A stretch of 64,000 nucleotides of DNA from the UHGV virus genome UHGV-1367859, one strand, 5' to 3'. Origin of the DNA: a virus. The notes under the pieces are model-generated. The model saw only the letters and a program-made list of their open reading frames with translations. It did no database searches and was not told the DNA's origin. Made by a program: the position numbers and the translations under genes. Of the stretch, positions 1-64,000 are shown one piece after another. Numbering within the stretch: the first letter of the stretch is position 1; each line of letters begins with the position of its first letter.

Positions 1-244
1 TATATGGTGTCTGTCATAAGCTCTGTTAAGAAGGTCTATCTCCAATATGCCTGTCTTGAAGTCTCCTTGGAACTCATTGGTCACATTGGATTCATACTTG
101 TCTTCCATAGAATACCTTATAGGACTTCTTGGAATGTAACCATTACCATGCCTGGTAGTATAAGTTCTAGTGACTAGGTACAACTCTGCATCTTGAAGGA
201 TATTCTCTTGAATGCCATTAAGACCTACTTTTGAGGGAGTAACA

Positions 245-934
245 TTAGGATAGAATCCATTGTCCATTGTAGTCCATGAGATTGATATGATATACATCCC
301 ATGACTCCTGTACCCTATTGAGTAGCTGAGAAGCAGTCATAGAGTCCACCTCACTTGAGGTACCAAATAGAGTGTTGAACTCTGACTTGGTTATACTTCT
401 GTGAACAGGCTCATCACCAATGGTGATAAGTACACCCTTCTTACCTCTCTTTTCAATGTGGTCTGCACTAACATGGTTAGCAGCAAACCACCAGGCAAGA
501 TTATAAGACTCTCCACCATTACCACCACCATGTCCTTCGAGCCATATGGTCTTGAGCCACCTGTCAAGAAGCTCATCTGAAGACTCAAACTGGCCTACTT
601 GAATAGGTGCAAGGTCACTATATTGGTCTCCTATTCCTAAGAAACATACTTGTGGATGTGCAATCCCCTCATCCATGATTTTCTTCATGATTTCAGGGAA
701 GTCACTTGTGATGAGTTTGTGAGGAATCATGCCCATAGAACCAGTGACATCAAGTGCAATGATAATGGGAAGAGTCTCAGGATGTTCCTCACTATCCTTA
801 CACTCTCTTACCTTGTTCTTTATGTCCATGTCAGGACTCATGCTCCTCTGCTGGAACACCTCTTCTCTTGACATATGAGAGTTGCTTAGTTTCCTAGCAT
901 TATCTCTTATGTATGAATAACATCCACCTCCCAT
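245..934 (-). CDS. von Willebrand factor A (vWA) domain protein
   Basis: 229 aa ORF. The N-terminal IIIALDVTGSMG is a MIDAS-like DxTxS motif followed by a hydrophobic beta strand. TAA stop. Confidence 0.4.
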   Translation of the reverse strand: MGGGCYSYIRDNARKLSNSHMSREEVFQQRSMSPDMDIKNKVRECKDSEEHPETLPIIIALDVTGSMGMIPHKLITSDFPEIMKKIMDEGIAHPQVCFLGIGDQYSDLAPIQVGQFESSDELLDRWLKTIWLEGHGGGNGGESYNLAWWFAANHVSADHIEKRGKKGVLITIGDEPVHRSITKSEFNTLFGTSSEVDSMTASQLLNRVQESWDVYHINLMDYNGQWILS

Positions 935-1338
935 TACTCTTCAACTTTGAATTGATAGTTAGGAAGGACTTTGAGGATGGCACTCTTATCAGTGATAGGA
1001 CCAAAGAGATATTCATACCTCTCAATTACAATCTCAAGCTTGATAATAGCATCCCTCTTGTTGAGACCTATCTCTACATCCTTTGCAAGGAAGTCAGCAG
1101 GTTTGAAGTCAGAGGGTACTACATTGCCATTGAAGGCACTTGAGGGACTGAGGTCAAGGATGAGGTTTTCCCTATCCCTGTCATAGTTCCTTATCTGATG
1201 ACACAGGTCTTCAATCTGTCTCTTGTAGATAATCTCTACATCTTCTGCTACACTCTCAGCTCTTGACTCTTTGAGCTGCTTGAATGTTCTCATGAGGTCT
1301 GTCTTGAAGACACCATGTTTGTTTTCCATTTCTGCCAT
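934..1338 (-). CDS. hypothetical protein
   Basis: 134 aa ORF whose stop/start overlaps the neighbouring genes as ATGA/TAA junctions. Confidence 0.4.
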   Translation of the reverse strand: MAEMENKHGVFKTDLMRTFKQLKESRAESVAEDVEIIYKRQIEDLCHQIRNYDRDRENLILDLSPSSAFNGNVVPSDFKPADFLAKDVEIGLNKRDAIIKLEIVIERYEYLFGPITDKSAILKVLPNYQFKVEE

Positions 1339-1340
1339 AG

Positions 1341-1682
1341 TTATATTTCTTTGTTTAGAATGTTTATAAGTTTCTTCATTAGCTTACTATGTAACCTCCA
1401 GTAGGTGTTATCACCACAGTCATTGTCAGTATCTCTTCCTGCCTTAAGTCCCCATACTATCCAAAAGATGGGGAAAGTTATAAGACTGACCCATCCTATA
1501 TTACCAAGAGCTAAGAGGATAACCCACCAAAGTCTTACTTTGACAGGTTTCTCCTCTTTACTTCTTTCCCATCTCTTACAACCCCAACCATCTTCTACTT
1601 TTTCAAGCCAAAAATAAGTGGTGTTCTTGAGGATGGTAAGCTCTATGATAAATAGTATAATACCTATTACTATCCAGGTCAT
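1341..1682 (-). CDS. hypothetical membrane protein
   Basis: 113 aa with two hydrophobic segments (IVIGIILFIIELTIL and WWVILLALGNIGWVSLITFPIFWIVW). The start overlaps the upstream stop. Confidence 0.4.
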   Translation of the reverse strand: MTWIVIGIILFIIELTILKNTTYFWLEKVEDGWGCKRWERSKEEKPVKVRLWWVILLALGNIGWVSLITFPIFWIVWGLKAGRDTDNDCGDNTYWRLHSKLMKKLINILNKEI

Positions 1683-2470
1683 TTTGTAATATCCTTAAAT
1701 AGTGTAGGTACCTGACCATACTGAGGGAGTTTTCCATCCCACTTCTCAATCCACATCTTCTCAAGAATCTGAGGAGTGAGAGCCTGCTGTTTCAGCCTAT
1801 TGGCTTCAGCTTCTGCCTGTGCAGCCACAAGTAAGCTCTTTGCATTTGCCTCAGCTACAGCTACTTCATTCTGAGCTTTCTGAGCCTCTTGAATTGCCTT
1901 ATTCTTAGCATTTACAGCCTCTACAATAACAGCAGGGTACTTGAGACCTGAGGTAAGCTGTTCAAGCTGAAAATTCTCTCTGAGCAAGTCAGCAGCAAGA
2001 TACCTTTCAATGGCTGATTCAATGGAATCCCTGTTACTTACAATGTAGTCAGTAGTGAAGTTGTTGAGCTGGATTCTGAAGGCATTCTTTACATAGTTGT
2101 AGAGAGTTCCATTGATTACATCCTTCAGTTCTTTCCTGTACTTCTTAAATACAAGAGGGGACTTACCATCTACAATCTTAAGAGAGATAGTAGGGTCAAC
2201 TGTGAACTCTGAACCATCCTTTGCATTGATAGTGAAAGGCTCATAGTCTACTGTCTGCACAAAGGTAGGATACTCATACACACTCTGTGTGAAAGGATTA
2301 TACCATACCATGCCAGTACACATAGATACATCACCTACACCCTTGTCACCACCATAGAGGTTTACAAGGATACCTTCATGTCCTGCATCTACTTTTTCAC
2401 AGGAACTCATGCCAACCATAGCCATTACAGCTACAAGCAGCATCAGAATTTTACTTTTCATTGCTTTCAT
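1679..2470 (-). CDS. lipoprotein with SPFH/band-7-like domain
   Basis: The N-terminus MKAMKSKILMLLVAVMAMVGMSSC is a lipoprotein signal peptide with a lipobox Cys. The C-terminal Ala/Glu-rich coiled region (QEAQKAQNEVAVAEANAKSLLVAAQAEAEANRLKQ) is typical of band-7/HflK proteins. Confidence 0.4.
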   Translation of the reverse strand: MKAMKSKILMLLVAVMAMVGMSSCEKVDAGHEGILVNLYGGDKGVGDVSMCTGMVWYNPFTQSVYEYPTFVQTVDYEPFTINAKDGSEFTVDPTISLKIVDGKSPLVFKKYRKELKDVINGTLYNYVKNAFRIQLNNFTTDYIVSNRDSIESAIERYLAADLLRENFQLEQLTSGLKYPAVIVEAVNAKNKAIQEAQKAQNEVAVAEANAKSLLVAAQAEAEANRLKQQALTPQILEKMWIEKWDGKLPQYGQVPTLFKDITK

Positions 2471-2657
2471 TTTGCTTTTTGTTTATTTTAATTGATGTGA
2501 AACACTTAGTCTGTATAGACAATACTATGAATAGTACTCCTACAATAAAGCCAATTACATTGACTATATTGCTAGAGTATGTGAGCATATAGCCCACTTC
2601 TGTCAGTGCAATCATAAGCACTACTACCCAAATTGATAATGCTATGAAATTCTTCAT
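2451..2657 (-). CDS. small membrane protein
   Basis: 68 aa with two hydrophobic helices. TAA stop. Confidence 0.3.
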   Translation of the reverse strand: MKNFIALSIWVVVLMIALTEVGYMLTYSSNIVNVIGFIVGVLFIVLSIQTKCFTSIKINKKQNESNEK

Positions 2658-3377
2658 TTTATTATTAAGTTATAGTATCCTTCAGTATGAGTATTATAGT
2701 TATATATGAAGTGCCAAGAACCAAAGTGAATTTTTTCTCTGTAGTGAAGTTTTTCATCTATGACTTTGCTCATACATATCATACTACCATACCCAACTAT
2801 GTTCGCTTCTTTGGAAGCAAGGTAGAAAGGAAGAGGGGATATGAATACACTTTTAAGTTTTACTTGGGTGTAGCCTTCTCTAACATAGAATCTTCCAAGG
2901 AATACAGGTTGTCTCCAGTTAGATGCCTTCTTACACAGCTTGATTATCTCGCTCTGTGAGGGCATATTTTTCTCATTGGTAACTCTATAAAGTGGATTTA
3001 GAGTAGGCTGTATATACCTTCTTCTCTTCTTATAGTTAAGGATTCCATTTGTAATATAGAACCCACCCCCACCTTGAGATGTTTTCTTTCTTTTGTATAC
3101 TCCTATAAAACTCTCTTTTAAGGTTATACCTACGCACAGATTTACCACACCTCTTTAAGAACTCAGAGTAAACCTTGTCTATTGGCTTGCCTACATTTGC
3201 TAGTAGGAATTTCTCTAAGTATTCAGCGACATGTACAATTCCTATCCCTCCATATAACCCTCTCATACGCATGTGAGAACCCTCGAAATTCTTGAACTTC
3301 TTTGTTCCTCTTACGAACTTAGGAAATCCTCTACTTCTCTTGCCATTTCCACACCTTCTAACTTTGAATGTTATCAT
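2654..3377 (-). pseudogene. hypothetical gene split into two overlapping frames (2654..3148 and 3036..3377); possible frameshift or two overlapping genes
   Basis: The two ORFs (164 aa and 113 aa) overlap by 113 nt in different frames. Both are Lys/Arg-rich. Confidence 0.2.
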
Positions 3378-3601
3378 ATCTCAAACAGGTATTTATATAC
3401 TCTTCCTTTGTAACATGGACCATCCCAAGCATTGTACCACAGATAGACCCTATAGTGGGAGATAAGCACTACCACTTCAATCTTTGGTTCATAATGTCTG
3501 AACATGGGCCATATAGTACAAAAGAGAAGTACTGTAATTAGTATCATTATATCCATGTTGTTGAACTTTGCAAAAAAAAAGAGGTAAGGGAGTGAATACA
3601 C
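3374..3601 (-). CDS. small membrane protein
   Basis: 75 aa with the hydrophobic core MILITVLLFCTIWPMF. TGA stop overlaps the next start. Confidence 0.3.
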   Translation of the reverse strand: MYSLPYLFFFAKFNNMDIMILITVLLFCTIWPMFRHYEPKIEVVVLISHYRVYLWYNAWDGPCYKGRVYKYLFEI

Positions 3602-3640
3602 TCTCTCACCTCTTCTTGTACTTAAAGTACTTTTTTTTTG
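3571..3640 (-). terminator. Rho-independent terminator (minus-strand transcript)
   Basis: Imperfect hairpin gaggtaagggagtg/ctctctcacctc at 3581-3612. The flanking A-run at 3572-3580 is a T-run on the minus strand, placed after the end of gene 3645..4031(-). A second small palindrome gtacttaaagtac plus a T-run sits at 3619-3640. Confidence 0.5.
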
Positions 3641-3644
3641 CTAC

Positions 3645-4031
3645 TCAGTCATCCAAGACCTCATAGCTGAAGGAAGTTGCACCGAAGTTCTCTGCTATGA
3701 GACTGAGGTGATATTCAAGTCTTTGAGCAGTTGTCATATTCCCCCATACTTTGAGCATTCTTGCTGAGGGGATTTCCCTTCCATCAGTCATGTAGCTATA
3801 TGCCTCCTTGCTGATGGAGATGCACTGCTTTGCGGGCTTTGACTTCCTTGTATTGATGTGAAGGGTTTCTTTTTCTGTTACCAGTTTCTTTCCCTTCTTT
3901 ACCTGATGTTCCACTACTATTGTAGTGTGGTCAAAGGCATCTTTTTTTTTGGACATTTTTTCGCAGTCCTGCGAGCTTAGCATGGTAGCACCTGGTACTT
4001 CCATGCTAAGTCTTACTTTGATTTCACTCAT
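3645..4031 (-). CDS. hypothetical protein
   Basis: 128 aa ORF with a TGA stop. Confidence 0.4.
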   Translation of the reverse strand: MSEIKVRLSMEVPGATMLSSQDCEKMSKKKDAFDHTTIVVEHQVKKGKKLVTEKETLHINTRKSKPAKQCISISKEAYSYMTDGREIPSARMLKVWGNMTTAQRLEYHLSLIAENFGATSFSYEVLDD

Positions 4032-4207
4032 TCTTCTGAGGTTGTATCTTCTTTGTCTTTCTCGGCTTCCAGCTTAGCTTTCAACTCTTTCAGAGCTGTC
4101 ATTCTGAGCAAAGTGTTCTTGTGTAAAGTTTATTTTTGCCATTGTTTACTTTATTAGCCAGTTGAAGTATAATTTGTCAAGCCATACTCTAAGTAGGATT
4201 GAGAGAA

Positions 4208-4588
4208 TTATGACAATGACTGCAACAAATGCAGCTTGTTAGGAAGATAGAACCTTACCCAGCTATAGTAGATGTCTCCCTTGGTGAGTTTAGGCTCCCA
4301 ACCTCCATTAAGAGCCTTGCGGATGATGTCCAGTTTGTAGATGGCTATAAGGTGCTTGCCAAGTCCACACTCTGCCTCTTCTATTCTCTCTATGTCATAG
4401 TTTACATTGCCTTCACTAAGACCAAGAGCCTTGCAAGCATCCTCAAAGGTCTTGATGTCAGTGTAGTGTACTTCCTTGAGTTCATTCTCTGTGAAGGCTT
4501 GCAATGCTACCTCTCTGAGAGCATCATTGCCACTGTTATAGAACTCTTTAGCCTTGTCAAGAGTCAGTGTTACATTTCTTGTTTCCAT
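4208..4588 (-). CDS. hypothetical protein
   Basis: 126 aa ORF with a TAA stop. Confidence 0.4.
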   Translation of the reverse strand: METRNVTLTLDKAKEFYNSGNDALREVALQAFTENELKEVHYTDIKTFEDACKALGLSEGNVNYDIERIEEAECGLGKHLIAIYKLDIIRKALNGGWEPKLTKGDIYYSWVRFYLPNKLHLLQSLS

Positions 4589-4597
4589 TGTTTCTAT

Positions 4598-4918
4598 TTA
4601 GAATCTGAGTAATCTTTTAATTCTGTTCCATAAACCATTTGTGTTGTGATTAGGAGTGATATGCACTCCTTCTCTGTTGATGGTCCTGTTTCTCATGTTG
4701 CTCTCTGTACCTACCATGGTAAAGAGGCACCCTACATACTTGCTATGGTTGGGATTAGATAGTATATTATACCATCTCCATGAAATACTTGATACAGCTC
4801 TGTTGAGCTGCTGTGAAACTTCCCTGAAAGCTTGAGCTTTGTTGTGAGGATTTGCTTTTACAGCTTGGACTAAGACTTGGTCTTCCTCAGCAGTCCATCT
4901 TTTTTTTTGTTCTACCAT
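4598..4918 (-). CDS. Myb/SANT-like DNA-binding protein
   Basis: RWTAEEDQVLVQAV ... W ... WRWYNIL spacing resembles a Myb/SANT helix-turn-helix repeat. 106 aa. Confidence 0.35.
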   Translation of the reverse strand: MVEQKKRWTAEEDQVLVQAVKANPHNKAQAFREVSQQLNRAVSSISWRWYNILSNPNHSKYVGCLFTMVGTESNMRNRTINREGVHITPNHNTNGLWNRIKRLLRF

Positions 4919-4945
4919 TTTGTTTACTTGTAATTTGTTCAGTTG

Positions 4946-4970
4946 TGGAGCATGAGGGAGTCGAACCCTC
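4946..4970 (-). tRNA. orphan tRNA 3' fragment (T-arm plus acceptor 3' strand)
   Basis: The minus strand reads GAGGG-TTCGACT-CCCTC-ATGCTCC-A, a perfect T stem-loop followed by an acceptor 3' strand. No complementary GGAGCAT 5' strand was found within 600 nt. Confidence 0.35.
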
Positions 4971-5572
4971 GTCTTACAAACTTCACATAAGAGAATTGTA
5001 CATGCTTTTCAATTTGGAGTGTTTTCTTCACAGGGTTGACTAGTTGTCTTTCCACCACTCTGTTTTATTGTCCATAAACAGAGAAAAAGTTGGCTTACCT
5101 TCTCCGTGCATATCAGAGCTAATTAAGCACTAGGACCTCGGACTGCCAGTCTTAGTTTCCTTTCAGACTTTTGCACCTTTCTGTTTCCAAGCAAGTGCTG
5201 CTCAGAGTCAAGCTTATGCAGCCATTCTCACAGGAGTTTCATCAACTTCTGCATCTAAGTTTACTTGCTATTTATAGAGTATGCCCTCTTGCATGTTCTC
5301 TTACCTAATAATTTGCAATCAAATACCAGATATGCCCCAAATGTTGCTTCTTCAAAAAGAAAATCTTAAACAAAACTCCGAAGCAAGTTTTGTATTTAGC
5401 CTTATTCTTTACTAACCTTTTGTTTCTCTCCCTTGTAGTCTTCAATAAAGCGAACTTATCTTTTAGGAGCCTACATTAGAGTATGCAGGATACTGCCTTT
5501 TAGAGTCGAGGTCATGACTGTCTAATAAATCATTGGTGATTCCAGTGAGACTCGAACTCACAACCTACAGAT

Positions 5573-5989
5573 TTATCTGTGATGATTATGATGATAAATT
5601 CTATCACTATTCTTATTCTTGCTTTTGTATGTGTCTAACTGTGAGTCACAATTAGGGCAAACAAGTCTAAGATTAGTTCTAATATTGTTGTTAGCATGAC
5701 CATCAATGTGGTCAAGTATAAATACTAATGGTTTATTATTCCAAGTATCAACACATCCACAAATAGAACATTTATGTTCTTGTTCTTTTAGGATATGTTT
5801 CTTTACCCAAAACATATTACTCTGTCCTTCATACTCTTCGGGATGTTGTAAATATCTTTGGTATTTTTGCTTGGATTGGTATTCCATCTGGCATTTATTT
5901 GAACAATACTTTCCAGACATATTATATGCTGGATAAAATTCATCACCACAATTTACGCAGATACAATTACTTCTTCTCTTTGGATTCAT
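5573..5989 (-). CDS. HNH homing endonuclease (inside the split tRNA)
   Basis: 138 aa with Cys-rich zinc knuckles and a ...LDHIDGH...N...LVCPNCDSQ HNH core. Its paralogue sits at 12822. The TAA stop lies 1 nt before the tRNA 3' exon. Confidence 0.7.
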   Translation of the reverse strand: MNPKRRSNCICVNCGDEFYPAYNMSGKYCSNKCQMEYQSKQKYQRYLQHPEEYEGQSNMFWVKKHILKEQEHKCSICGCVDTWNNKPLVFILDHIDGHANNNIRTNLRLVCPNCDSQLDTYKSKNKNSDRIYHHNHHR

Positions 5990-6009
5990 AATATATAAAT
6001 TTATTTTAG

Positions 6010-6082
6010 TCTCCCCTCCCAGACTCGAACTGGGGTTTATGGTTTAGAAGACCATTGTTACTATCCGCTGAACTAAGGGGAG
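6010..6082 (-). tRNA. tRNA-Arg(TCT)
   Basis: Cloverleaf with acceptor CTCCCCT/AGGGGAG, anticodon stem ATGGT/ACCAT, loop CTTCTAA and T-loop TTCGAGT. Confidence 0.7.
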
Positions 6083-6345
6083 TTATGCAAAGTTAGTAAT
6101 AAATTTCTATACTATGAAATCCTTAGAGTTAAAGTATCTTAAGTCTGTTGCTCTATCCATTTGAGCTATGGAACCATTTGCATCACTTCTTTACGTATAT
6201 TGCTAATGCTACTAGATATATGGCATCAAGTGTCATACCTATCAAATAGAATAGGCTGGCTACAGTAATTGCTATGCACTGAAAAATCAGTATTGCTTTC
6301 TCCATTGTTTCTGTTTTCATTTTCCTTCTTACTTTAATTGTTTAG

Positions 6346-6419
6346 TACCCCCAGAAGGACTCGAACCTTCCACCTACAGTTTAGGAAACTGTTGCTCTAT
6401 CCTGATGAGCTATGAGGGC
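6346..6419 (-). tRNA. tRNA-Arg(CCT)
   Basis: Acceptor GCCCTCA/TGGGGGT, D arm GCTC..GAGC, anticodon stem ACAGT/ACTGT, loop TTCCTAA and T arm GAAGG-TTCGAGT-CCTTC. Confidence 0.7.
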
Positions 6420-6509
6420 AAGTAAAAACTCCACATTATCTTCACAGACTATGTGAAGTGTTGCGACGTCATCCTAAAATAATCATCTTTTTACCTTAAA
6501 AAACACAAA

Positions 6510-6740
6510 TCACAATTCATCATCAGGCATTCCTCCGAAGAGTTTATTTCCTGAGAGTATATCAAATTCTTCCTCTGTGATAGTCTTGTAGCATACATAT
6601 ATGAGTAATGCTACAATACCTGTTGCAGGAAAGAAATAACCTTGGTCATAGATGCTGTCTACTCCACATATAGAGAACATAGCCATTACCATGGTAGTGT
6701 AGAGTAGGAGTCCTTTAAGGACAAGTTTCATTGTCTTCAT
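6510..6740 (-). CDS. small membrane protein
   Basis: 76 aa with two TM segments. TGA stop. Confidence 0.3.
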   Translation of the reverse strand: MKTMKLVLKGLLLYTTMVMAMFSICGVDSIYDQGYFFPATGIVALLIYVCYKTITEEEFDILSGNKLFGGMPDDEL

Positions 6741-6777
6741 ATGTCTCTTTCTGGTTTTTCTGTTGTGAGTGCGCCAC

Positions 6778-7104
6778 CTACCATATAGAAGGTAATGCCC
6801 TTAAATGATTTCCTTCTCTCTCTCTTGCCTGCTTTATTGCTTTGGCTTTGTCATAAGTCTTTTTCACAGCAGTTCTATTAGCTGTGTTATACTCCTCAAG
6901 TATTATAGCATAACTGTGTATATCCATATCTACTAGAGTATATGTCTTTGAGTATTTGACAAGATTGTTCCTTTTGAGAGCAGCCCAGAAATGAGATGAC
7001 TTTGGACAGCCACATTCTTTCAGGATTATATCCCATTGCTTCTTGGTGAAGCTTAAGTTATTGAACCAGGATAATCTTTCAACAACTTGTTCTTGCTGTG
7101 TCAT
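6778..7104 (-). CDS. hypothetical protein (ends at TAG)
   Basis: 108 aa. It is the only early minus-strand gene ending in TAG. Read-through would add 21 codons before a TAA at about 6715. Confidence 0.4.
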   Translation of the reverse strand: MTQQEQVVERLSWFNNLSFTKKQWDIILKECGCPKSSHFWAALKRNNLVKYSKTYTLVDMDIHSYAIILEEYNTANRTAVKKTYDKAKAIKQAREREGNHLRALPSIW

Positions 7105-7109
7105 TTGAT

Positions 7110-7403
7110 TTATTCATTGATACCTAACTCTTGTTTGATTTGGGTCTGTACTTCTTTAGGTAGGTAATACTTATATTCCTTGCCTGTCTTCTTTGATACT
7201 CTCTTGACATAACAAGCACCTTTCTTAGTGATAAAGATAGGATACTTGTTACCTTGTTTGTCTTCCCAAATATACTTGGTCTGAGTATCATTTGCAGTAG
7301 ATTTGGTTTGTTCAACCTTGAAGGTGTCACCTTCTCTTTTGACCTCTGCATATCCTGTTACTGCAAATATTGATAGGAGAATGCAGATTATGAGCTTTTT
7401 CAT
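7110..7403 (-). CDS. secreted protein with signal peptide
   Basis: The track ORF is 7110..7493. The probable start is the internal Met giving MKKLIICILLSIFAVTGYAEV, a signal peptide. Confidence 0.4.
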   Translation of the reverse strand: MKKLIICILLSIFAVTGYAEVKREGDTFKVEQTKSTANDTQTKYIWEDKQGNKYPIFITKKGACYVKRVSKKTGKEYKYYLPKEVQTQIKQELGINE

Positions 7404-7538
7404 CGTTTGTTTTTGTGTTCTGAGTATTTTATTAGAAGGAAAAAGATGAAGAATAGTATGATTGTTCCTATTATTAGGTCTAAGTTTTTCCATTGATTAG
7501 TCAGTAAAAACAGTTATACATTATAGATTAAGCCCAAT

Positions 7539-7805
7539 TTAGATGTCCCCGTCAGAGAGCCATTTACATAGGAGGATTGCCAATGCCCAACAAACGAGCA
7601 TTGCAGTAAAGAATAGTAAAATATCCATATTATTAATATTCAAGGGATTACAGTAGAAAAGAGGGATAATAGAGAAGGAATGTTTTATCCTATCCCATAC
7701 TATCCCTCTTGTATAGAGTGTCAAGTAACAGAACATTCTATATCCACTATCAACATTAATACCTTTCAAGTGTAAGACACATAATAGGATACTATTAATG
7801 TTCAA
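7539..7805 (-). CDS. hypothetical small membrane protein
   Basis: 88 aa with the hydrophobic C-terminal segment LLFFTAMLVCWALAILLC. Confidence 0.3.
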   Translation of the reverse strand: MNINSILLCVLHLKGINVDSGYRMFCYLTLYTRGIVWDRIKHSFSIIPLFYCNPLNINNMDILLFFTAMLVCWALAILLCKWLSDGDI

Positions 7806-7822
7806 ACATTATTAATGTTCAG

Positions 7823-7858
7823 AGGATAAAAAGGGGAGCAGGCTTTCGCCTGCCCTCC
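7823..7858 (-). terminator. Rho-independent terminator (minus strand)
   Basis: GC-rich hairpin ggggagcaggc-tttc-gcctgccctcc. The A-run at 7828-7832 is a T-run on the minus strand, right after the gene end at 7860. Confidence 0.6.
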
Positions 7859-7859
7859 A

Positions 7860-8174
7860 TCAGAACTCTGCTACTACAGGTGCACCGCCCTGACCTTCCT
7901 CATGGAGGAGGTAGAACTGCTCACCTTCATTGCCTTTGACAAGGCTAATCATTGGGTGTGCAGGTACACCTTTGGCTGCAACTGCGCCTGTCTTTGCGCC
8001 GAAGGTGAAGAAGAGCTTGCCTGTGTTGGGATTCTTCTTCACTTGGATTTTGTCTACGCGCTTTTCAGCTTTGAACTGTTCGACTGTGAGAGTGTCGAGG
8101 AACTCAAGGTTTTTGTTTGCTTCCATTTGATTGTGGATTAAACGATTGAACATTTTGCCTACCAGGGGTAACAC
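7860..8174 (-). CDS. hypothetical protein
   Basis: 104 aa ORF with a TGA stop. Confidence 0.4.
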   Translation of the reverse strand: MLPLVGKMFNRLIHNQMEANKNLEFLDTLTVEQFKAEKRVDKIQVKKNPNTGKLFFTFGAKTGAVAAKGVPAHPMISLVKGNEGEQFYLLHEEGQGGAPVVAEF

Positions 8175-8302
8175 CCCATTGGGCTAAGTGATGGGGAGGG
8201 TGTGGTTGGTGTATCCCCCACTCACGACAATATCCAAAAAATTTTTTTAAAAAAAAAATTAAAATTTTTCCTTAGCCTCTTGCATATATCAGATATTTTT
8301 AC

Positions 8303-8310
8303 TAACTTTG
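8303..8310 (+). promoter_or_regulatory. Bacteroidetes-type -7 promoter box TAACTTTG
   Basis: The context cttgcatatatcagatatttttactaactttgcac is almost identical to the element at 11504-11540. It sits in the divergent intergenic region. Confidence 0.5.
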
Positions 8311-8593
8311 CACCCACTAGGACATAACAAGTACTAGGCTACATATCCAACCTACTAAGGTTGAAGAGGTTAAGATAGTTGAGAAGTCTCCAAGCCAACA
8401 TGGGAAAGTAAAGGATACCATAAGTAGGGCAGAGGTAATTGGAGCTTGAGATAAGAAGAGAAGAACTAATAGTATATAAACGCCTTCAATGCTATCTTAA
8501 TACTATACCAGAGAGCTTAATTGGTGAATTGCTCTAGGTCTCTTTATATCTTTAAGTGAATAGGTTGATTATGGTAGCTAGGAATTAGAATAA

Positions 8594-9652
8594 TTGTACG
8601 AAGATATGTGGGATAATCTTTCAATGGCTGAAAAAGCTAATATTATAATGTTAGGTATAAAATCGGGTATTGTAGATTTGCCAACCATAAGAAGGGGTTA
8701 TAATAGTTTTGCTAGAGGGGGATATACTAAGTGGAAAGAGAAGATTCAAAAGCATAAAGGAATTATTATAGATGGTGATGACACCTATGACTATAGAGGG
8801 TTTTATGATAGCAATCCTGATGCTGCTTGGGAGATGCTGAAAGAGTCTGGTACAAGTCACTTTCCTGATAGATTTAAGACTGCAAGTCACCCATCCTTCT
8901 CAGATGAATCTCAATACTCTGGCAGAGTAAGTAGACACAATCCTAAAGGTATACAAGGTGGTCATTGGTATAATGACCACATATACCAAATGTCGGAAGA
9001 CCAGTTCAGCACAGACTGGGATACAGATAGAACTTTAGATTATTTCAGTCAAGAAAATGAGTCTCCTGTATTATACGGACCAGATGGCTCTACAGTACTA
9101 AGAAGTATACAAGTTACGCCTCAGTCTTCTGCACTAAATAGAAGTAGAGAGGCAACAAGCCCAAATACTGACTTTAGTAATGCACAGGACATGACAGGAA
9201 CACAACAGTTTGGGGCTAATTGGTTAGCAGAAATACCTATTATAGGTACTAATCCTCACACTTGTCTTAATACAGTTACAGGGTTTTATGACCCTAAGAG
9301 TACTGTAGCATCTAATGCTAATATGGTAGCTAGACCTGAAGATTTTGGGTATAGAGAGATACCACAAACTGAGGCAGTCCCTGGAGATATTATTATACTT
9401 TCAAATAGTGATAATCATCCTACTCACGCTGTAATGTTTGACAGTGTATCTGAGGAAGAGGGGATACATAATGGGTATCATATTGAAGTAGGAGATACCT
9501 TAGTTAACTATTCTAATGGAGGGAGAAATAAAGGCGACTATAGGTTGCAAGGACCATTGCCTAGATTTAATGACCCAGAGAGAGCAGGAGGAGATTTTTC
9601 AGGGGTACATAGGTACTATAGATACACTGGAAAAGGAAGAAAGAAAAAATAA
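8594..9652 (+). CDS. NlpC/P60 or CHAP-like peptidase (putative cell-wall hydrolase)
   Basis: The track starts at a TTG. ATG 8606 is the likely start. A Cys (NPHTCLNTV) followed by GDIIILSNSDNHPTHAVMFD and a later His fits a papain-like Cys/His hydrolase. Confidence 0.35.
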   Translation: MYEDMWDNLSMAEKANIIMLGIKSGIVDLPTIRRGYNSFARGGYTKWKEKIQKHKGIIIDGDDTYDYRGFYDSNPDAAWEMLKESGTSHFPDRFKTASHPSFSDESQYSGRVSRHNPKGIQGGHWYNDHIYQMSEDQFSTDWDTDRTLDYFSQENESPVLYGPDGSTVLRSIQVTPQSSALNRSREATSPNTDFSNAQDMTGTQQFGANWLAEIPIIGTNPHTCLNTVTGFYDPKSTVASNANMVARPEDFGYREIPQTEAVPGDIIILSNSDNHPTHAVMFDSVSEEEGIHNGYHIEVGDTLVNYSNGGRNKGDYRLQGPLPRFNDPERAGGDFSGVHRYYRYTGKGRKKK

Positions 9653-9688
9653 TTCAGTAAAAAAAAAGTTGTATATAAAAAACATAAT

Positions 9689-10261
9689 ATGAAACTAGGC
9701 ACACATAATTCAATGTCTTATCTTAAACCTAAAAGATGGTGGATGAGACCTTTTCACTTCATAGCTAAATGTCAAAGTAGACATATAGACCATTAGTACA
9801 AGCTAGGTGCTAGAATGTTTGATATAAGAGTCTCTTATAATAAGTATGGAGAAGCTGAATTTAGACATGGCTCTATGGCATTTGAAGGAGATGTAGAAGG
9901 AGTATTTAAATATTTGAATAGTCGTAATAGAGCTATCTATGTAAGATTAATTCTAGAAGTGTCAAAGAATACTAAGAACAGGGAAGATAAAGAAAGACTG
10001 TTTATTAATGATTGTAAGAGATGGGCTGAGACATATACCCATATTAAATTTTTCTGCGGAAGAAGAAAATTTGATTGGGTTCAGTTATATAAGTTTGAAC
10101 TAGATGATATAGAGCTTGTTCAGAAAATCTCCTCCATGACTGGTACAGTACTAGATGATTGGTGGCCTTGGCTATATGCAAGGTTCTTCAATAAGAAGAA
10201 TCTAGAAAAGCATAGAGATAGTAAGGATTGGATGTTGATTGATTTTATTGGAATGGTATAA
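9689..10261 (+). CDS. hypothetical protein with one in-frame TAG (9794)
   Basis: ATG at 9689 is in frame with the track ORF 9815..10261. The single TAG is the only interruption. TAA stop. Confidence 0.5.
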
Positions 10262-10267
10262 AGTGTG

Positions 10268-10318
10268 ATAATTTATCTATGGTAATATAAAAGCCATAGA
10301 TAAATTATTTTATTATAT
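10268..10318 (+). terminator. Rho-independent terminator
   Basis: Perfect 15-bp inverted repeat ataatttatctatgg / ccatagataaattat with an 11-nt loop, followed by a T-rich run. Confidence 0.75.
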
Positions 10319-10365
10319 AAGCTAAAAAAAACACTTAGCCTATTGGATATATCATGGCTATTATA

Positions 10366-10373
10366 TAACTTTG
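10366..10373 (+). promoter_or_regulatory. -7 promoter box TAACTTTG
   Basis: ttatataactttgcatta lies 18 nt upstream of ATG 10392. Confidence 0.45.
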
Positions 10374-10391
10374 CATTATATATAAGAATAA

Positions 10392-11426
10392 ATGAAAACT
10401 AGAAAAGAGACTGTACTAGGTAAGAGATTAGTGTAGGGAGACCCTAATCTAGTTACCAAAGATGAAATACTTGTAAAAGAAGTTGGGAATGAAGTTAAGT
10501 TATATGAGAGAAGTGATAATGGTAAACTTGTGTTATTAACTCCTGAAAGTAATAAACCTGCACCTAAAGATTATTTAGAGGTTTATTGGGCTAATTTCTC
10601 ATGTCATATGAACCCAGGAAACATGGTACCTACTGACACTGCGTATACCATAGCTATAGACGCTCTACCATTAAAAAGAAATGGAAAAAATATATAGTAT
10701 TTTTTATTTTCATTTCCTTTTTAGGGAGACTACTCCCTCGATGAGGGAGAAGTGACTGTTCTTACGAGATTAAGAACAGTCGACAACTCCCATTTGTTGG
10801 AGTTGCAAGAATTAAATAAAATACATAATATACAAGACGTCCTTAATATAATAACTAAGGATGCGTTTGTCGAGGACCTACATACAACCAATTATATTCC
10901 ATCTATAATACGCCAAAAATCTAGAGGAATTCTTGGTTTAATTAAATTAACTGCTAATACAGACGATTATCATATTCTAGATGCAAACTTAGAATTTCTT
11001 CCTGCGTTTACACAGAAAGAGGAACTTGAGGAGTAGAAATCTTTATTAGATGGGTCATTCAGAGAATGGAGGTGGAAAGCTAACTTTAAAATAAAAAATA
11101 TAGATAATTAGGTTAGAACCTTCCTAGCTGAAGAAATGTGTTATGTAGATGGAACTGTGATAGCAGGTTCTATAGGACCTACTTATCTTCAAAGCATTCG
11201 CCAGGCAATTATTAAGAATAAAGAAGTCTATGTTGGAGAGGTCCCAGCTAATGGAGGCCGTCATAAAGTAGATAATGGGGTAATACAACATGCTAAGTAT
11301 CTATTTACTAGAAATACCTATGTTGTTAACTAGGCCTATAAAAGCAGATAGACTCCTGTCTCTCAGGAGGATCTTCGCAGGTATTTTATAAAAAACATAA
11401 GCCAACACAAAATTTTAACAAAATAA
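10392..11426 (+). CDS. hypothetical protein with 7 in-frame TAG codons
   Basis: One frame runs from ATG 10392 to TAA 11424-11426. It joins track ORFs 10752..11036 and 11136..11333, which share this frame. The TAG codons are at 10434, 10695, 10722, 11034, 11109, 11331 and 11349. Confidence 0.55.
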
Positions 11427-11434
11427 AAAAAAAA

Positions 11435-11498
11435 GAGAAGGAGAACATGCCACCTGTACCCGACGCGTCGAGTGTGGTGATTCTCCTTTTTTTTCTGT
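11435..11498 (+). terminator. Rho-independent terminator (compound hairpin)
   Basis: gagaaggagaa ... ttctcctt with an inner GC palindrome cgacgcgtcg, followed by tttttttt. Confidence 0.6.
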
Positions 11499-11503
11499 CT
11501 AAA

Positions 11504-11537
11504 AATTTGCATATATCAAAAATTTTACCTAACTTTG
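11504..11537 (+). promoter_or_regulatory. promoter of the tRNA array (TTTG ... TAACTTTG)
   Basis: tttgcatatatcaaaaattttacctaactttgcac has a -33 TTTG and a -7 TAACTTTG about 20 nt apart. The first tRNA starts 22 nt downstream. Confidence 0.55.
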
Positions 11538-11558
11538 CACTGTAATTCAAGAGAACAT

Positions 11559-11630
11559 TGCCACTTGGTGTAATGGTCAGCACATCAGATTTTGGTTCTG
11601 AGTGTAAGGGTTCAAGTCCTTTAGTGGCAA
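11559..11630 (+). tRNA. tRNA-Gln(TTG)
   Basis: Acceptor TGCCACT/AGTGGCA, D arm GTGT-AATGGTCA-GCAC, anticodon stem TCAGA/TCTGA, loop TTTTGGT, T arm AAGGG-TTCAAGT-CCTTT. Confidence 0.8.
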
Positions 11631-11634
11631 CTAT

Positions 11635-11705
11635 GCTCCCTTAGTTCAATGGAAGAACAAGGGTCTTCTAAGCCCTAAGTTGTAAGTTCGAGTCTTACAG
11701 GGAGT
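11635..11705 (+). tRNA. tRNA-Arg(TCT)
   Basis: Acceptor GCTCCCT/AGGGAGT, D arm GTTC..GAAC, anticodon stem AGGGT/GCCCT, loop CTTCTAA, T arm GTAAG-TTCGAGT-CTTAC. Confidence 0.7.
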
Positions 11706-11791
11706 ACAAACTTGTTCGTGAAAAGAATGTAAATGGCAAAGAAGTGAGAATCATTACCTACCTAGCCTGTGAAGGTGCAAGTAGGGTGCAT

Positions 11792-11864
11792 GGTGCCATC
11801 TTCTAAATGGTCAGGAAACTGCCCTTTCAAGGCAGTAATCTGGGTTCAAACCCCAGTGGCACTA
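11792..11864 (+). tRNA. tRNA-Glu(TTC)
   Basis: Acceptor GGTGCCA/TGGCACT, anticodon stem CTGCC/GGCAG, loop CTTTCAA, T arm CTGGG-TTCAAAC-CCCAG. Confidence 0.7.
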
Positions 11865-11872
11865 CAATATAT

Positions 11873-11946
11873 AGCTCATGAAGTGTAATGGTTTTGCATA
11901 TCACACTGTCAATGTGAGGGATGGGGTTCAATTCCCCCATGGGCTG
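11873..11946 (+). tRNA. tRNA-Asp(GTC)-like (irregular D arm)
   Basis: Anticodon stem TCACA/TGTGA, loop CTGTCAA, T arm TGGGG-TTCAATT-CCCCC, acceptor AGCTCAT/ATGGGCT. I could not fold the D region canonically. Confidence 0.4.
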
Positions 11947-11980
11947 CTGGCTATGTAACAAAGGCTCAGAGGAGCCAAAT

Positions 11981-12067
11981 GGAAGTCTAATCTATCAGGG
12001 ATAGAAGCAGTCTTGAAAACTGAATGCTCATGTGAAAGTGGGTGGGGTTCGAGTCCTCAGGCTTCCT
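11981..12067 (+). tRNA. tRNA-Ser(TGA) (class II)
   Basis: Acceptor GGAAGTC/GGCTTCC, anticodon stem CAGT/ACTG, loop CTTGAAA, long variable arm, T arm TGGGG-TTCGAGT-CCTCA. Confidence 0.6.
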
Positions 12068-12069
12068 CT

Positions 12070-12267
12070 ATGATAACAATATTGAGAAGAGAAGGGTGGG
12101 TACTCAACCCTAATGATAAAGTAGTCAACTCAATACTTAAGAGAGTTGAACAGAACAATGGACTATGTCCCTGTCAGAATGACTCTGAGGATAAGCATTG
12201 TCCTTGTTCGAACTATAGAGTACTAGACCACTGTTGCTGCGGTTTATATAAGAAACTTGGAGAGTAA
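12070..12267 (+). CDS. small Cys-rich protein (about 65 aa)
   Basis: The ATG at 12070 is immediately 3' of tRNA-Ser. Cys pattern CPC ... CPC ... CCC. The upstream part of track ORF 12013.. overlaps the tRNA. Confidence 0.25.
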   Translation: MITILRREGWVLNPNDKVVNSILKRVEQNNGLCPCQNDSEDKHCPCSNYRVLDHCCCGLYKKLGE

Positions 12268-12343
12268 TTTATCAAGGTGATAAACCTATCTGCTAAATAG
12301 TGTGGTCATTAATTTGGCTTTGGTTCGAGTCCAATGCTCTCCT
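12259..12343 (+). tRNA. tRNA-Ser(GCT) (class II)
   Basis: Acceptor GGAGAGT/GCTCTCC, anticodon stem CTAT/ATAG, loop CTGCTAA, long variable arm, T loop TTCGAGT. Confidence 0.6.
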
Positions 12344-12349
12344 CAACAT

Positions 12350-12424
12350 AGAGTAGTAGGGTAATAGGTAACCCCCTTCATTTGGGATGAAGTGATACTG
12401 CAAGTTCGAGTCTTGTCTACTCTA
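12350..12424 (+). tRNA. tRNA-Pro(TGG)
   Basis: Acceptor AGAGTAG/CTACTCT, D arm GGGT..ACCC, anticodon stem CTTCA/TGAAG, loop TTTGGGA, T arm GCAAG-TTCGAGT-CTTGT. Confidence 0.7.
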
Positions 12425-12430
12425 CTTAAT

Positions 12431-12504
12431 GGGCGTTGTGGTGTAATTGGCTAACACATCTCCTTTGCAAGGAGAAGTTCAGGGTTCAAGTCCCTCATTG
12501 TCCA
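12431..12504 (+). tRNA. tRNA-Ala(TGC)-like (mismatched acceptor)
   Basis: D arm GTGT..ACAC, anticodon stem TCTCC/GGAGA, loop TTTGCAA, T loop TTCAAGT. The acceptor stem has two or three non-Watson-Crick pairs, so this may be a degenerate copy. Confidence 0.45.
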
Positions 12505-12589
12505 CTTTGTTTTTCATGTTTTCATAAAATTGTAGGACTGTTGTTAGTCCCTCTTTTCGGCAGTTAGAGGATAAAGAAACTGCCCACTT

Positions 12590-12660
12590 TGGGATATAGC
12601 TCGAAGGTCGAGCGTGAGACTGTTAATCTCTTGGTGAGAGTTCGATTCTCTCTATCCCAG
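12590..12660 (+). tRNA. tRNA-Asn(GTT)
   Basis: Acceptor TGGGATA/TATCCCA, U8, D arm GCTC-GAAGGTC-GAGC, anticodon stem TGAGA/TCTCT, loop CTGTTAA, T arm GAGAG-TTCGATT-CTCTC. Confidence 0.7.
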
Positions 12661-12778
12661 CCTAATAAAGAGAATAGTACTAGTGTAAGACTCAACGTAA
12701 CATGTTCAGATATTAGCTCTGTTCTGAGTGTCGTATAACTCAACCTAGCTACAGGGGGTGGTTAAAGGTAGCAACTGG

Positions 12779-12827
12779 TAGGTATGGTACTAGTAAAAGT
12801 TCGATTCTTTTACCTACCACTATGAGA
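12779..12827 (+). ncRNA. tRNA-like minihelix (acceptor stem plus T arm only) overlapping the HNH gene start
   Basis: GGTAGGT-ATGGTACTAGT-AAAAG-TTCGATT-CTTTT-ACCTACC-A has a perfect 7-bp acceptor and a 5-bp T stem but no D or anticodon arms. The HNH ATG (12822) lies inside it. Confidence 0.3.
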
Positions 12828-13298
12828 AGAAAAGGTACAAGTAAAGTATATAGTATCTCTGATAAGGAGTTTATAAATTTAATAAATAGAGTTAATAGTT
12901 ACTCTGATGCCCTGAGAGCATTAGGACTAACTACTAAAGGGGGTTCTTCACAAGATGTCTTGAAAAGAAGAATCCAAGAACTAGGATGTTCAACATCTCA
13001 CTTTGGAGATGTAAGCATAAAATCTCCAACGCAAGTATATCCCATTGAGAACATACTAGTAAAGAATAGTAGCTATGCTAATATAGCTTCACTTAAAAGA
13101 AGGCTTATAGACAATAAGTTGCTAAAATATGAATGCAGTAAATGTGGTATATCCTCGTGGAATGGTCAGCCACTATCTCTACATCTAGACCACATAAATG
13201 GTATAAATAATGACCATAGATTAGAGAATTTAAGATTCTTATGCCCTAACTGTCATTCACAGACAAGTACATACGCAGGTAAAAACAAAAGAAAATAA
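12822..13298 (+). CDS. HNH homing endonuclease
   Basis: C-terminal CSKCG ... HLDHINGINNDHRLENLRFLCPNCHSQ is an HNH motif with zinc-binding Cys pairs. It is a paralogue of ORF 5573..5989(-) and sits inside the tRNA array. Confidence 0.7.
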   Translation: MRRKGTSKVYSISDKEFINLINRVNSYSDALRALGLTTKGGSSQDVLKRRIQELGCSTSHFGDVSIKSPTQVYPIENILVKNSSYANIASLKRRLIDNKLLKYECSKCGISSWNGQPLSLHLDHINGINNDHRLENLRFLCPNCHSQTSTYAGKNKRK

Positions 13299-13307
13299 TC
13301 ATTACTC

Positions 13308-13382
13308 ATTGGTGTAGTGTTAATGGTAGCACAGTGAACTCCAAATTCACAAGTGAGGGTTCGATTCCTTCCACCTTTGCCA
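13308..13382 (+). tRNA. tRNA-Trp(CCA), 3' CCA encoded
   Basis: D arm GTGT-TAATGGTA-GCAC, anticodon stem GTGAA/TTCAC, loop CTCCAAA, T arm GAGGG-TTCGATT-CCTTC. The acceptor has two U.U mismatches. Confidence 0.6.
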
Positions 13383-13385
13383 CAT

Positions 13386-13459
13386 TGGGATATAGCTTAG
13401 ATGGTTAAAGCATCTGACTGATATTCAGAAGACCGTAGGTTCAAGTCCCACTATCCCAA
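13386..13459 (+). tRNA. tRNA-Ile(GAT)
   Basis: Acceptor TGGGATA/TATCCCA, D arm GCTT..AAGC, anticodon stem TCTGA/TCAGA, loop CTGATAT, T loop TTCAAGT. Confidence 0.7.
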
Positions 13460-13461
13460 CT

Positions 13462-13533
13462 GTACTAGTAGCTTAATGGTAAAGCACCACACTGTGAATG
13501 TGGAAGATGTGAGTTCAATTCTCACCTAGCACC
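13462..13533 (+). tRNA. tRNA-His(GTG)
   Basis: D arm GCTT..AAGC, anticodon stem CCACA/TGTGG, loop CTGTGAA, T arm GTGAG-TTCAATT-CTCAC, discriminator C. Confidence 0.7.
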
Positions 13534-13540
13534 CCAACAT

Positions 13541-13617
13541 ATGGATGTATCCCCTGTGTCTTATACACACTAGAAAGGGTAGTTGGTCACACGCAGGTTC
13601 AAGCCCTGCCATCCATA
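13541..13617 (+). tRNA. atypical tRNA-like gene of unknown identity
   Basis: Perfect acceptor ATGGATG/CATCCAT and T arm GCAGG-TTCAAGC-CCTGC. The interior is irregular: the only anticodon-like hairpin is GTGT-CTTATAC-ACAC (anticodon TAT) or TGTG-TCTTATA-CACA (TTA). There is no standard D arm and a 21-nt variable region. Confidence 0.3.
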
Positions 13618-13675
13618 CAATACTCATGAGTGGCATAGTAGTCCCTGGGGTGGTTTCAAACTGCTATGTCTGTAT

Positions 13676-13747
13676 CTCTAGGATTCCGAATGGTTAGGAG
13701 CTGGTCTGCAAAACCAGTATTTGTGGGTTCAATTCCCACCCTAGAGT
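13676..13747 (+). tRNA. tRNA-Cys(GCA)
   Basis: Acceptor CTCTAGG/CCTAGAG, anticodon stem CTGGT/ACCAG, loop CTGCAAA, T arm GTGGG-TTCAATT-CCCAC. Confidence 0.7.
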
Positions 13748-13859
13748 CCTTGGAGGAGCAGGTAGTCTATCCATGGAAAAACCTCCGTAAAAACAGCTAC
13801 AATTGACTACTAAGGAGAAGGAAGGGATAAATAACTCCTTAACAAATACCCTTCTACCA

Positions 13860-13931
13860 CTTCCTATAGCTCAATGGTAGAGCTACTGACTCTTAATCAG
13901 AAGGTTCAAGGTTCAAATCCTTGTAGGAAGA
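13860..13931 (+). tRNA. tRNA-Lys(CTT)
   Basis: Acceptor CTTCCTA/TAGGAAG, D arm GCTC-AATGGTA-GAGC, anticodon stem CTGA/TCAG, loop CTCTTAA, T arm CAAGG-TTCAAAT-CCTTG. Confidence 0.7.
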
Positions 13932-14113
13932 CATAACATTTTAATTAAATAACAGTGTTATGAGAGTACTTAGATTTATTAAGAAAGCAGTCAAAGCTTA
14001 TTTTAGAATGACTGCTGAGAACTATTCTATAAGGTGTACAGGTGATGTATTTATACCTGTCCCTTAAGGATAGTTCCTCCTTCCTCTCTGACAAGTTATT
14101 TGATAATAAATAT

Positions 14114-14194
14114 GGGAGTATCGCGTAGTGGCAATCGCAGTTGACTGTAAATCAACCCTCTAAGAGTTCATAGGTTCGAGTCCTTTTGCTCCCA
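14114..14194 (+). tRNA. tRNA-Tyr(GTA) (class II)
   Basis: Acceptor GGGAGTA/TGCTCCC, anticodon stem GTTGA/TCAAC, loop CTGTAAA, 13-nt variable arm, T loop TTCGAGT. Confidence 0.65.
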
Positions 14195-14259
14195 CTTCAA
14201 TAGAACTTTGGCTTTTATCTATAAGCCTGACAGGGGTAGAGACCTGAATAGATAATATT

Positions 14260-14333
14260 GGAACTTTGGTGTAGATGGTTTGTCACATCAGATTGAAGCT
14301 CTGAGGGCTGGGGTTCGACTCCCTGAGGTTCCA
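14260..14333 (+). tRNA. tRNA-Phe(GAA)
   Basis: Acceptor GGAACTT/AGGTTCC, anticodon stem TCAGA/TCTGA, loop TTGAAGC, T loop TTCGACT. Confidence 0.7.
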
Positions 14334-14356
14334 CTACATAGTAAAAAGAGAAAGAT

Positions 14357-14956
14357 ATGGTAATAAAAAGAGGGGATAAAGGTCCTAATGTAAAGCTCCT
14401 TCAGAGGAAGCTTAATCTGAAAGATGATGGAATATTTGGACCTCTCACAGAAGAAGCAGTCAAAGAATTTCAGAAGGCTAATGGTCTTGTTGTAGATGGC
14501 ATAGTGGGAAATAACACATGGTCTAAGCTGAATGTAACTCAGAACAAGAGGAATATAAAGGAAATTATAGTTCATTGTTCTGCTACTCCTGAAGGTGAGG
14601 ACTTTACTACTGCGCAGATTAAGCAATGGCACCTTCAAAGAGGTTTCTCTGATATAGGTTATCATTATGTAATCTATAGAGATGGGTCAATACATGCTGG
14701 TAGACCAGAGGCTATATCTGGAGCACACTGTACTGGGCACAATACAATGTCTATTGGAGTATGCTATATCGGAGGATGTGCCAAGGATGGAAAAACTCCA
14801 AAAGATACTAGAACTGAAGCTCAAAAAGCTGCTCTAGTACAGCTTCTTAAACAGCTTAAAGCAAAGTACCCTAATGCTACAATACATGGCCATAGGGAGT
14901 TTGCAAATAAAGCATGTCCAAGTTTTGATGCTAAAGCAGAATATACTTCTCTCTAA
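14357..14956 (+). CDS. endolysin: N-acetylmuramoyl-L-alanine amidase (Amidase_2/PGRP, T7-lysozyme-like) with N-terminal peptidoglycan-binding domain
   Basis: N-terminal KGPNVKLLQRKLNL ... DGIFGP ... GLVVDGIVGNNTW matches PG_binding_1. The C-terminus carries HCSAT ... GYHYVI ... CTGHN ... IGV ... HGHRE ... KACP zinc-amidase residues. Confidence 0.75.
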   Translation: MVIKRGDKGPNVKLLQRKLNLKDDGIFGPLTEEAVKEFQKANGLVVDGIVGNNTWSKLNVTQNKRNIKEIIVHCSATPEGEDFTTAQIKQWHLQRGFSDIGYHYVIYRDGSIHAGRPEAISGAHCTGHNTMSIGVCYIGGCAKDGKTPKDTRTEAQKAALVQLLKQLKAKYPNATIHGHREFANKACPSFDAKAEYTSL

Positions 14957-14971
14957 AAAGAGAGACAATAA

Positions 14972-15053
14972 GCCTCTGTGGTGAAATGGTAAACACAAGG
15001 GACTTAAAATCCCTCGGATTTAATCCTTGAGGGTTCAAATCCCTCCAGAGGTA
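14972..15053 (+). tRNA. tRNA-Leu(TAA) (class II)
   Basis: Acceptor GCCTCTG/CAGAGGT, anticodon stem AGGGA/TCCCT, loop CTTAAAA, long variable arm, T arm GAGGG-TTCAAAT-CCCTC. Confidence 0.75.
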
Positions 15054-15057
15054 CAAT

Positions 15058-15144
15058 GCCCCCTTGGTGGAATGGTAGACACGCTGGTCTTAGGAACCAG
15101 TATGAAGTAATAGTAGTGTGAGGGTTCGAGTCTCTCAGGGGGTA
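15058..15144 (+). tRNA. tRNA-Leu(TAG) (class II; reads CUN, not a stop-codon reader)
   Basis: Acceptor GCCCCCT/AGGGGGT, anticodon stem CTGGT/ACCAG, loop CTTAGGA, long variable arm, T arm GAGGG-TTCGAGT-CTCTC. Confidence 0.75.
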
Positions 15145-15149
15145 CTGAA

Positions 15150-15612
15150 ATAAGAAATTAAGTATTTATATAACATTGAGTTTTACTGTAAATATTCAGG
15201 TGGCGTAATTCATGTTATCATAACCCCTTTACTATTTGTAAAAGTATGAAATACACAGTTTAGTATAATAAACAGAAATATCAAGTAGACATATCTGATA
15301 ATAATATAGCTATTTATGATTCCTATAAAATCACTTCATTATCTGATATGAGTAGTTTCTCATTCATTTAAAAGCTAGATTTTACCCATACAGTTCTATT
15401 AATAACAGAACTATGTTTAGCTTACTTAATGAATGGAGAACTCACAATTTATTATATTCTCTTGGTGTTCAAAAAGAAAGAACTGCTAGTGTAGACCTGG
15501 AGTCTAATCAATCTTGGTATATGACCGTAGCTTATGCTATATTATCTCCATTTTATTTACACTTTTATTAAAAATTTATTATCAATTTATTTGGTAATTT
15601 AAATTATTTTTC
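15150..15612. other. about 490-bp AT-rich non-coding spacer inside the tRNA array
   Basis: No ORF of 60 aa or more in any frame. Repeated AATTTATT / TAATTTAAATTA motifs. It ends at the promoter box of the suppressor tRNA. Confidence 0.4.
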
Positions 15613-15620
15613 ATACCTTT
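15613..15620 (+). promoter_or_regulatory. -7 promoter box TACCTTTG upstream of the suppressor tRNA
   Basis: tttttcatacctttgcattg has the same TTTT(T/G)C-TACCTTTGCA consensus as the boxes at 24310, 35484 and 42667. It ends 18 nt before tRNA position 1. Confidence 0.5.
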
Positions 15621-15637
15621 GCATTGTTAATAAAATA

Positions 15638-15709
15638 TTGCCTCATGGTGTAATGGTTAGCACAGAGGACTCTAAATCCTTTGGTCTCTGTTCGAGCCAG
15701 AGTGGGGCG
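15638..15709 (+). tRNA. amber suppressor tRNA, anticodon CUA (tRNA-Sup(CTA), probably Gln-derived)
   Basis: TGCCTCA-TG-GTGT-AATGGTTA-GCAC-A-GAGGA-CTCTAAA-TCCTT-TGGT-CTCTG-TTCGAGC-CAGAG-TGGGGCG-A. The loop has U33, anticodon CTA and A37. The D arm and 5' acceptor match tRNA-Gln(TTG) at 11559. Confidence 0.8.
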
Positions 15710-15725
15710 ACTAACTTTAATCACA

Positions 15726-15875
15726 ATGAATAAGGAAGCTTTAAAATGGTTTATGTCCAATGTAATGCTCTAGCTAGAGCAGATTGACAAAGAGGTAAGT
15801 AACTCACTGTTGCAGGATGAACAGTTTGTTCTTGATTTTTATGATAAATTAAATGAAATAAGTGTTAGAAAATAA
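15726..15875 (+). CDS. small ORF (49 aa) with one in-frame TAG
   Basis: ATG ... TAA in one frame, directly 3' of the suppressor tRNA. Below the track's length cut-off. Confidence 0.2.
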
Positions 15876-15888
15876 AAAAAATATAATT

Positions 15889-16032
15889 ATGGAACAGGTA
15901 AAGATACCACACCCTATTGCTAGGATGGTGCTAACACAGACTAAAATTATTCTTAATAGCCCCAACAACCAAGACAAAGAGTGGCTCAAAACTTTTAAAG
16001 AAGAACTTAATAAACTTATTAATCCTGAGTAA
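15889..16032 (+). CDS. small ORF (47 aa)
   Basis: ATG ... TAA. Below the track's length cut-off. Confidence 0.2.
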   Translation: MEQVKIPHPIARMVLTQTKIILNSPNNQDKEWLKTFKEELNKLINPE

Positions 16033-16043
16033 TCTTTAGGAAA

Positions 16044-16116
16044 GCTTCCTTAGTTCAGCTGGTAGAACTACTGTTTTGTACTCAGTATGTCAGGGGTTCG
16101 AGTCCTCTAGGAAGCT
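16044..16116 (+). tRNA. tRNA-Thr(TGT)
   Basis: Acceptor GCTTCCT/AGGAAGC, D arm GTTC-AGCTGGTA-GAAC, anticodon stem ACTG/CAGT, loop TTTGTAC, T arm AGGGG-TTCGAGT-CCTCT. Confidence 0.65.
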
Positions 16117-16125
16117 CAAGTAAGT

Positions 16126-16196
16126 GCAGGATTAGTTTAATGGTAAAATGCCACTCTTCCAAAGTGGATTTGGGGGTTCGATTCTCCTATCCTGCT
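16126..16196 (+). tRNA. tRNA-Gly(TCC)
   Basis: Acceptor GCAGGAT/ATCCTGC, anticodon stem CCACT/AGTGG, loop CTTCCAA, T loop TTCGATT. Confidence 0.7.
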
Positions 16197-16202
16197 CTAT
16201 AT

Positions 16203-16275
16203 TGTGGGGTGTTAGCAGTGGTAGCTAGTCAGGCTCATAACCTGAAGGTCGGAGGTTCGAGTCCTCCTCCCGCAA
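16203..16275 (+). tRNA. tRNA-Met(CAT) (Met, fMet or Ile2 not resolved)
   Basis: Acceptor TGTGGGG/TCCCGCA, D arm TAGC..GCTA, anticodon stem TCAGG/CCTGA, loop CTCATAA, T arm GGAGG-TTCGAGT-CCTCC. Confidence 0.65.
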
Positions 16276-16290
16276 CTAAATCGAAATATT

Positions 16291-16452
16291 ATGGGAGAAG
16301 ATATGTATAAGAACGGAAAGATAATGAATGCTGTTGAAGCTCAGACTATCAGGGAGCTAGCAGATTTTGCCAATGATTATAAGATACCTAGGGAGGATGT
16401 GGTTTCAATCCTTCCTTCAAGAGAAGGATATGTAATGGTTTACTACTATTGA
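16291..16452 (+). CDS. small ORF (53 aa)
   Basis: ATG ... TGA, placed between the last tRNA and the next gene. Confidence 0.25.
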   Translation: MGEDMYKNGKIMNAVEAQTIRELADFANDYKIPREDVVSILPSREGYVMVYYY

Positions 16453-16691
16453 ACAACATGGAAGAGAACAAAGAGAATGTAAAGGAACTCACACTACTTA
16501 GGTTTGAGGCAGTGTCAAAGTTCAAATCTGTAAAGAGGGCTTGGAGAAGAGGTCATGTTTCAATTTATGGGTTCATTTACCCAAAGAGACCTTTCAATAA
16601 CAGGACATCAAGAAAGAACAGCAGGCCCTTTAATGAACTTAGAAAGGAGATATATGGGCAACTCAGAGATAAAGGCAGACTTGCAGTCTAA
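16449..16691 (+). CDS. hypothetical protein
   Basis: The track ORF starts at TTG. ATG 16458 is the more likely start. Basic 80-aa protein with a TAA stop. Confidence 0.35.
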   Translation: MNNMEENKENVKELTLLRFEAVSKFKSVKRAWRRGHVSIYGFIYPKRPFNNRTSRKNSRPFNELRKEIYGQLRDKGRLAV

Positions 16692-16878
16692 ATATAATAA
16701 TGAACCAGTATTCTATTGCAAACATTGCCTATCTCTTAAAATAAGAGATGCTGGTCTTCCTGACCTACTTTACTGTGATGACTGTGGCTCAGCTGATGTC
16801 CTTTCAACAAGTATAGAAGAATGGGAGAAGATGTACAAAGAGAAATATGGATTTAAGTTTTTAGATAAGGGTTTATAA
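16555..16878 (+). CDS. zinc-ribbon protein
   Basis: CxxC ... CDDCG pairs (YCKHCLSL ... YCDDCGSA). The likely start is the internal Met at about 16653, after the previous stop. Confidence 0.35.
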   Translation: MFQFMGSFTQRDLSITGHQERTAGPLMNLERRYMGNSEIKADLQSKYNNEPVFYCKHCLSLKIRDAGLPDLLYCDDCGSADVLSTSIEEWEKMYKEKYGFKFLDKGL

Positions 16879-16890
16879 TACAAAATAAAA

Positions 16891-17190
16891 ATGGAAGAGA
16901 AGAATGAAAAAATGGCTGAACAGCCTACGAGATTTACTTATGAACAACTTGAGCAGATTGCAAGTAATCTAAGCACTCAGGTACAACAGCTCGGAGCAAG
17001 GCTCCAGGAAGCTAATATGTTCAATATGTTCAAGAGACTGGACTACTGCTTCAAGGTACTTGAAGTTGCTCCTACTCTGTCTGCTGCTATGTTTAGCCCT
17101 GATTTTGTAGAAAGATGTGCCAAGGAAATTGAGGAACTTATGACTCCTCCTACTCCCACACCTACAGAGGAAGAACTTGAAAAGGAGTAA
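16891..17190 (+). CDS. hypothetical protein
   Basis: 99 aa ORF with a TAA stop. Confidence 0.4.
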   Translation: MEEKNEKMAEQPTRFTYEQLEQIASNLSTQVQQLGARLQEANMFNMFKRLDYCFKVLEVAPTLSAAMFSPDFVERCAKEIEELMTPPTPTPTEEELEKE

Positions 17191-17195
17191 AAGCT

Positions 17196-17579
17196 ATGAT
17201 GGGGAAAATGAACAATGTTATTAGAATCCCCACTTCATTAAGCACAGGTTTCTTTAGATTTTGGTTTGAGTTCCTTAGACCTTTTCACAATCTTACTGAC
17301 AGAGAGATGCAGGTAGCTTCCTCCTTACTTAAGAGGAGATATGAGCTTAGTAAAGTCATCCATGATGAAGACATCCTTGATAAGGTTGTGATGAGTGAAG
17401 ATACAAAGAAAGTAGTGAGAGAGGGGTGTAACATCTCTCTCCCCCACTTTCAAGTAATAATGGGGAAACTCAGAAAGAACAAGGTCATCCTTGAGGGCAG
17501 AATCAATCCAAAGTTCATTCCAAACCTCACAGAAGAACAAGGTTCTTTCAGGTTACTTCTTAATTTTGAACTCAGCTGA
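17196..17579 (+). CDS. hypothetical protein
   Basis: 127 aa. The TGA stop overlaps the next ATG as ATGA. Confidence 0.4.
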   Translation: MMGKMNNVIRIPTSLSTGFFRFWFEFLRPFHNLTDREMQVASSLLKRRYELSKVIHDEDILDKVVMSEDTKKVVREGCNISLPHFQVIMGKLRKNKVILEGRINPKFIPNLTEEQGSFRLLLNFELS

Positions 17580-17851
17580 TGAACTACAATGACCTTGTAA
17601 CTCAATTATCTAAAGAACTTAACTTACCACCTAGAGTAGTGGATAAAGTATACAAGTCTTATTGGAAGTTTATAAGGGATTCTATTCAAGGACTACCTCT
17701 TAAAGAGGATATTTCTGAAGAGGAGTTTCAGAAACTAAGGACAAACTTCAATATACCCTCTCTTGGTAAGTTATCATGTACTTATGATAGAGTTAAAAGG
17801 GTAAAAGAAAGATATAAATACATAAGAAATTTAAGGGAGAAGAATGATTAA
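17579..17851 (+). CDS. hypothetical protein
   Basis: 90 aa ORF. Confidence 0.4.
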   Translation: MNYNDLVTQLSKELNLPPRVVDKVYKSYWKFIRDSIQGLPLKEDISEEEFQKLRTNFNIPSLGKLSCTYDRVKRVKERYKYIRNLREKND

Positions 17852-18266
17852 AGTAAAGAAAATAAAGCCAATGTTCACTGCTCTCATTACAACAATGGAC
17901 TTGTATGAGACAGACTCTCTCACTTCTGGAGGTATCATTGACTCTACAAAGCAGAAAGGTACTGTAAAGGAGTATCAGAAGGTAGTTGCAGTTGGTGACT
18001 CAGTCAGAGGTATCAAGGCAGGTGACTTGGTTTGCATAGATGCTACAAGATTTGCCGTAAAGAAGCATAAAGATAACTCAATAAAGACTGACATTGAAGG
18101 AGGCAATCCAATCCTTGAATACAGGTTTGATATTGTAGAGATGGATGGTAAGAGTTACATGCTTCTTCAAGATAGAGATATTCAATTCATTATTGAAGAG
18201 TATGATGAGATTGAGGAACCTAAGAAATCCAATCTGGTAACAGCTCCTCCTGACATCATAATCTAA
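17844..18266 (+). CDS. GroES-like co-chaperonin (Cpn10 fold)
   Basis: IKPMFTALITTMDLYETDSLTSGGIID ... KGTVKEYQKVVAVGD ... IKAGDLVCID ... YMLLQDRDIQFIIEE follows the GroES pattern (IxPLxDRV ... SGGIxL ... GxVVAVG ... VKxGDxV ... ILAIVE). Confidence 0.4.
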   Translation: MIKVKKIKPMFTALITTMDLYETDSLTSGGIIDSTKQKGTVKEYQKVVAVGDSVRGIKAGDLVCIDATRFAVKKHKDNSIKTDIEGGNPILEYRFDIVEMDGKSYMLLQDRDIQFIIEEYDEIEEPKKSNLVTAPPDIII

Positions 18267-18272
18267 TAATCT

Positions 18273-18313
18273 AAGCCTGTATAGATTAAGTTCTGTACAG
18301 GCTATTTTTTTTT
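18273..18313 (+). terminator. Rho-independent terminator
   Basis: agcctgta ... tacaggct hairpin followed by atttttttttt. Confidence 0.7.
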
Positions 18314-18316
18314 GAT

Positions 18317-18982
18317 ATGTACACAGTATATAAACACACCAATAAAGTTAATGGCAAGGTCTACATAGGTCAGACCTCTTTTAATGTGGGAAAGAGATGG
18401 AAAGAGGGGAGAGGATACAAAACAGGTATCTTTAAGAGAGCCATAGAAAAGTATGGGTGGGATAACTTTAAGCATGATATAATAAAAGAAGGACTAACTA
18501 AAGAGGAAGCTAATCTGTTAGAGATAACCTTAATTAAAGAATATAAGGAGCTAGGCATATCTTATAATATAACTGATGGCGGGGAAGGGTCTCTTGGATA
18601 TAGGCATTCTGAAGAGACTAGAAGAAAAATGAGTGTTAAAGGCAAAGGTAAAAAGATACCTGAGCATGTTAAGCTCTTAGTAAGTTCCAGATTCAAAGGT
18701 GTTCCTCTCACAATAGAGCATAAATTAAAGATAAGTTTATCCTTACAAGGAAAGCCTAAGTCTGAAGAGGCTAAGCTTAAGATGAGACTTAATCACAGTT
18801 ATCATGACTTAATTGAAATAGTTAAATGTGATAAAGAAGGAAATATAATTTGTACATACCCATCAATAGCTGATGCAGCTAGAGATACTGGAGTTTTGGA
18901 GACTCACATATCAAGATGTGCTAGAGGTAAAAGACCATCAGCTGGAGGTTATAAATGGAAATATAAAAATGAAACTACTTAA
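18317..18982 (+). CDS. GIY-YIG homing endonuclease
   Basis: VYKHTNKVNGKVYIGQTS ... R ... YGWDNF ... E ... N ... YN ... GG, plus NUMOD-like repeats. It starts right after a terminator. Confidence 0.7.
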   Translation: MYTVYKHTNKVNGKVYIGQTSFNVGKRWKEGRGYKTGIFKRAIEKYGWDNFKHDIIKEGLTKEEANLLEITLIKEYKELGISYNITDGGEGSLGYRHSEETRRKMSVKGKGKKIPEHVKLLVSSRFKGVPLTIEHKLKISLSLQGKPKSEEAKLKMRLNHSYHDLIEIVKCDKEGNIICTYPSIADAARDTGVLETHISRCARGKRPSAGGYKWKYKNETT

Positions 18983-19511
18983 ATTTGAAGGTTATAAGGT
19001 AATCATATCTCCTGAAGCTTTAGCATTAACTCCTTTTAAGAAGATATGGAACAGGGACAGGTCTGCAAACAAAAATAGAGCAATAGCCGAGATTTCCTAC
19101 ATATATTTTATGGCTGACCCAAGAAGTGACTATCAGTACATTATAGATGAGGAAAGTAGGAAGGCTTCTATTAAGGAAGGTGAAGGCTTACCTAATGACT
19201 GGGAGCCTGATAACCTTGTACTTGAGGCAATGGAGTTCTATAAGACTTTCAAGCCAGCATCTGCATTACTTCTTGAAGATACCAGAGTGGCAGTTGATAA
19301 GCTGAGGACTCTATTGAGGGAAATAGACCTTGGTGCCCTTGATGATAAGGGTAAACCTATCTATACTCTCAATACTATCACTGCAACTATCAAGCAGATT
19401 CCTACTCTTGTGAAAGATTTGAATGAAGCTGAAGCAGCTATTGCCAAGGAAATTGCTCAGAGCAATAAGGTAAGAGGTGCTCAGGAAAAAGCAATGTATG
19501 AAGATTTGTAA
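18966..19511 (+). CDS. hypothetical protein
   Basis: The track ORF 18873.. overlaps the endonuclease. The likely start is ATG 18966 (MKLLKFEG ...). Confidence 0.35.
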   Translation, partial: KMKLLKFEGYKVIISPEALALTPFKKIWNRDRSANKNRAIAEISYIYFMADPRSDYQYIIDEESRKASIKEGEGLPNDWEPDNLVLEAMEFYKTFKPASALLLEDTRVAVDKLRTLLREIDLGALDDKGKPIYTLNTITATIKQIPTLVKDLNEAEAAIAKEIAQSNKVRGAQEKAMYEDL

Positions 19512-19920
19512 TATGACACTTGAAGATGTAATTGAATCACTTAATGTGCATATACTGAATAAAAGAAGAGACTTGCACATCTTGTCAAACAGCCAGGAAC
19601 ACCTTGTTCTACAGAGAGTTATAGAACCTCATCCTACATTTAAGTCATATAAGAGGTATGAGTTTATATTATGGGTGGTTGGTAATGATTCAAAGTATAG
19701 ATTACTTACTTTGACTAAGCAGGTTAATATGAGTGATATTCCTTCATATGCACAAGAGAGCTTTATTAAAGCTACAGAATCTGAATTTGTTACTGGGCTA
19801 TTCGGCCTTATTCTAGATGGCAAGTCTTTTAATAAAAAAGACAGAACAATACTTGAAGATATTATCTATGGAGAATACCTCGGCTATGGAGATGAATGTG
19901 TACTAGACCCCCTTGACTGA
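19477..19920 (+). CDS. hypothetical protein
   Basis: 147 aa with a TGA stop. The start is uncertain. Confidence 0.3.
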   Translation: MLRKKQCMKICNMTLEDVIESLNVHILNKRRDLHILSNSQEHLVLQRVIEPHPTFKSYKRYEFILWVVGNDSKYRLLTLTKQVNMSDIPSYAQESFIKATESEFVTGLFGLILDGKSFNKKDRTILEDIIYGEYLGYGDECVLDPLD

Positions 19921-22900
19921 AGAACTCCTTGGGTCTTTACCTGAGGAAGTCAAGGAGGAGTTATTGGACACTATAAATAGTGTAGAACTTATAAAAAGAC
20001 TTATCTCTCCTAATAGGGTATATGCTAAGGATAGACCAAGAGATGAGCAAGGAAGGATTATAGTAGACCTTGCCAATCCTCATATACTTGAGGATATGGA
20101 TTATTTCAGACAACCAGCCTTACACTTTATGAAGCATGGCTGCTATACTTTTCTAAGACCAAATTCTAATCCTAACAGTGAATACAGAAAGCACTGGGAT
20201 GAGGAGATGAGGAGATGTAGAGAGGGTTATGTAAGGGAGAGTGATGGAGAATGGGTCACAGGATTCCTTTATTGGTTTCTTAATTACTGTCCCATGATGG
20301 TAAATAAGGTAATTTCTGGCACAAGGAAAGCTGTCAGAGTTGAGTCTTTCCCCTTCTTCTTTGAAGGAATCTATTGGAGATTTCACTATCTTCATCAAGC
20401 AAGAGAGGCTGGTAAACATGCCATAGAACTTGCAAAGAGAGGTTGTGCAAAGTCATATAGTCTTGCAAGTATAATGTCTCACAACCTTATACTTGGTGAA
20501 TCTACTGAAGTAAAGAGGAGGGTTATTACTGTACTTACTGCTTATCAGAAAGAGTATCTTAGTGACAGTAAGGATGGCACACTCTCTAAGTTCAAACCTG
20601 GAATTAACTTCTCCTTCAAAAATACTCCATTCCCTAGGCTCATGTTAAAGAACTCTCCTAATGAGATGGCATGGCAGATGGGCTACAAGGATGAGTTTGG
20701 TATTGAAAGTGGGTCATTGAATCAGGTGCTTGCTGTTTCTGCAAAGGATGACTCAGAGAAGTTAAGAGGTAAGAGAGGTTGGATTCTATTCGAGGAGATG
20801 GGTTCTTTTAAGGGACTTCTATCCCTGTATGACATCACAAGAAAATCTGTAGAAGATGGTGACTATACATTTGCTACAATGTACCTTGTAGGTTGTGTAT
20901 GTGCTGGTACTAAGGTATGGACATTAGATGGCAGGAATATCAATATAGAGGATTTAAAGAGAGAGGATGGTATCATAGGATTTACAGACTCCTTTGAGTC
21001 AGGTACTGAACCTAATATTCGCCTCACAAGAGGGATTACCAAAGAACCTATAATGAGTTCTATAAGTATTGCTAAAAAACCATGTGTACTTATTAAACTG
21101 AGTAATGGAAATGAACTTAGATGCTCTACAGACCATCCAATTCTTACTCAGAAACAAAGAATGAATCATAATGGGTCTATAAGGTATTATGAAGAAGTAT
21201 TCAAAAATGCTGGAGCTTTAAGTGTAGGAGATAGAATTATAGAGAGTAGGGAAGTTCCAATATTTGGGACAGATACCATGTTTGACCCTAGATTAGTAGG
21301 TATGCTTATTGGAGATGGTTCTTATGGATTAAGGCAATCCCCCAAGTATAGTTCTGAGGATAAAGAGCTTTTAGACTATGTAAAGCATAGATATGAATGG
21401 TCATTATCTGCTACTCATATTACCAAGAAAGGAAAAATATACGAGGATATAAGAATTAAAGGTATTTGTAATAAATTAAGAGAATTAGGTATTTAGGGGC
21501 AAGTAAAATCCAATAAAAGGCTTCCTATCAACTATTAGACTCTTACAAGAGATGATACCTCACTATTGCTATCTGGATTATATGATACTGATGGTAGTAT
21601 AAGCTTTAATAGAGACGGATATATATCTTTAACTCAAAGCAATAGGAAAATATTAGAGCAAGTTAAAGTACTGTGGAGAAAATTTGGAGTAGTTGGCACT
21701 ATTGTGGAGACCAAGCCAAAACTATGTTCTGATAGGAAAGATAGAAATTCTTGGTTTACTCTATCTATATCAGGGAGACATAATTGTACAAGAGTGTGTG
21801 GTGTGCTTCAACTTCTTGTTCCACACAAGAGAGATTGCCTTAAAAGGATAATGGACTATTATAATAGCAATCCGAGTATGAAGGCTCAAAAATATCCAGA
21901 GGATATAATAGTTCACAAAGTTACTTCTGTAGAAGAGATAGGTGAACAAGAAGTATATAATTTAACTGCTGGATTAAGTCATACCTACTTGGCTAACAAT
22001 ATAGTAACTCATAATACTGCTGCTGAGGATGAGTCAGACTTCAGTTCGGCAAAAACTCTTCTTTACAATCCAGATGGTTACAATATTCTGGCTATTGAGA
22101 ATGTCTATGACAGACCTAAGCAAGGAAAGCCTACCTTTGGATTTTTCTTTCCTTCTTATGTAAATAGGGCAGGATGTTACAACAAGGATGGTGTTTCTGA
22201 TGTAACAAAGGCTCTCATAGAAATTCTGTTGGCAAGACACAAAGCTAAATATTCTGCTGACCCTAAGTCAGTATTAAGAGTTATTGCCGAGGACCCAATT
22301 ACACCAGCTGAAGCTATCATTAAAGTGAAGGCTGCCTACTTTCCTACAGTAGCTCTTACTGAGAGATTGGCTCAACTTGACTCAGACCCTCATGCTTTTG
22401 ATGATGTTTACATAGGTAATCTTGCCCTAGCAAGTGGTAATAAGGTAGAGTTTAGAATAGGTAATGATGTGCCTATCAGAAAGTATGGAGTTGACAATTC
22501 AACAGTAGGTGCTATTGAGATATTTGAAATGCCTGAGAAACAAGCAAATGGGGATGATTTCAATATGAGATATATTATAGGCCATGACCCTGTGGATAAT
22601 GATTAGGCAGAGTCTTCTTCTCTTTCTTCAACCTTTGTACTTGACCTGTTTACTGACAGAATTGTAGCAGAATACACTGGTAGGCAGGCATTTGCAGATG
22701 ATAACTTTGAGATAGTAAGAATGCTGTGTCTATTCTATAATGCCAAGTGCATGTACGAGGCTCATCCATATAGTCAGTCTGTACCAACACCAAATGGTAT
22801 GAAACTGTGGAAGGATGTTAAAATAGGGGATAAACTGTTTTCCCCCACAAAGGGTGAAGTAACAGTAACTAATATACCAGTTGATGAGTACATGCCTATA

Positions 22901-24241
22901 TATAAGGTTAAATTAGCTGATGGCAGAATTGTAGAAGCTAGTAATAATCATATATGGCTAGTATATAAAGGAACTTCTAGAACTCCTATCGAAATTACTA
23001 CAGAAGAAATGCTTAGGTCAGGGTTAATAACTAAACACAAGCAACATAAGTTTTTTATACCTGAGCATAATGGGGTTGATTATAGTTATAAAGAATTGCT
23101 CATAGACCCCTATACTATGGGTTTATTGCTTTCTGAAGGGAGTCTAACAGGAGGTCATTGTGGCAAAAATTATGTACAGATGTCCTCTTCTAGGGAAGAT
23201 ATGGATTTCTACAAAAAGAATATCCCATATAGAGTTAACTATATTGGTAACAAGGGGTACTCTTGGCATATTTATATTCCAGGATGTAGAGATATAATGA
23301 CTAAATATGGGTTATATGGAGCTACAAGTCACACTAAGTTCATTCCAAATGAATATCTTTTCAGTAACTATGTTCAGAGAATGGAACTACTGAGGGGAAT
23401 AATGGATGGAGATGGGTGTGCCAGAACTAGGGGGGCTAGTGTATTTATTACATGCTCACAGTCACTTGCAAATAATGTATTATCCTTAGCTAGAAGTTTA
23501 GGGATGAAAGCATGGCTTCAGACTCCTAAAGAAGGGGTATATAGAGTGTTGATATCTTCCATATATAAGATATTCAAACTCCCTAGGAAAGTAGTGGAGC
23601 AACATACTTATAAGCCTTATAGTAAAGGAAGTAGAGCCTCAGCTATATTAGGAAAGACTGCGATAGATAGTATTAAATATTCTCACATGGAAATGGGCAA
23701 ATGTGTCACTGTAGACTCAGATGATGGACTATATATGATAGGAGATTATGTAGTAACTCATAATTGTAATAAGAAAGGACTATATGCCTATTTCAATAAA
23801 ATGAATTGCACACACCTACTGGCAGATACTCCTGAATATTTAAGAGACAAACAGATGATTAAGTATTCTGCCTTTGGCTCAAATGCAAAAGGTATCAATG
23901 CGAATGCTACTATCAACAATTATGCTAATAACCTGATAAGGGATTGGCTACTTCAGCCAGTTCCAACTATAATAAAGGAGGATGGAGAAGAGAAAGAGGT
24001 CAATATTCCAAGGCTCTATTCTCTAAGAAATAGAGCATTACTTGAAGAGTTAATTTCCTACACTCCTGAACTTAATGTGGATAGAATCAGGGCATTAGGT
24101 ATGGTTATGCTGTATAGACAAGAGAAGATTATACTGTATAGAGATAATCTTAATGCTAAGGCACAGGAGGAAGTCAGTAGTTCATACTTAGGCAATGATT
24201 CTTTCTTCCAAAGGAATTACTCCCAAGGGTATATACAGTAA
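19913..24241 (+). CDS. terL: terminase large subunit (TerL) interrupted by two inteins; three in-frame TAG codons
   Basis: Track ORFs 19913..21496, 21566..22606 and 22721..24241 share one frame and are joined through TAGs at 21494, 21536 and 22604. The C-terminal extein after the second intein is TerL-nuclease-like. It ends at TAA. Confidence 0.65.
20894..22015 (+). mobile_element. intein 1 (374 aa) with double-motif LAGLIDADG homing endonuclease
   Basis: It begins CVCAGTKVWTLDG (Hint block A). The LAGLIDADG motifs are LVGMLIGDGSYG and LLSGLYDTDGSIS. It ends VYNL ... IVTHN followed by the extein Thr. Two in-frame TAGs fall inside it. Confidence 0.65.
22760..23764 (+). mobile_element. intein 2 (about 335 aa) with LAGLIDADG endonuclease; N-terminal boundary approximate
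   Basis: The C-terminus GDYVVTHN followed by Cys (N at 23762-23764) is well defined. The LAGLIDADG motifs are MGLLLSEGSL and LLRGIMDGDG. Block A is VPTPNGMKLW ... IGDKL. The first residue could be Ala (22760) or Cys (22748). Confidence 0.5.
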
Positions 24242-24309
24242 ATTTAGCAAAAAAGAGTACTAAGACTTAATATTTTACTTATGGGCTTGCACAAGTTAAA
24301 GGTTTTGCT

Positions 24310-24317
24310 TACCTTTG
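24310..24317 (+). promoter_or_regulatory. -7 promoter box TACCTTTG
   Basis: ttttgcttacctttgcag, 24 nt upstream of the portal ATG. Confidence 0.5.
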
Positions 24318-24341
24318 CAGCACATTTAAGTTGAAGAATAT

Positions 24342-26741
24342 ATGAGTGATTTCACAAATTTACCCCCACAACAACTGCCATTCTCCAGAAAGAATAAGGC
24401 TTGGAGAAAGAAGCACCTTGACTGGGCTGGCTCTAAGACATTTTTCAACTATTCTTTGGTAAGGAAGAGTGTGATACATAAGAAAATCAACTATGATTTA
24501 CTTAATGGTAGGCTTCACATGAGTGACCTTGCAATGGTATTGAACCCTGATAACATAAAGGCAGGTTACATACCTGAAAGGATTCAACATTACCCTATAA
24601 TGAATAGTAAGCTGAATGTTCTTAGGGGAGAAGAGTCCGATAGAGTATTTGACTATAGGGTAGTTGTAACTAATCCAAATGCTATTTCTGAAATAGAGAA
24701 TAATAAAAAGCAGGAATTACTTGCAAGAGTTCAGCAACTATTAGCTGAGGAGACTCAATCAGAGGAAGAGTTCAATGCAGAGCTTGAAAAACTCAATGAC
24801 TTCTTTACTTTTGAGTGGCAAGACATGAGAGAGGTAAGAGCCAATGCTCTCCTTAATCACTACTCTAAAGAGCTTAATTTCCCCTTCCTCTTTAACCAAG
24901 GTTTTACTGATGCAATGGCAGTAGGTGAAGAGATTTACCAATGTGATATTGTAGGTGGTGAACCTATCATAGAAAGACTAAATCCTCTTAAAGTCAGAGT
25001 ATTCAAGTCAGGATATAGTAACAGGATTGAGGATGCTGATATGATTGTACTTGAGGACTATTGGAGTCCTGGTAAAATCATAGACACTTATTATGATGTC
25101 CTTACCAAAAAGGACATGGAGTACATAGAAAAGATGCCCAATAACACAGACCAAGTAACTGACTCTATGGATAACATAGATGATAGAATGGGGTTTGTAA
25201 ATGGGCACATGATAGGGGAAGAATTTACTTCTCAGGAAGGTTTCTTCTGGGACCCCATAGGAATGACAGATGGTGTAGGCACTTCACTTCTTCCTTTTGA
25301 TGTTGCAGGAAATATAAGGGTACTTAGAGTTTACTGGAAATCAAGAAGGAGAATTAAGAAAGTTAAGTCTTACGACCCTCAGACAGGTGAAGAGGTATTT
25401 AATCTCTACCCAGAAACTTACGTTATAGATAAGGACAAAGGTGAGGAGGAAAAGATATTATATATCAATGAAGCCTGGGAAGGGACAAAGATAGGTAATG
25501 ACATCTATGTCAACATGAGACCTAGAGTAGTTCAGTATAACAGACTATCCAATCCTTCAAGGTGCCATTTTGGTATTATAGGTTCTATCTATAACCTTAA
25601 TGACAACAAGCCTTTCTCTCTTGTTGATATGATGAAGCCCTATAACTATCTCTATGATACAATTCATGATAGGCTCAACAAGCTAATCTCAAGAAACTGG
25701 GGTATGCTTATTAACCTTGACCTTGCTAAGGTTCCTAAAGGATGGGAGATAGAGAAATGGATGTACTTTGCTAAGACTAATGGTATTGTAGTTACAGATA
25801 GTTTTAAGGAAGGCAATATTGGTGCTGCTACAGGTAAGCTTGCAGGTGCTCTTAACAATGCAAGTTCTGGAGTTGTCAATGCTGAACTTGGTAATACTAT
25901 ACAGCAATATACCAATCTTCTTGAGTTTATCAAGATGGAAATGTCTGATGTGGCTGGTATTTCTAGGCAAAGAGAAGGTCAGATAAGTAATAGAGAGACT
26001 GTTGGTGGTGTCGAAAGAGCTACCTTACAATCTTCTCATATAACTGAATGGCTCTTTATCATACATGATGATGTAAAGAAGAGGGTTCTTGAGGCATTCC
26101 TTGAAACAGCTAAGATAGCTTTAAGAGGCAGAAGTAAGAAGTTCCAGTATATTCTTTCTGATAATTCAAGTAAGGTTATGGACATAGATGGAGATGAGTT
26201 CTCTGAAAATGATTATGGCCTTGTTGTAGATAATAGTAATGGACTACAGGAGTTACAGCAGAAGATGGATATGCTTGCTCAGGCAGCTTTGCAGAATCAG
26301 ACTCTTACCTTCTCCACTATCATGAAGCTCTATAATAGCTCTTCTCTTGCTGAAAAACAGAGAATGGTTGAGAAGAATGAACAGGAGCTTATGCAAAGAC
26401 AGCAGGAAGCTCAACAGCAGCAATTACAGGCTCAGCAACAATAGGCTCAGATGGAAGCTCAGATAAGGGAAGCTGAAATGCAGCTCAAAGATACAATGAA
26501 TCAGAGAGATAATGAGACTAAGATACTTATAGCAGGTATAGGTTCTCAAAGTCAGGAAGATGGCATCCAAGAGCAGGAGTTTTCTGAAGAGGCAAGAGCT
26601 AATCTGTTTGAAAAGATGAGAGAGTTTGATGAGAGGCTCAAACTTGACAGAGAAAGGTTAGCCTTTGATAAGAAGAAAGCTCAAACTGATGCTGAACTCA
26701 AAAGAAAATAGATTAATAAGAAACCAAATACTAGTAAGTAA
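24342..26741 (+). CDS. portal protein (candidate) with two in-frame TAGs near the C-terminus
   Basis: A 700-aa track ORF follows TerL. It continues in frame through TAG 26442 and TAG 26709 to TAA 26739-26741. Gln-rich tail. Confidence 0.5.
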
Positions 26742-27655
26742 TGAGAAAATTTGATAATATAATACATTCAAATTCAGCCCCTCCTACCAATAGTCTGTGG
26801 CTCCATAATGACAAACTTCAATACCATAACAATGGCAAATGGACTGATATAATATTAACGATAGGAGAAGACAATCCAGAGGCTAAGTTAAAGTTTGAAG
26901 AGAGAGAACTGAGTCCCCTACATGACTATGTACCTGTTATACTTGTAAATAGAGACCGCGACGCGCCACTCAAAATTTTAGCAACGTTTTATAATGGTCA
27001 AGTAACAGCAATTGCCGATGGCAAGGCTATTATTTTCAATGTAGACTACAATGAGAATTGGCTTGTAAAGGAGACTAGAATTATTGACCTTACTCTACTT
27101 CCTACCTATGTTGACCTTGAACTAGGTGACTCTCCTGAGATTGAAGCATATAATAGAGAACAGCTGTCTAGGGTGGCAGGAACATAGTTCCTTGTTCATG
27201 CTGACTATGGCATTGGAGTAGGTTCTTGGTATTATAATGCAGGTGGAGAAGCTACCATCACTACAGCATCAGGTAACAGAGTGCATTACATATTAACTGC
27301 GGATGGAGCTTGTAGAAGGGATGCTGACCACTTTGACCATTCTGAATTATTTTATGATTTAGGGGTTATTAACTTAGCTGAAATAACTCCTACAACTATA
27401 ATAAATAAAGAGATAACTGACTCTGTAGGGGTGGCTCAGTTCAAAAAAGCTTCGAATGTAGTTCTGACTGTTCACACTTCAAATGGAGATTTTGAAGTTA
27501 ATTGCCCTCAGGTTTCAATGGGTCCTATTCAAAAGACATTTAATAGTCCTAGCATTGTAGCTGGTAATGAAGATAGTTGGAATTATCTTAAGATAATAGC
27601 TAACATCCAAACTGACCCAAGCAAAGTATTAATCACTATTGAGGCAATGCAATGA
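26741..27655 (+). CDS. hypothetical virion protein with in-frame TAG at 27185
   Basis: Track ORFs 26741..27187 and 27281..27655 share a frame. The exact 3' end is uncertain (see noticed_but_rejected). Confidence 0.45.
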
Positions 27656-28439
27656 GAAAGTTTAGAGCAATAGTACAAACTCCAAAAGAACCATAGGACC
27701 ATGAAGTCTTATGGTATTGGAAGGGTAATCTACTATACTGGAATAATGGAGGTTGGGAACCATTTCATACCAATATTAAAGCTTCAGATATAAAATTTGA
27801 GTCTATCTTTTTTGATAATAAAGATAATGTAGATGAGGTACTAAGGGCATTACTTGAGATAGTTATAAGTAACCAATGGAAAATAGAGAATGCTTTTACA
27901 GTAATTGAAGCTGACAATATCCTTACTAATTCATTCTTTATTGATAGTACTAAGTATTGGTTATCTGAGATTCTTCAACCTTTTACAGTAGGGGCTAAAT
28001 TTATTAAGGTAGGGAAAGGGTTTCTCTCTAAACAGAGAGCTAAAGCTGCTGTAATCAGAGAAGATGGAGTTCCTGTATTAGCTGTAAAGGGTTCCACTAT
28101 ACCTTGTACCCTTACTTAGCCTTTCTTATTCTTAAATCTGGAAGCAATAGACCCTGATTATAAATTCCCATTCTATGTTACTTTAACATTCAAATTTAAA
28201 GGAACTTCATTTGGTAATATAGAAATAGCTACCGTAGATTAGGATGGTGAGTCTATTGAAATAAAAGATACTTTGAGAATAGAACCTGATAATAAATGGC
28301 ACATATATAAAACTACTTTTTTACTTGATAGGTATAAAGGAATAAGGTTTAATTTAAATGCTGATGTAAGGATAAAGGGGTTAAATATGAGAATGAATGA
28401 GGCTAGGACCCTTCATCTCAAGCCAGAAAGTTTAATTAA
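27651..28439 (+). CDS. hypothetical virion protein with in-frame TAG(s)
   Basis: The ATG overlaps the previous stop as ATGA. The first TAG is at 27693. No track ORF covers it. The TAA end is near 28437-28446. Confidence 0.45.
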
Positions 28440-28453
28440 TAAATAATGTAGAT

Positions 28454-29551
28454 ATGACTAAATAGGAAAAGGATGAACTATTTAATGAGTTGCTAGCTTT
28501 TCTCTCTAGGTCTTCAGTAAGTGTTGAAGACCTTCCAGAGGCTGGCAGCTTAGATGATGTGAATAGTTTTCCTGCATATAAGAAAGACTCTAAGGAGCTG
28601 GTAACCATTCCTTCTAGTGCTCTTAAAGAAGCTTCAAATAAAGCTGATGCAGCTGCTCAGTCTGCACTTAGTGCATCTTAGCAATGTATGATTGCTGGAG
28701 CTAATGCTAACAATGCTGTATAGAGAGTCAACTAGACCTTGAATTCTTTGCCTGGTTAGGTAGAAACACTGGTTAATAATTCTACTAGTGCACAGTCTAA
28801 TGTAAATTCTAGAATTATTAATTTCTATACAAGTAGACCTTCTTCTAATGCACTTGAATTAGAAATAACTGTATCAGAAAATGATTATAGAACTTTTGAA
28901 TAGCTTCTGGAAGAAGAGTATGACTATGCTGATAGTTATGACCATAGACCAATAATATTTACAGTTCTACAGAATAATGGTGTACCTAAGTATAGGAAGA
29001 TTGTTTATGACAATAACCTTAGGGATAGTTAGAACTATATTGACTATGACTTAAGTGGACTTCATGAGAGAATAGATACTCTTGACAGTAGGGTTCCTTA
29101 TGATGCAGGAATAATAGAACTAGATTTAGTAAGTCAAGGAGAAACAACTTCCAAACAGGAAACTTTATTGCCTTCTAATAAAAATTATTTCAAATTTATA
29201 GAGATACTAGAATAGAGGGATAATAGGACTGTGCTATGTACTATTGTCCCATCTAAAACTTAGGTAGGAAGTCCTTATACTGGTTTCAGATTCTTATGTT
29301 CTCTTCATAAGGATGGCTATGACTGGTCTATTCTTACAGGTAAATATATTGATGTTGGTGAGGATGCAATAAACATTTATTATCTTTGTATTAAATGTTA
29401 TAAGCCAACTTTTGGAGTAGGTGATGGGATGAGTATATTAAAGTATCCTATTAAACAAGTAACTATTAGGCTTACTGAAGGTGAAGGAGATGGTCATTGT
29501 ACAGAATTGTAGGAGATTAAAGCAACTGAAATAGTTGAAAAAATGATATAA
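28454..29551 (+). CDS. hypothetical virion protein, about 10 in-frame TAG codons
   Basis: One frame runs from ATG 28454 to TAA 29549. Track ORF 28490..28681 is its N-terminal piece. TAGs seen include tct-tag-caa, gta-tag-aga and aac-tag-acc. Confidence 0.5.
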
Positions 29552-29574
29552 TAAATGATAAATGAATTTTAAGT

Positions 29575-30633
29575 ATGGAAATTGAATATTTAGGAAAAAG
29601 CTCTTTTAATAAAATATAGAACTAGCTTCAGCTTCTTAATTCCTATAGTGAATGGAAAGACATCACTGAAGAGTGTGTTCATATTGGATATAAAGTTAAT
29701 CCACAGATAGTTCCTTAGGATTTGCAAGAAGGTAATGACATTTTTGTGGAAGATGAAAATAGTATTGCAATAAATGCTGTAAGCCTCTTATCAGAGGATG
29801 CTACTTGGTGTGGTGACTTGAACGTTGCGTATAACTTTAAAATATTAATTTAGCCTAAAGCTTCTTCTAGCTCTGACATGGGTTTAATTGCTCAAACTAT
29901 CTTAAGTAAGGATTTTGTTGGAAAAACCCTCGTAGTAAAAGCTGCTAATATTGGAGAGGAAGTGGAAGAGGATTACTCCATATAGGACATAACAGTTAGT
30001 GAAGTTTTAGAAAATGGACTTACATATAAATAGAGGGAGAGCAGGTTTTTCAATGAGAAGGAGCAATTTGTGGCAAGCCTAATGGTAAGTTAGGCAGTAG
30101 TATCTTTCCATTATAACCAGGAATATAAATACAAGGTAGTTTACAAAGACTCTGTCTTTACAACGCCAGCCGACTTTGTAAATAAAATGGTATATGGAGA
30201 CGCTCCTTTTAGTATGATTGGTTAGAAGCTCTCCTCCGCAACTTTCAGTGATGATACCGATTAGATAAGGACCCTCTGGCCATAGGGTTGGGCCTCTTTT
30301 ATAGTTGTTCCAGTATATGAAGGCGAGCCGAATGGTAATGTTAAGTCAGGTCTAAGAGTTGAATATTATAGTGGTGATAACACTAAACATGAAACTATAG
30401 TGGACAATACATCATACCAGTCTATATATGGTTAGACTGATTATCTTATTATACCAAAAGTAAAAGGAGCTACCTAGTCAGACTACCTAGTTATAGGTAG
30501 GATTGACTCAGCTTTTAAACCAGTGGGAGTTGAAATCTATGAGATGACTGCTCCTTATAGATAGATTGTCGATAGGGTAAGTGATGTAGACTATAGAATC
30601 AGAGAATTAGAAAAGTAGCTGAATGCTACATAA
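29575..30633 (+). CDS. hypothetical virion protein, about 17 in-frame TAG codons (about 5%)
   Basis: One frame runs from ATG 29575 to TAA 30631. No track ORF of 60 aa or more covers it because of the TAG density. Confidence 0.5.
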
Positions 30634-30658
30634 ATATAATATTTTTTTTTCTAATCAC

Positions 30659-30704
30659 AATAAATCTACTTATTCTATCGTGTAAGTAGATTTATTGTTT
30701 TAAC
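30659..30704 (+). terminator. Rho-independent terminator
   Basis: Perfect 14-bp stem aataaatctactta / taagtagatttatt with a 10-nt loop, followed by gtttt. Confidence 0.7.
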
Positions 30705-30708
30705 TTTG
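30701..30708 (+). promoter_or_regulatory. -7 promoter box TAACTTTG only 4 nt upstream of ATG 30713
   Basis: ttttaactttgtgcgATG. The leader would be very short or absent. Confidence 0.3.
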
Positions 30709-30712
30709 TGCG

Positions 30713-31138
30713 ATGAAAAAATATATAATTTGTTGGATAATAGTAATAGCAAGTATACTTTCATCAAGCTTAATATCCTGCACAACTACAAGAGAGGTTG
30801 AAGTTCCTGTTTACATCGAGACTACAAAGACTGAATATATCAACTAGCTTTATAAAGATAGCATATTTATACATGATAGTATTGATAGATATATTTCAGG
30901 AGATACTGTGTATCAGTATAAATACAAGTACATATATAAGTATCTGAACAGAACAGACACTATAGTTAAGACTGATAGTATAGAAGTCCCTGTTGAAGTA
31001 AAGACAACTGAAATAAAGGAAGTCAATAAGTTAAAGGGCTATCAATCATTTCTTATGTGCTTTGGATTTGGCTTTATCCTTATCCTGCTTTATAAGGCTA
31101 TTAACTTTGGGAGAACCATTTTTAATAAGAGCAACTAA
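30713..31138 (+). CDS. lipoprotein with C-terminal TM helix (o-spanin-like candidate), one in-frame TAG
   Basis: MKKYIICWIIVIASILSSSLISC is a lipoprotein signal with a lipobox Cys. The C-terminal segment is FLMCFGFGFILILLY. Track ORF 30908..31138 is its C-terminal part. Confidence 0.4.
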
Positions 31139-31317
31139 CTAGTTGTTAGCCTAAATAAACCTTCTAGTTAGCAGTTATGATAACTACAGGTACTACGATA
31201 GTCTCAGTAACTTCAACTCTAGGTATGAGTACAGTAACTCGAATGCTAATTTAGGCTTGCTCAAATCTTTCAAGTGATAATGCTTAAAAGAGCAAAACTC
31301 AACTTGAAAATCAATAT

Positions 31318-31677
31318 ATGGAAATGATTGGGATGGAAACACTCATTACTGGAGGTATAGGGTTACTTACTACTATTGTTAGTGCTTGGGCTTCCTGGGT
31401 ATTTGCCAGGAAGAAATATAACAGTGAGGTAGATAATAACTTAATACAAAACATGCAAGAATCTTTGGACTTTTACAAGAAGTTGTCCGATGATAATAGG
31501 GCAAGGCTGGAAGAGGTTCTGAAGAGAAATGAAGACTTGGAAGATGAGGTTAGAGAACTAAGGGCACAGCTATTCAGCCTTATGAGTTCTATCTGTACTG
31601 ACCTCTCTTGTCAAATAAGAAGAAGGGAACTTACAAACTTAGATACATTCAAACATGAAGAAAGTAAATCTGAATAA
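31318..31677 (+). CDS. N-terminal TM plus coiled-coil protein (i-spanin-like candidate)
   Basis: The TM segment GGIGLLTTIVSAWASWVFA is followed by a charged coiled coil (RARLEEVLKRNEDLEDEVRELRAQL). Confidence 0.3.
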   Translation: MEMIGMETLITGGIGLLTTIVSAWASWVFARKKYNSEVDNNLIQNMQESLDFYKKLSDDNRARLEEVLKRNEDLEDEVRELRAQLFSLMSSICTDLSCQIRRRELTNLDTFKHEESKSE

Positions 31678-31909
31678 CCTATATGAGTCCCCTTATTCCC
31701 CTACAGACATCAAGATTTTATGGGTAGATAGGGATGAATCAACTGGGGACATTAGGGCAATCCACAGGTACAATGTTAAGACCAAGACTTGGGAACCTTA
31801 TCTAGTATCAGTGGATTATATGCAACCTACTCCTCCTGAATCTGAGACCACTCAAGTAATCAGTGAGGAACCCAAGAAAGAAGAAGTAACTAACTCTAAA
31901 GAAGAATAA
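31655..31909 (+). CDS. hypothetical protein
   Basis: 84 aa ORF. Confidence 0.3.
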   Translation: MKKVNLNNLYESPYSPTDIKILWVDRDESTGDIRAIHRYNVKTKTWEPYLVSVDYMQPTPPESETTQVISEEPKKEEVTNSKEE

Positions 31910-31966
31910 CTATGGCTAGAAGAGCAAAACCTATGTCCCCTAAAGCTGGACTTAAAAAGAAAAGAT

Positions 31967-32374
31967 ATGGCAAAGGAGGATGTCTTAAGAAGTGAAGTCC
32001 TGTATAAGGTACTTTTAGGCTCCTTAAAGATTATACCAATGCTGATAGCAATGTGCTATATGTTAAACACAGCACTTGCATATATAGATATTGACATTCC
32101 AGTGTTGAGTAACCTCGCTGGGATGTCTTTGTTTACATGGGTATTCATTTACTTAGCCTCTATAGTATTCAGATTTTGTGCATATCATAGAATGTTTCTG
32201 TACTATATACTTGTCATAGACATACTGAATATAGTTGATTATTATGTAGGAATACCTATATCAGACTTTAATTTAATGATGATTCACAGTGTCATAACAG
32301 GACTGACATTATTCACAATATTATATCTATATGTTAAACATAATAAGCAATCTATTAAGACGTATAGCCGATAG
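31967..32374 (+). CDS. integral membrane protein (about 4 TM)
   Basis: Hydrophobic segments IIPMLIAMCYMLNTALAYI, SLFTWVFIYLASIVF, MFLYYILVIDILNIV and VITGLTLFTILYLYV. Confidence 0.4.
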   Translation: MAKEDVLRSEVLYKVLLGSLKIIPMLIAMCYMLNTALAYIDIDIPVLSNLAGMSLFTWVFIYLASIVFRFCAYHRMFLYYILVIDILNIVDYYVGIPISDFNLMMIHSVITGLTLFTILYLYVKHNKQSIKTYSR

Positions 32375-32627
32375 AATTGATGAAGGTTCCATTAGTTCTA
32401 ACCATGAAGAGACTATGCAGGTTGTGGAGGCTATTCAAGGATTTGTTGATAAGGAACAGAGACTCAGTAAGTATGAAGCCTGTAGATACCTTAATATAAG
32501 TAGAGCTACATTTGATAATTATGTCAGAGCAGGCAGATTGCCTAGAGGTAAACATCAGGCAGGTTTCAAAGAATTATCATGGTCTAAGAAAGAACTTGAT
32601 TCTATTATAAGGGAGAATAGAAAATAA
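32331..32627 (+). CDS. helix-turn-helix DNA-binding protein (excisionase/MerR-like)
   Basis: LSKYEACRYLNISRATFDNYVRAGRLP matches the HTH_17/Xis motif. The start is probably an internal Met. Confidence 0.4.
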   Translation: MLNIISNLLRRIADRIDEGSISSNHEETMQVVEAIQGFVDKEQRLSKYEACRYLNISRATFDNYVRAGRLPRGKHQAGFKELSWSKKELDSIIRENRK

Positions 32628-32856
32628 TTGGGTATTGTAGGGGAAGACTAGATAAAAGTGGTAAATTCTCCTACTAGTAGAATATATGATGGATTTATTT
32701 GGATATACTTAGCATAATAATGCTAAAGATGTTGGCTGGTTTTCAGTAAATTATGTGAGTGGTAGCACTGTTAGGTGTACCACTTTTTATTTATAATTTT
32801 ATCCTCTGTAAGCTTACAATAACAACAAAGTTAACCAATCAAATAATCTAACAATT

Positions 32857-33756
32857 ATGGAAAAAACTTATGTTTTTGACACTGCCGACAGAGGTGGATT
32901 TGATTCTACTGCACTCTTAGCAAGTCTAATGGGTAACAGAGGTGTAGACCCTAATCTAATGGCTATGCTCACTAATGGCTCCAAGAACCAAGATGCTTGG
33001 GGAGGTGGAGGAATGTGGTGGATTTGGGTAATCATTATGTTCTGGCTATGGGGTGGAAATGGTAGAAATGGTATGTTTGGTAATGGTGCTGCTGATGGTA
33101 TTCCTAATCAGCTTAATAATGATTGGGGTAGAGAAGTACTTCTTCAAGCTATCAATGGTAATGGTCAGGCAGTTTCACAACTTGCCACAACTCTTAATTG
33201 TGATGTTAATGCCCTACAAGGTGCTATAGGCAATGTACAGAACTCTGTACAATCTGTAGCTAGTCAGCTTGGTATGACAGGTCAGCAAGTTATCAACTCT
33301 ATTCAGCAAGGTAACTGTCAGTTAGGTAATCAAATGGCCCAGTGCTGCTGCAATATTCAAGATGCCATCACTAGGACTAACTATGAGAGCCAACTTTCTA
33401 ATGTAAATCAAACCAACACTCTACAGAATGCTATTAACTTTGTTAATAGTTCAGTGGAGAGAGGGTTCTCATCTACAGCCTATGCTACTGCACAGCAGAC
33501 TTGTGACCTAAAGAATGCTATTGCACAACAGACCACACTTATTAATGATAAGTTCTGTCAGCTAGAAATGAGAGAAATGCAGAATAAGATTGATGCTCTA
33601 AGACAGGAGAACAGCCAATTAGCTCTAGCTGCTTCTCAGCAAGCACAAACTGCTAATATCATTAGTCAAGTAAGACCTACCCCAACTCCTGCTTATGTAG
33701 TTGCAAATCCTTATTGTAACTGTGGTAGCCCTTATACTAATGGATGCAATTGTTAA
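32857..33756 (+). CDS. Asn/Gln/Gly-rich membrane-anchored protein
   Basis: TM segment MWWIWVIIMFWLWGG, then a low-complexity Q/N-rich region and a Cys-rich tail. All Gln are CAA/CAG and there is no TAG. Confidence 0.4.
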   Translation: MEKTYVFDTADRGGFDSTALLASLMGNRGVDPNLMAMLTNGSKNQDAWGGGGMWWIWVIIMFWLWGGNGRNGMFGNGAADGIPNQLNNDWGREVLLQAINGNGQAVSQLATTLNCDVNALQGAIGNVQNSVQSVASQLGMTGQQVINSIQQGNCQLGNQMAQCCCNIQDAITRTNYESQLSNVNQTNTLQNAINFVNSSVERGFSSTAYATAQQTCDLKNAIAQQTTLINDKFCQLEMREMQNKIDALRQENSQLALAASQQAQTANIISQVRPTPTPAYVVANPYCNCGSPYTNGCNC

Positions 33757-33774
33757 TTTCTAAAGTATACAATT

Positions 33775-34206
33775 ATGGCAGTAACAGTTTCACCAGTAGG
33801 ATTAGCCACTGCTCCAGTGGCTAATGAGTTAGCCTTCATGGCTACTTACAAGGAAAAGCTATGCCGTCCGTTCTGTGTAGATTCAACTATACAACCTCAG
33901 GTATCTGTAGTTTATACTACAGGTACCCCAAGGTTGGTTGAGACAACTGTCTTTATCCCTGTCAAGGCAGTGATAACAGTTGTAACTCAGAATAGTCAGT
34001 GTGGTTGCAATGCACATACTCAGCTATTTACTGAAAACTTTGTAGTTGCATTCCAGGGTCAGACTGCTCTACCTACAACAGTAACACTTACCAATGTGGG
34101 AAGAGACCAGTTTGGGTCTAATATAAATTGTGGATGTGCTTTCTCATACACAATAAATGACTCTCTGACTCTTGCTATAACACCACCTGCTGCACCAGCG
34201 GCATAA
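33775..34206 (+). CDS. hypothetical protein
   Basis: 143 aa ORF. Confidence 0.4.
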   Translation: MAVTVSPVGLATAPVANELAFMATYKEKLCRPFCVDSTIQPQVSVVYTTGTPRLVETTVFIPVKAVITVVTQNSQCGCNAHTQLFTENFVVAFQGQTALPTTVTLTNVGRDQFGSNINCGCAFSYTINDSLTLAITPPAAPAA

Positions 34207-34232
34207 ATTTAACCAACTAAATTATCAACAAT

Positions 34233-34745
34233 ATGTTTTCCAACTTAAGAACTAACAGTCAGATATACATACTGCACAAAGAATCTACCCCCTATGTTGA
34301 AGTGGGTCAGGTACTGAGTGTTTCACAACCTCAGCCTAGATTCCCAGTGGCTAACTTCATGAACCCTCAGGAACTCGTAGTAGATGTTGTAGTGAGGATA
34401 AATGGTAATGATGTTACATTGCAGAAGCTTCCTGCAAACCTTGATGTTGCAGACCAAGGAACTTCTAACGGAGCTTTGGTTATAACTACATCAAGAGAAG
34501 CTATGAATGCAGAGGTAGATTCACTCAGACAGAAGAGTCTTGGCATCCTTAATAGTGTAGATTATCATAAGAAAATAGTTCAAGATTGTGAAGTATTACT
34601 TCAAAGATTAAATCCAGAGTTTGCAGAACAGAAACAACAAAAGCAAGAGATAGATATGCTGAAGTCTCAGATGTCTGAAATGATGACAGATATGAAAGAA
34701 TTAATGGCTCAGCTTAAGTCAAAGGAAAGCACAACTAAATCATAA
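34233..34745 (+). CDS. hypothetical protein
   Basis: 170 aa with a coiled-coil C-terminus. Confidence 0.4.
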   Translation: MFSNLRTNSQIYILHKESTPYVEVGQVLSVSQPQPRFPVANFMNPQELVVDVVVRINGNDVTLQKLPANLDVADQGTSNGALVITTSREAMNAEVDSLRQKSLGILNSVDYHKKIVQDCEVLLQRLNPEFAEQKQQKQEIDMLKSQMSEMMTDMKELMAQLKSKESTTKS

Positions 34746-34750
34746 AAACT

Positions 34751-34981
34751 ATGGGAAGAATTTATCAAATAATGGATGAAGATGAAAGAGGTGGCAGAGG
34801 CTCTAGGAGAGAGGATGAAGACTATATGCTTGAAAAGGCTTTCAAGGAAGGTTGTGAACATGGCTATAAGAAAGCTATGAGAGAAGCAGGCTTTGATGAA
34901 AGGAGAGGTGGTCTTTATAGAGGAAGCTATAGAGAAGGCTTTGAGGAAAAGATTGAAAAACTCAAAGAAAAATATAGATGA
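34751..34981 (+). CDS. hypothetical protein (Arg/Glu-rich)
   Basis: 76 aa ORF. Confidence 0.3.
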   Translation: MGRIYQIMDEDERGGRGSRREDEDYMLEKAFKEGCEHGYKKAMREAGFDERRGGLYRGSYREGFEEKIEKLKEKYR

Positions 34982-34982
34982 T

Positions 34983-35384
34983 ATGGGTCTCAGGCAGCAG
35001 TTCAAGATAAGGAAGTATGACTGGGATGTAGTAATATATTACACTGTAGATGAGAAATAGAAGACTGAGATAGTCACTGAACTTAAAGAGCTTCAGCCTG
35101 ACAAAGAAACCTTTGAGAAACTGGAAAGGAACTTGATGAACTCGGAACTTGATACAGGTTTCATATACTCAAGCTTCTATAAGAAGTTCTCACTTATAGT
35201 CATACATAAGGCTTCAAGTATAGGAGAATTTGTTAACACCTTTGAGCATGAAAAGAATCATCTTGAAATGCACATATGTGAGGCTCTTGACATCAATCCT
35301 TACTCTGAGGAAGCTGCAATACTTAGTGGTGAAACAGCTATGCAGATACTCAATGAAGCACTCTATAATATAGCTGAGCTATAA
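34983..35384 (+). CDS. small protein with HExxH motif (HEKNH), one in-frame TAG
   Basis: ATG 34983 to TAA 35382. The track shows only the C-terminal 83 aa (35133..35384). Confidence 0.35.
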
Positions 35385-35390
35385 TACGAA

Positions 35391-35419
35391 GGGAGACAGT
35401 AGTGTCTCCCTTTATTTTT
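35391..35419 (+). terminator. Rho-independent terminator
   Basis: gggagaca-gtag-tgtctccc followed by tttattttt. Confidence 0.8.
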
Positions 35420-35483
35420 ACATTTTTATTTACACTTCCTATAATATTTCATTTAGGCTATTGTACAGTACAGAAACTTTTTC

Positions 35484-35491
35484 TACCTTTG
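35484..35491 (+). promoter_or_regulatory. -7 promoter box TACCTTTG
   Basis: ctttttctacctttgcagcg, 28 nt upstream of ATG 35520. Confidence 0.5.
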
Positions 35492-35519
35492 CAGCGAAGT
35501 TTAATAATGAGAAGTTAAT

Positions 35520-36668
35520 ATGGAAGAACTATCACTAGATAACATTCTGACAGGCTCTGAGGTAGAGAACCTGTTCATAGATGATGACACATCACAGGAG
35601 CCTGCACCTGATGATACAGGCAAAGAAAAGAAGGATGATAAACCCGATGAGGGTAAAGAAAAAGAAACTACTGAGGTTAATGTAGACTCCTTGTTTACAG
35701 ACAAACCAGAGAGCGTAGGTAGTGGAGATACAGAGGAAAAGGAAGATACTGACCCCGACAAAGGCAGTACTTCTCCCAAAATTTACTCTTCCATTGCCAA
35801 AGCCTTTGCAGAGGAAGGTATCTTCCCAGACCTTGATGAAGAAGCTATTTCTAAAGTAGAAACTCCTGAAGACTTAAGAGAGCTTGTAGAGCAACAGATT
35901 AAAGCTGGTCTTGATGAAAGACAGAAGAGGATTGATGAGGCTCTCAATGTTGGAGTGGAACCTGATACTATCAGGCAGTATGAAGGTGCCATCAACTATC
36001 TTGACAGTATCAAGGATGACTCTATTGCAGCTGAGACTGATGAAGGAGAAAAGCTTAGGAAACAGCTAATATATCAGGACTTCATCAACAGAGGTTACAG
36101 TAAGGAAAGGGCTTCAAGAGAAGTTCAGAAATCCCTTAATGGAGGTACTGATGTAGATGATGCAAGAGAGGCTTTGAAAAGCAACAAGGAATACTTCAAG
36201 TCCAAATATGAGGAAGTAATTGAAGATGCCAAGAAAGAGGAAGAGGCAGAAGTAGCAAAGAGGAAGGAACAGGCTGAGAAGCTGAGAACATCTATCCTCA
36301 CTGAGAAGAAAGTCTTTGGTGATATAGAAGTTGACAAGACAACAAGGCAAAGAATATATGACAATATTGCCAAGCCTATATATAAAGACCCTGAGACAGG
36401 GGAAATGCTCACTGCCATTCAAAGATATGAAATGGAACATAGGACAGAGTTCTTAAAGAATCTTGGTCTTATATTCACACTTACAGATGGCTTCAAGAAC
36501 CTTGATGGGCTTGTAAAAGGTAAGGTAAGAAAAGAAGTAAAGAGAGGGTTCAGAGAACTGGAAAATACTCTAAACAATACTGCTAGAACCTCAGATGGTA
36601 ATCTTAACTATGCAAGTGGAGTTGATTCAGAATCCTTCATAGGTAAGGGCTGGACCATTGATGCTTAA
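35520..36668 (+). CDS. acidic Glu/Lys/Asp-rich protein (head scaffold-like candidate)
   Basis: 382 aa with strongly acidic low-complexity helical stretches. It follows a promoter and precedes the capsid candidate. No TAG. Confidence 0.4.
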   Translation: MEELSLDNILTGSEVENLFIDDDTSQEPAPDDTGKEKKDDKPDEGKEKETTEVNVDSLFTDKPESVGSGDTEEKEDTDPDKGSTSPKIYSSIAKAFAEEGIFPDLDEEAISKVETPEDLRELVEQQIKAGLDERQKRIDEALNVGVEPDTIRQYEGAINYLDSIKDDSIAAETDEGEKLRKQLIYQDFINRGYSKERASREVQKSLNGGTDVDDAREALKSNKEYFKSKYEEVIEDAKKEEEAEVAKRKEQAEKLRTSILTEKKVFGDIEVDKTTRQRIYDNIAKPIYKDPETGEMLTAIQRYEMEHRTEFLKNLGLIFTLTDGFKNLDGLVKGKVRKEVKRGFRELENTLNNTARTSDGNLNYASGVDSESFIGKGWTIDA

Positions 36669-36696
36669 TAAAATATAACCAATAATCAATTTATTT

Positions 36697-38211
36697 ATGG
36701 CTGGAAAACTGAATAAGTTCCAAATGATTGGCTTTTCTCACTGGAAAGGTCTGACAAAGGACAACCACCTTGGTCAAATCTTCCAGCTTGCTCCACAGAA
36801 GGCAACTAACCTAATGGTACAGCTATTAGCTTGGTATAGAGGTAAGACTCTTGATACCTTCCTAAGCCAGTTCCCTACAAAAGAGTTTGAAGATGACTCA
36901 GAATATTACTGGGATGTAATTGGCTCTACCAGAAGGAACATTCCTCTGCTTGAAGCAAGAGATGAGAATGGCAATGTAGTAACCGCAACAACTGTTGCCA
37001 ATGTGGGTGTTGGTACAGCTGTATTTGAGCTTGTCTTCCCTGAAGACTGGTTTGCTGATGGTGAAGTAATTGTAGGTAATCTGAATGAAGTATATCCCAT
37101 GAGGATTCTTGGTAATCCGAGAATGGAAGGTACTAATGCAGTTTACAAGGTAGAGCTAATGGGTGGAATAACCCAAGGTATTCCTGCTGAGAGACTCCTT
37201 CCAGGAGAAAGATTCAGCTATGAATATGCTCCTGTAGAAAGAGCACTTTCAAGGAAAGTTGGTGATGTTAGATTCACTTCTCCCGTATCTATGAGAAATG
37301 AATGGTCTACCATCAGAATCCAACATAAGGTACCTGGCAATATGCTCAACAAGAAACTTGCATGTGGTATTCCTGTAACAAAGGAAACTCCTACAGGTTA
37401 CACTAAGTCTGTGGTTAACATGTGGATGCACTATGTTGACTGGGAAGTTGAACAGACATTCTCTGAATACAAGAATAACATTCTTGCTTTTGGTAGAAGC
37501 AATAGAAACAACAATGGAGAGTATCTGAACTTTGGTAAGTCAGGTGAAGTTATCAAGATGGGTGCTGGTCTGTTTGAACAAATGGAAGTAGCAAATACCC
37601 AATACTACAACAAGTTCAGTCTGAAACTTCTTGAAGATGCTCTGTATGAACTGTCTGCATCCAAGCTTGACTTTGGTGACAGGTACTTCGTCATTAAGAC
37701 AGGTGAAAGAGGTGCTATACAATTCCATAAGGCTGTACTTCAGACTGTAAGTGGATGGACTCAGTTCACACTTAATGGTGATGCTCTGAATGTTGTTGAG
37801 AAGACACAAAGTACTCTTCATACTAATGCTCTTGCAGCTGGCTTCCAGTTTGTAGAGTACAGGGCACCTAATGGTGTAAGAGTGAAGCTTGATGTTGACC
37901 CATACTATGATGACCCAATAAGAAACAAGGTACAACACCCTGATGGTGGACCTGCCTTCTCTTACAGGTATGACATCATGTACATTGGTACTATGGACCA
38001 GCCCAATATCTTCAAGTGTAAGATTAAGGGACAAGATGAGTTCAGAGGTTATCAATGGGGATTGAGAAATCCTTTCACAGGTCAGCTTGGTAATCAATTC
38101 ATGTCATATGATGAAGATTCAGCTACCTTCCATAGGATGGCTACTCTTGGTATTTGTGTTCTTGACCCAACTAGAACAATGTCACTTATCCCTGCTATAC
38201 TACAGGGCTAA
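36697..38211 (+). CDS. major capsid protein candidate
   Basis: 504 aa, which matches the size of crAss-like HK97-fold capsid proteins. It is TAG-free, follows the scaffold-like gene and is followed by a strong terminator. Confidence 0.45.
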   Translation: MAGKLNKFQMIGFSHWKGLTKDNHLGQIFQLAPQKATNLMVQLLAWYRGKTLDTFLSQFPTKEFEDDSEYYWDVIGSTRRNIPLLEARDENGNVVTATTVANVGVGTAVFELVFPEDWFADGEVIVGNLNEVYPMRILGNPRMEGTNAVYKVELMGGITQGIPAERLLPGERFSYEYAPVERALSRKVGDVRFTSPVSMRNEWSTIRIQHKVPGNMLNKKLACGIPVTKETPTGYTKSVVNMWMHYVDWEVEQTFSEYKNNILAFGRSNRNNNGEYLNFGKSGEVIKMGAGLFEQMEVANTQYYNKFSLKLLEDALYELSASKLDFGDRYFVIKTGERGAIQFHKAVLQTVSGWTQFTLNGDALNVVEKTQSTLHTNALAAGFQFVEYRAPNGVRVKLDVDPYYDDPIRNKVQHPDGGPAFSYRYDIMYIGTMDQPNIFKCKIKGQDEFRGYQWGLRNPFTGQLGNQFMSYDEDSATFHRMATLGICVLDPTRTMSLIPAILQG

Positions 38212-38220
38212 ACAAAATAA

Positions 38221-38254
38221 GGGGGAGAGAGCAATTCTCTCTTCCCCTTTCTTT
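38221..38254 (+). terminator. Rho-independent terminator
   Basis: gggggagagag-caatt-ctctcttcccc followed by tttcttt. Confidence 0.8.
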
Positions 38255-38273
38255 AACTTCATAAGGAGAAGAT

Positions 38274-39269
38274 ATGGCAAAGAAAAATATGGAAGAAATA
38301 GATGTAGCTCAGATTGACCTATCTGATGAGTTGCCTCTACAAGAGGTGCCAAAAGTTGTTCCTATAGTTGAGGAACAGCCCGCAAGAAGAGCACCAAAGC
38401 AGCTAATAAACTGCTTAAGAAATGAAAGAATCATTGTGAGACATATACCCAAGCTTGGTGGTATGATTACTAATCCCAAACATATACTCTATGGAGGTAT
38501 GGCCGAGAATGCTACCAAGACATTTACAGTACCTAGGTTAAGCTCAGGTATGTACGTGAATGTACTGACAGATGATGAAAAGGCTTTCCTTGAACATATC
38601 ATGAGACTTGAGGTAAATGCTCTATCTATCTATAGAAAAACAGATAACTTCTGGGATGACACAAATGATAAGGGTATCTCAAGGGTAAGACTTACCAAGC
38701 AAGATAATTATTTTAATCTGGCAGACCCAGAAGATTATATCAGATATAAGATTCTTCTAGCTAATAAGAACTATATTGCTCCCTCACTTGAGGCACTATA
38801 GGATGCTCCCAAGGCAAGCTATCAGTTTGTAATCATTTCTGAAGGTGATGAAACTAAGAATGCTAAGGTTAACATGAGTACTACAATGAAGTGCTATAAG
38901 GAGTTTGGTAAGATAGAGGAAGATGCAGATACACTGAGAGTCATCATTGAAACTATTGATGGTAGACCCCTTGCTTCTACATCTAAGCTTGAGTTCTTAC
39001 AGACCAAGGCTAATGACCTTATCCAAGCAGATAGTAAAATCTTCCTTAGAGCTATTACAGACCCAATGCTTCCTACCAAAGTCCTTATTAGGAAAGCTAT
39101 TGAAGCAGGTCTTATCTCTAATAGAGGAAATTATCTATATCTAAGGAGTGATAATGCCCCATTATGTGAAGCTAATGAAGAACCTACACTCAACATAGCA
39201 GCTAAGTATCTTAATAATCCCAAGCATCAAGAAATTAAATTTTCTCTTGAGGCTAAGTTAAGGCAGTAA
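38274..39269 (+). CDS. hypothetical virion protein with in-frame TAG at 38799
   Basis: Track ORFs 38274..38801 and 38874..39269 share one frame across the TAG. TAA stop. Confidence 0.5.
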
Positions 39270-39287
39270 CTTTAATCTTTAAGTTAC

Positions 39288-40082
39288 ATGTCGCAAATTG
39301 AAAACCTTATGACTGCGGAAGAAAGAAGAATAAGAAATTAGGAATTTAGTAATGAGTTTGATATAATTTACAACAGCATTACAAGTAATCAGGCTCCTGG
39401 TTTGGATGAATATGAGAAGTCTGTATTTCTAACTAAGGCTCAAGATGAAGTAGTAAAAGCTTATTTTAGTCCAAAAACTAATAAGTCTCAAGAAGGTTTT
39501 GACGGAAGTGAGATAAGGTAGATTGATTTCTCTATGCTCGTGGGAGACCGTACAATAGCAGATGCAGACTCTTTTTTAGATGCACACTTTGGCAATAGAA
39601 AAAGCAGTAAAAGTATCATCCTTCAAGATGATATATTCATGTTTATCAACGAGTATGTTACAGTTTAGAGAGGTAATAACGAAACTAGATTAACTGTTAT
39701 CCCTATTAGTTACTTGGAGTATAATAGACTCACTAGCAAACCTTACAAATATCCTCTAAAAAACCAAGCTTGGAGATTGCTTATTTCTGACAGTAATAGA
39801 AAGAAAGTTGAATTAATTTTAGGATATTAGGATTCCTTAATTAGTTATACCTATAGATTTGTTAGACGTCCTAAAGCTATTAGACTAAGTACATTTGACG
39901 GTCTTACTATAGGAGGTGAGAGTAGTGAGGAATGTTGTGAGCTTGACCCAATACTATTTCCAGAGATTATTCAAAGAGCTTGTGAGCTAGCTAAGGCTGC
40001 TTATATTGGAGACCTTACTTCACAGGTTGCTCTTGGTCAGACATCACAGACTAATATGGGTATTGTAACTCAAAGTAGATAA
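39288..40082 (+). CDS. virion protein, paralogue A (5 in-frame TAGs)
   Basis: One frame runs from ATG 39288 to TAA 40080. EFSNEFD ... DEYEKSVFLTKAQDEV is homologous to the N-terminus of the next gene. No track ORF covers it. Confidence 0.5.
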
Positions 40083-40084
40083 TT

Positions 40085-40780
40085 ATGACAAATGAAGAGT
40101 TCTCAAATGAATTTGACAGCTTAGTCAACAGCAACTCTATCATCAAGCCATTTGGTGTAGACTCTATGCCATTGGAATTTGATGAATATGAAAAGTCAAT
40201 GTTCCTTACAAAGGCACAGGAGAGTATAGTGATAGCACTCTACAATGGAAACCTTATAGGAGATTCATTTGAGAAAACAGAGGAACTTAGAAGGTACTTA
40301 AGTGGCCTAGTAAAGGATTACCCTGCTACTGAATATGTAAGAGGTAATAGCCTGACAGGTGACTCTTATATCTTTAACCTTCCTGAGGATGTTTGGTTTA
40401 TAACCTATGAAGCTGTAACATCAGATGATGAGAAACTAGGTTGTGCTAAAGGTTCCATTATGGAAGTAGTTCCTGTATCTCAAGATGAACTTCATAAAAC
40501 AAGAAGCAATCCATTTAGAATGCCTAACAAGAGGAGGGTATTAAGGCTTGATGTGGAAGACAATAAGGTAGAACTTATCTCTGCATTTACTATAAGTAAA
40601 TATCAAATTAGATACTTATCAAAGCCAGACCCCATAATCCTTGTAGACCTGCCTGATGGACTGACAATAAATAAATTATCAAAAGCAACTAAATGCAAAT
40701 TAAACCCTGCAATACACAGAGTAATACTAGAAATGGCAGTTAGCCTTGCCTTGAAGAGTAGAACCAGTGCAGGTAAGTAA
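40085..40780 (+). CDS. virion protein, paralogue B (TAG-free)
   Basis: 231 aa. EFSNEFD ... FDEYEKSMFLTKAQESI is similar to paralogue A. Confidence 0.5.
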   Translation: MTNEEFSNEFDSLVNSNSIIKPFGVDSMPLEFDEYEKSMFLTKAQESIVIALYNGNLIGDSFEKTEELRRYLSGLVKDYPATEYVRGNSLTGDSYIFNLPEDVWFITYEAVTSDDEKLGCAKGSIMEVVPVSQDELHKTRSNPFRMPNKRRVLRLDVEDNKVELISAFTISKYQIRYLSKPDPIILVDLPDGLTINKLSKATKCKLNPAIHRVILEMAVSLALKSRTSAGK

Positions 40781-40798
40781 AACTTAATAAAATAAATT

Positions 40799-41842
40799 AT
40801 GGTATTTTCAACTAACCAAGTAAGACAACTTTATGTAGTCACAGCAGTACAGGGTGCTGCAAAGGGGACAGATGGTAAGGTGAGTGAATCAGATGCTGCT
40901 GGTACCATTGCTCTCAAGGCTGATGCTGAAGGTAAGAACCTGTTCTTCCAGTATAAGGGGGCTGATAACCTTATGAGGAGTGACCTCATCAACATAGACA
41001 ATATTCTCTATGCCAAGGCTGTAAGTGCAGAGGCTGCTACTCAGAAGTATGCACTCAAGCAGGCTGTAGTTAAACTTGATGCTACTGTAAATGGTGGTGC
41101 TCCTATTGGAGGTCAGGATTACATCCTTAGAATCTGCATCAATCCTTATATAGGCATGTCTGATGAGGGACCCTATTATAAGTATGGTGCTGTACATGCT
41201 ACAAGAAACATGACTGCTGCTCAGTTCTATACTAAGCTTGCAGCTTCTCTCTACAAGAACTTCAGCAGAGAACTTAGCAAGATGCTTGAGTTCACTATAG
41301 CTGGAAAGGTTGTAGGAAGGGTAAAGACAGATGTCAATGGGGAAGAAACTCTGATTGATACTACTGGAGCAGCTATTACTGTAGCTGAGGACTATGAGGA
41401 TGGTGTTACTATCACAGAGGTAGAACAGGAATGGACTCGTGGTATCAAGGAGCAGTCTGAGGTTAATTTCACAGTTACTCCTACTACAGTAACCTTTGAT
41501 GGTGAAGAAGTTAAGTGGGGTACAGTGACAGTAAGTGACTCTGCTAAGGTAAGAAACAATGGCAGAATGATTGCAGACCTTGAGTACTTCTGCATGGGTG
41601 AAAGAGGTGACCAATACAGAGATATTGGATGGCCTAATAGCATTCCAACCAAGTATCTTATTGACAACCCTGATACTGCATACAATGTCCTTGAAATCCA
41701 CTATGCTTATGTAGGTTCTAATGAAGGACCACAAAGGTCAGAGAAGGATATCACTATTGTATGTGCTGACAAGGCACAGCTAAACAAGCTCATTGGTCAG
41801 TTTGCTGAAGCCTCTAAGGTACAGGTTGCAGAACTAGCCTAA
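40799..41842 (+). CDS. abundant structural protein candidate (347 aa)
   Basis: TAG-free and followed immediately by a strong terminator. The composition suggests a beta-rich Ig-like fold. Function not assigned. Confidence 0.4.
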   Translation: MVFSTNQVRQLYVVTAVQGAAKGTDGKVSESDAAGTIALKADAEGKNLFFQYKGADNLMRSDLINIDNILYAKAVSAEAATQKYALKQAVVKLDATVNGGAPIGGQDYILRICINPYIGMSDEGPYYKYGAVHATRNMTAAQFYTKLAASLYKNFSRELSKMLEFTIAGKVVGRVKTDVNGEETLIDTTGAAITVAEDYEDGVTITEVEQEWTRGIKEQSEVNFTVTPTTVTFDGEEVKWGTVTVSDSAKVRNNGRMIADLEYFCMGERGDQYRDIGWPNSIPTKYLIDNPDTAYNVLEIHYAYVGSNEGPQRSEKDITIVCADKAQLNKLIGQFAEASKVQVAELA

Positions 41843-41846
41843 TCAT

Positions 41847-41880
41847 AAGGGAGGTCAAAAGCCTCCCTTTTTTATTTTAT
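41847..41880 (+). terminator. Rho-independent terminator
   Basis: aagggagg-tcaaaag-cctccctt followed by ttttttatttt. Confidence 0.8.
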
Positions 41881-41885
41881 ACACT

Positions 41886-42401
41886 ATGATAAAGTATAAT
41901 AAGCTACAGATAGATGGTAACAAGCTCATAATAGACTTTGAGATAGAAGACAAGCCCTATTATGACAGTTTAAGTATAGAGGGTGTAAGAGTTGATACCC
42001 CTCTTACTTATGGAACTGACACTCCATACTTTCTTTACGATGAAGATGATGTAACCCAATATACTACAGAAATCTTCATTCCAGATGCCAAGAAAGAACT
42101 TCTTATCATCACTCCTATAGTCTATATCTCTCTCCCCCCTGATACTCCTTGTGGAGCTGATGTTATTGATATGGCTGCCATTTATGATAGAAATATCTTG
42201 ATAGATAAGGGGCTTGGATACCTTAAAGAGCTTGGGGATACCTGTGAAATATCAAGGGGCTTTGTTGATTTCATACTTAACAGATATGCTCTTGATATGG
42301 CTATAGCTACTTGCAACTATAGTACTGCTATTAAGTACTGGAAGATGCTCACAATGGTAAAAGGAACAACTCTAAAAGGATGTGGATGCAATGGAAGATA
42401 A
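41886..42401 (+). CDS. hypothetical protein
   Basis: 171 aa ORF. Confidence 0.4.
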   Translation: MIKYNKLQIDGNKLIIDFEIEDKPYYDSLSIEGVRVDTPLTYGTDTPYFLYDEDDVTQYTTEIFIPDAKKELLIITPIVYISLPPDTPCGADVIDMAAIYDRNILIDKGLGYLKELGDTCEISRGFVDFILNRYALDMAIATCNYSTAIKYWKMLTMVKGTTLKGCGCNGR

Positions 42402-42627
42402 TAAGCTATATGAAACACTCAACAGATACTTCAAGAGGTTATCTCAGGTGGGTTATATTGCTGATAGTGACACATTCTCTGTTCTAGTACTGACTTACAT
42501 TACAGAGTTGAAGAAAGAACCCTCACTAACTACTGAACAGAAGTATATTATAGAGAGAGCACTTTCTTGTCTACAAGGAAGCTGCCTCATTCCTTATGAT
42601 TCATGTAAAGGAACTTGTATACAGTAA
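42382..42627 (+). CDS. hypothetical protein
   Basis: 81 aa ORF. Confidence 0.3.
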   Translation: MDAMEDNKLYETLNRYFKRLSQVGYIADSDTFSVLVLTYITELKKEPSLTTEQKYIIERALSCLQGSCLIPYDSCKGTCIQ

Positions 42628-42666
42628 AAAATAAAAATTATTATGCTCTTGCAGGATAAGTAAATT

Positions 42667-42674
42667 TTGCTTAC
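42667..42674 (+). promoter_or_regulatory. -7 promoter box TACCTTTG
   Basis: aattttgcttacctttgtacc, upstream of the frameshifted GIY-YIG gene. Confidence 0.45.
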
Positions 42675-42720
42675 CTTTGTACCTAAATATAATCTTAGTG
42701 CAAAGGTAAGCATTTTTAGT

Positions 42721-43372
42721 ATGGTTAGAGGAATTATATACAGATATTTATCTCCTAGTGGGAAGTCTTATATTGGACAAACTACTAATGAGAAACTAAG
42801 ACGAAGAAGTTGGATGTCTGATAAATACCACTATGCTGGAGCTAAAATAGATAGAGCCAGAGCCAAGTATGGTAGTAGCTCATTCTTATATGAAGTATTA
42901 TATATCTAAGAAGCTCGCAATAGAGGACCTAAATAGATTAGAAATATACTACATAGGGCTTTATGATTCATATAGGAATGGTTATAATTGTACTATAGGT
43001 GGGGATGGAGTCCAAGGATTCAATATGAGTGTTTCTCAAAAAGAGCATCTCAGGGAATGTAATCTAGGAAAGAAATTATCTGCATCTACGAAGAGAAAGA
43101 TAGGAATTGCTTCTAGAAGATGGCAAAATACTCCAATTAATAGAGGAAGGATGTCCTCTATAAGAAAAGGCAGAAAAAATCCGAATGCAATAGCAGCAAT
43201 GACCTTAGCTAAAGAGAGACCTATATTGCAGTTCACAATGTCTGGTGAGTTTATTAGAGAGTTCCCCAGTATTAAGGCAGCTTATGAGTTTCTTGGTAAA
43301 GAAGGTAACATAACAAGTGTGTGTAAAGGTAGAAGAGCCTCTGCCTTTGGCTATGTATGGAAGTATAAATAA
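42721..43372 (+). pseudogene. GIY-YIG homing endonuclease disrupted by a frameshift near 42870-42909
   Basis: The GIY ... YIG half (IIYRYLSPSGKSYIGQTTN ... R ... Y) is in track frame 42667..42909. The catalytic Glu/Asn half and NUMOD repeats are in frame 42869..43372. Compare the intact copies at 18317 and 44125. Confidence 0.45.
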
Positions 43373-43394
43373 ATCAAAAAAAAGAAAAATAAAT

Positions 43395-44123
43395 ATGACA
43401 TATAGAGAAATTGCTTACATGTGTCTAGATTCTTTGAAAGTAGTATCTGATGACTCATACATAACATTGGAGCATGTCCTATTTCTAATATCAAAGTTAA
43501 GAGCTTTAATACTGAAGCAAAGATATTCTGATATAAAGAAAGAGATACCCCAAAGTAACTACCAAACTATCTGTTTAGACCTTATACAAGTACCTGCTAT
43601 TGCAGGAGAACCTTGTGAGGGTGGTACATATCTTAGGAGTGAAAAGAAAGTGCCTTCAACTATGTCTATAGGTACAAACACAGTGTATCCTGTAGACTTC
43701 TATCAAGGTACCCATATTACTTATGTAAGTAGGGAAAGAATGAGATATGTGGGTGAAAATAAATGGCTTAAGAATATTATCTATGTATCGAAAGGCCCAG
43801 ATGATTACCTATATTTCAAGTCAAGTAACCCCCAGTTCCTATACCTTGAAAAGGTAAGAATGACAGGCATCTTTGAAGACCCTGACAAAGCAGCAGAACT
43901 TGAGTGTGACTCAGGTGATAAGAAATGTGATGTACTAGACAGGGAGTTCCCTCTTGAAGAAGGACTTGCATCTACACTGATTGAACTTGTAGTCAAGTAT
44001 CTCTCTGGTGCAGTGTATAGGGGAAAAGATACTGCCAACAATGCTTCAGATGATTTGTCGGATATAGCAACATTTATTAGAAGAAATATGAAGGGTAATT
44101 TTCAAAAGCAATTAGAGGAGTAA
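43395..44123 (+). CDS. hypothetical protein
   Basis: Track ORF 43317..44123. The likely start is the internal ATG 43395 (MTYREIAY ...). Confidence 0.4.
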   Translation: MTYREIAYMCLDSLKVVSDDSYITLEHVLFLISKLRALILKQRYSDIKKEIPQSNYQTICLDLIQVPAIAGEPCEGGTYLRSEKKVPSTMSIGTNTVYPVDFYQGTHITYVSRERMRYVGENKWLKNIIYVSKGPDDYLYFKSSNPQFLYLEKVRMTGIFEDPDKAAELECDSGDKKCDVLDREFPLEEGLASTLIELVVKYLSGAVYRGKDTANNASDDLSDIATFIRRNMKGNFQKQLEE

Positions 44124-44124
44124 G

Positions 44125-44832
44125 ATGAAAGAATATTGTTTATATAAACATACCACCCCATCAGGCAAAGTATACATAGGTATAACCAGCCAAGACCCAC
44201 TTCACAGATGGAACAATGGTAAGGGTTACTTTAACTGCAAGAACTCTCCCTTCAAAAATAGTATAATAAAGTATGGATGGGACAATATAACGCATGAAAT
44301 ACTTTATACTGGAATGACAGAACAAGAAGCTATAAGTAAGGAGAAACAATATATAGCCTATTATAAAAACTTAGGGGTCAGTCTTAATATAACAGATGGG
44401 GGAGAAGGATGCACAGGGGTTACTCCTTGGAACAAGGGTATTAAAGTTCCTTATGAAAAATCCAATAAGAGAAGGGGATGTACTCTTACAGAATCTCATA
44501 AGAAGAAGTTGAGTATAGCCCATAGAGGAAAATCATCTAGAGGTTCTGGATGGAAAATGAGTGAGAAACAAAAGGAATGTCTTAGACAAGTAAATCTTGG
44601 TAGGAAAAGACCTATGTGTGAAAGGTTGAAAATATCTGAGAACTCACCAATGTCTAAGATTGTACAAATGCTTGATAGGGAGGGAGAAGTACTAGCTGTG
44701 TACAAATCAGCTACAGAAGCAGCCTTAGCTCTAGGAGTAGATAAATCATGGTTAAGTAAGTGTTGCAGGACTGGTAAGCTTTGCAGAGGATACAAGTTCA
44801 AATATGGAGGAGTTCAGAAAGAAGGTACTTAA
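44125..44832 (+). CDS. GIY-YIG homing endonuclease
   Basis: CLYKHTTPSGKVYIGITS ... R ... YGWDN ... E ... Y ... NITDGGEG plus NUMOD-like repeats. Confidence 0.7.
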   Translation: MKEYCLYKHTTPSGKVYIGITSQDPLHRWNNGKGYFNCKNSPFKNSIIKYGWDNITHEILYTGMTEQEAISKEKQYIAYYKNLGVSLNITDGGEGCTGVTPWNKGIKVPYEKSNKRRGCTLTESHKKKLSIAHRGKSSRGSGWKMSEKQKECLRQVNLGRKRPMCERLKISENSPMSKIVQMLDREGEVLAVYKSATEAALALGVDKSWLSKCCRTGKLCRGYKFKYGGVQKEGT

Positions 44833-45328
44833 AGTAAGTGAGTCAAGAGTCTATAGAGTGAATAACTCATATGGAGTATATGATGCCTACAAGTATATCA
44901 GAAAGAACAAGTGGTTTGATATAGGACAACCTGTCACAGAGCATCAGTTCTACTCCATTATAAGAAGAATGAATAACCTCCTTGCTGATACACTCATACA
45001 TGGACATGACATAGAACTGCCATGCAGGATGGGTACCATAGAGGTAAGGAAGTATGATGCAAGAGTCTCAATTGAAGATGGCAAGGTTAAGACAAACCTT
45101 CCTATAGATTGGGACAGAACACTTAAACTATGGTCAGAAGATGAGGAAGCCTATAAGGAAAGAACACTCATTAAAATGGAGGAAAAAGAAATCTTCAAGG
45201 TCTACTATAACAGGATTGATGCAGACTACAACAATAAATCCCTCTATGAATTTGTAGTGAACAGAGACCTTAAAAGGAGATTGAAGCAAAGAATTAAAAG
45301 TGGTAACTTTGATGCTTTTAAGATATGA
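44804..45328 (+). CDS. hypothetical protein
   Basis: 174 aa ORF. Confidence 0.4.
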   Translation: MEEFRKKVLKVSESRVYRVNNSYGVYDAYKYIRKNKWFDIGQPVTEHQFYSIIRRMNNLLADTLIHGHDIELPCRMGTIEVRKYDARVSIEDGKVKTNLPIDWDRTLKLWSEDEEAYKERTLIKMEEKEIFKVYYNRIDADYNNKSLYEFVVNRDLKRRLKQRIKSGNFDAFKI

Positions 45329-46023
45329 CAAAATATATAAGCATAAGACAAGTTCTTGATAACCTGATGGATAATCCCTTGCTACAAGATTTATCTTTAG
45401 AAAGGGCAGTCAATTATGCTGTCAGGTTCATACAGAAGGTAGGTATGCCCTCAATATTCCTTGAGAAAACAGAGAAGGTTGAGATAGAGAATTATAGAGG
45501 TAAGCTACCTTGCGACTTCTATGAAATGATACAGGTAAGAGCAGTTGGTCATAACTGTAATGGAGTACTTCATGAAGTATTCAGATACTCTACTGATTCA
45601 TTTCATATGAGTCCTGATAAGACAAGAGATAATGACCTTACCTATAAACTACAGGGAAGTTGTATTTTTACTTCTATGAAGGAAGGAACTATAGAAGTAG
45701 CTTATAGAGCTTTCTCGACAGATGAAGAAGGATTCCCTCTCATACCAGAGAATGGTTCTTTTGAGGAAGCACTTGAGCTATTTATAAAGGTAAAACATTT
45801 TACAGTTCAGTTTGAGCTTGGTAGGATAACTCAACAGGTTCTGCAACACGCAGAACAACAATATGCTTGGGCAGTGGGTCAAGCTCAGTCTGACCTTGTT
45901 AGGCCCTCTATTGACCAACTCCAATCTTTCACTAATTCTTGGAATACTTTAATCTCCAGGACTAATGAGCATAGCAAAGGGTTTAAAACTCTTGGTTCTA
46001 AGGAGTATATCAAACTTCATTAA
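45325..46023 (+). CDS. hypothetical protein
   Basis: 232 aa. The start overlaps the previous stop as ATGA. Confidence 0.4.
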   Translation: MTKYISIRQVLDNLMDNPLLQDLSLERAVNYAVRFIQKVGMPSIFLEKTEKVEIENYRGKLPCDFYEMIQVRAVGHNCNGVLHEVFRYSTDSFHMSPDKTRDNDLTYKLQGSCIFTSMKEGTIEVAYRAFSTDEEGFPLIPENGSFEEALELFIKVKHFTVQFELGRITQQVLQHAEQQYAWAVGQAQSDLVRPSIDQLQSFTNSWNTLISRTNEHSKGFKTLGSKEYIKLH

Positions 46024-46033
46024 TTATATTAAC

Positions 46034-49000
46034 ATGATGTATTCAGATAATCATATATTTAAAGGCCTAAGGAGAGATGTTCACCCATCAAGACAAGATG
46101 AGTCTTTTTTATGGGATGCTTTAAATGTGAGACTTACTAATAGGGATAGTGATACTGGGTTTTCTATCACTAATGAGAAGGGAAATACGGACACTGGTGT
46201 TGTTTTTGATGGGTAGTACGTAGGACATTGTGTGCTTAATAGATACTTAGTAGTATTTACTGTAAGTTAGAATGACACTCAGGAAGTATCTAGAATATAT
46301 AGACTCCATGAAGATAAAGGGGAGTGGATTAAAGTTACTCTATTTGAAGGAGTGCTAGGTCTTGATGCTAATCACCCTCTAGAAATATTAGGGGATAGTG
46401 AGTCAGTTCTTGTGAATAAGTTGTATTGGACAGATGGAATTAACCAGCCTAGAGTTATTAATATAACTGCCCCAGAGTTGAAACTTCCTGAAGATATAGC
46501 TAGTAAAGTTATAGTAGACGGAGTTAATTTCTCAAATCCATAGAAAAGTGAGGGAGTTTCCTAGGAAGTTATAGAAAATCTAGAAAAGTGGTATGAAAAA
46601 GGAAATTGGATATACAGAGCTGAGTCTCCATTTGATTTTGTATAGAACCTATAGTTAAAAGAAAGAGTACTGGTAGGTAGAAGTTCCAGTCATGGAGAAT
46701 TTTCTCCTGGAGTAATTCAATATGCTCTTACATACTTTAATAAGTATGGGCAAGAAAGTAACATATTCTATGTATCTCCCATATAGTATATAAGGAATTA
46801 TGATAGAGCTGGTAATCCAGAAGAGAAGGTTATAACTTCTTTCACAATTAAAGTAGAAAATGTTGATAACTTTGATTATATAAGGGTTTATTCTATACAT
46901 AGAACTTCACTAGACGCATAGCCTACAGTTAAGATTGTAGCTGACTTAGACTTAAAAGATTGCTAGGAGGAAAGTGCTGAAGGAGAATACTGGTATGATG
47001 TGTTTGGTTCTGAGGATTAGCTGGTAAAAACAATTGAATATACAGATACTGGTCTTACTGGTTCAATAGAAGACCCTGCTAAACTATTATATACTGGGGG
47101 ACAAACAATATTAGCTGGAACTATCACTAGCAAAGAAGGAGTGATGTTTTATGGAAACATTACTGTTCAGAAAAATACTAAAGAACTAACTACATTACTT
47201 CAATAGGAAGAGGCTGAAAATGGGGACTCTTTAGGGTTAACAGATTGTTTTTTAGCCGAAGATACTTATGATAATTAGGGTATAAATAAATACTATCCTT
47301 ATCTACCATAGTTTAAGCCTGGTCATTTTAAGGCAGGAGAAACATATAGATTAGGAGTTCAATTTTAGTTTAAGACTGGAGAATGGTCAGAACCTATTCC
47401 ATTAAACAAAGTCATAAGGAATAGTGATGGTGATGGTGATGGTTTTCTTGATGTAGAGTTAAATAATTCATATTCTTGGGGCACTATTGACGGGGTGGAT
47501 ACTAAGGAACTTTAGTTATTCCCTAATGCAACTGCCTCATTATTAAAAGCTGGAGTAAGAAGGGCTAGAACTTGTGTTGTTTTCCCTAAGCCAGCGGAGA
47601 GAAATATTATATGTTAGGGAGTTTTAAATCCTACTGTCTACAGTGTGAGAGGAAGGCACATGAATAACCCATATGCAATGTCATCTTGGTTCTTTAGGCC
47701 ATCTCCTGTATATGTAGATGGAAAGCCAAAAGAAACCTCTACCTCGATAGATTAGGGGTCGACTATTTAGTATAAACATAATTATACACTTTTCAGTGGA
47801 GGTAATAGAAGTGCTGAAATATAGTCATCTCTGCCAGGAGATTCCAATAAGTCAATATAGGAAATTATTTCTCCCTCTGATGGTATAAAGTCTCATTATT
47901 CAACTTTTGCTGTTGATAGTAACTTAGTTACTTTACATTCCCCAGAAATTGAGTATGGGTCCTATATAAATACTACTCAATTAGAAGGAGCAAGGCTAAA
48001 TATTGTTGGAGCCGCTAGCCTACATGGATTGTATGGAGATATAGATTTAGCAGTGACCTCTAAAGCTAGTTCTCAGGCTGGAGGATTTATACATCATCCT
48101 GTAGGATTTCCAGTGAACTGTACTACTCCTAATACTACTGTTAATGGAGGATTTGTATCATCATGTTGTTTTGAAGATAAAATACTAAGAGGGGATTTTT
48201 TAGATGAGGATAGGACAGGTATTGTTAAATATTTAGTTTATCCTTGGCATAGAACAGGCTCACTAAATAATGATATTGTCAGGTCTCCTGAGATTATAGA
48301 GAAATCCGGAAGTGATAGAACAGCTATACTAAAATGGAAGATTATTTCCAATTTAAAGTATTTTGAAAGTAAGTCAACTTTTTTTAACTCTAATAACCAC
48401 AATATTAAAATTACAACTCCTAAGTTATTCTCTTCTAAAGAGGTTACAGGCTTAACTGTTCGTGTTCCACATTTAGACTAGGATGTACTATACTTTGGAA
48501 ATGTAGATGATATTGTATCAGCCACATCAGATTATCCTATTTATGCTGGTACTGATGATAGTATTTCACAAGTATCCCCTACTAATGTATCTACTTCTGG
48601 GGAGTCAGTAAGAATGAAGTATAAATCATCTCCTCACTTAGTATTCTCTTTATATGATGAGGATAACCCTAAGGTTATTCCAGTACTACCATACACTTCT
48701 GTTACTGGTGAGACTATAACTTCATAGTATACCCCCTCTGGATGGGAGAATAATACTTCTACCAGTACTTCATATCCTATCCTTTCATTTATAGGCTCAA
48801 AAACCTTTTATGGGACTTATAACAAAGAGGGGAACTTAGTACTAGATGTTGACGATACAAGTGTGACTGCTCTAGGAACCTATCAGATTGTAATGGCTTA
48901 CATTGGATCCATAGCTAAGCGTGTATTGGTTAAAAGGGTAAAGATAGGAGAAGCAGGGTATTGGCAGGTACAAAACTCAGGAACTAAAGTGACTGTTTTA

Positions 49001-50803
49001 GTGAAGAAAGGATGTATAATCTATCATCACTATGTAAATGGTGAGTGGGTAGGAGTTCTTCAGAATGCGGGGCCAATAAAATGGGGTCCTTTTGAAAACT
49101 TACAGGATGGTCATGATAACTTTTAGTATCTTGGGGATTAGGTATTATTAAACTTAAAGGTATCTCTCGGAAATATAGTTGGTATTACATCTTATAAAAT
49201 GTATTCAGAGCCATCTACAGATAATACAGATAATACAGATAATACAGATAATACGTTTACCATCCAGAATAGCACTCTGTAGTTACTTGAAGAGGATAAA
49301 GATTATTCCCCCACATTACCTATAGCTGAATTAACATAGTGGGTTGACCCAGACACTAGGTTTGGAGGTAAATCGGATGAAGCTATCAAAAATAACTTAT
49401 GGGTTCCAAGTAGTGAGTCAGTTCCTCTTGTATCAACTCCACATAAGATAATTACGATTCCTTATGCCTATGGGGATACATGGTGTACAAGATATGATTG
49501 TGTAAAGACTTATCCTTTTGCAGATGATGATACTAATTAGATAGTAGAAATAGGTTCATTTATGCTTGAGTCACATATTAATCTTGATGGAAGATACGAT
49601 ACTAAAAGAGGGCAGCTATCCAACTTCGACATTACTCCTGACTCTTATAAGATAAATGAAGTATACTCTTAGTTAGATAACTTCTTTAACTACAGAACAC
49701 TAGACAAGGACTATTATAAAATAGATACATTTCCTTACTAGGTAGCATGGTCCTTAAAGAAAAATCCCTAGTCTATAATTGACCCATGGACTAATGTCAC
49801 TTTAGCTAGTACCTTAGACCTTCCTGCTGATAAAGGGTCTGTAACATGTCTAACCTCCATCAATGATACTCTTATTGGCTTCTAGGAAAAATCTATTAGC
49901 TAGATTATGTTTAATTCTAGAGTATAGCTCAATCCTACAGACGGAGTACCTATTGAGATAGGAAATTCAAACAGAGTAGATGGGTTCAGGATTCTATCCT
50001 CTACTATTGGATGTGCTAATAAATGGTCTATTATTCCTACCTCAACAGGTCTATTCTTCATAGATAACGAGTCCAAAAGTATTTATAGATATGGTTAGGA
50101 ATTAGTAAATGTAAGTGAGCTTTCAGGAATGAGTTAGTGGGTTAAGAATGATGTTGACTTATCAGAGTGGACTCCTACAGGAATGGGAGTAAGAAGCTTT
50201 GTTGATAATATGAATGGGGATGTATATTTCTCTCCAGCTCATGGCGAAGAAGCTTTATGTTTCTCAACTAAGCTTAACTAGTTCACTTCCTTTTTAAGTT
50301 ATGGTGAAACTGAAGGTATGTTTGACTTTGAAGGTGGTTTTTACTCTATAAAATAGGAATAGGATAAAGTTAGGCTATGGGAGAACTTCACTGGGGTATA
50401 TAATGAGTTCTATGGTAACTTTAAACCATTTAGTTTCACTTATATATCTAATGGTAATTCTCCTTACACAAAAATTTTTGACACAGTGGAAGTTAATGCT
50501 GAAGTACGGAACTTTGGCCAAAAGGATAATTCTGATAAGCCATTTGATTTTATCCAAGCAGAGAATGACTATTAGAAAGCTTATACTGACCTCACTAATA
50601 GTAGAGATATAAGGAAGAAGTTTAATATATGGAGGATTAATATTCCTAGGTCTCCTTATGTAGCACAAGATGGTAAAGATGTTATAAGGCACTATGGTAG
50701 GGCAAGGATTAGAAATCCATGGAGTGAAATAACTCTAGGGAGTGCCTCACATAAAAACTAGAGAGTGACAATATATAATGTATCTACTAAGTACTCTATG
50801 TAA
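46034..50803 (+). CDS. giant virion/tail-fibre-like protein (about 1590 codons) with about 45 in-frame TAG codons
   Basis: ATG 46034 is in frame with track ORFs 45965..46216, 48029..48481 and 48863..49126 (coordinate differences are multiples of 3). The frame reaches TAA 50801 with no TAA or TGA. The track shows about 4.7 kb of gaps here. Confidence 0.55.
49220..49255 (+). repeat. tandem 9-bp repeat (GATAATACA) x4 encoding (DNT)4
   Basis: gataataca-gataataca-gataataca-gataatacg, inside the giant gene. Confidence 0.8.
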
Positions 50804-50810
50804 TTAAAAA

Positions 50811-50837
50811 GGTGTAAGAAAAACCTTACACCTTTTT
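50811..50837 (+). terminator. Rho-independent terminator
   Basis: ggtgtaag-aaaaac-cttacacc followed by ttttt. Confidence 0.75.
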
Positions 50838-50879
50838 AATTAATTGTATTATACTATTGTATTAGTGGGATATTTTTGC

Positions 50880-50887
50880 TACATTTG
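50880..50887 (+). promoter_or_regulatory. -7 promoter box TACATTTG
   Basis: tatttttgctacatttgcat, 19 nt upstream of ATG 50906. Confidence 0.4.
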
Positions 50888-50905
50888 CATACAAAATTCA
50901 TTTAG

Positions 50906-53380
50906 ATGGCAAAGAAACTTATTAAAAAAAGAACAAATAAACTCCTTTTTGGGAGGAATAATTATTTTGCATGGGGAGGTACTCCTGATTATCTAGCTGG
51001 AATACCAGGTATGGATGATGCTTTTTCTATGCCTGGTATTAGAGAAACTATGCCTGGAGAAGCTATATCAACAGGGCTGCAAGCTCTTACTAAAACTACT
51101 CAACCAACTGCTGCTTCAGCAACCCTTCCTCTTCCACCATCTGGAACTACTAATCCATCCTTAGGACTTACTCAATTGGGCAAACAGGGTATAGGACTAG
51201 GAAGTGCCTTAACTGGTTCAATTGTAGGTAATGTAATTGGAGGAAAAAGGTCTAGTGCAGTAGGAAATGGAATTAGTAGTATAGGCTCAACTGTAGGTGG
51301 AGCCTTAATGTCTGTAAACCCAATGGTTGGGGGTATAGTAATGGGAGCAAGTTAGCTACTTGGAGGAGTTACTAATAACTTATTTGGTTCTGAAAGAAAT
51401 GAAAAACTTATAAGTTCTTTAAATAATCAAATATCCCAGGCTGGACAGTTTAAATCAAGTGCTACTGATTATGATGCTTTAGCTTAGGAGATGGCTACTG
51501 CTCCAACAGTTGGATACTTTAATCATGATGATTTAGGCAGTTAGGGTGCATTTAGTCATGATATAGATGATTTATATTAGGATATGAGCAAAAGAGCTGA
51601 TACTGCTAGGCAATATGTTAGTTCTTCTTTAGAAAATGCACAGTATAATATAGGATAGACTAGGAAGAGGGATATACTTAGAAACATAGCCTCATATGGA
51701 GGTCCATTGTACTTTGCAGAAGGTGGAGGAATACATATTAACCCAGAGAATAGAGGTAAGTTCAATGCTACTAAGAAGAGAACAGGAAAGACTACAGAGG
51801 AATTAACCCATAGTAAAAATCCTTTAACTAGAAAGAGAGCTATATTTGCTTAGAACGCTGCTAAGTGGCATCATGCCTTTGGAGGAGACCTTATGACACA
51901 TGGAGCTGACTTTGATACAGGACTTGTTCTTGTGGGTAATGGAGGTACACATGAAGAAAACCCTAATGAAGGAGTTCCTATGGGAATGGATGCTGAAGGC
52001 ATTCCTAACCTTGTAGAAGAGGGAGAAGTTATCTTCAATGATTATGTATTTAGTAACAGACTAAGAGTTCCAAAAGCAGTAAGAAAGAAATATAAACTAA
52101 GAGGAACAAAACCTCTCACCTTTGCAGATGCTGCTATTCAAATGAGCAAAGAATCTGAAGAGAGGCCTAATGACCCTATAAGTCAAGCAGGTCTTGTAGA
52201 TAGTATGGCTAAGTTGATGTCAGTACAAGAGCAAGTAAGAACCAAAGGTGATAAGAACAAGTTTGCAAAAGGTGGTAAGATGGGAAGAGTCTATGCTGGT
52301 GAGCAAGGAGACCCTTATTCTAACCTACTAGCTTTAGGTTTAGGTCCCATAAATCCTTCCTTTACTACATTCGGTTTTGATAGTCCTACCCCACAAGATA
52401 CCCCAGCACCAAGAAATAAAATGGGCATTGTACTTGGAGGATACACTTCAAATCCTACTGTAATAAAGCCAGGTGAATCTACTATACCAGGAATAATTAG
52501 AACTAACAATACTAAATATCCATCTCCTCCTCTTATAAATAAAAAAGATTCTATTGGAGATAGCACATCAACTGAACTGGCTCCTACTTGGATGAGATAT
52601 GTACCTGCATTTGCTTCTGGTGTAATGTCTATCACAGATGCACTAGGTTTGACCAATAAACCTGACTATGGAGAAGCAGAAGCTGCACTTGAAGCATCAA
52701 GAGGAGCAGGCAACTATACTCCTGTAAAATTTAGTCCTGTTAGTAACTATTTAACCTACAGACCTTTTGATAGGGATTTCTATATTAACAAACTCAATGC
52801 TCAAGCTGGAGCTACTAGGAGGAGTATCCTTGATACTTCAGGAGGTAACAGAGCAACTGCAATGGCAGGGCTTCTTGCAGCTGATTATAATGCACAAGGA
52901 AGGATGGGAGACCTTTTCAGGCAAGCTGAAGAGTATAACCTTGCACAGAGACAAAAAGTTGAAGAATTTAATAGAGCAACTAATATGTTCAACTCTGAAG
53001 GAATATTCAAAGCTGACCAAGCTAACCAAGCAGCACAGCTTCAGGCAAGGTCTGCATCTCTTAAGGGAGCACTTACTGCTGCTGAACTCAGACAAAGAGA
53101 GAGACAGCAAGCTGCTGCTGCTAGGAGTGCTAATCTATCAAACTTTATCAACTCTATTGGTGATATTGGCAGGGAGAACTTTTCAAGAAATATGATTATA
53201 AGCGACCCATCTAAGTACTATAGCATCGGGGATAATGGAGAAATTTCCTATAAAGACCCCTTCTATGATTTATCCGAAGCAGAGCAGGATTATGTAACTG
53301 GCCATGCTAGTAGAAAGAGTAAAAGCAAAGGTAGTACTAAGAAAGCAAAAGGTGGTTATTTAACTATAAATAGAAAATAA
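50906..53380 (+). CDS. virion protein (about 824 aa) with 6 in-frame TAGs; Gly-rich N-terminus
   Basis: Track ORFs 50906..51355 and 51893..53380 share a frame (987 nt apart). The intervening codons are open except for TAGs at 51353, about 51485, 51545, 51578, 51655 and 51852. Confidence 0.5.
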
Positions 53381-53381
53381 T

Positions 53382-55160
53382 ATGGCAAGCTACGGTTTAA
53401 TACTTAATACTAAATTCAAGCCATTCTCCTATGCAGAGATGCTTGCACCTGTAGCTGCTGCTACTCAAGCACATCAAGCTCTAGAAGAGGAATATGGCAA
53501 ACTATCTGCTAAGGCTAATGTATGGGAAGAAATGGCTAATGAACAAACAGACCCTTACGCATATAAGATGTATAAGACCTATTCTGATGACCTTGAGACT
53601 AGAGCTGAACAGTTAATGAGGTATGGTCTTAATCCAGCAAGTAGGAAGAGTATGCTTGATATGAGAGCAAGATATAGCAAGGAAATAGTCCCTATTGAAA
53701 CTGCTTATAAGAGAAGAGAGGCACTGGCACAGGAACAGAGACAAGCTATGGCTAAAGACCCTACTCTAAGGTATCAAAGATATGCTAGAGATATGAGCTT
53801 AGACGATTTTATAAAATCTCCTTCATTAGATTATGGCAGTAGTTATTCAGGAGAGCTGCTTAGAAAGCAGGTAAGTCAAATAGTAGCTAATTATCAGAGA
53901 GAATTGACTGACCCAGGCAAGCTGGAGAAACTAGGACTACCTTATCAGTATAAGATTAAGAAACAGCAAGGAGCTACTTCTGCTGATATATGGGCTACCA
54001 TAAACAGAGATGCTAGTATGGGAAATCCTGAAGCAGTGGCCTTTCTTACAAGAATGAGGGATTCAGCTTTACAAGCATCTGGAGTATATGACTGGGCCAG
54101 TAAAGAGGACTTGGTGCACTTCCAGAACTTTGCTAATCTTGGATTGGCTGATGCTATTGGTAAATCTGACATAAGTACAGTTAAAGATGACTATAGTATA
54201 GCTATGGCTAAAGCTGCTTATAGTGGTCTTGGAAGGTCTAGAAGGACTAGAAGGGGAGGTGATTCAAATGATAATGACAGATTGCCCTACAGAAGAATAT
54301 CTACTATTTCTGACACTGATAAGAAATCAATGAGTAAAGGGAAATCAGTACTAGAATTTGTAAATGGGATGATGGGTCATTACGGAGAATTAGCTAATGC
54401 CAACAAGGCAGTAACCCTTTCTAGAAAAGACTCTAAGAAGTTGCTAGAGACTCCCGCAGATGCCACAAGAACGCAGGTTAATATCGGGGCAAGGACTAAT
54501 GGGCAAGAAATAGATACAAGCCTTACTTCTGCAAATGCTGGTAGACGGAGGAAATCTCTTGATGAATATGCTTCCAAATATGGTACTTCTATAGACTACT
54601 CTAGTGAAGCAGCATATGAAGCTAGTATAAAAAAACTGCAAGGAGCTGTACAACAAGATATACAGAAGTCAATGTCACTTAGCTCTGTATGGTATCCTAA
54701 TTCTACAAATCTTGAATATGTAACGGAGCCAATTGTCCAAGCAGTTCAGACTTTAAGTACTACAGCTGCATTAAGAGGTGAAAGAACAGGCATAGTTGAT
54801 AAAAAGGGCAAAGCAGTTTCTTCAAAAGACTTAGACAAAATAGTCTCAAGTAGAGCCAAAATTCAGTTTAATTTTAATAGAGGAGGTGACATAGAGGCAT
54901 GGTTGAGCTATAAAGAAAAGGAGAATGGGGAAAATAAATATATTAAAATACCTGTTGATGCTCTTGATATGGGGGATGGAACACTTATAGGCCTATATAG
55001 TAAAGCCTCCTCAGCTCAAAAATCTGGGGACTTTATAAGAGCAGCAGAGTATATGGATGATATACAATCATATCTAGATGCAGCTGCAAATTCTAGAGCA
55101 GAGGTACAATCAAAATCAAGTTCAAATTTAGAATTTTCATTCCCATGGCTAGAGGATTAA
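53382..55160 (+). CDS. hypothetical virion protein
   Basis: 592 aa, TAG-free, with a TAA stop. Confidence 0.45.
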   Translation: MASYGLILNTKFKPFSYAEMLAPVAAATQAHQALEEEYGKLSAKANVWEEMANEQTDPYAYKMYKTYSDDLETRAEQLMRYGLNPASRKSMLDMRARYSKEIVPIETAYKRREALAQEQRQAMAKDPTLRYQRYARDMSLDDFIKSPSLDYGSSYSGELLRKQVSQIVANYQRELTDPGKLEKLGLPYQYKIKKQQGATSADIWATINRDASMGNPEAVAFLTRMRDSALQASGVYDWASKEDLVHFQNFANLGLADAIGKSDISTVKDDYSIAMAKAAYSGLGRSRRTRRGGDSNDNDRLPYRRISTISDTDKKSMSKGKSVLEFVNGMMGHYGELANANKAVTLSRKDSKKLLETPADATRTQVNIGARTNGQEIDTSLTSANAGRRRKSLDEYASKYGTSIDYSSEAAYEASIKKLQGAVQQDIQKSMSLSSVWYPNSTNLEYVTEPIVQAVQTLSTTAALRGERTGIVDKKGKAVSSKDLDKIVSSRAKIQFNFNRGGDIEAWLSYKEKENGENKYIKIPVDALDMGDGTLIGLYSKASSAQKSGDFIRAAEYMDDIQSYLDAAANSRAEVQSKSSSNLEFSFPWLED

Positions 55161-58100
55161 CAGGTATAAATACAAAAGAAGGGGCGGCTAGAGAAGCAGA
55201 CAGGATGGGTCAAGCTCCCACAAGTTTTAAATCAGCAGTAAGGCAGAGACTAAGAGAAACTCCCTCAACTCAGTATATAGGAGATACTGTACCAGAAACA
55301 TTTGGTGACTCATCATATGATTATAATGCTGTGCTTCCTAGTGAACTTGAAGACCTTCAGGAGCTGAGAGCTTCTGAACAATCAGGTGTGAACCAACTAG
55401 CAGCAGGTATAGCCAAGGGGGCTATACTTGCTGGCGCTACATTTTTAGATGGTACTGTCGGACTGCTCCTAGGAGCTGGAGCTGCTATAAATGAGGGGAG
55501 ATGGTCAGCTATTTGGGATAATGACTTCTCAAAAGCTATGCAAGCTGTAAATGAGTGGTCAGAAGAAGCTCTTCCTAATTACTATTCCAAAGAAGAGCAA
55601 GAAGGGCCATGGTATGACAACATATTTACAGCTAACTTTATTGGTGATAAGTTCATTAAGAACTTAGGGTTCTCAGTAGGAGCCTTATATTCAGGAGGTG
55701 TAACCTCAGCTGGGCTTAAAGCTACAAAGCTGCCTCAATTGATAGGAGCTATAACTAACAGTGCTAAAGCTCCTGCAATGGTATCTACAGCTGTTGGGGC
55801 TGTTACTTCGGCAGTAAATGAGGGAAGAATTGAGGCTTTGAACAATTCTAAGGACTGGCAAAACCTTAAAGTACAGGAGCTGGATGATATATGGAAGCAG
55901 AAATTAAACGAAAAGTATCAGCCTGAGCTAGATGCCTTAAAAGCAGAATATGATGCTGCTCTCGCAGAATATGAATCAACCAAAGGAACTCTTCAAAGAG
56001 CAGGTTCAGGGGATAGTACAGCTTTGGCAGACCCAGCTTATTAGAAGTACAGAGCCAAACTTGATAGTCTTGACAAAAAGATGGAGGCCCTACAAAACAC
56101 TATGAGTGCTATGTGGGACAACAGGTCAGCTGATAAGACATATAGGGAAGCCTTAGGTAGAATCTCAGAGGATAGACTTAAGATGGGAAATACAGACTTG
56201 CTTCTCAATCTTCCTATACTCATGGCCTCTAATATTGTTCAATTTACTAAGTTTTATTCTAGGGGATTTAACACTGGCAGGAGAGCCAGTGTGGGATTGG
56301 CTGAAGGGGCAACTAGAAATGCACCAAGATACATTGGAAAGGAATTTTCGCCTATAAAGGCAGCTGGAAAAGTTATAAAGGGCGCAGCAGCAGAAGGTAC
56401 AGAAGAAATATCTCAGAGTGGCGCCAGTGCAATATCAGGGGATTATTATTCTACCGATGTTAACAACTTCATCAAATCAAAGATAGACCCAGATGCAGAG
56501 CAAGAGACCTTAAGTTGGACTAAATCTTTTGCTAAGGGTATCAATGAGACTATTAATGATAGTTCAGCTTGGGAGGAGTTTTTCATTGGTGCACTTACTG
56601 GTGCTTTGGGGATTCCCACATTTAGAAGTATGAAGAACTCAGAGGGGGGATTTAGACTTCCTATAGAAATACAAGGTGGTGCTTGGAATGAAATAAAAGA
56701 GTATCAAAGAGAGGTTGCAAGGTCCCAAGAAGTTGCGAATTATCTTAACCAAAGGGTGCAATCTCCTGAGTTTCTCAATTATTATCAGGGTCTCATCAGA
56801 CATAATAAGTACCAAAGAGACATGAATCAGGCTGTTGAGGATGATGATGAGTTTAACTTCAAAAATGCAGAACATGCTCAGTTTGTATCTGATATTATAA
56901 TGTTTGATAATGCAGGAAGATTGGAAGACCTTAGAACTCTTATAGATTCTTCCTTTGATATGTCAGATGAAAACTTGCAGTCTATAGTAGAGAATACTAC
57001 TTCTACTGATGAAAATGGTAAAAGGATTGGCCCGTTTGTAGATAATAATGGGAATCCTATGTATGCTACTGAAGAGGGCAAGAAGTAGATGACTGCTAAG
57101 CTTACTGCTTCCAGGGATAATATGATTGCTACTTTAGACAATTATGTAAAAACTAAAGAGAACATTGATATAAGAACAGGTGGAAATCTCACAGATGAGC
57201 AACTGTCAGAACTCACTTGGATGAAAACTCAGGTAGATGACTGGACTAAGAGAGCCAATGAAATGACTCCCCTAGTCAAAAAGACTCTTGCTGATTTAAG
57301 CAACAATTTGGAACTCAGACTTGCATCTACTCTTAATAATGTAAGTAGTGAAGGAAATGCCAGTGATATAGAAGCAGTAGGAGAACTTGCTAATAAACTT
57401 GGCATAGGGAGTAAAAGAATTAAGCAACTTATGGAACTATCTCACATGGAAGATAGTAGGTTGGCTGCAATTTTGACATCCCCTAAAAATGAGAAATTTG
57501 TAGAGGGTCTCATAGAAGATATTAACAGCTTTGGTAGTGATATTATAGCATCGTTAGATAAACAAAATGTGGTGAGGCTCCTACAAGACTTACCAAAAAT
57601 AGGTAAGGGGGTACAGACCTATAATAAGAAGTTAGAAGAGTACCTTACAGACCCTGCTAAAATTCAGGGGGATATTGAAGCTGCTACCCAACAGGTAGCT
57701 ACTCAACAAGCTGAGAAGAAAGCTGCTGATTTAAAAAGCAGACTATCAGCTGCAAATAGTGTATCTGAACTAAGGTCTATCATTACTGAAGAGAACATGG
57801 ATTCTGCTGTAGAGGGTGTTTTAGGGGAACTTGAAGCAGAAGGCAACCAAGTTGCAAAGAATTATAGAGAAACTGCCCAATACAATAGAGAACTGAATAA
57901 GGCTCTTTCAGAAACTGGGGAGGATGAATAGGTACTTCAAGATGCCATGTCCTTGTGGTAGGAACACTCTAATGCTGCTGAGAATCTTGAACAACTTGCT
58001 AATCCTAACTCCATCTTTATCAATAATGAAGAAGCCTTTATGGAAGACTCAGGTGGTGATGTAGATGTTGCTGGTAATAGGTTCCAAAATGCAAGATATG

Positions 58101-61100
58101 CTCTTCAGAGAGCCATGTCAAAGGTTAATAATGACATAAAGTTTAAGAACAGGTTCTCTGAGGAATATAAGAGACCTATAAATGAGCCTGTAAATGACAA
58201 AGGTATTGATAAGGATGAAACTGGAGACAGTGGCACTTCTACTGTACCTCATGTGAACCCAAATGCAACTCCTATTGAAACAACCCCTGCTCCTGTTGGC
58301 AATGTAACTGCTGAGATGGTTGCATCTGAGAATAGTGATTCTAATAGGAGAGTGGAGACTCAGAGAGACCTTGACAGGGGTCAACAAGGTCAAAGGAAGT
58401 ACTATAGACCTGCTATTCCTGAACTTCATATAGAAGCAAGTAAGGAAGGGGACTTTAGACCTTTCGACACTGTAGTATCTGAAAGAGAGTCAGGTGTAGA
58501 CTTCTCAGGTATCTATAGTTACCTCAGAGACAATGGAGCATTCAACTATGTTAATGCAGCTAAGTTGAAACCTGGAGATACTCTTGGTTTCATGATTGAC
58601 CCTGAGTTTAATGACCATACTATCTTCTTAGTAGATACTAGAAACAATCAGATTGTCGGTAGTATTGATGAATCAGATGCTTCAGTTGCTAGATATGAAG
58701 GTCTTGAAAACATCATAAGAAAAGTAAGAGATGAGTTCCAAAAAAGAGGGGAGGAGGCTACTGGCAAGTTTTTTGCTACCCCTCAAACAAGAGTGTCAAA
58801 AATGATGGTAGGTAGAATCCCTTATAGTACAGAAGAGAGAAGCCTTGCTGATATTCCTGGTGTACTTGATGGAGAAACTAAGCCTATCTTTGGTATTATC
58901 AAAAATGGTGTGCTCACTACTAACGAGAAGATTGATGACAGGCTTATAATCAAGCCTGTTGATATGTCTCAGAAAGAAGGTAGACTCTACTTACTTGTAC
59001 CTAATGGAGCTGGTACTTATAGTCTTGCTGCTGTGAGAGTTAGGCACTTTAATACACAAGAGTTCAACCTTGCTGATGCTACAGTTGCAAATACTCCTAT
59101 AGGTAAAGGTATCAATGAATCTCTTGATAGGCTTGCAGATGCAACATCACAGGATGACGTATCTATAGCAATGAAGGAACTTGCCCAGGACATCTATATG
59201 CAGGATGTTATGGTAACTTGGTTTGATGCTAAAGCTGGTAGTGGTATTGTAGTAAGTAAGAAGGTGAGGAAGCCTGATGGCACTTATGAAATGGTTACTA
59301 TCAATGGGCAGGAGCAAATTAAGGAAGAGAAAACTACTATCTATTATCAGAGTAGCAAGAAGGCTATTGAAGTAAATGGTCTTGAGTATACCTTTGAGGC
59401 AGCTAAAGATGCTGGTATAGATATGTCTCTCTTTGGTCAACCAAGAGACCCCTCTGAAATAAGAAGAGACATACTTGATACTATACTTAGGTATAATCTT
59501 CCTCTTCAAGTAAGTGCTTCAAAGATAAATGAGTCAAGTTACAATAATAGGGTAATTAAGTCTAACATACTTACTTCAAACCTTAGAGAAGCTAAGGTTA
59601 TAGGGAGCTGGTTTACTACTGACTACTTTGACAATCAAGGCAATCTTCAAAGAGCTATAAGTCCTTCCTCAGTTAAGCCTACACCAAGTAGAAGAACATC
59701 TTCTCCTGTAGGAGGAACTGAAGGAGTAGTACAAGGCACAAGAGTAGTAATTGGTAATACTCCTTATGTAGTTGACCTTAAGCATAGTATAGCTGTCAAT
59801 GAGAAGACTGGTGAAAGAAGAGCCTTCTCTACTTTCAATTCTCAGGGACTTATTGACATGGCTTGGGCACAGGAAACCTTTGGGGACTCTACTGAATCCT
59901 CAAGGATGACTGAGAATAAAATTATTACACCTAGGGGAGAAGTTCTTAATAGAAATACTGGTAAATATATAACTGGTACAGAGGCACAAAGAATAAAGGA
60001 CAAGATAGCTGGAAGGAATCAGGTTGATGAAGTGAGAATTGCTCAATCCAAGAGAGTTATTGCTGACATCTATGAGAACCAAAAGAGAGTAGATAAGACA
60101 AGAACTGATAGTGACTACTATTATATTCTTGAGGATGATGGTCAGTACCATCAATATTCTAGAGTTCATAGTAGACTAGGAGATAACTGGCTTGGGGAGA
60201 GAACTGCTAACAATAATTCAGAAAGAGCACTTAAGGCAGGCACTGCTGTTGATAAGGTAATTAGAGATTTCTTCACATCTAAAGAAACCCCTGTAAAGCC
60301 TGATACTCTCTCAGAGTCTGCATTTATAGACTTGATTTCAAAACTTACGGAAATCAAATCTAGGATGGAACAAATGGGAGAAACCTTCATGGCAGATAAT
60401 ATTGTTCTATTCCAGAAATATGCTGATGGTTCAAGAGTGGCAGGAGAGGTTGATATTCTATCAGTTGATAAGAATGGCAACTTCAAAATCTACGATGTGA
60501 AGACTAGCAGGTATAGTTTCAGTGATAGATATTTTACTGAGAAGTCTTCTAAGCAAAGGATGAGCACTAAAGACTACTATACCCTACAACTCTCCGCCTA
60601 TCAGAACCTCTTTGAATCTCAGTATGGTGTAAGACCCACAAGGTTAGCTATTCTTCCTTTTGTACTTACATATGAGAATATATCCTCATCCAAGACAACT
60701 TTACCTAATGGTAAAAGAATAAGTTTAGCAGTACCATCTCAAACTTCTACTGGAGGCTATTTTAGAACTGATAAGACTGTATCTGAGGATGAAGCTAGAT
60801 TTGAAATGGTGGAGACTTCTAATGAAGAAGTTGAATTTGCTCCTATTTTAAGTTCTCAAGCTCATAAGACTTCTATGAAAGCTACTGATGCAAATAAGGC
60901 AGCTATAGAATTTGTAGGTGGAGACCCTAAAGAAGCTGTAGACCTTATATTAGTTGAAACAGGTAAAGGAACTAAAGGAGATAAAGGAAGGGTGACTATT
61001 ACTAAGAAAGCAAAGATATTTGCTGTTACTCCAGGTACTCCTTACGTGCCTCAAACTGAATCTAGAGTAGCTTCAATAGAAGGACAAAAAGGTATACCTA

Positions 61101-62497
61101 TTACCTATAATCCTGCTGTTAATGTACCTCTTGCTAGCTCAGTGAGAGCACCTCAGCAACAGAACTCTCTACCTATCTTTGACTCTACAATGGAAACACT
61201 GATTACTGACAAAGAGCAGAATAGGGTTCTTCCTGAGAATGCTTTTGAAGAGGGAGGTGAGATAGGCTACTATGAGAAAGATGGTAAAGTCTACACTGGT
61301 TATCTTAAGAAGATAGGTGAGATAGAAATTACACATCCTGAGGGGCATAAAACCAAAGAATCTATTTATGTTACTAAGGTAAGGGATAGAGGTTTTGGAA
61401 GAGAGGGAGAACTTGGAACTACTTCAGAATATTTACCAGTATTCAGTAATGGCAAGGCTATCAGTACTAGAACTAATTCTGCAAGTGATGCAGAAGCTGC
61501 TAACATAATTATGAAGGCACTATCTGCAAAACCAGAAAAAGTACTGGCTTTAGCTTTAGAGAAGACTATAATAAAATCTGAGAAACCAACTACAGAAAAA
61601 TCTCAGCAAAGCTCTCAGCCTAGTGGAGCAGCTTCTACTATACAAAGAGAAGATGCTATCAATAACCATGATGATGAGCTTGAAGATGACCTTGACCTAG
61701 GAAACCTTAGAAGAGTTGATGACTCTTCAAGGGGTCTATGGGATAGGGAAAAAGAGCTTGCTTGGCTAGAGAGAGTACTTCCTCAACTGTCTGAACAAGA
61801 CAGGGTAAAGGTAGTAAAGGGTCTTATTCAAGTTGCTAAGAATGGTCCTGTTGCTTGGGGAAGATTTAGTAATGGCATCATAGAGCTTTCTGATGTAGCT
61901 GCTGAGGGTACTGTGTACCATGAAGCTTTCCATGTGGTATTCAATCTTATGCTTACCCCAGAGGAGCAGGCAGCTCTGTTTGAAGAAGCTAAGAATATAT
62001 ATGGCGAGAAGTCTTTATTAGATTTGGAAGAGGACATGGCAGAAGGATTTAGAGAATATGTGGCTTCTCAGGAAAATAGAAGTTTTGGCAGAAAGATACT
62101 TGATTTCTTCAAGCAACTCTTTGCTAAGGTTACTAACTGGAAGCATATGAAGCCATCTCTTACTGCTTACTACCAGGCTATAAATCAAGGAAAATACAGC
62201 AAGGATACTCTACCCTTAAAATCTATAGAAAGACTTAGGGAAGAGCAGCCTACTCTAGAGATGCAGACTATCAAAGAAAAGGCTATTGCTAATGGGACTT
62301 TTATGAAAGCTCCTAATGGTAACCCTTTCTCAACAGAGAATGATGACATCAGATTCAGGACAGTTCCTAACTCCTCATGGTCAATAGTAGATAGCCAAGC
62401 AAGAGAACTTTTAGAGGCCAGAGGATGGACTGAAGAGAAGTTCAATTCAATATCTCAAGCTGAAAGAGACCAAGCAATAAAATGCTCAAGTCTTTAA
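55145..62497 (+). CDS. giant virion protein (about 2450 aa) with 4 in-frame TAGs and a C-terminal HExxH (zincin-like) motif
   Basis: Track ORFs 55145..56044, 56081..57088, 57089..57931 and 58040..62497 are all in one frame. They are joined across TAGs at 56042, 57086, 57929 and 57965. HEAFH lies at about 61919-61933. TAA stop. Confidence 0.5.
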
Positions 62498-62532
62498 CAC
62501 AGAAATTTTTTTTTGTTAAGGAGTAAAAAAGA

Positions 62533-62579
62533 GAGGGTAGTGAGTTAATTCTCACTACCCTTTTTGTTTACTGCTTGAA
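62533..62579. terminator. bidirectional Rho-independent terminator between convergent genes
   Basis: gggtagtgag-ttaatt-ctcactaccc is flanked by an A-run on the 5' side and a T-run (tttttgttt) on the 3' side. Confidence 0.8.
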
Positions 62580-64000
62580 GAATGGAATACCATCCTCAGG
62601 ATGTAATCCTCTATAGATTGTTTTATTCATTGGTATGATAGGAGATTCATAGAATAGTCTCACTGCCCTAGATTCACCTTTATATCTACCAGATTTAAGT
62701 ATGGCATCTTCTCCACCTATAATCTCATAGTTATAAGGATTCATAAGACCTATTAAGTCAAGAGTATCTTCAATAGTATTCACACCAGCAGCAGGAGACT
62801 TGACAATCTTCAGACCTTCCCTTACTAACTGTGGGCCAGGAACCATAGAACCAAGTTCAGTGTAAAGTCTTCTTGCCTGATATTCAGCCATCTTAACTAA
62901 CCAAGGTCTATCTTTATCATCTGACCAGTCCATTAGACCAAGTATCAGAGCTACTGCAAGGAAGTGTCCTACCTCAGTTACAGCTCTTTTAATGTTGGCT
63001 TTCTCTGTATTAGTAAGGTTATTCCAGTTAGCTACAAGGGCAAACTGTCCTTCCTTAAGTTCCTTGGCAAGTTGTAGCATAAATCTACTTGTAGTTCTAT
63101 AATATCCCTCAGTCCAGGCATCTAGGTCAAAGTTGTATGTTGCAGACTTGAACCTTCTATTTAGAGATGGTTTAATCCACTTTCTGAACATAACACCCAT
63201 TCTACCAATAGCAAGTCTCTGAACAGCACTTCTATCAAGTTTATTGTAAATACCGTGCATTCTTTGATTGATAGCAGCAGATTTCCTACTGAACCTAATG
63301 ATGTCATCTTTTGTGAACTCAGTACCATCTTCTTTAGTATAGCCTTGCTTAACTTGAAGTCTAGCTCCAAGTTTCTTGTTGCTTGGGTCTATATAAACTA
63401 CCTCCATAGCATCCCACAAACTTACAATCTTGCCATCAGGAGACTTCATCTTATAAGCATCAGCAAGTGCCAAAGAGGTTCTGTGTTGCATCCAATGTTC
63501 ACCAGCATTGTTCATAAAGAATAGAGCTGAAGTATTACCCATCCTAGAGAACCAAGTCTTTCTGTCAAAGTTTACTTCTCTTACATTAGTCTCATACTCT
63601 TGTAATACATTGAATAATTCACTCCATAAAGCTAACTTACTTGTCTTAACCCTGTTCCCAAGTTCAGCAAGGAAAGCAGGCATTGCTTTCCCATACTCTC
63701 TATCAGCCACTATAGTATTTCTTTCTGAGAAGAACTCACCAGATAGTGATTCAATTCTCATCATTACTTTACCAGTAGCTACATTGGATATGCCTGAAAG
63801 AACATTAAGTGCTAAGGTGTTAAGAGAAGTCATTCTATTGACAAAGTTTGCAACCTTACCTTTATCAATCTTGGTATTACCAAAGGTACCTTCATCGGCC
63901 ATATATCTTTCATAGACTTGCATCTCAAAGAAGTCATTTAGCCTTTGAATTATTCTCCTGTCGTCTTTACCCTTGATAACTTTACTCTCTACAGTTCTCC
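62568..64000 (-). CDS. hypothetical protein, partial (continues beyond the window end)
   Basis: 451-aa track ORF. The frame stays open upstream of the annotated Met to the window edge (... RTVESKVIKGKDDRRIIQRLNDFFE-MQVYERY ...). Confidence 0.45.
   Translation of the reverse strand, partial: RTVESKVIKGKDDRRIIQRLNDFFEMQVYERYMADEGTFGNTKIDKGKVANFVNRMTSLNTLALNVLSGISNVATGKVMMRIESLSGEFFSERNTIVADREYGKAMPAFLAELGNRVKTSKLALWSELFNVLQEYETNVREVNFDRKTWFSRMGNTSALFFMNNAGEHWMQHRTSLALADAYKMKSPDGKIVSLWDAMEVVYIDPSNKKLGARLQVKQGYTKEDGTEFTKDDIIRFSRKSAAINQRMHGIYNKLDRSAVQRLAIGRMGVMFRKWIKPSLNRRFKSATYNFDLDAWTEGYYRTTSRFMLQLAKELKEGQFALVANWNNLTNTEKANIKRAVTEVGHFLAVALILGLMDWSDDKDRPWLVKMAEYQARRLYTELGSMVPGPQLVREGLKIVKSPAAGVNTIEDTLDLIGLMNPYNYEIIGGEDAILKSGRYKGESRAVRLFYESPIIPMNKTIYRGLHPEDGIPFFKQ

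What the first reader, a model, noticed from the sequence alone, without database searches (positions are those of the whole stretch)
46034..50803. About 1590-codon virion gene with about 45 in-frame TAG codons and no TAA/TGA: clearest case of genome-wide TAG recoding
Three separate track ORFs (45965.., 48029.., 48863..) lie in one frame. I read the DNA between them as open except for TAG triplets. The frame runs from ATG 46034 to TAA 50801. About 45 TAG codons and zero TAA/TGA over 4.7 kb is not compatible with chance or with a decaying pseudogene. The same pattern appears in these genes:
- 9689..10261
- 10392..11426
- the terminase
- the portal
- 26741..27655, 27651..28439, 28454..29551, 29575..30633, 30713..31138, 34983..35384
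- 38274..39269, 39288..40082, 50906..53380 and 55145..62497
TAA and TGA still act as stops, and I found no in-frame TGA.
Basis: seen in the sequence. Interest (0 to 1): 0.9.

Follow-up and report, generated by a model that had tools for sequence, protein, structure and literature searches.

The report
TAG-as-glutamine crAss-like phage tail gene

Summary
The chance of that is about 5e-41. An independent assembly that is 99.3% identical carries the same 40 TAGs.

The product (1,589 aa) is the crAss-like muzzle protein, a homologue of crAss001 gp44 (PDB 7QOK, E 8.5e-213; Pfam crAss_MUZ and crAss_MUZ_C).

TAG encodes glutamine. In seven standard-code homologues, Gln fills 30% of the TAG-aligned residues against a 2.7% background, and five columns are invariant Gln. 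A tRNA with anticodon CUA and a tRNA-Gln-type body lies at 15639-15711.

Only TAG-as-sense raises coding density: 69.5% to 88.4%, versus 70.8% for TGA-sense and 72.5% for TAA-sense.

"Genome-wide" needs qualifying. In-frame TAGs occur in 20 of 40 plus-strand ORFs of at least 100 aa between 8.6 and 62.5 kb. The minus-strand blocks have essentially none. No gene needs TAG as its stop.

TAG load is very uneven. It is 65% of Gln codons in the muzzle gene and 0% in the major capsid gene. It tracks low gene GC and module ancestry.

TAG-to-Gln recoding of late genes in crAss-like phages is published and proteomically validated. This is a new member of a known kind and of low interest.

The parts
46034..50803 (+). 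Muzzle protein gene (crAss001 gp44 homologue), 1,589 aa. It has 40 in-frame TAG codons read as Gln, which is 65% of its Gln codons, and ends in TAA.
   Evidence: PDB 7qok, E 8.5e-213; Pfam crAss_MUZ and crAss_MUZ_C on the 97%-identical P0001. The start at ATG 46034 fits the N-termini of six homologues and follows the TAA of the upstream ring-1 gene.
15639..15711 (+). tRNA with anticodon CUA, the predicted tRNA-Gln-type amber suppressor that decodes TAG.
   Evidence: ARAGORN; its automatic label is 'Pyl'; Rfam tRNA, 55 bits. It shares U1, the 5' acceptor half and the whole D-arm with the phage's tRNA-Gln(UUG). Its only full-length annotated matches are CTA-anticodon 'tRNA-Gln' genes of crAss phages cr53_1 and cr60_1.
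11559..16276 (+). Array of 21 tRNA genes that includes the suppressor and tRNA-Gln(UUG) at 11559-11631. It lies upstream of, and in the same direction as, the structural genes.
28454..30633 (+). Two unannotated genes (28454-29551 and 29575-30633) downstream of the portal and upstream of the lysis cassette, probably tail fibre or appendage proteins. They are the other most TAG-rich genes: 10/17 and 14/21 Gln codons.
   Evidence: No PHROG or Pfam match. The fibre role is inferred from position only.
10392..11426 (+). Unannotated gene with 7 in-frame TAG (44% of Gln codons).
19748..24241 (+). Large terminase subunit, 1,497 aa, with two intein-type inserts and 5 in-frame TAG.
   Evidence: Two of the three TAG positions that align to crAss001 gp19 align to Gln.
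24342..26741 (+). Portal protein with 2 in-frame TAG.
   Evidence: phrog_6547, E 1.7e-143
50906..53380 (+). Cargo protein 1 (gp45 homologue) with 6 in-frame TAG.
   Evidence: Pfam crAss_CARG1
55145..62497 (+). Virion RNA polymerase-like giant protein (gp47 homologue), 2,450 aa, with only 4 TAG among 108 Gln codons.
36697..38211 (+). Major capsid protein with 0 TAG among 23 Gln codons, the contrast case.
   Evidence: (Pfam Crass_capsid, E 2.8e-219)
39288..40082 (+). Tail ring protein 3/4 paralogue with 4 in-frame TAG.

Best explanation
The window is part of a crAss-like phage genome (Crassvirales, closest to Steigviridae, the 'beta' group). This phage translates TAG as glutamine (genetic code 15) in its structural and virion-protein module.

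The interval 46034-50803 is one intact gene for the tail-tip muzzle protein. [quoted passage not shown]

Proposed mechanism, with the basis for each step:
- The phage encodes its own tRNA with anticodon CUA on a tRNA-Gln-type body (shown). The host glutaminyl-tRNA synthetase is presumed to charge it with Gln (inferred, by analogy with supE-type suppressors).
- Once this tRNA accumulates, ribosomes read through TAG and make full-length virion proteins (inferred).
- Genes needed before that point, in the minus-strand blocks, carry no TAG, so they are translatable under the host's standard code (TAG absence shown; timing inferred).
- TAA and TGA remain the only terminators, and TAG has been purged as a stop (shown).

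With 40 TAGs in one ORF, per-codon decoding must be about 98-99% efficient to give a useful yield of full-length protein. This is therefore effective reassignment, not leaky suppression (arithmetic inference).

The uneven TAG load, from 65% of Gln codons in the muzzle gene to 0% in the capsid gene, reflects both module ancestry and gene-specific constraint.
For: - **Gene is intact.** 40 TAG, 0 TGA and 0 internal TAA, with P about 5e-41. The same 40 TAGs occur in an independent assembly.
- **Identity of the protein.**
  - There is full-length homology to more than 3,000 muzzle proteins of about 1,460-1,640 aa.
  - PDB 7qok gp44 matches at E 8.5e-213, and Pfam crAss_MUZ and crAss_MUZ_C hit the 97%-identical P0001.
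  - The gene order ring-1, muzzle, cargo-1, cargo-2, RNAP is conserved, as in crAss001.
- **TAG is Gln.**
  - Seven homologues verified to have zero in-frame TAG were used as a control. Four are from cultured phages and one has a cryo-EM structure.
  - They carry Gln at 64 of 212 aligned residues in the TAG columns, against a 2.7% background. Five columns are invariant Gln.
  - Among 120 database homologues, Gln is present in 120/120 at six columns.
  - TAG and CAA/CAG interchange at the same columns between recoded relatives.
  - In other genes, 5 of the 17 TAGs that align to crAss001 orthologues fall on Gln.
- **Code test.** Coding density is 69.5% under code 11 and 88.4% under code 15. Controls give 70.8% and 72.5%.
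- **Suppressor tRNA.** It has anticodon CUA and a tRNA-Gln-like body.
- **Stop usage.** crAss001 uses TAG as the stop for 4 of 31 late-block genes, whereas no window gene needs it.
- **Strand distribution.** There are 106 TAGs in plus-strand ORFs of at least 100 aa and 2 in minus-strand ones.
- **Literature.**
  - TAG-to-Gln is confirmed by metaproteomics in crAss-like structural proteins (PMC9523058).
Against: - No direct protein, tRNA-charging or expression-timing data exist for this phage.
- 'Early' and 'late' are inferred from homology and strand only.
- Many TAG columns are variable, so Gln is demonstrated at conserved positions and extrapolated to the rest.
- Two or three near-terminal TAGs could still act as stops: 31967-32380 codon 136 of 137, 6715-7104(-) codon 109 of 129, and portal codon 790 of 799.
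- The lysis-timer version of the model fits poorly here. The amidase (14357-14956) and the holin-like gene (31318-31677) contain no TAG, whereas Borges et al. found amidase and spanin families preferentially recoded.
- No release factor or aminoacyl-tRNA synthetase was found in this 64-kb window. How host RF1 is out-competed is unknown.
Confidence: 0.93

Rival explanations
1. The interval is a decaying pseudogene, or a string of separate small genes, and the TAGs are true stops.
For: Under code 11 the interval breaks into 41 fragments, and standard gene callers would report a few short ORFs.
Against: - Zero TAA or TGA over 1,589 codons has P about 5e-41.
- There are no frameshifts, and homology to intact muzzle proteins runs the full length.
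- TAGs sit on invariant Gln columns.
- All 40 TAGs are conserved in a second sample.
- The muzzle genes of four further TAG-recoded relatives have 19-32 TAGs each and no TAA or TGA.
Confidence: 0.01
2. TAG is reassigned, but to an amino acid other than glutamine, for example pyrrolysine (ARAGORN's label), Tyr, Trp, Leu or Lys.
For: - ARAGORN labels the CUA tRNA 'Pyl' by default.
- Several TAG columns are dominated by Tyr, Trp, Lys, Arg or Gly in homologues.
Against: - Every conserved TAG column is Gln. Six columns are 120/120 Gln, and none is invariant for any other residue.
- Gln is enriched about 11-fold over background.
- The tRNA body matches tRNA-Gln genes, not the atypical tRNA-Pyl architecture.
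- No Pyl-synthesis genes appeared among about 40 proteins scanned.
- Proteomics in related phages found Gln (PMC9523058).
Confidence: 0.03
3. TAG is not reassigned but only leakily suppressed (low-efficiency read-through). The TAGs would act mainly as attenuators, so very little full-length muzzle protein is made.
For: - The muzzle is a low-copy protein, at 6 per virion in crAss001 (PMC10172136), while the high-copy capsid gene has no TAG.
- The capsid gene is also TAG-free or nearly so in four recoded relatives.
Against: - Forty sequential read-through events at 90% efficiency each would yield 1.5% full-length product, and at 50% essentially none. An essential virion protein could not be made that way.
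- The 12-copy ring proteins 1 and 2 and cargo-2 have no TAG, while a ring-3/4 paralogue has 4, so TAG load does not scale with copy number.
Confidence: 0.03

Closest known systems
TAG-to-Gln (genetic code 15) recoding of late genes in crAss-like phages (Yutin et al. 2021, PMC7886860; Borges et al., bioRxiv 10.1101/2021.08.26.457843; Peters et al. 2022, PMC9523058)
   Same: - In-frame TAG occurs in hallmark structural genes (terminase, portal, tail proteins).
- The phage encodes its own tRNA(CUA) within a large tRNA array.
- The replication or early block is free of TAG.
- Coding density rises by 19 points under code 15.
- The phage belongs to the Beta/Steigviridae-like group, where recoding was reported.
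   Different: - No qualitative difference.
- Quantitatively, the muzzle gene is extreme: TAG is its majority Gln codon at 40 of 62.
- Unlike the ~105-kb crAss-like set analysed by Borges et al., the amidase here has no TAG. The genes that prefer TAG are the muzzle gene and unannotated genes upstream of the lysis cassette.
crAss001 muzzle protein gp44 (PDB 7QOK/7QOL/8CKB; Bayfield et al. 2023, PMC10172136)
   Same: - Homologous along its length (E 8.5e-213).
- Same Pfam families.
- Same genomic position between ring protein 1 and cargo protein 1.
   Different: - Only about 34-39% identical.
- About 220 residues longer, consistent with the insertions reported in the crass and IG2 domains.
- Written with 40 TAG codons, whereas the crAss001 gene has none.
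E. coli supE-type amber suppressor (tRNA-Gln with anticodon CUA)
   Same: A tRNA-Gln body carrying a CUA anticodon that inserts Gln at UAG.
   Different: - Here the tRNA is phage-encoded and serves wholesale sense decoding of over 100 TAG codons, rather than weak suppression of rare nonsense alleles.
- Its charging enzyme is untested.

Membership tests
Code-15 (TAG to Gln) recoded phage | In-frame TAG, but not TAA or TGA, in conserved hallmark genes | tested here: met
   Terminase 5, portal 2, muzzle 40, cargo-1 6 and RNAP-like 4 TAG. None has an internal TAA or TGA.
Code-15 (TAG to Gln) recoded phage | Coding density rises by more than 10% under code 15 versus code 11 (criterion used in PMC9523058 for contigs of 5-100 kb) | tested here: met
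   Density rises from 69.5% to 88.4%. TGA-sense and TAA-sense controls give 70.8% and 72.5%.
Code-15 (TAG to Gln) recoded phage | TAG positions align with glutamine in standard-code homologues | tested here: met
   Gln fills 64 of 212 aligned residues against a 2.7% background, and five columns are invariant Gln in 7 homologues verified free of in-frame TAG. Six columns are 120/120 Gln.
Code-15 (TAG to Gln) recoded phage | Suppressor tRNA with anticodon CUA encoded by the phage (common but not universal in the family) | tested here: met
   tRNA(CUA) at 15639-15711 with a Gln-type body.
Code-15 (TAG to Gln) recoded phage | Recoding restricted to late (structural or lysis) genes, with early genes compatible with the standard code | tested here: inconclusive
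   - TAG is confined to the plus-strand structural block: 106 TAGs versus 2 in minus-strand ORFs.
- Temporal class is inferred, not measured.
- The identified lysis genes (amidase, holin-like) have no TAG.
Code-15 (TAG to Gln) recoded phage | Peptides with Gln at TAG positions | not testable with these tools
   This needs virion LC-MS/MS. It has been done for related crAss-like phages (PMC9523058).
Crassvirales (crAss-like phages), Steigviridae-like | The crAss hallmark structural gene set in conserved order | tested here: met
   - Pfam Crass_capsid, crAss_AuxCP, CrAss_Ring_1, CrAss_Ring_2 and CrAss_Ring_3_4, crAss_THA, crAss_MUZ, crAss_CARG1 and crAss_CARGO2 are all present.
- The capsid protein is 78-80% identical to those of crAss001 and cr85_1.
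- Formal ICTV genus or family demarcation was not computed.
Crassvirus muzzle protein (Pfam PF25731 / PF25729) | Sequence match above the curated thresholds to both muzzle domains, and to the solved gp44 structure | tested here: met
   - crAss_MUZ scores 797.5 bits and crAss_MUZ_C 57.5 bits, each against a cut-off of 27, on the 97%-identical P0001.
- PDB 7qok matches at E 8.5e-213.
Crassvirus muzzle protein (Pfam PF25731 / PF25729) | Hexameric gatekeeper assembly at the tail tip | not testable with these tools
   Inferred from homology to crAss001 gp44 (PMC10172136).
Pyrrolysine decoding system (ARAGORN's label for the tRNA) | tRNA-Pyl architecture, pyl genes, and Pyl or Lys-like residues at UAG positions | tested here: not met
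   - The tRNA body matches tRNA-Gln genes.
- Conserved TAG columns are Gln.
- No pyl genes appeared among the proteins scanned.

The most novel reading that the evidence does not exclude
TAG density may be a tuned, gene-specific translational control rather than neutral drift. The 6-copy muzzle gatekeeper and the probable tail-fibre genes would be written mostly in TAG so that they are made last, or only once suppressor tRNA is saturating. The capsid gene is kept TAG-free or nearly so across recoded relatives. The near-quantitative decoding of 40 TAGs in one ORF would additionally require an unidentified phage factor that neutralises host release factor 1.
Probability: 0.12. Interest if true: 0.55.

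Novelty: new member of a known kind. Interest (0 to 1): 0.15.

Why it matters
The main value is practical. Under the default bacterial code this phage's tail-tip gene and about 20 other virion genes are shredded into meaningless fragments. The genome must be annotated with TAG as Gln.

Biologically it is one more, fairly extreme, example of an already validated phage strategy. The gene-to-gene contrast (muzzle 65% TAG, capsid 0%) and the module boundary between cargo-1 and cargo-2 could feed a comparative study of how recoding spreads through mosaic phage genomes. Neither point changes current understanding.

Tried and rejected
- **Megablast of the gene against 50,697 phage records:** no match.
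- **DNA references to the family scanners:** They were re-run with TAG-to-Q translations.
- **TAG load tracks protein divergence from crAss001:** rejected (Spearman rho 0.10, p 0.68).
- **TAG load tracks third-position GC:** weak (rho -0.35, p 0.11). Overall gene GC does correlate (rho -0.68, p 4.5e-4).
- **Release factor or aminoacyl-tRNA synthetase genes in the window:** none found among about 40 proteins scanned with Pfam or PHROGs.
- **Global identity of the suppressor tRNA to the window's other tRNAs:** not discriminating (67-70% to Leu and Gln). The shared acceptor and D-arm, plus database matches to tRNA-Gln genes, were informative instead.
- **The tmRNA as a novelty:** rejected. A tmRNA is already annotated in crAss phages cr106_1 and cr60_1.
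- **Structure prediction and fold search:** not run, because sequence identity to a solved structure was already decisive.
Full report
**1. Observation**

- The frame from ATG 46034 to TAA 50801-50803 is 1,590 codons. It has 40 in-frame TAG, no TGA and no internal TAA.
- The other five frames of the interval each contain 64-183 TAA+TGA codons.
- Base composition predicts about 56 TAA and 34 TGA, so the chance of none is about 5e-41. In 500 shuffles the longest TAA/TGA-free run was 239 codons.
- An independent assembly from another sample (L008, 99.3% nucleotide identity) has the same 40 TAGs. They are not sequencing errors.

**2. What the gene is**

- Translated with TAG as sense, the 1,589-aa product matches crAss-like 'stabilization / virion structural' proteins across 82-93% of its length in 60 phage records.
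- It also matches more than 3,000 full-length proteins of about 1,460-1,640 aa in the large protein database.
- It matches the solved crAss001 muzzle protein gp44 (PDB 7qok) at E 8.5e-213.
- Its 97%-identical database twin hits Pfam crAss_MUZ (797 bits) and crAss_MUZ_C.
- The neighbourhood reproduces the crAss001 structural atlas. In window order it contains:
  - portal and major capsid protein;
  - ring proteins 3/4 (two copies) and the auxiliary capsid protein;
  - tail hub A, ring 2 and ring 1;
  - muzzle, cargo 1 and cargo 2;
  - the giant RNA-polymerase-like protein.
- The capsid protein is 78-80% identical to those of crAss001 and cr85_1. The phage is therefore a Steigviridae-like ('beta' group) crAss-like phage.
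- In crAss001 the muzzle is a hexamer of about 1 MDa at the tail tip. It is thought to gate ejection of DNA and cargo proteins (PMC10172136).

**3. What TAG encodes**

To avoid circularity I put X at the 40 TAG positions.

- Among 120 database homologues, six TAG columns are Gln in 120/120 and several more are near-invariant Gln. No column is invariant for any other residue.
- Some database proteins may themselves have been called with TAG as Gln, so I built a control set. It has seven homologues whose DNA I verified to contain zero in-frame TAG: crAss001, Kolpuevirus 'frurule', DAC15, Cellulophaga phi14:2, cr126_1, cr85_1 and IAS virus.
- In that set Gln occupies 64 of 212 aligned residues in the TAG columns, against a 2.7% background. 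Five columns are invariant Gln, even in the marine Cellulophaga phage.
- Between recoded relatives, TAG and CAA/CAG interchange at the same columns.
- In other genes, 5 of the 17 TAG positions that align to crAss001 orthologues fall on Gln.

**4. Decoding machinery**

- The window has 23 tRNA genes. One has anticodon CUA, at 15639-15711.
- ARAGORN's 'Pyl' label is only its default name for that anticodon.
- This tRNA shares U1, the 5' acceptor half and the whole D-arm with the phage's own tRNA-Gln(UUG).
- Its only full-length annotated matches in the phage collection are 'tRNA-Gln' genes of crAss phages cr53_1 and cr60_1. Those genes also carry CTA anticodons.
- Charging by host GlnRS is inferred, not shown.
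- No release factor or aminoacyl-tRNA synthetase gene was found in the window.

**5. Window-level code test**

| Code | Non-overlapping ORF density |
|---|---|
| Code 11 (standard) | 69.5% |
| TAG-sense (code 15) | 88.4% |
| TGA-sense (code 4) | 70.8% |
| TAA-sense | 72.5% |

- Only TAG-sense turns the muzzle interval into one ORF.
- No gene needs TAG as its terminator.
- By contrast, crAss001 ends 4 of 31 late-block genes with TAG.

**6. How 'genome-wide' it is**

- In-frame TAG occurs in 20 of 40 plus-strand ORFs of at least 100 aa between 8.6 and 62.5 kb, 106 TAGs in total.
- The 13 minus-strand ORFs of that size contain 2. One is in a likely shadow ORF and one is ambiguous.
- This is the published pattern of late-module recoding (PMC7886860; bioRxiv 10.1101/2021.08.26.457843).
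- Three near-terminal TAGs could be either Gln or stops:
  - 31967-32380, codon 136 of 137;
  - 6715-7104 on the minus strand, codon 109 of 129;
  - the portal gene, codon 790 of 799.

**7. Uneven TAG load**

- TAG is 65% of Gln codons in the muzzle gene (40/62). It is 59-67% in two unannotated genes at 28454-30633 and 44% in 10392-11426.
- It is 0% in the capsid, auxiliary capsid, ring 1, ring 2 and cargo 2 genes, and 4% in the RNAP-like gene.
- Heterogeneity is highly significant (chi-square p = 3e-36). The muzzle against all other genes gives an odds ratio of 15 (p = 7e-20).
- TAG load does not track divergence from crAss001 (rho 0.10). It does track low gene GC (rho -0.68, p = 4.5e-4).
- Four more distant TAG-recoded relatives (L009, L013, L014, L015) also have TAG-rich muzzle genes (34-56%) and capsid genes with few or no TAG. 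A fifth relative (L016) uses the standard code.
- Part of the pattern is historical:
  - From the capsid gene through cargo 1, the window is closest to the recoded relatives.
  - Its cargo-2 and RNAP genes are much closer to standard-code crAss001 (34% and 46%) than to those relatives (23-29%).
  - Those two genes are the ones with almost no TAG.
  - This indicates a recombination boundary near 53.4 kb.

**8. Mechanistic inference**

- Full-length yield over 40 TAGs is e^40 for a per-codon efficiency e. That is 1.5% at 0.90, 45% at 0.98 and 67% at 0.99.
- An essential virion protein therefore needs near-complete decoding. This argues for effective reassignment late in infection rather than leaky suppression.
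- How host RF1 is out-competed is unknown.
- The 'lysis timer' form of the published model is not well supported here. The amidase (14357-14956) and the holin-like gene (31318-31677) contain no TAG. The spanin-like lipoprotein gene (30713-31138) has one.

**9. Comparison with the literature, and verdict**

- Yutin et al. (PMC7886860) reported 243 crAss-like genomes that use TAG-to-Gln or TGA-to-Trp. [quoted passage not shown]
- Borges et al. proposed the early-to-late code-switch model.
- Peters et al. (PMC9523058) confirmed Gln at TAG by metaproteomics in crAss-like structural proteins.
- The public protein database already holds this protein translated with TAG as Gln (P0001).
- The finding is correct and well observed, but it is a new member of a known kind. 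Interest is low.

Noticed in passing
window 4943-5338 (-): Phage-encoded tmRNA. The Rfam tmRNA hit scores 69.5 bits against a threshold of 47, with an intact tRNA-like domain. The tag reading frame is AEVDETPVRMAA followed by TAA. ARAGORN did not call it. A tmRNA is already annotated in crAss phages cr106_1 and cr60_1, so it is not new. A link to stop-codon read-through of host mRNAs would be speculation.
   Followed up: partly
window 19748-24241 (+): The large terminase is 1,497 aa, against 762 aa in crAss001. It carries two intein-type inserts: Intein_splicing plus LAGLIDADG_3 at residues 404-756, and a Hom_end homing-endonuclease domain at 1208-1262. Two of its TAG codons (583, 597) lie inside the first insert. 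Inteins combined with recoding were already noted by Yutin et al. 2021.
   Followed up: partly
window about 53380 (boundary between 50906-53380 and 53382-55160): Mosaic boundary. Genes from the capsid through cargo-1 are closest to TAG-recoded relatives. Cargo-2 and the RNAP-like gene are much closer to standard-code crAss001 (34% and 46% versus 23-29%) and contain almost no TAG (0/28 and 4/108 Gln codons).
   Followed up: partly
window 14357-14956 (+), 31318-31677 (+), 30713-31138 (+): The lysis genes are nearly TAG-free. The amidase (Amidase_2 plus PG_binding_1), embedded in the tRNA array, has 0 TAG, and the holin-like gp28 homologue has 0 TAG. A 141-aa protein with an N-terminal lipoprotein signal (LISC) and a C-terminal membrane helix, possibly a unimolecular spanin, has 1 TAG. 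This differs from the preferential recoding of amidase and spanin reported for other crAss-like phages.
   Followed up: partly
window 18317-18982, 42833-43372, 44125-44832 (+): Three homing-endonuclease-like genes, similar to crAss001 gp37; one has a GIY-YIG Pfam match. They are interspersed among the structural genes.
   Followed up: no
window 49217-49255 (+): A short in-frame tandem repeat inside the muzzle gene: ACAGATAAT repeated 4 times, encoding (TDN)4. It lies in a region that is gapped in most homologues.
   Followed up: no
window 31967-32380 (+), 6715-7104 (-), 24342-26741 (+): Near-terminal TAGs that could be either Gln or genuine stops. They are TAG-AAT-TGA at the end of 31967-32380, TAG at codon 109 of 129 in the minus-strand gene, and TAG at codon 790 of 799 in the portal gene.
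   Followed up: no
window 45983-46033; L008 400-5220: The public database version of this protein (P0001, 1,606 aa) starts 17 codons upstream and overlaps the ring-1 gene. Alignment with six homologues supports the ATG at 46034 instead.
   Followed up: partly
L002 3001-3316 (IAS virus NC_049978.1): The RefSeq annotation of the IAS virus muzzle gene starts about 105 codons downstream of where homology begins. The open frame also begins there (MIKQDNHAFQGM...), so the annotated N-terminus looks truncated.
   Followed up: no
window 1679-2470 (-), 4598-4918 (-): The minus-strand block encodes an SPFH/Band-7 domain protein and a Myb-like DNA-binding protein. Both are TAG-free.
   Followed up: no
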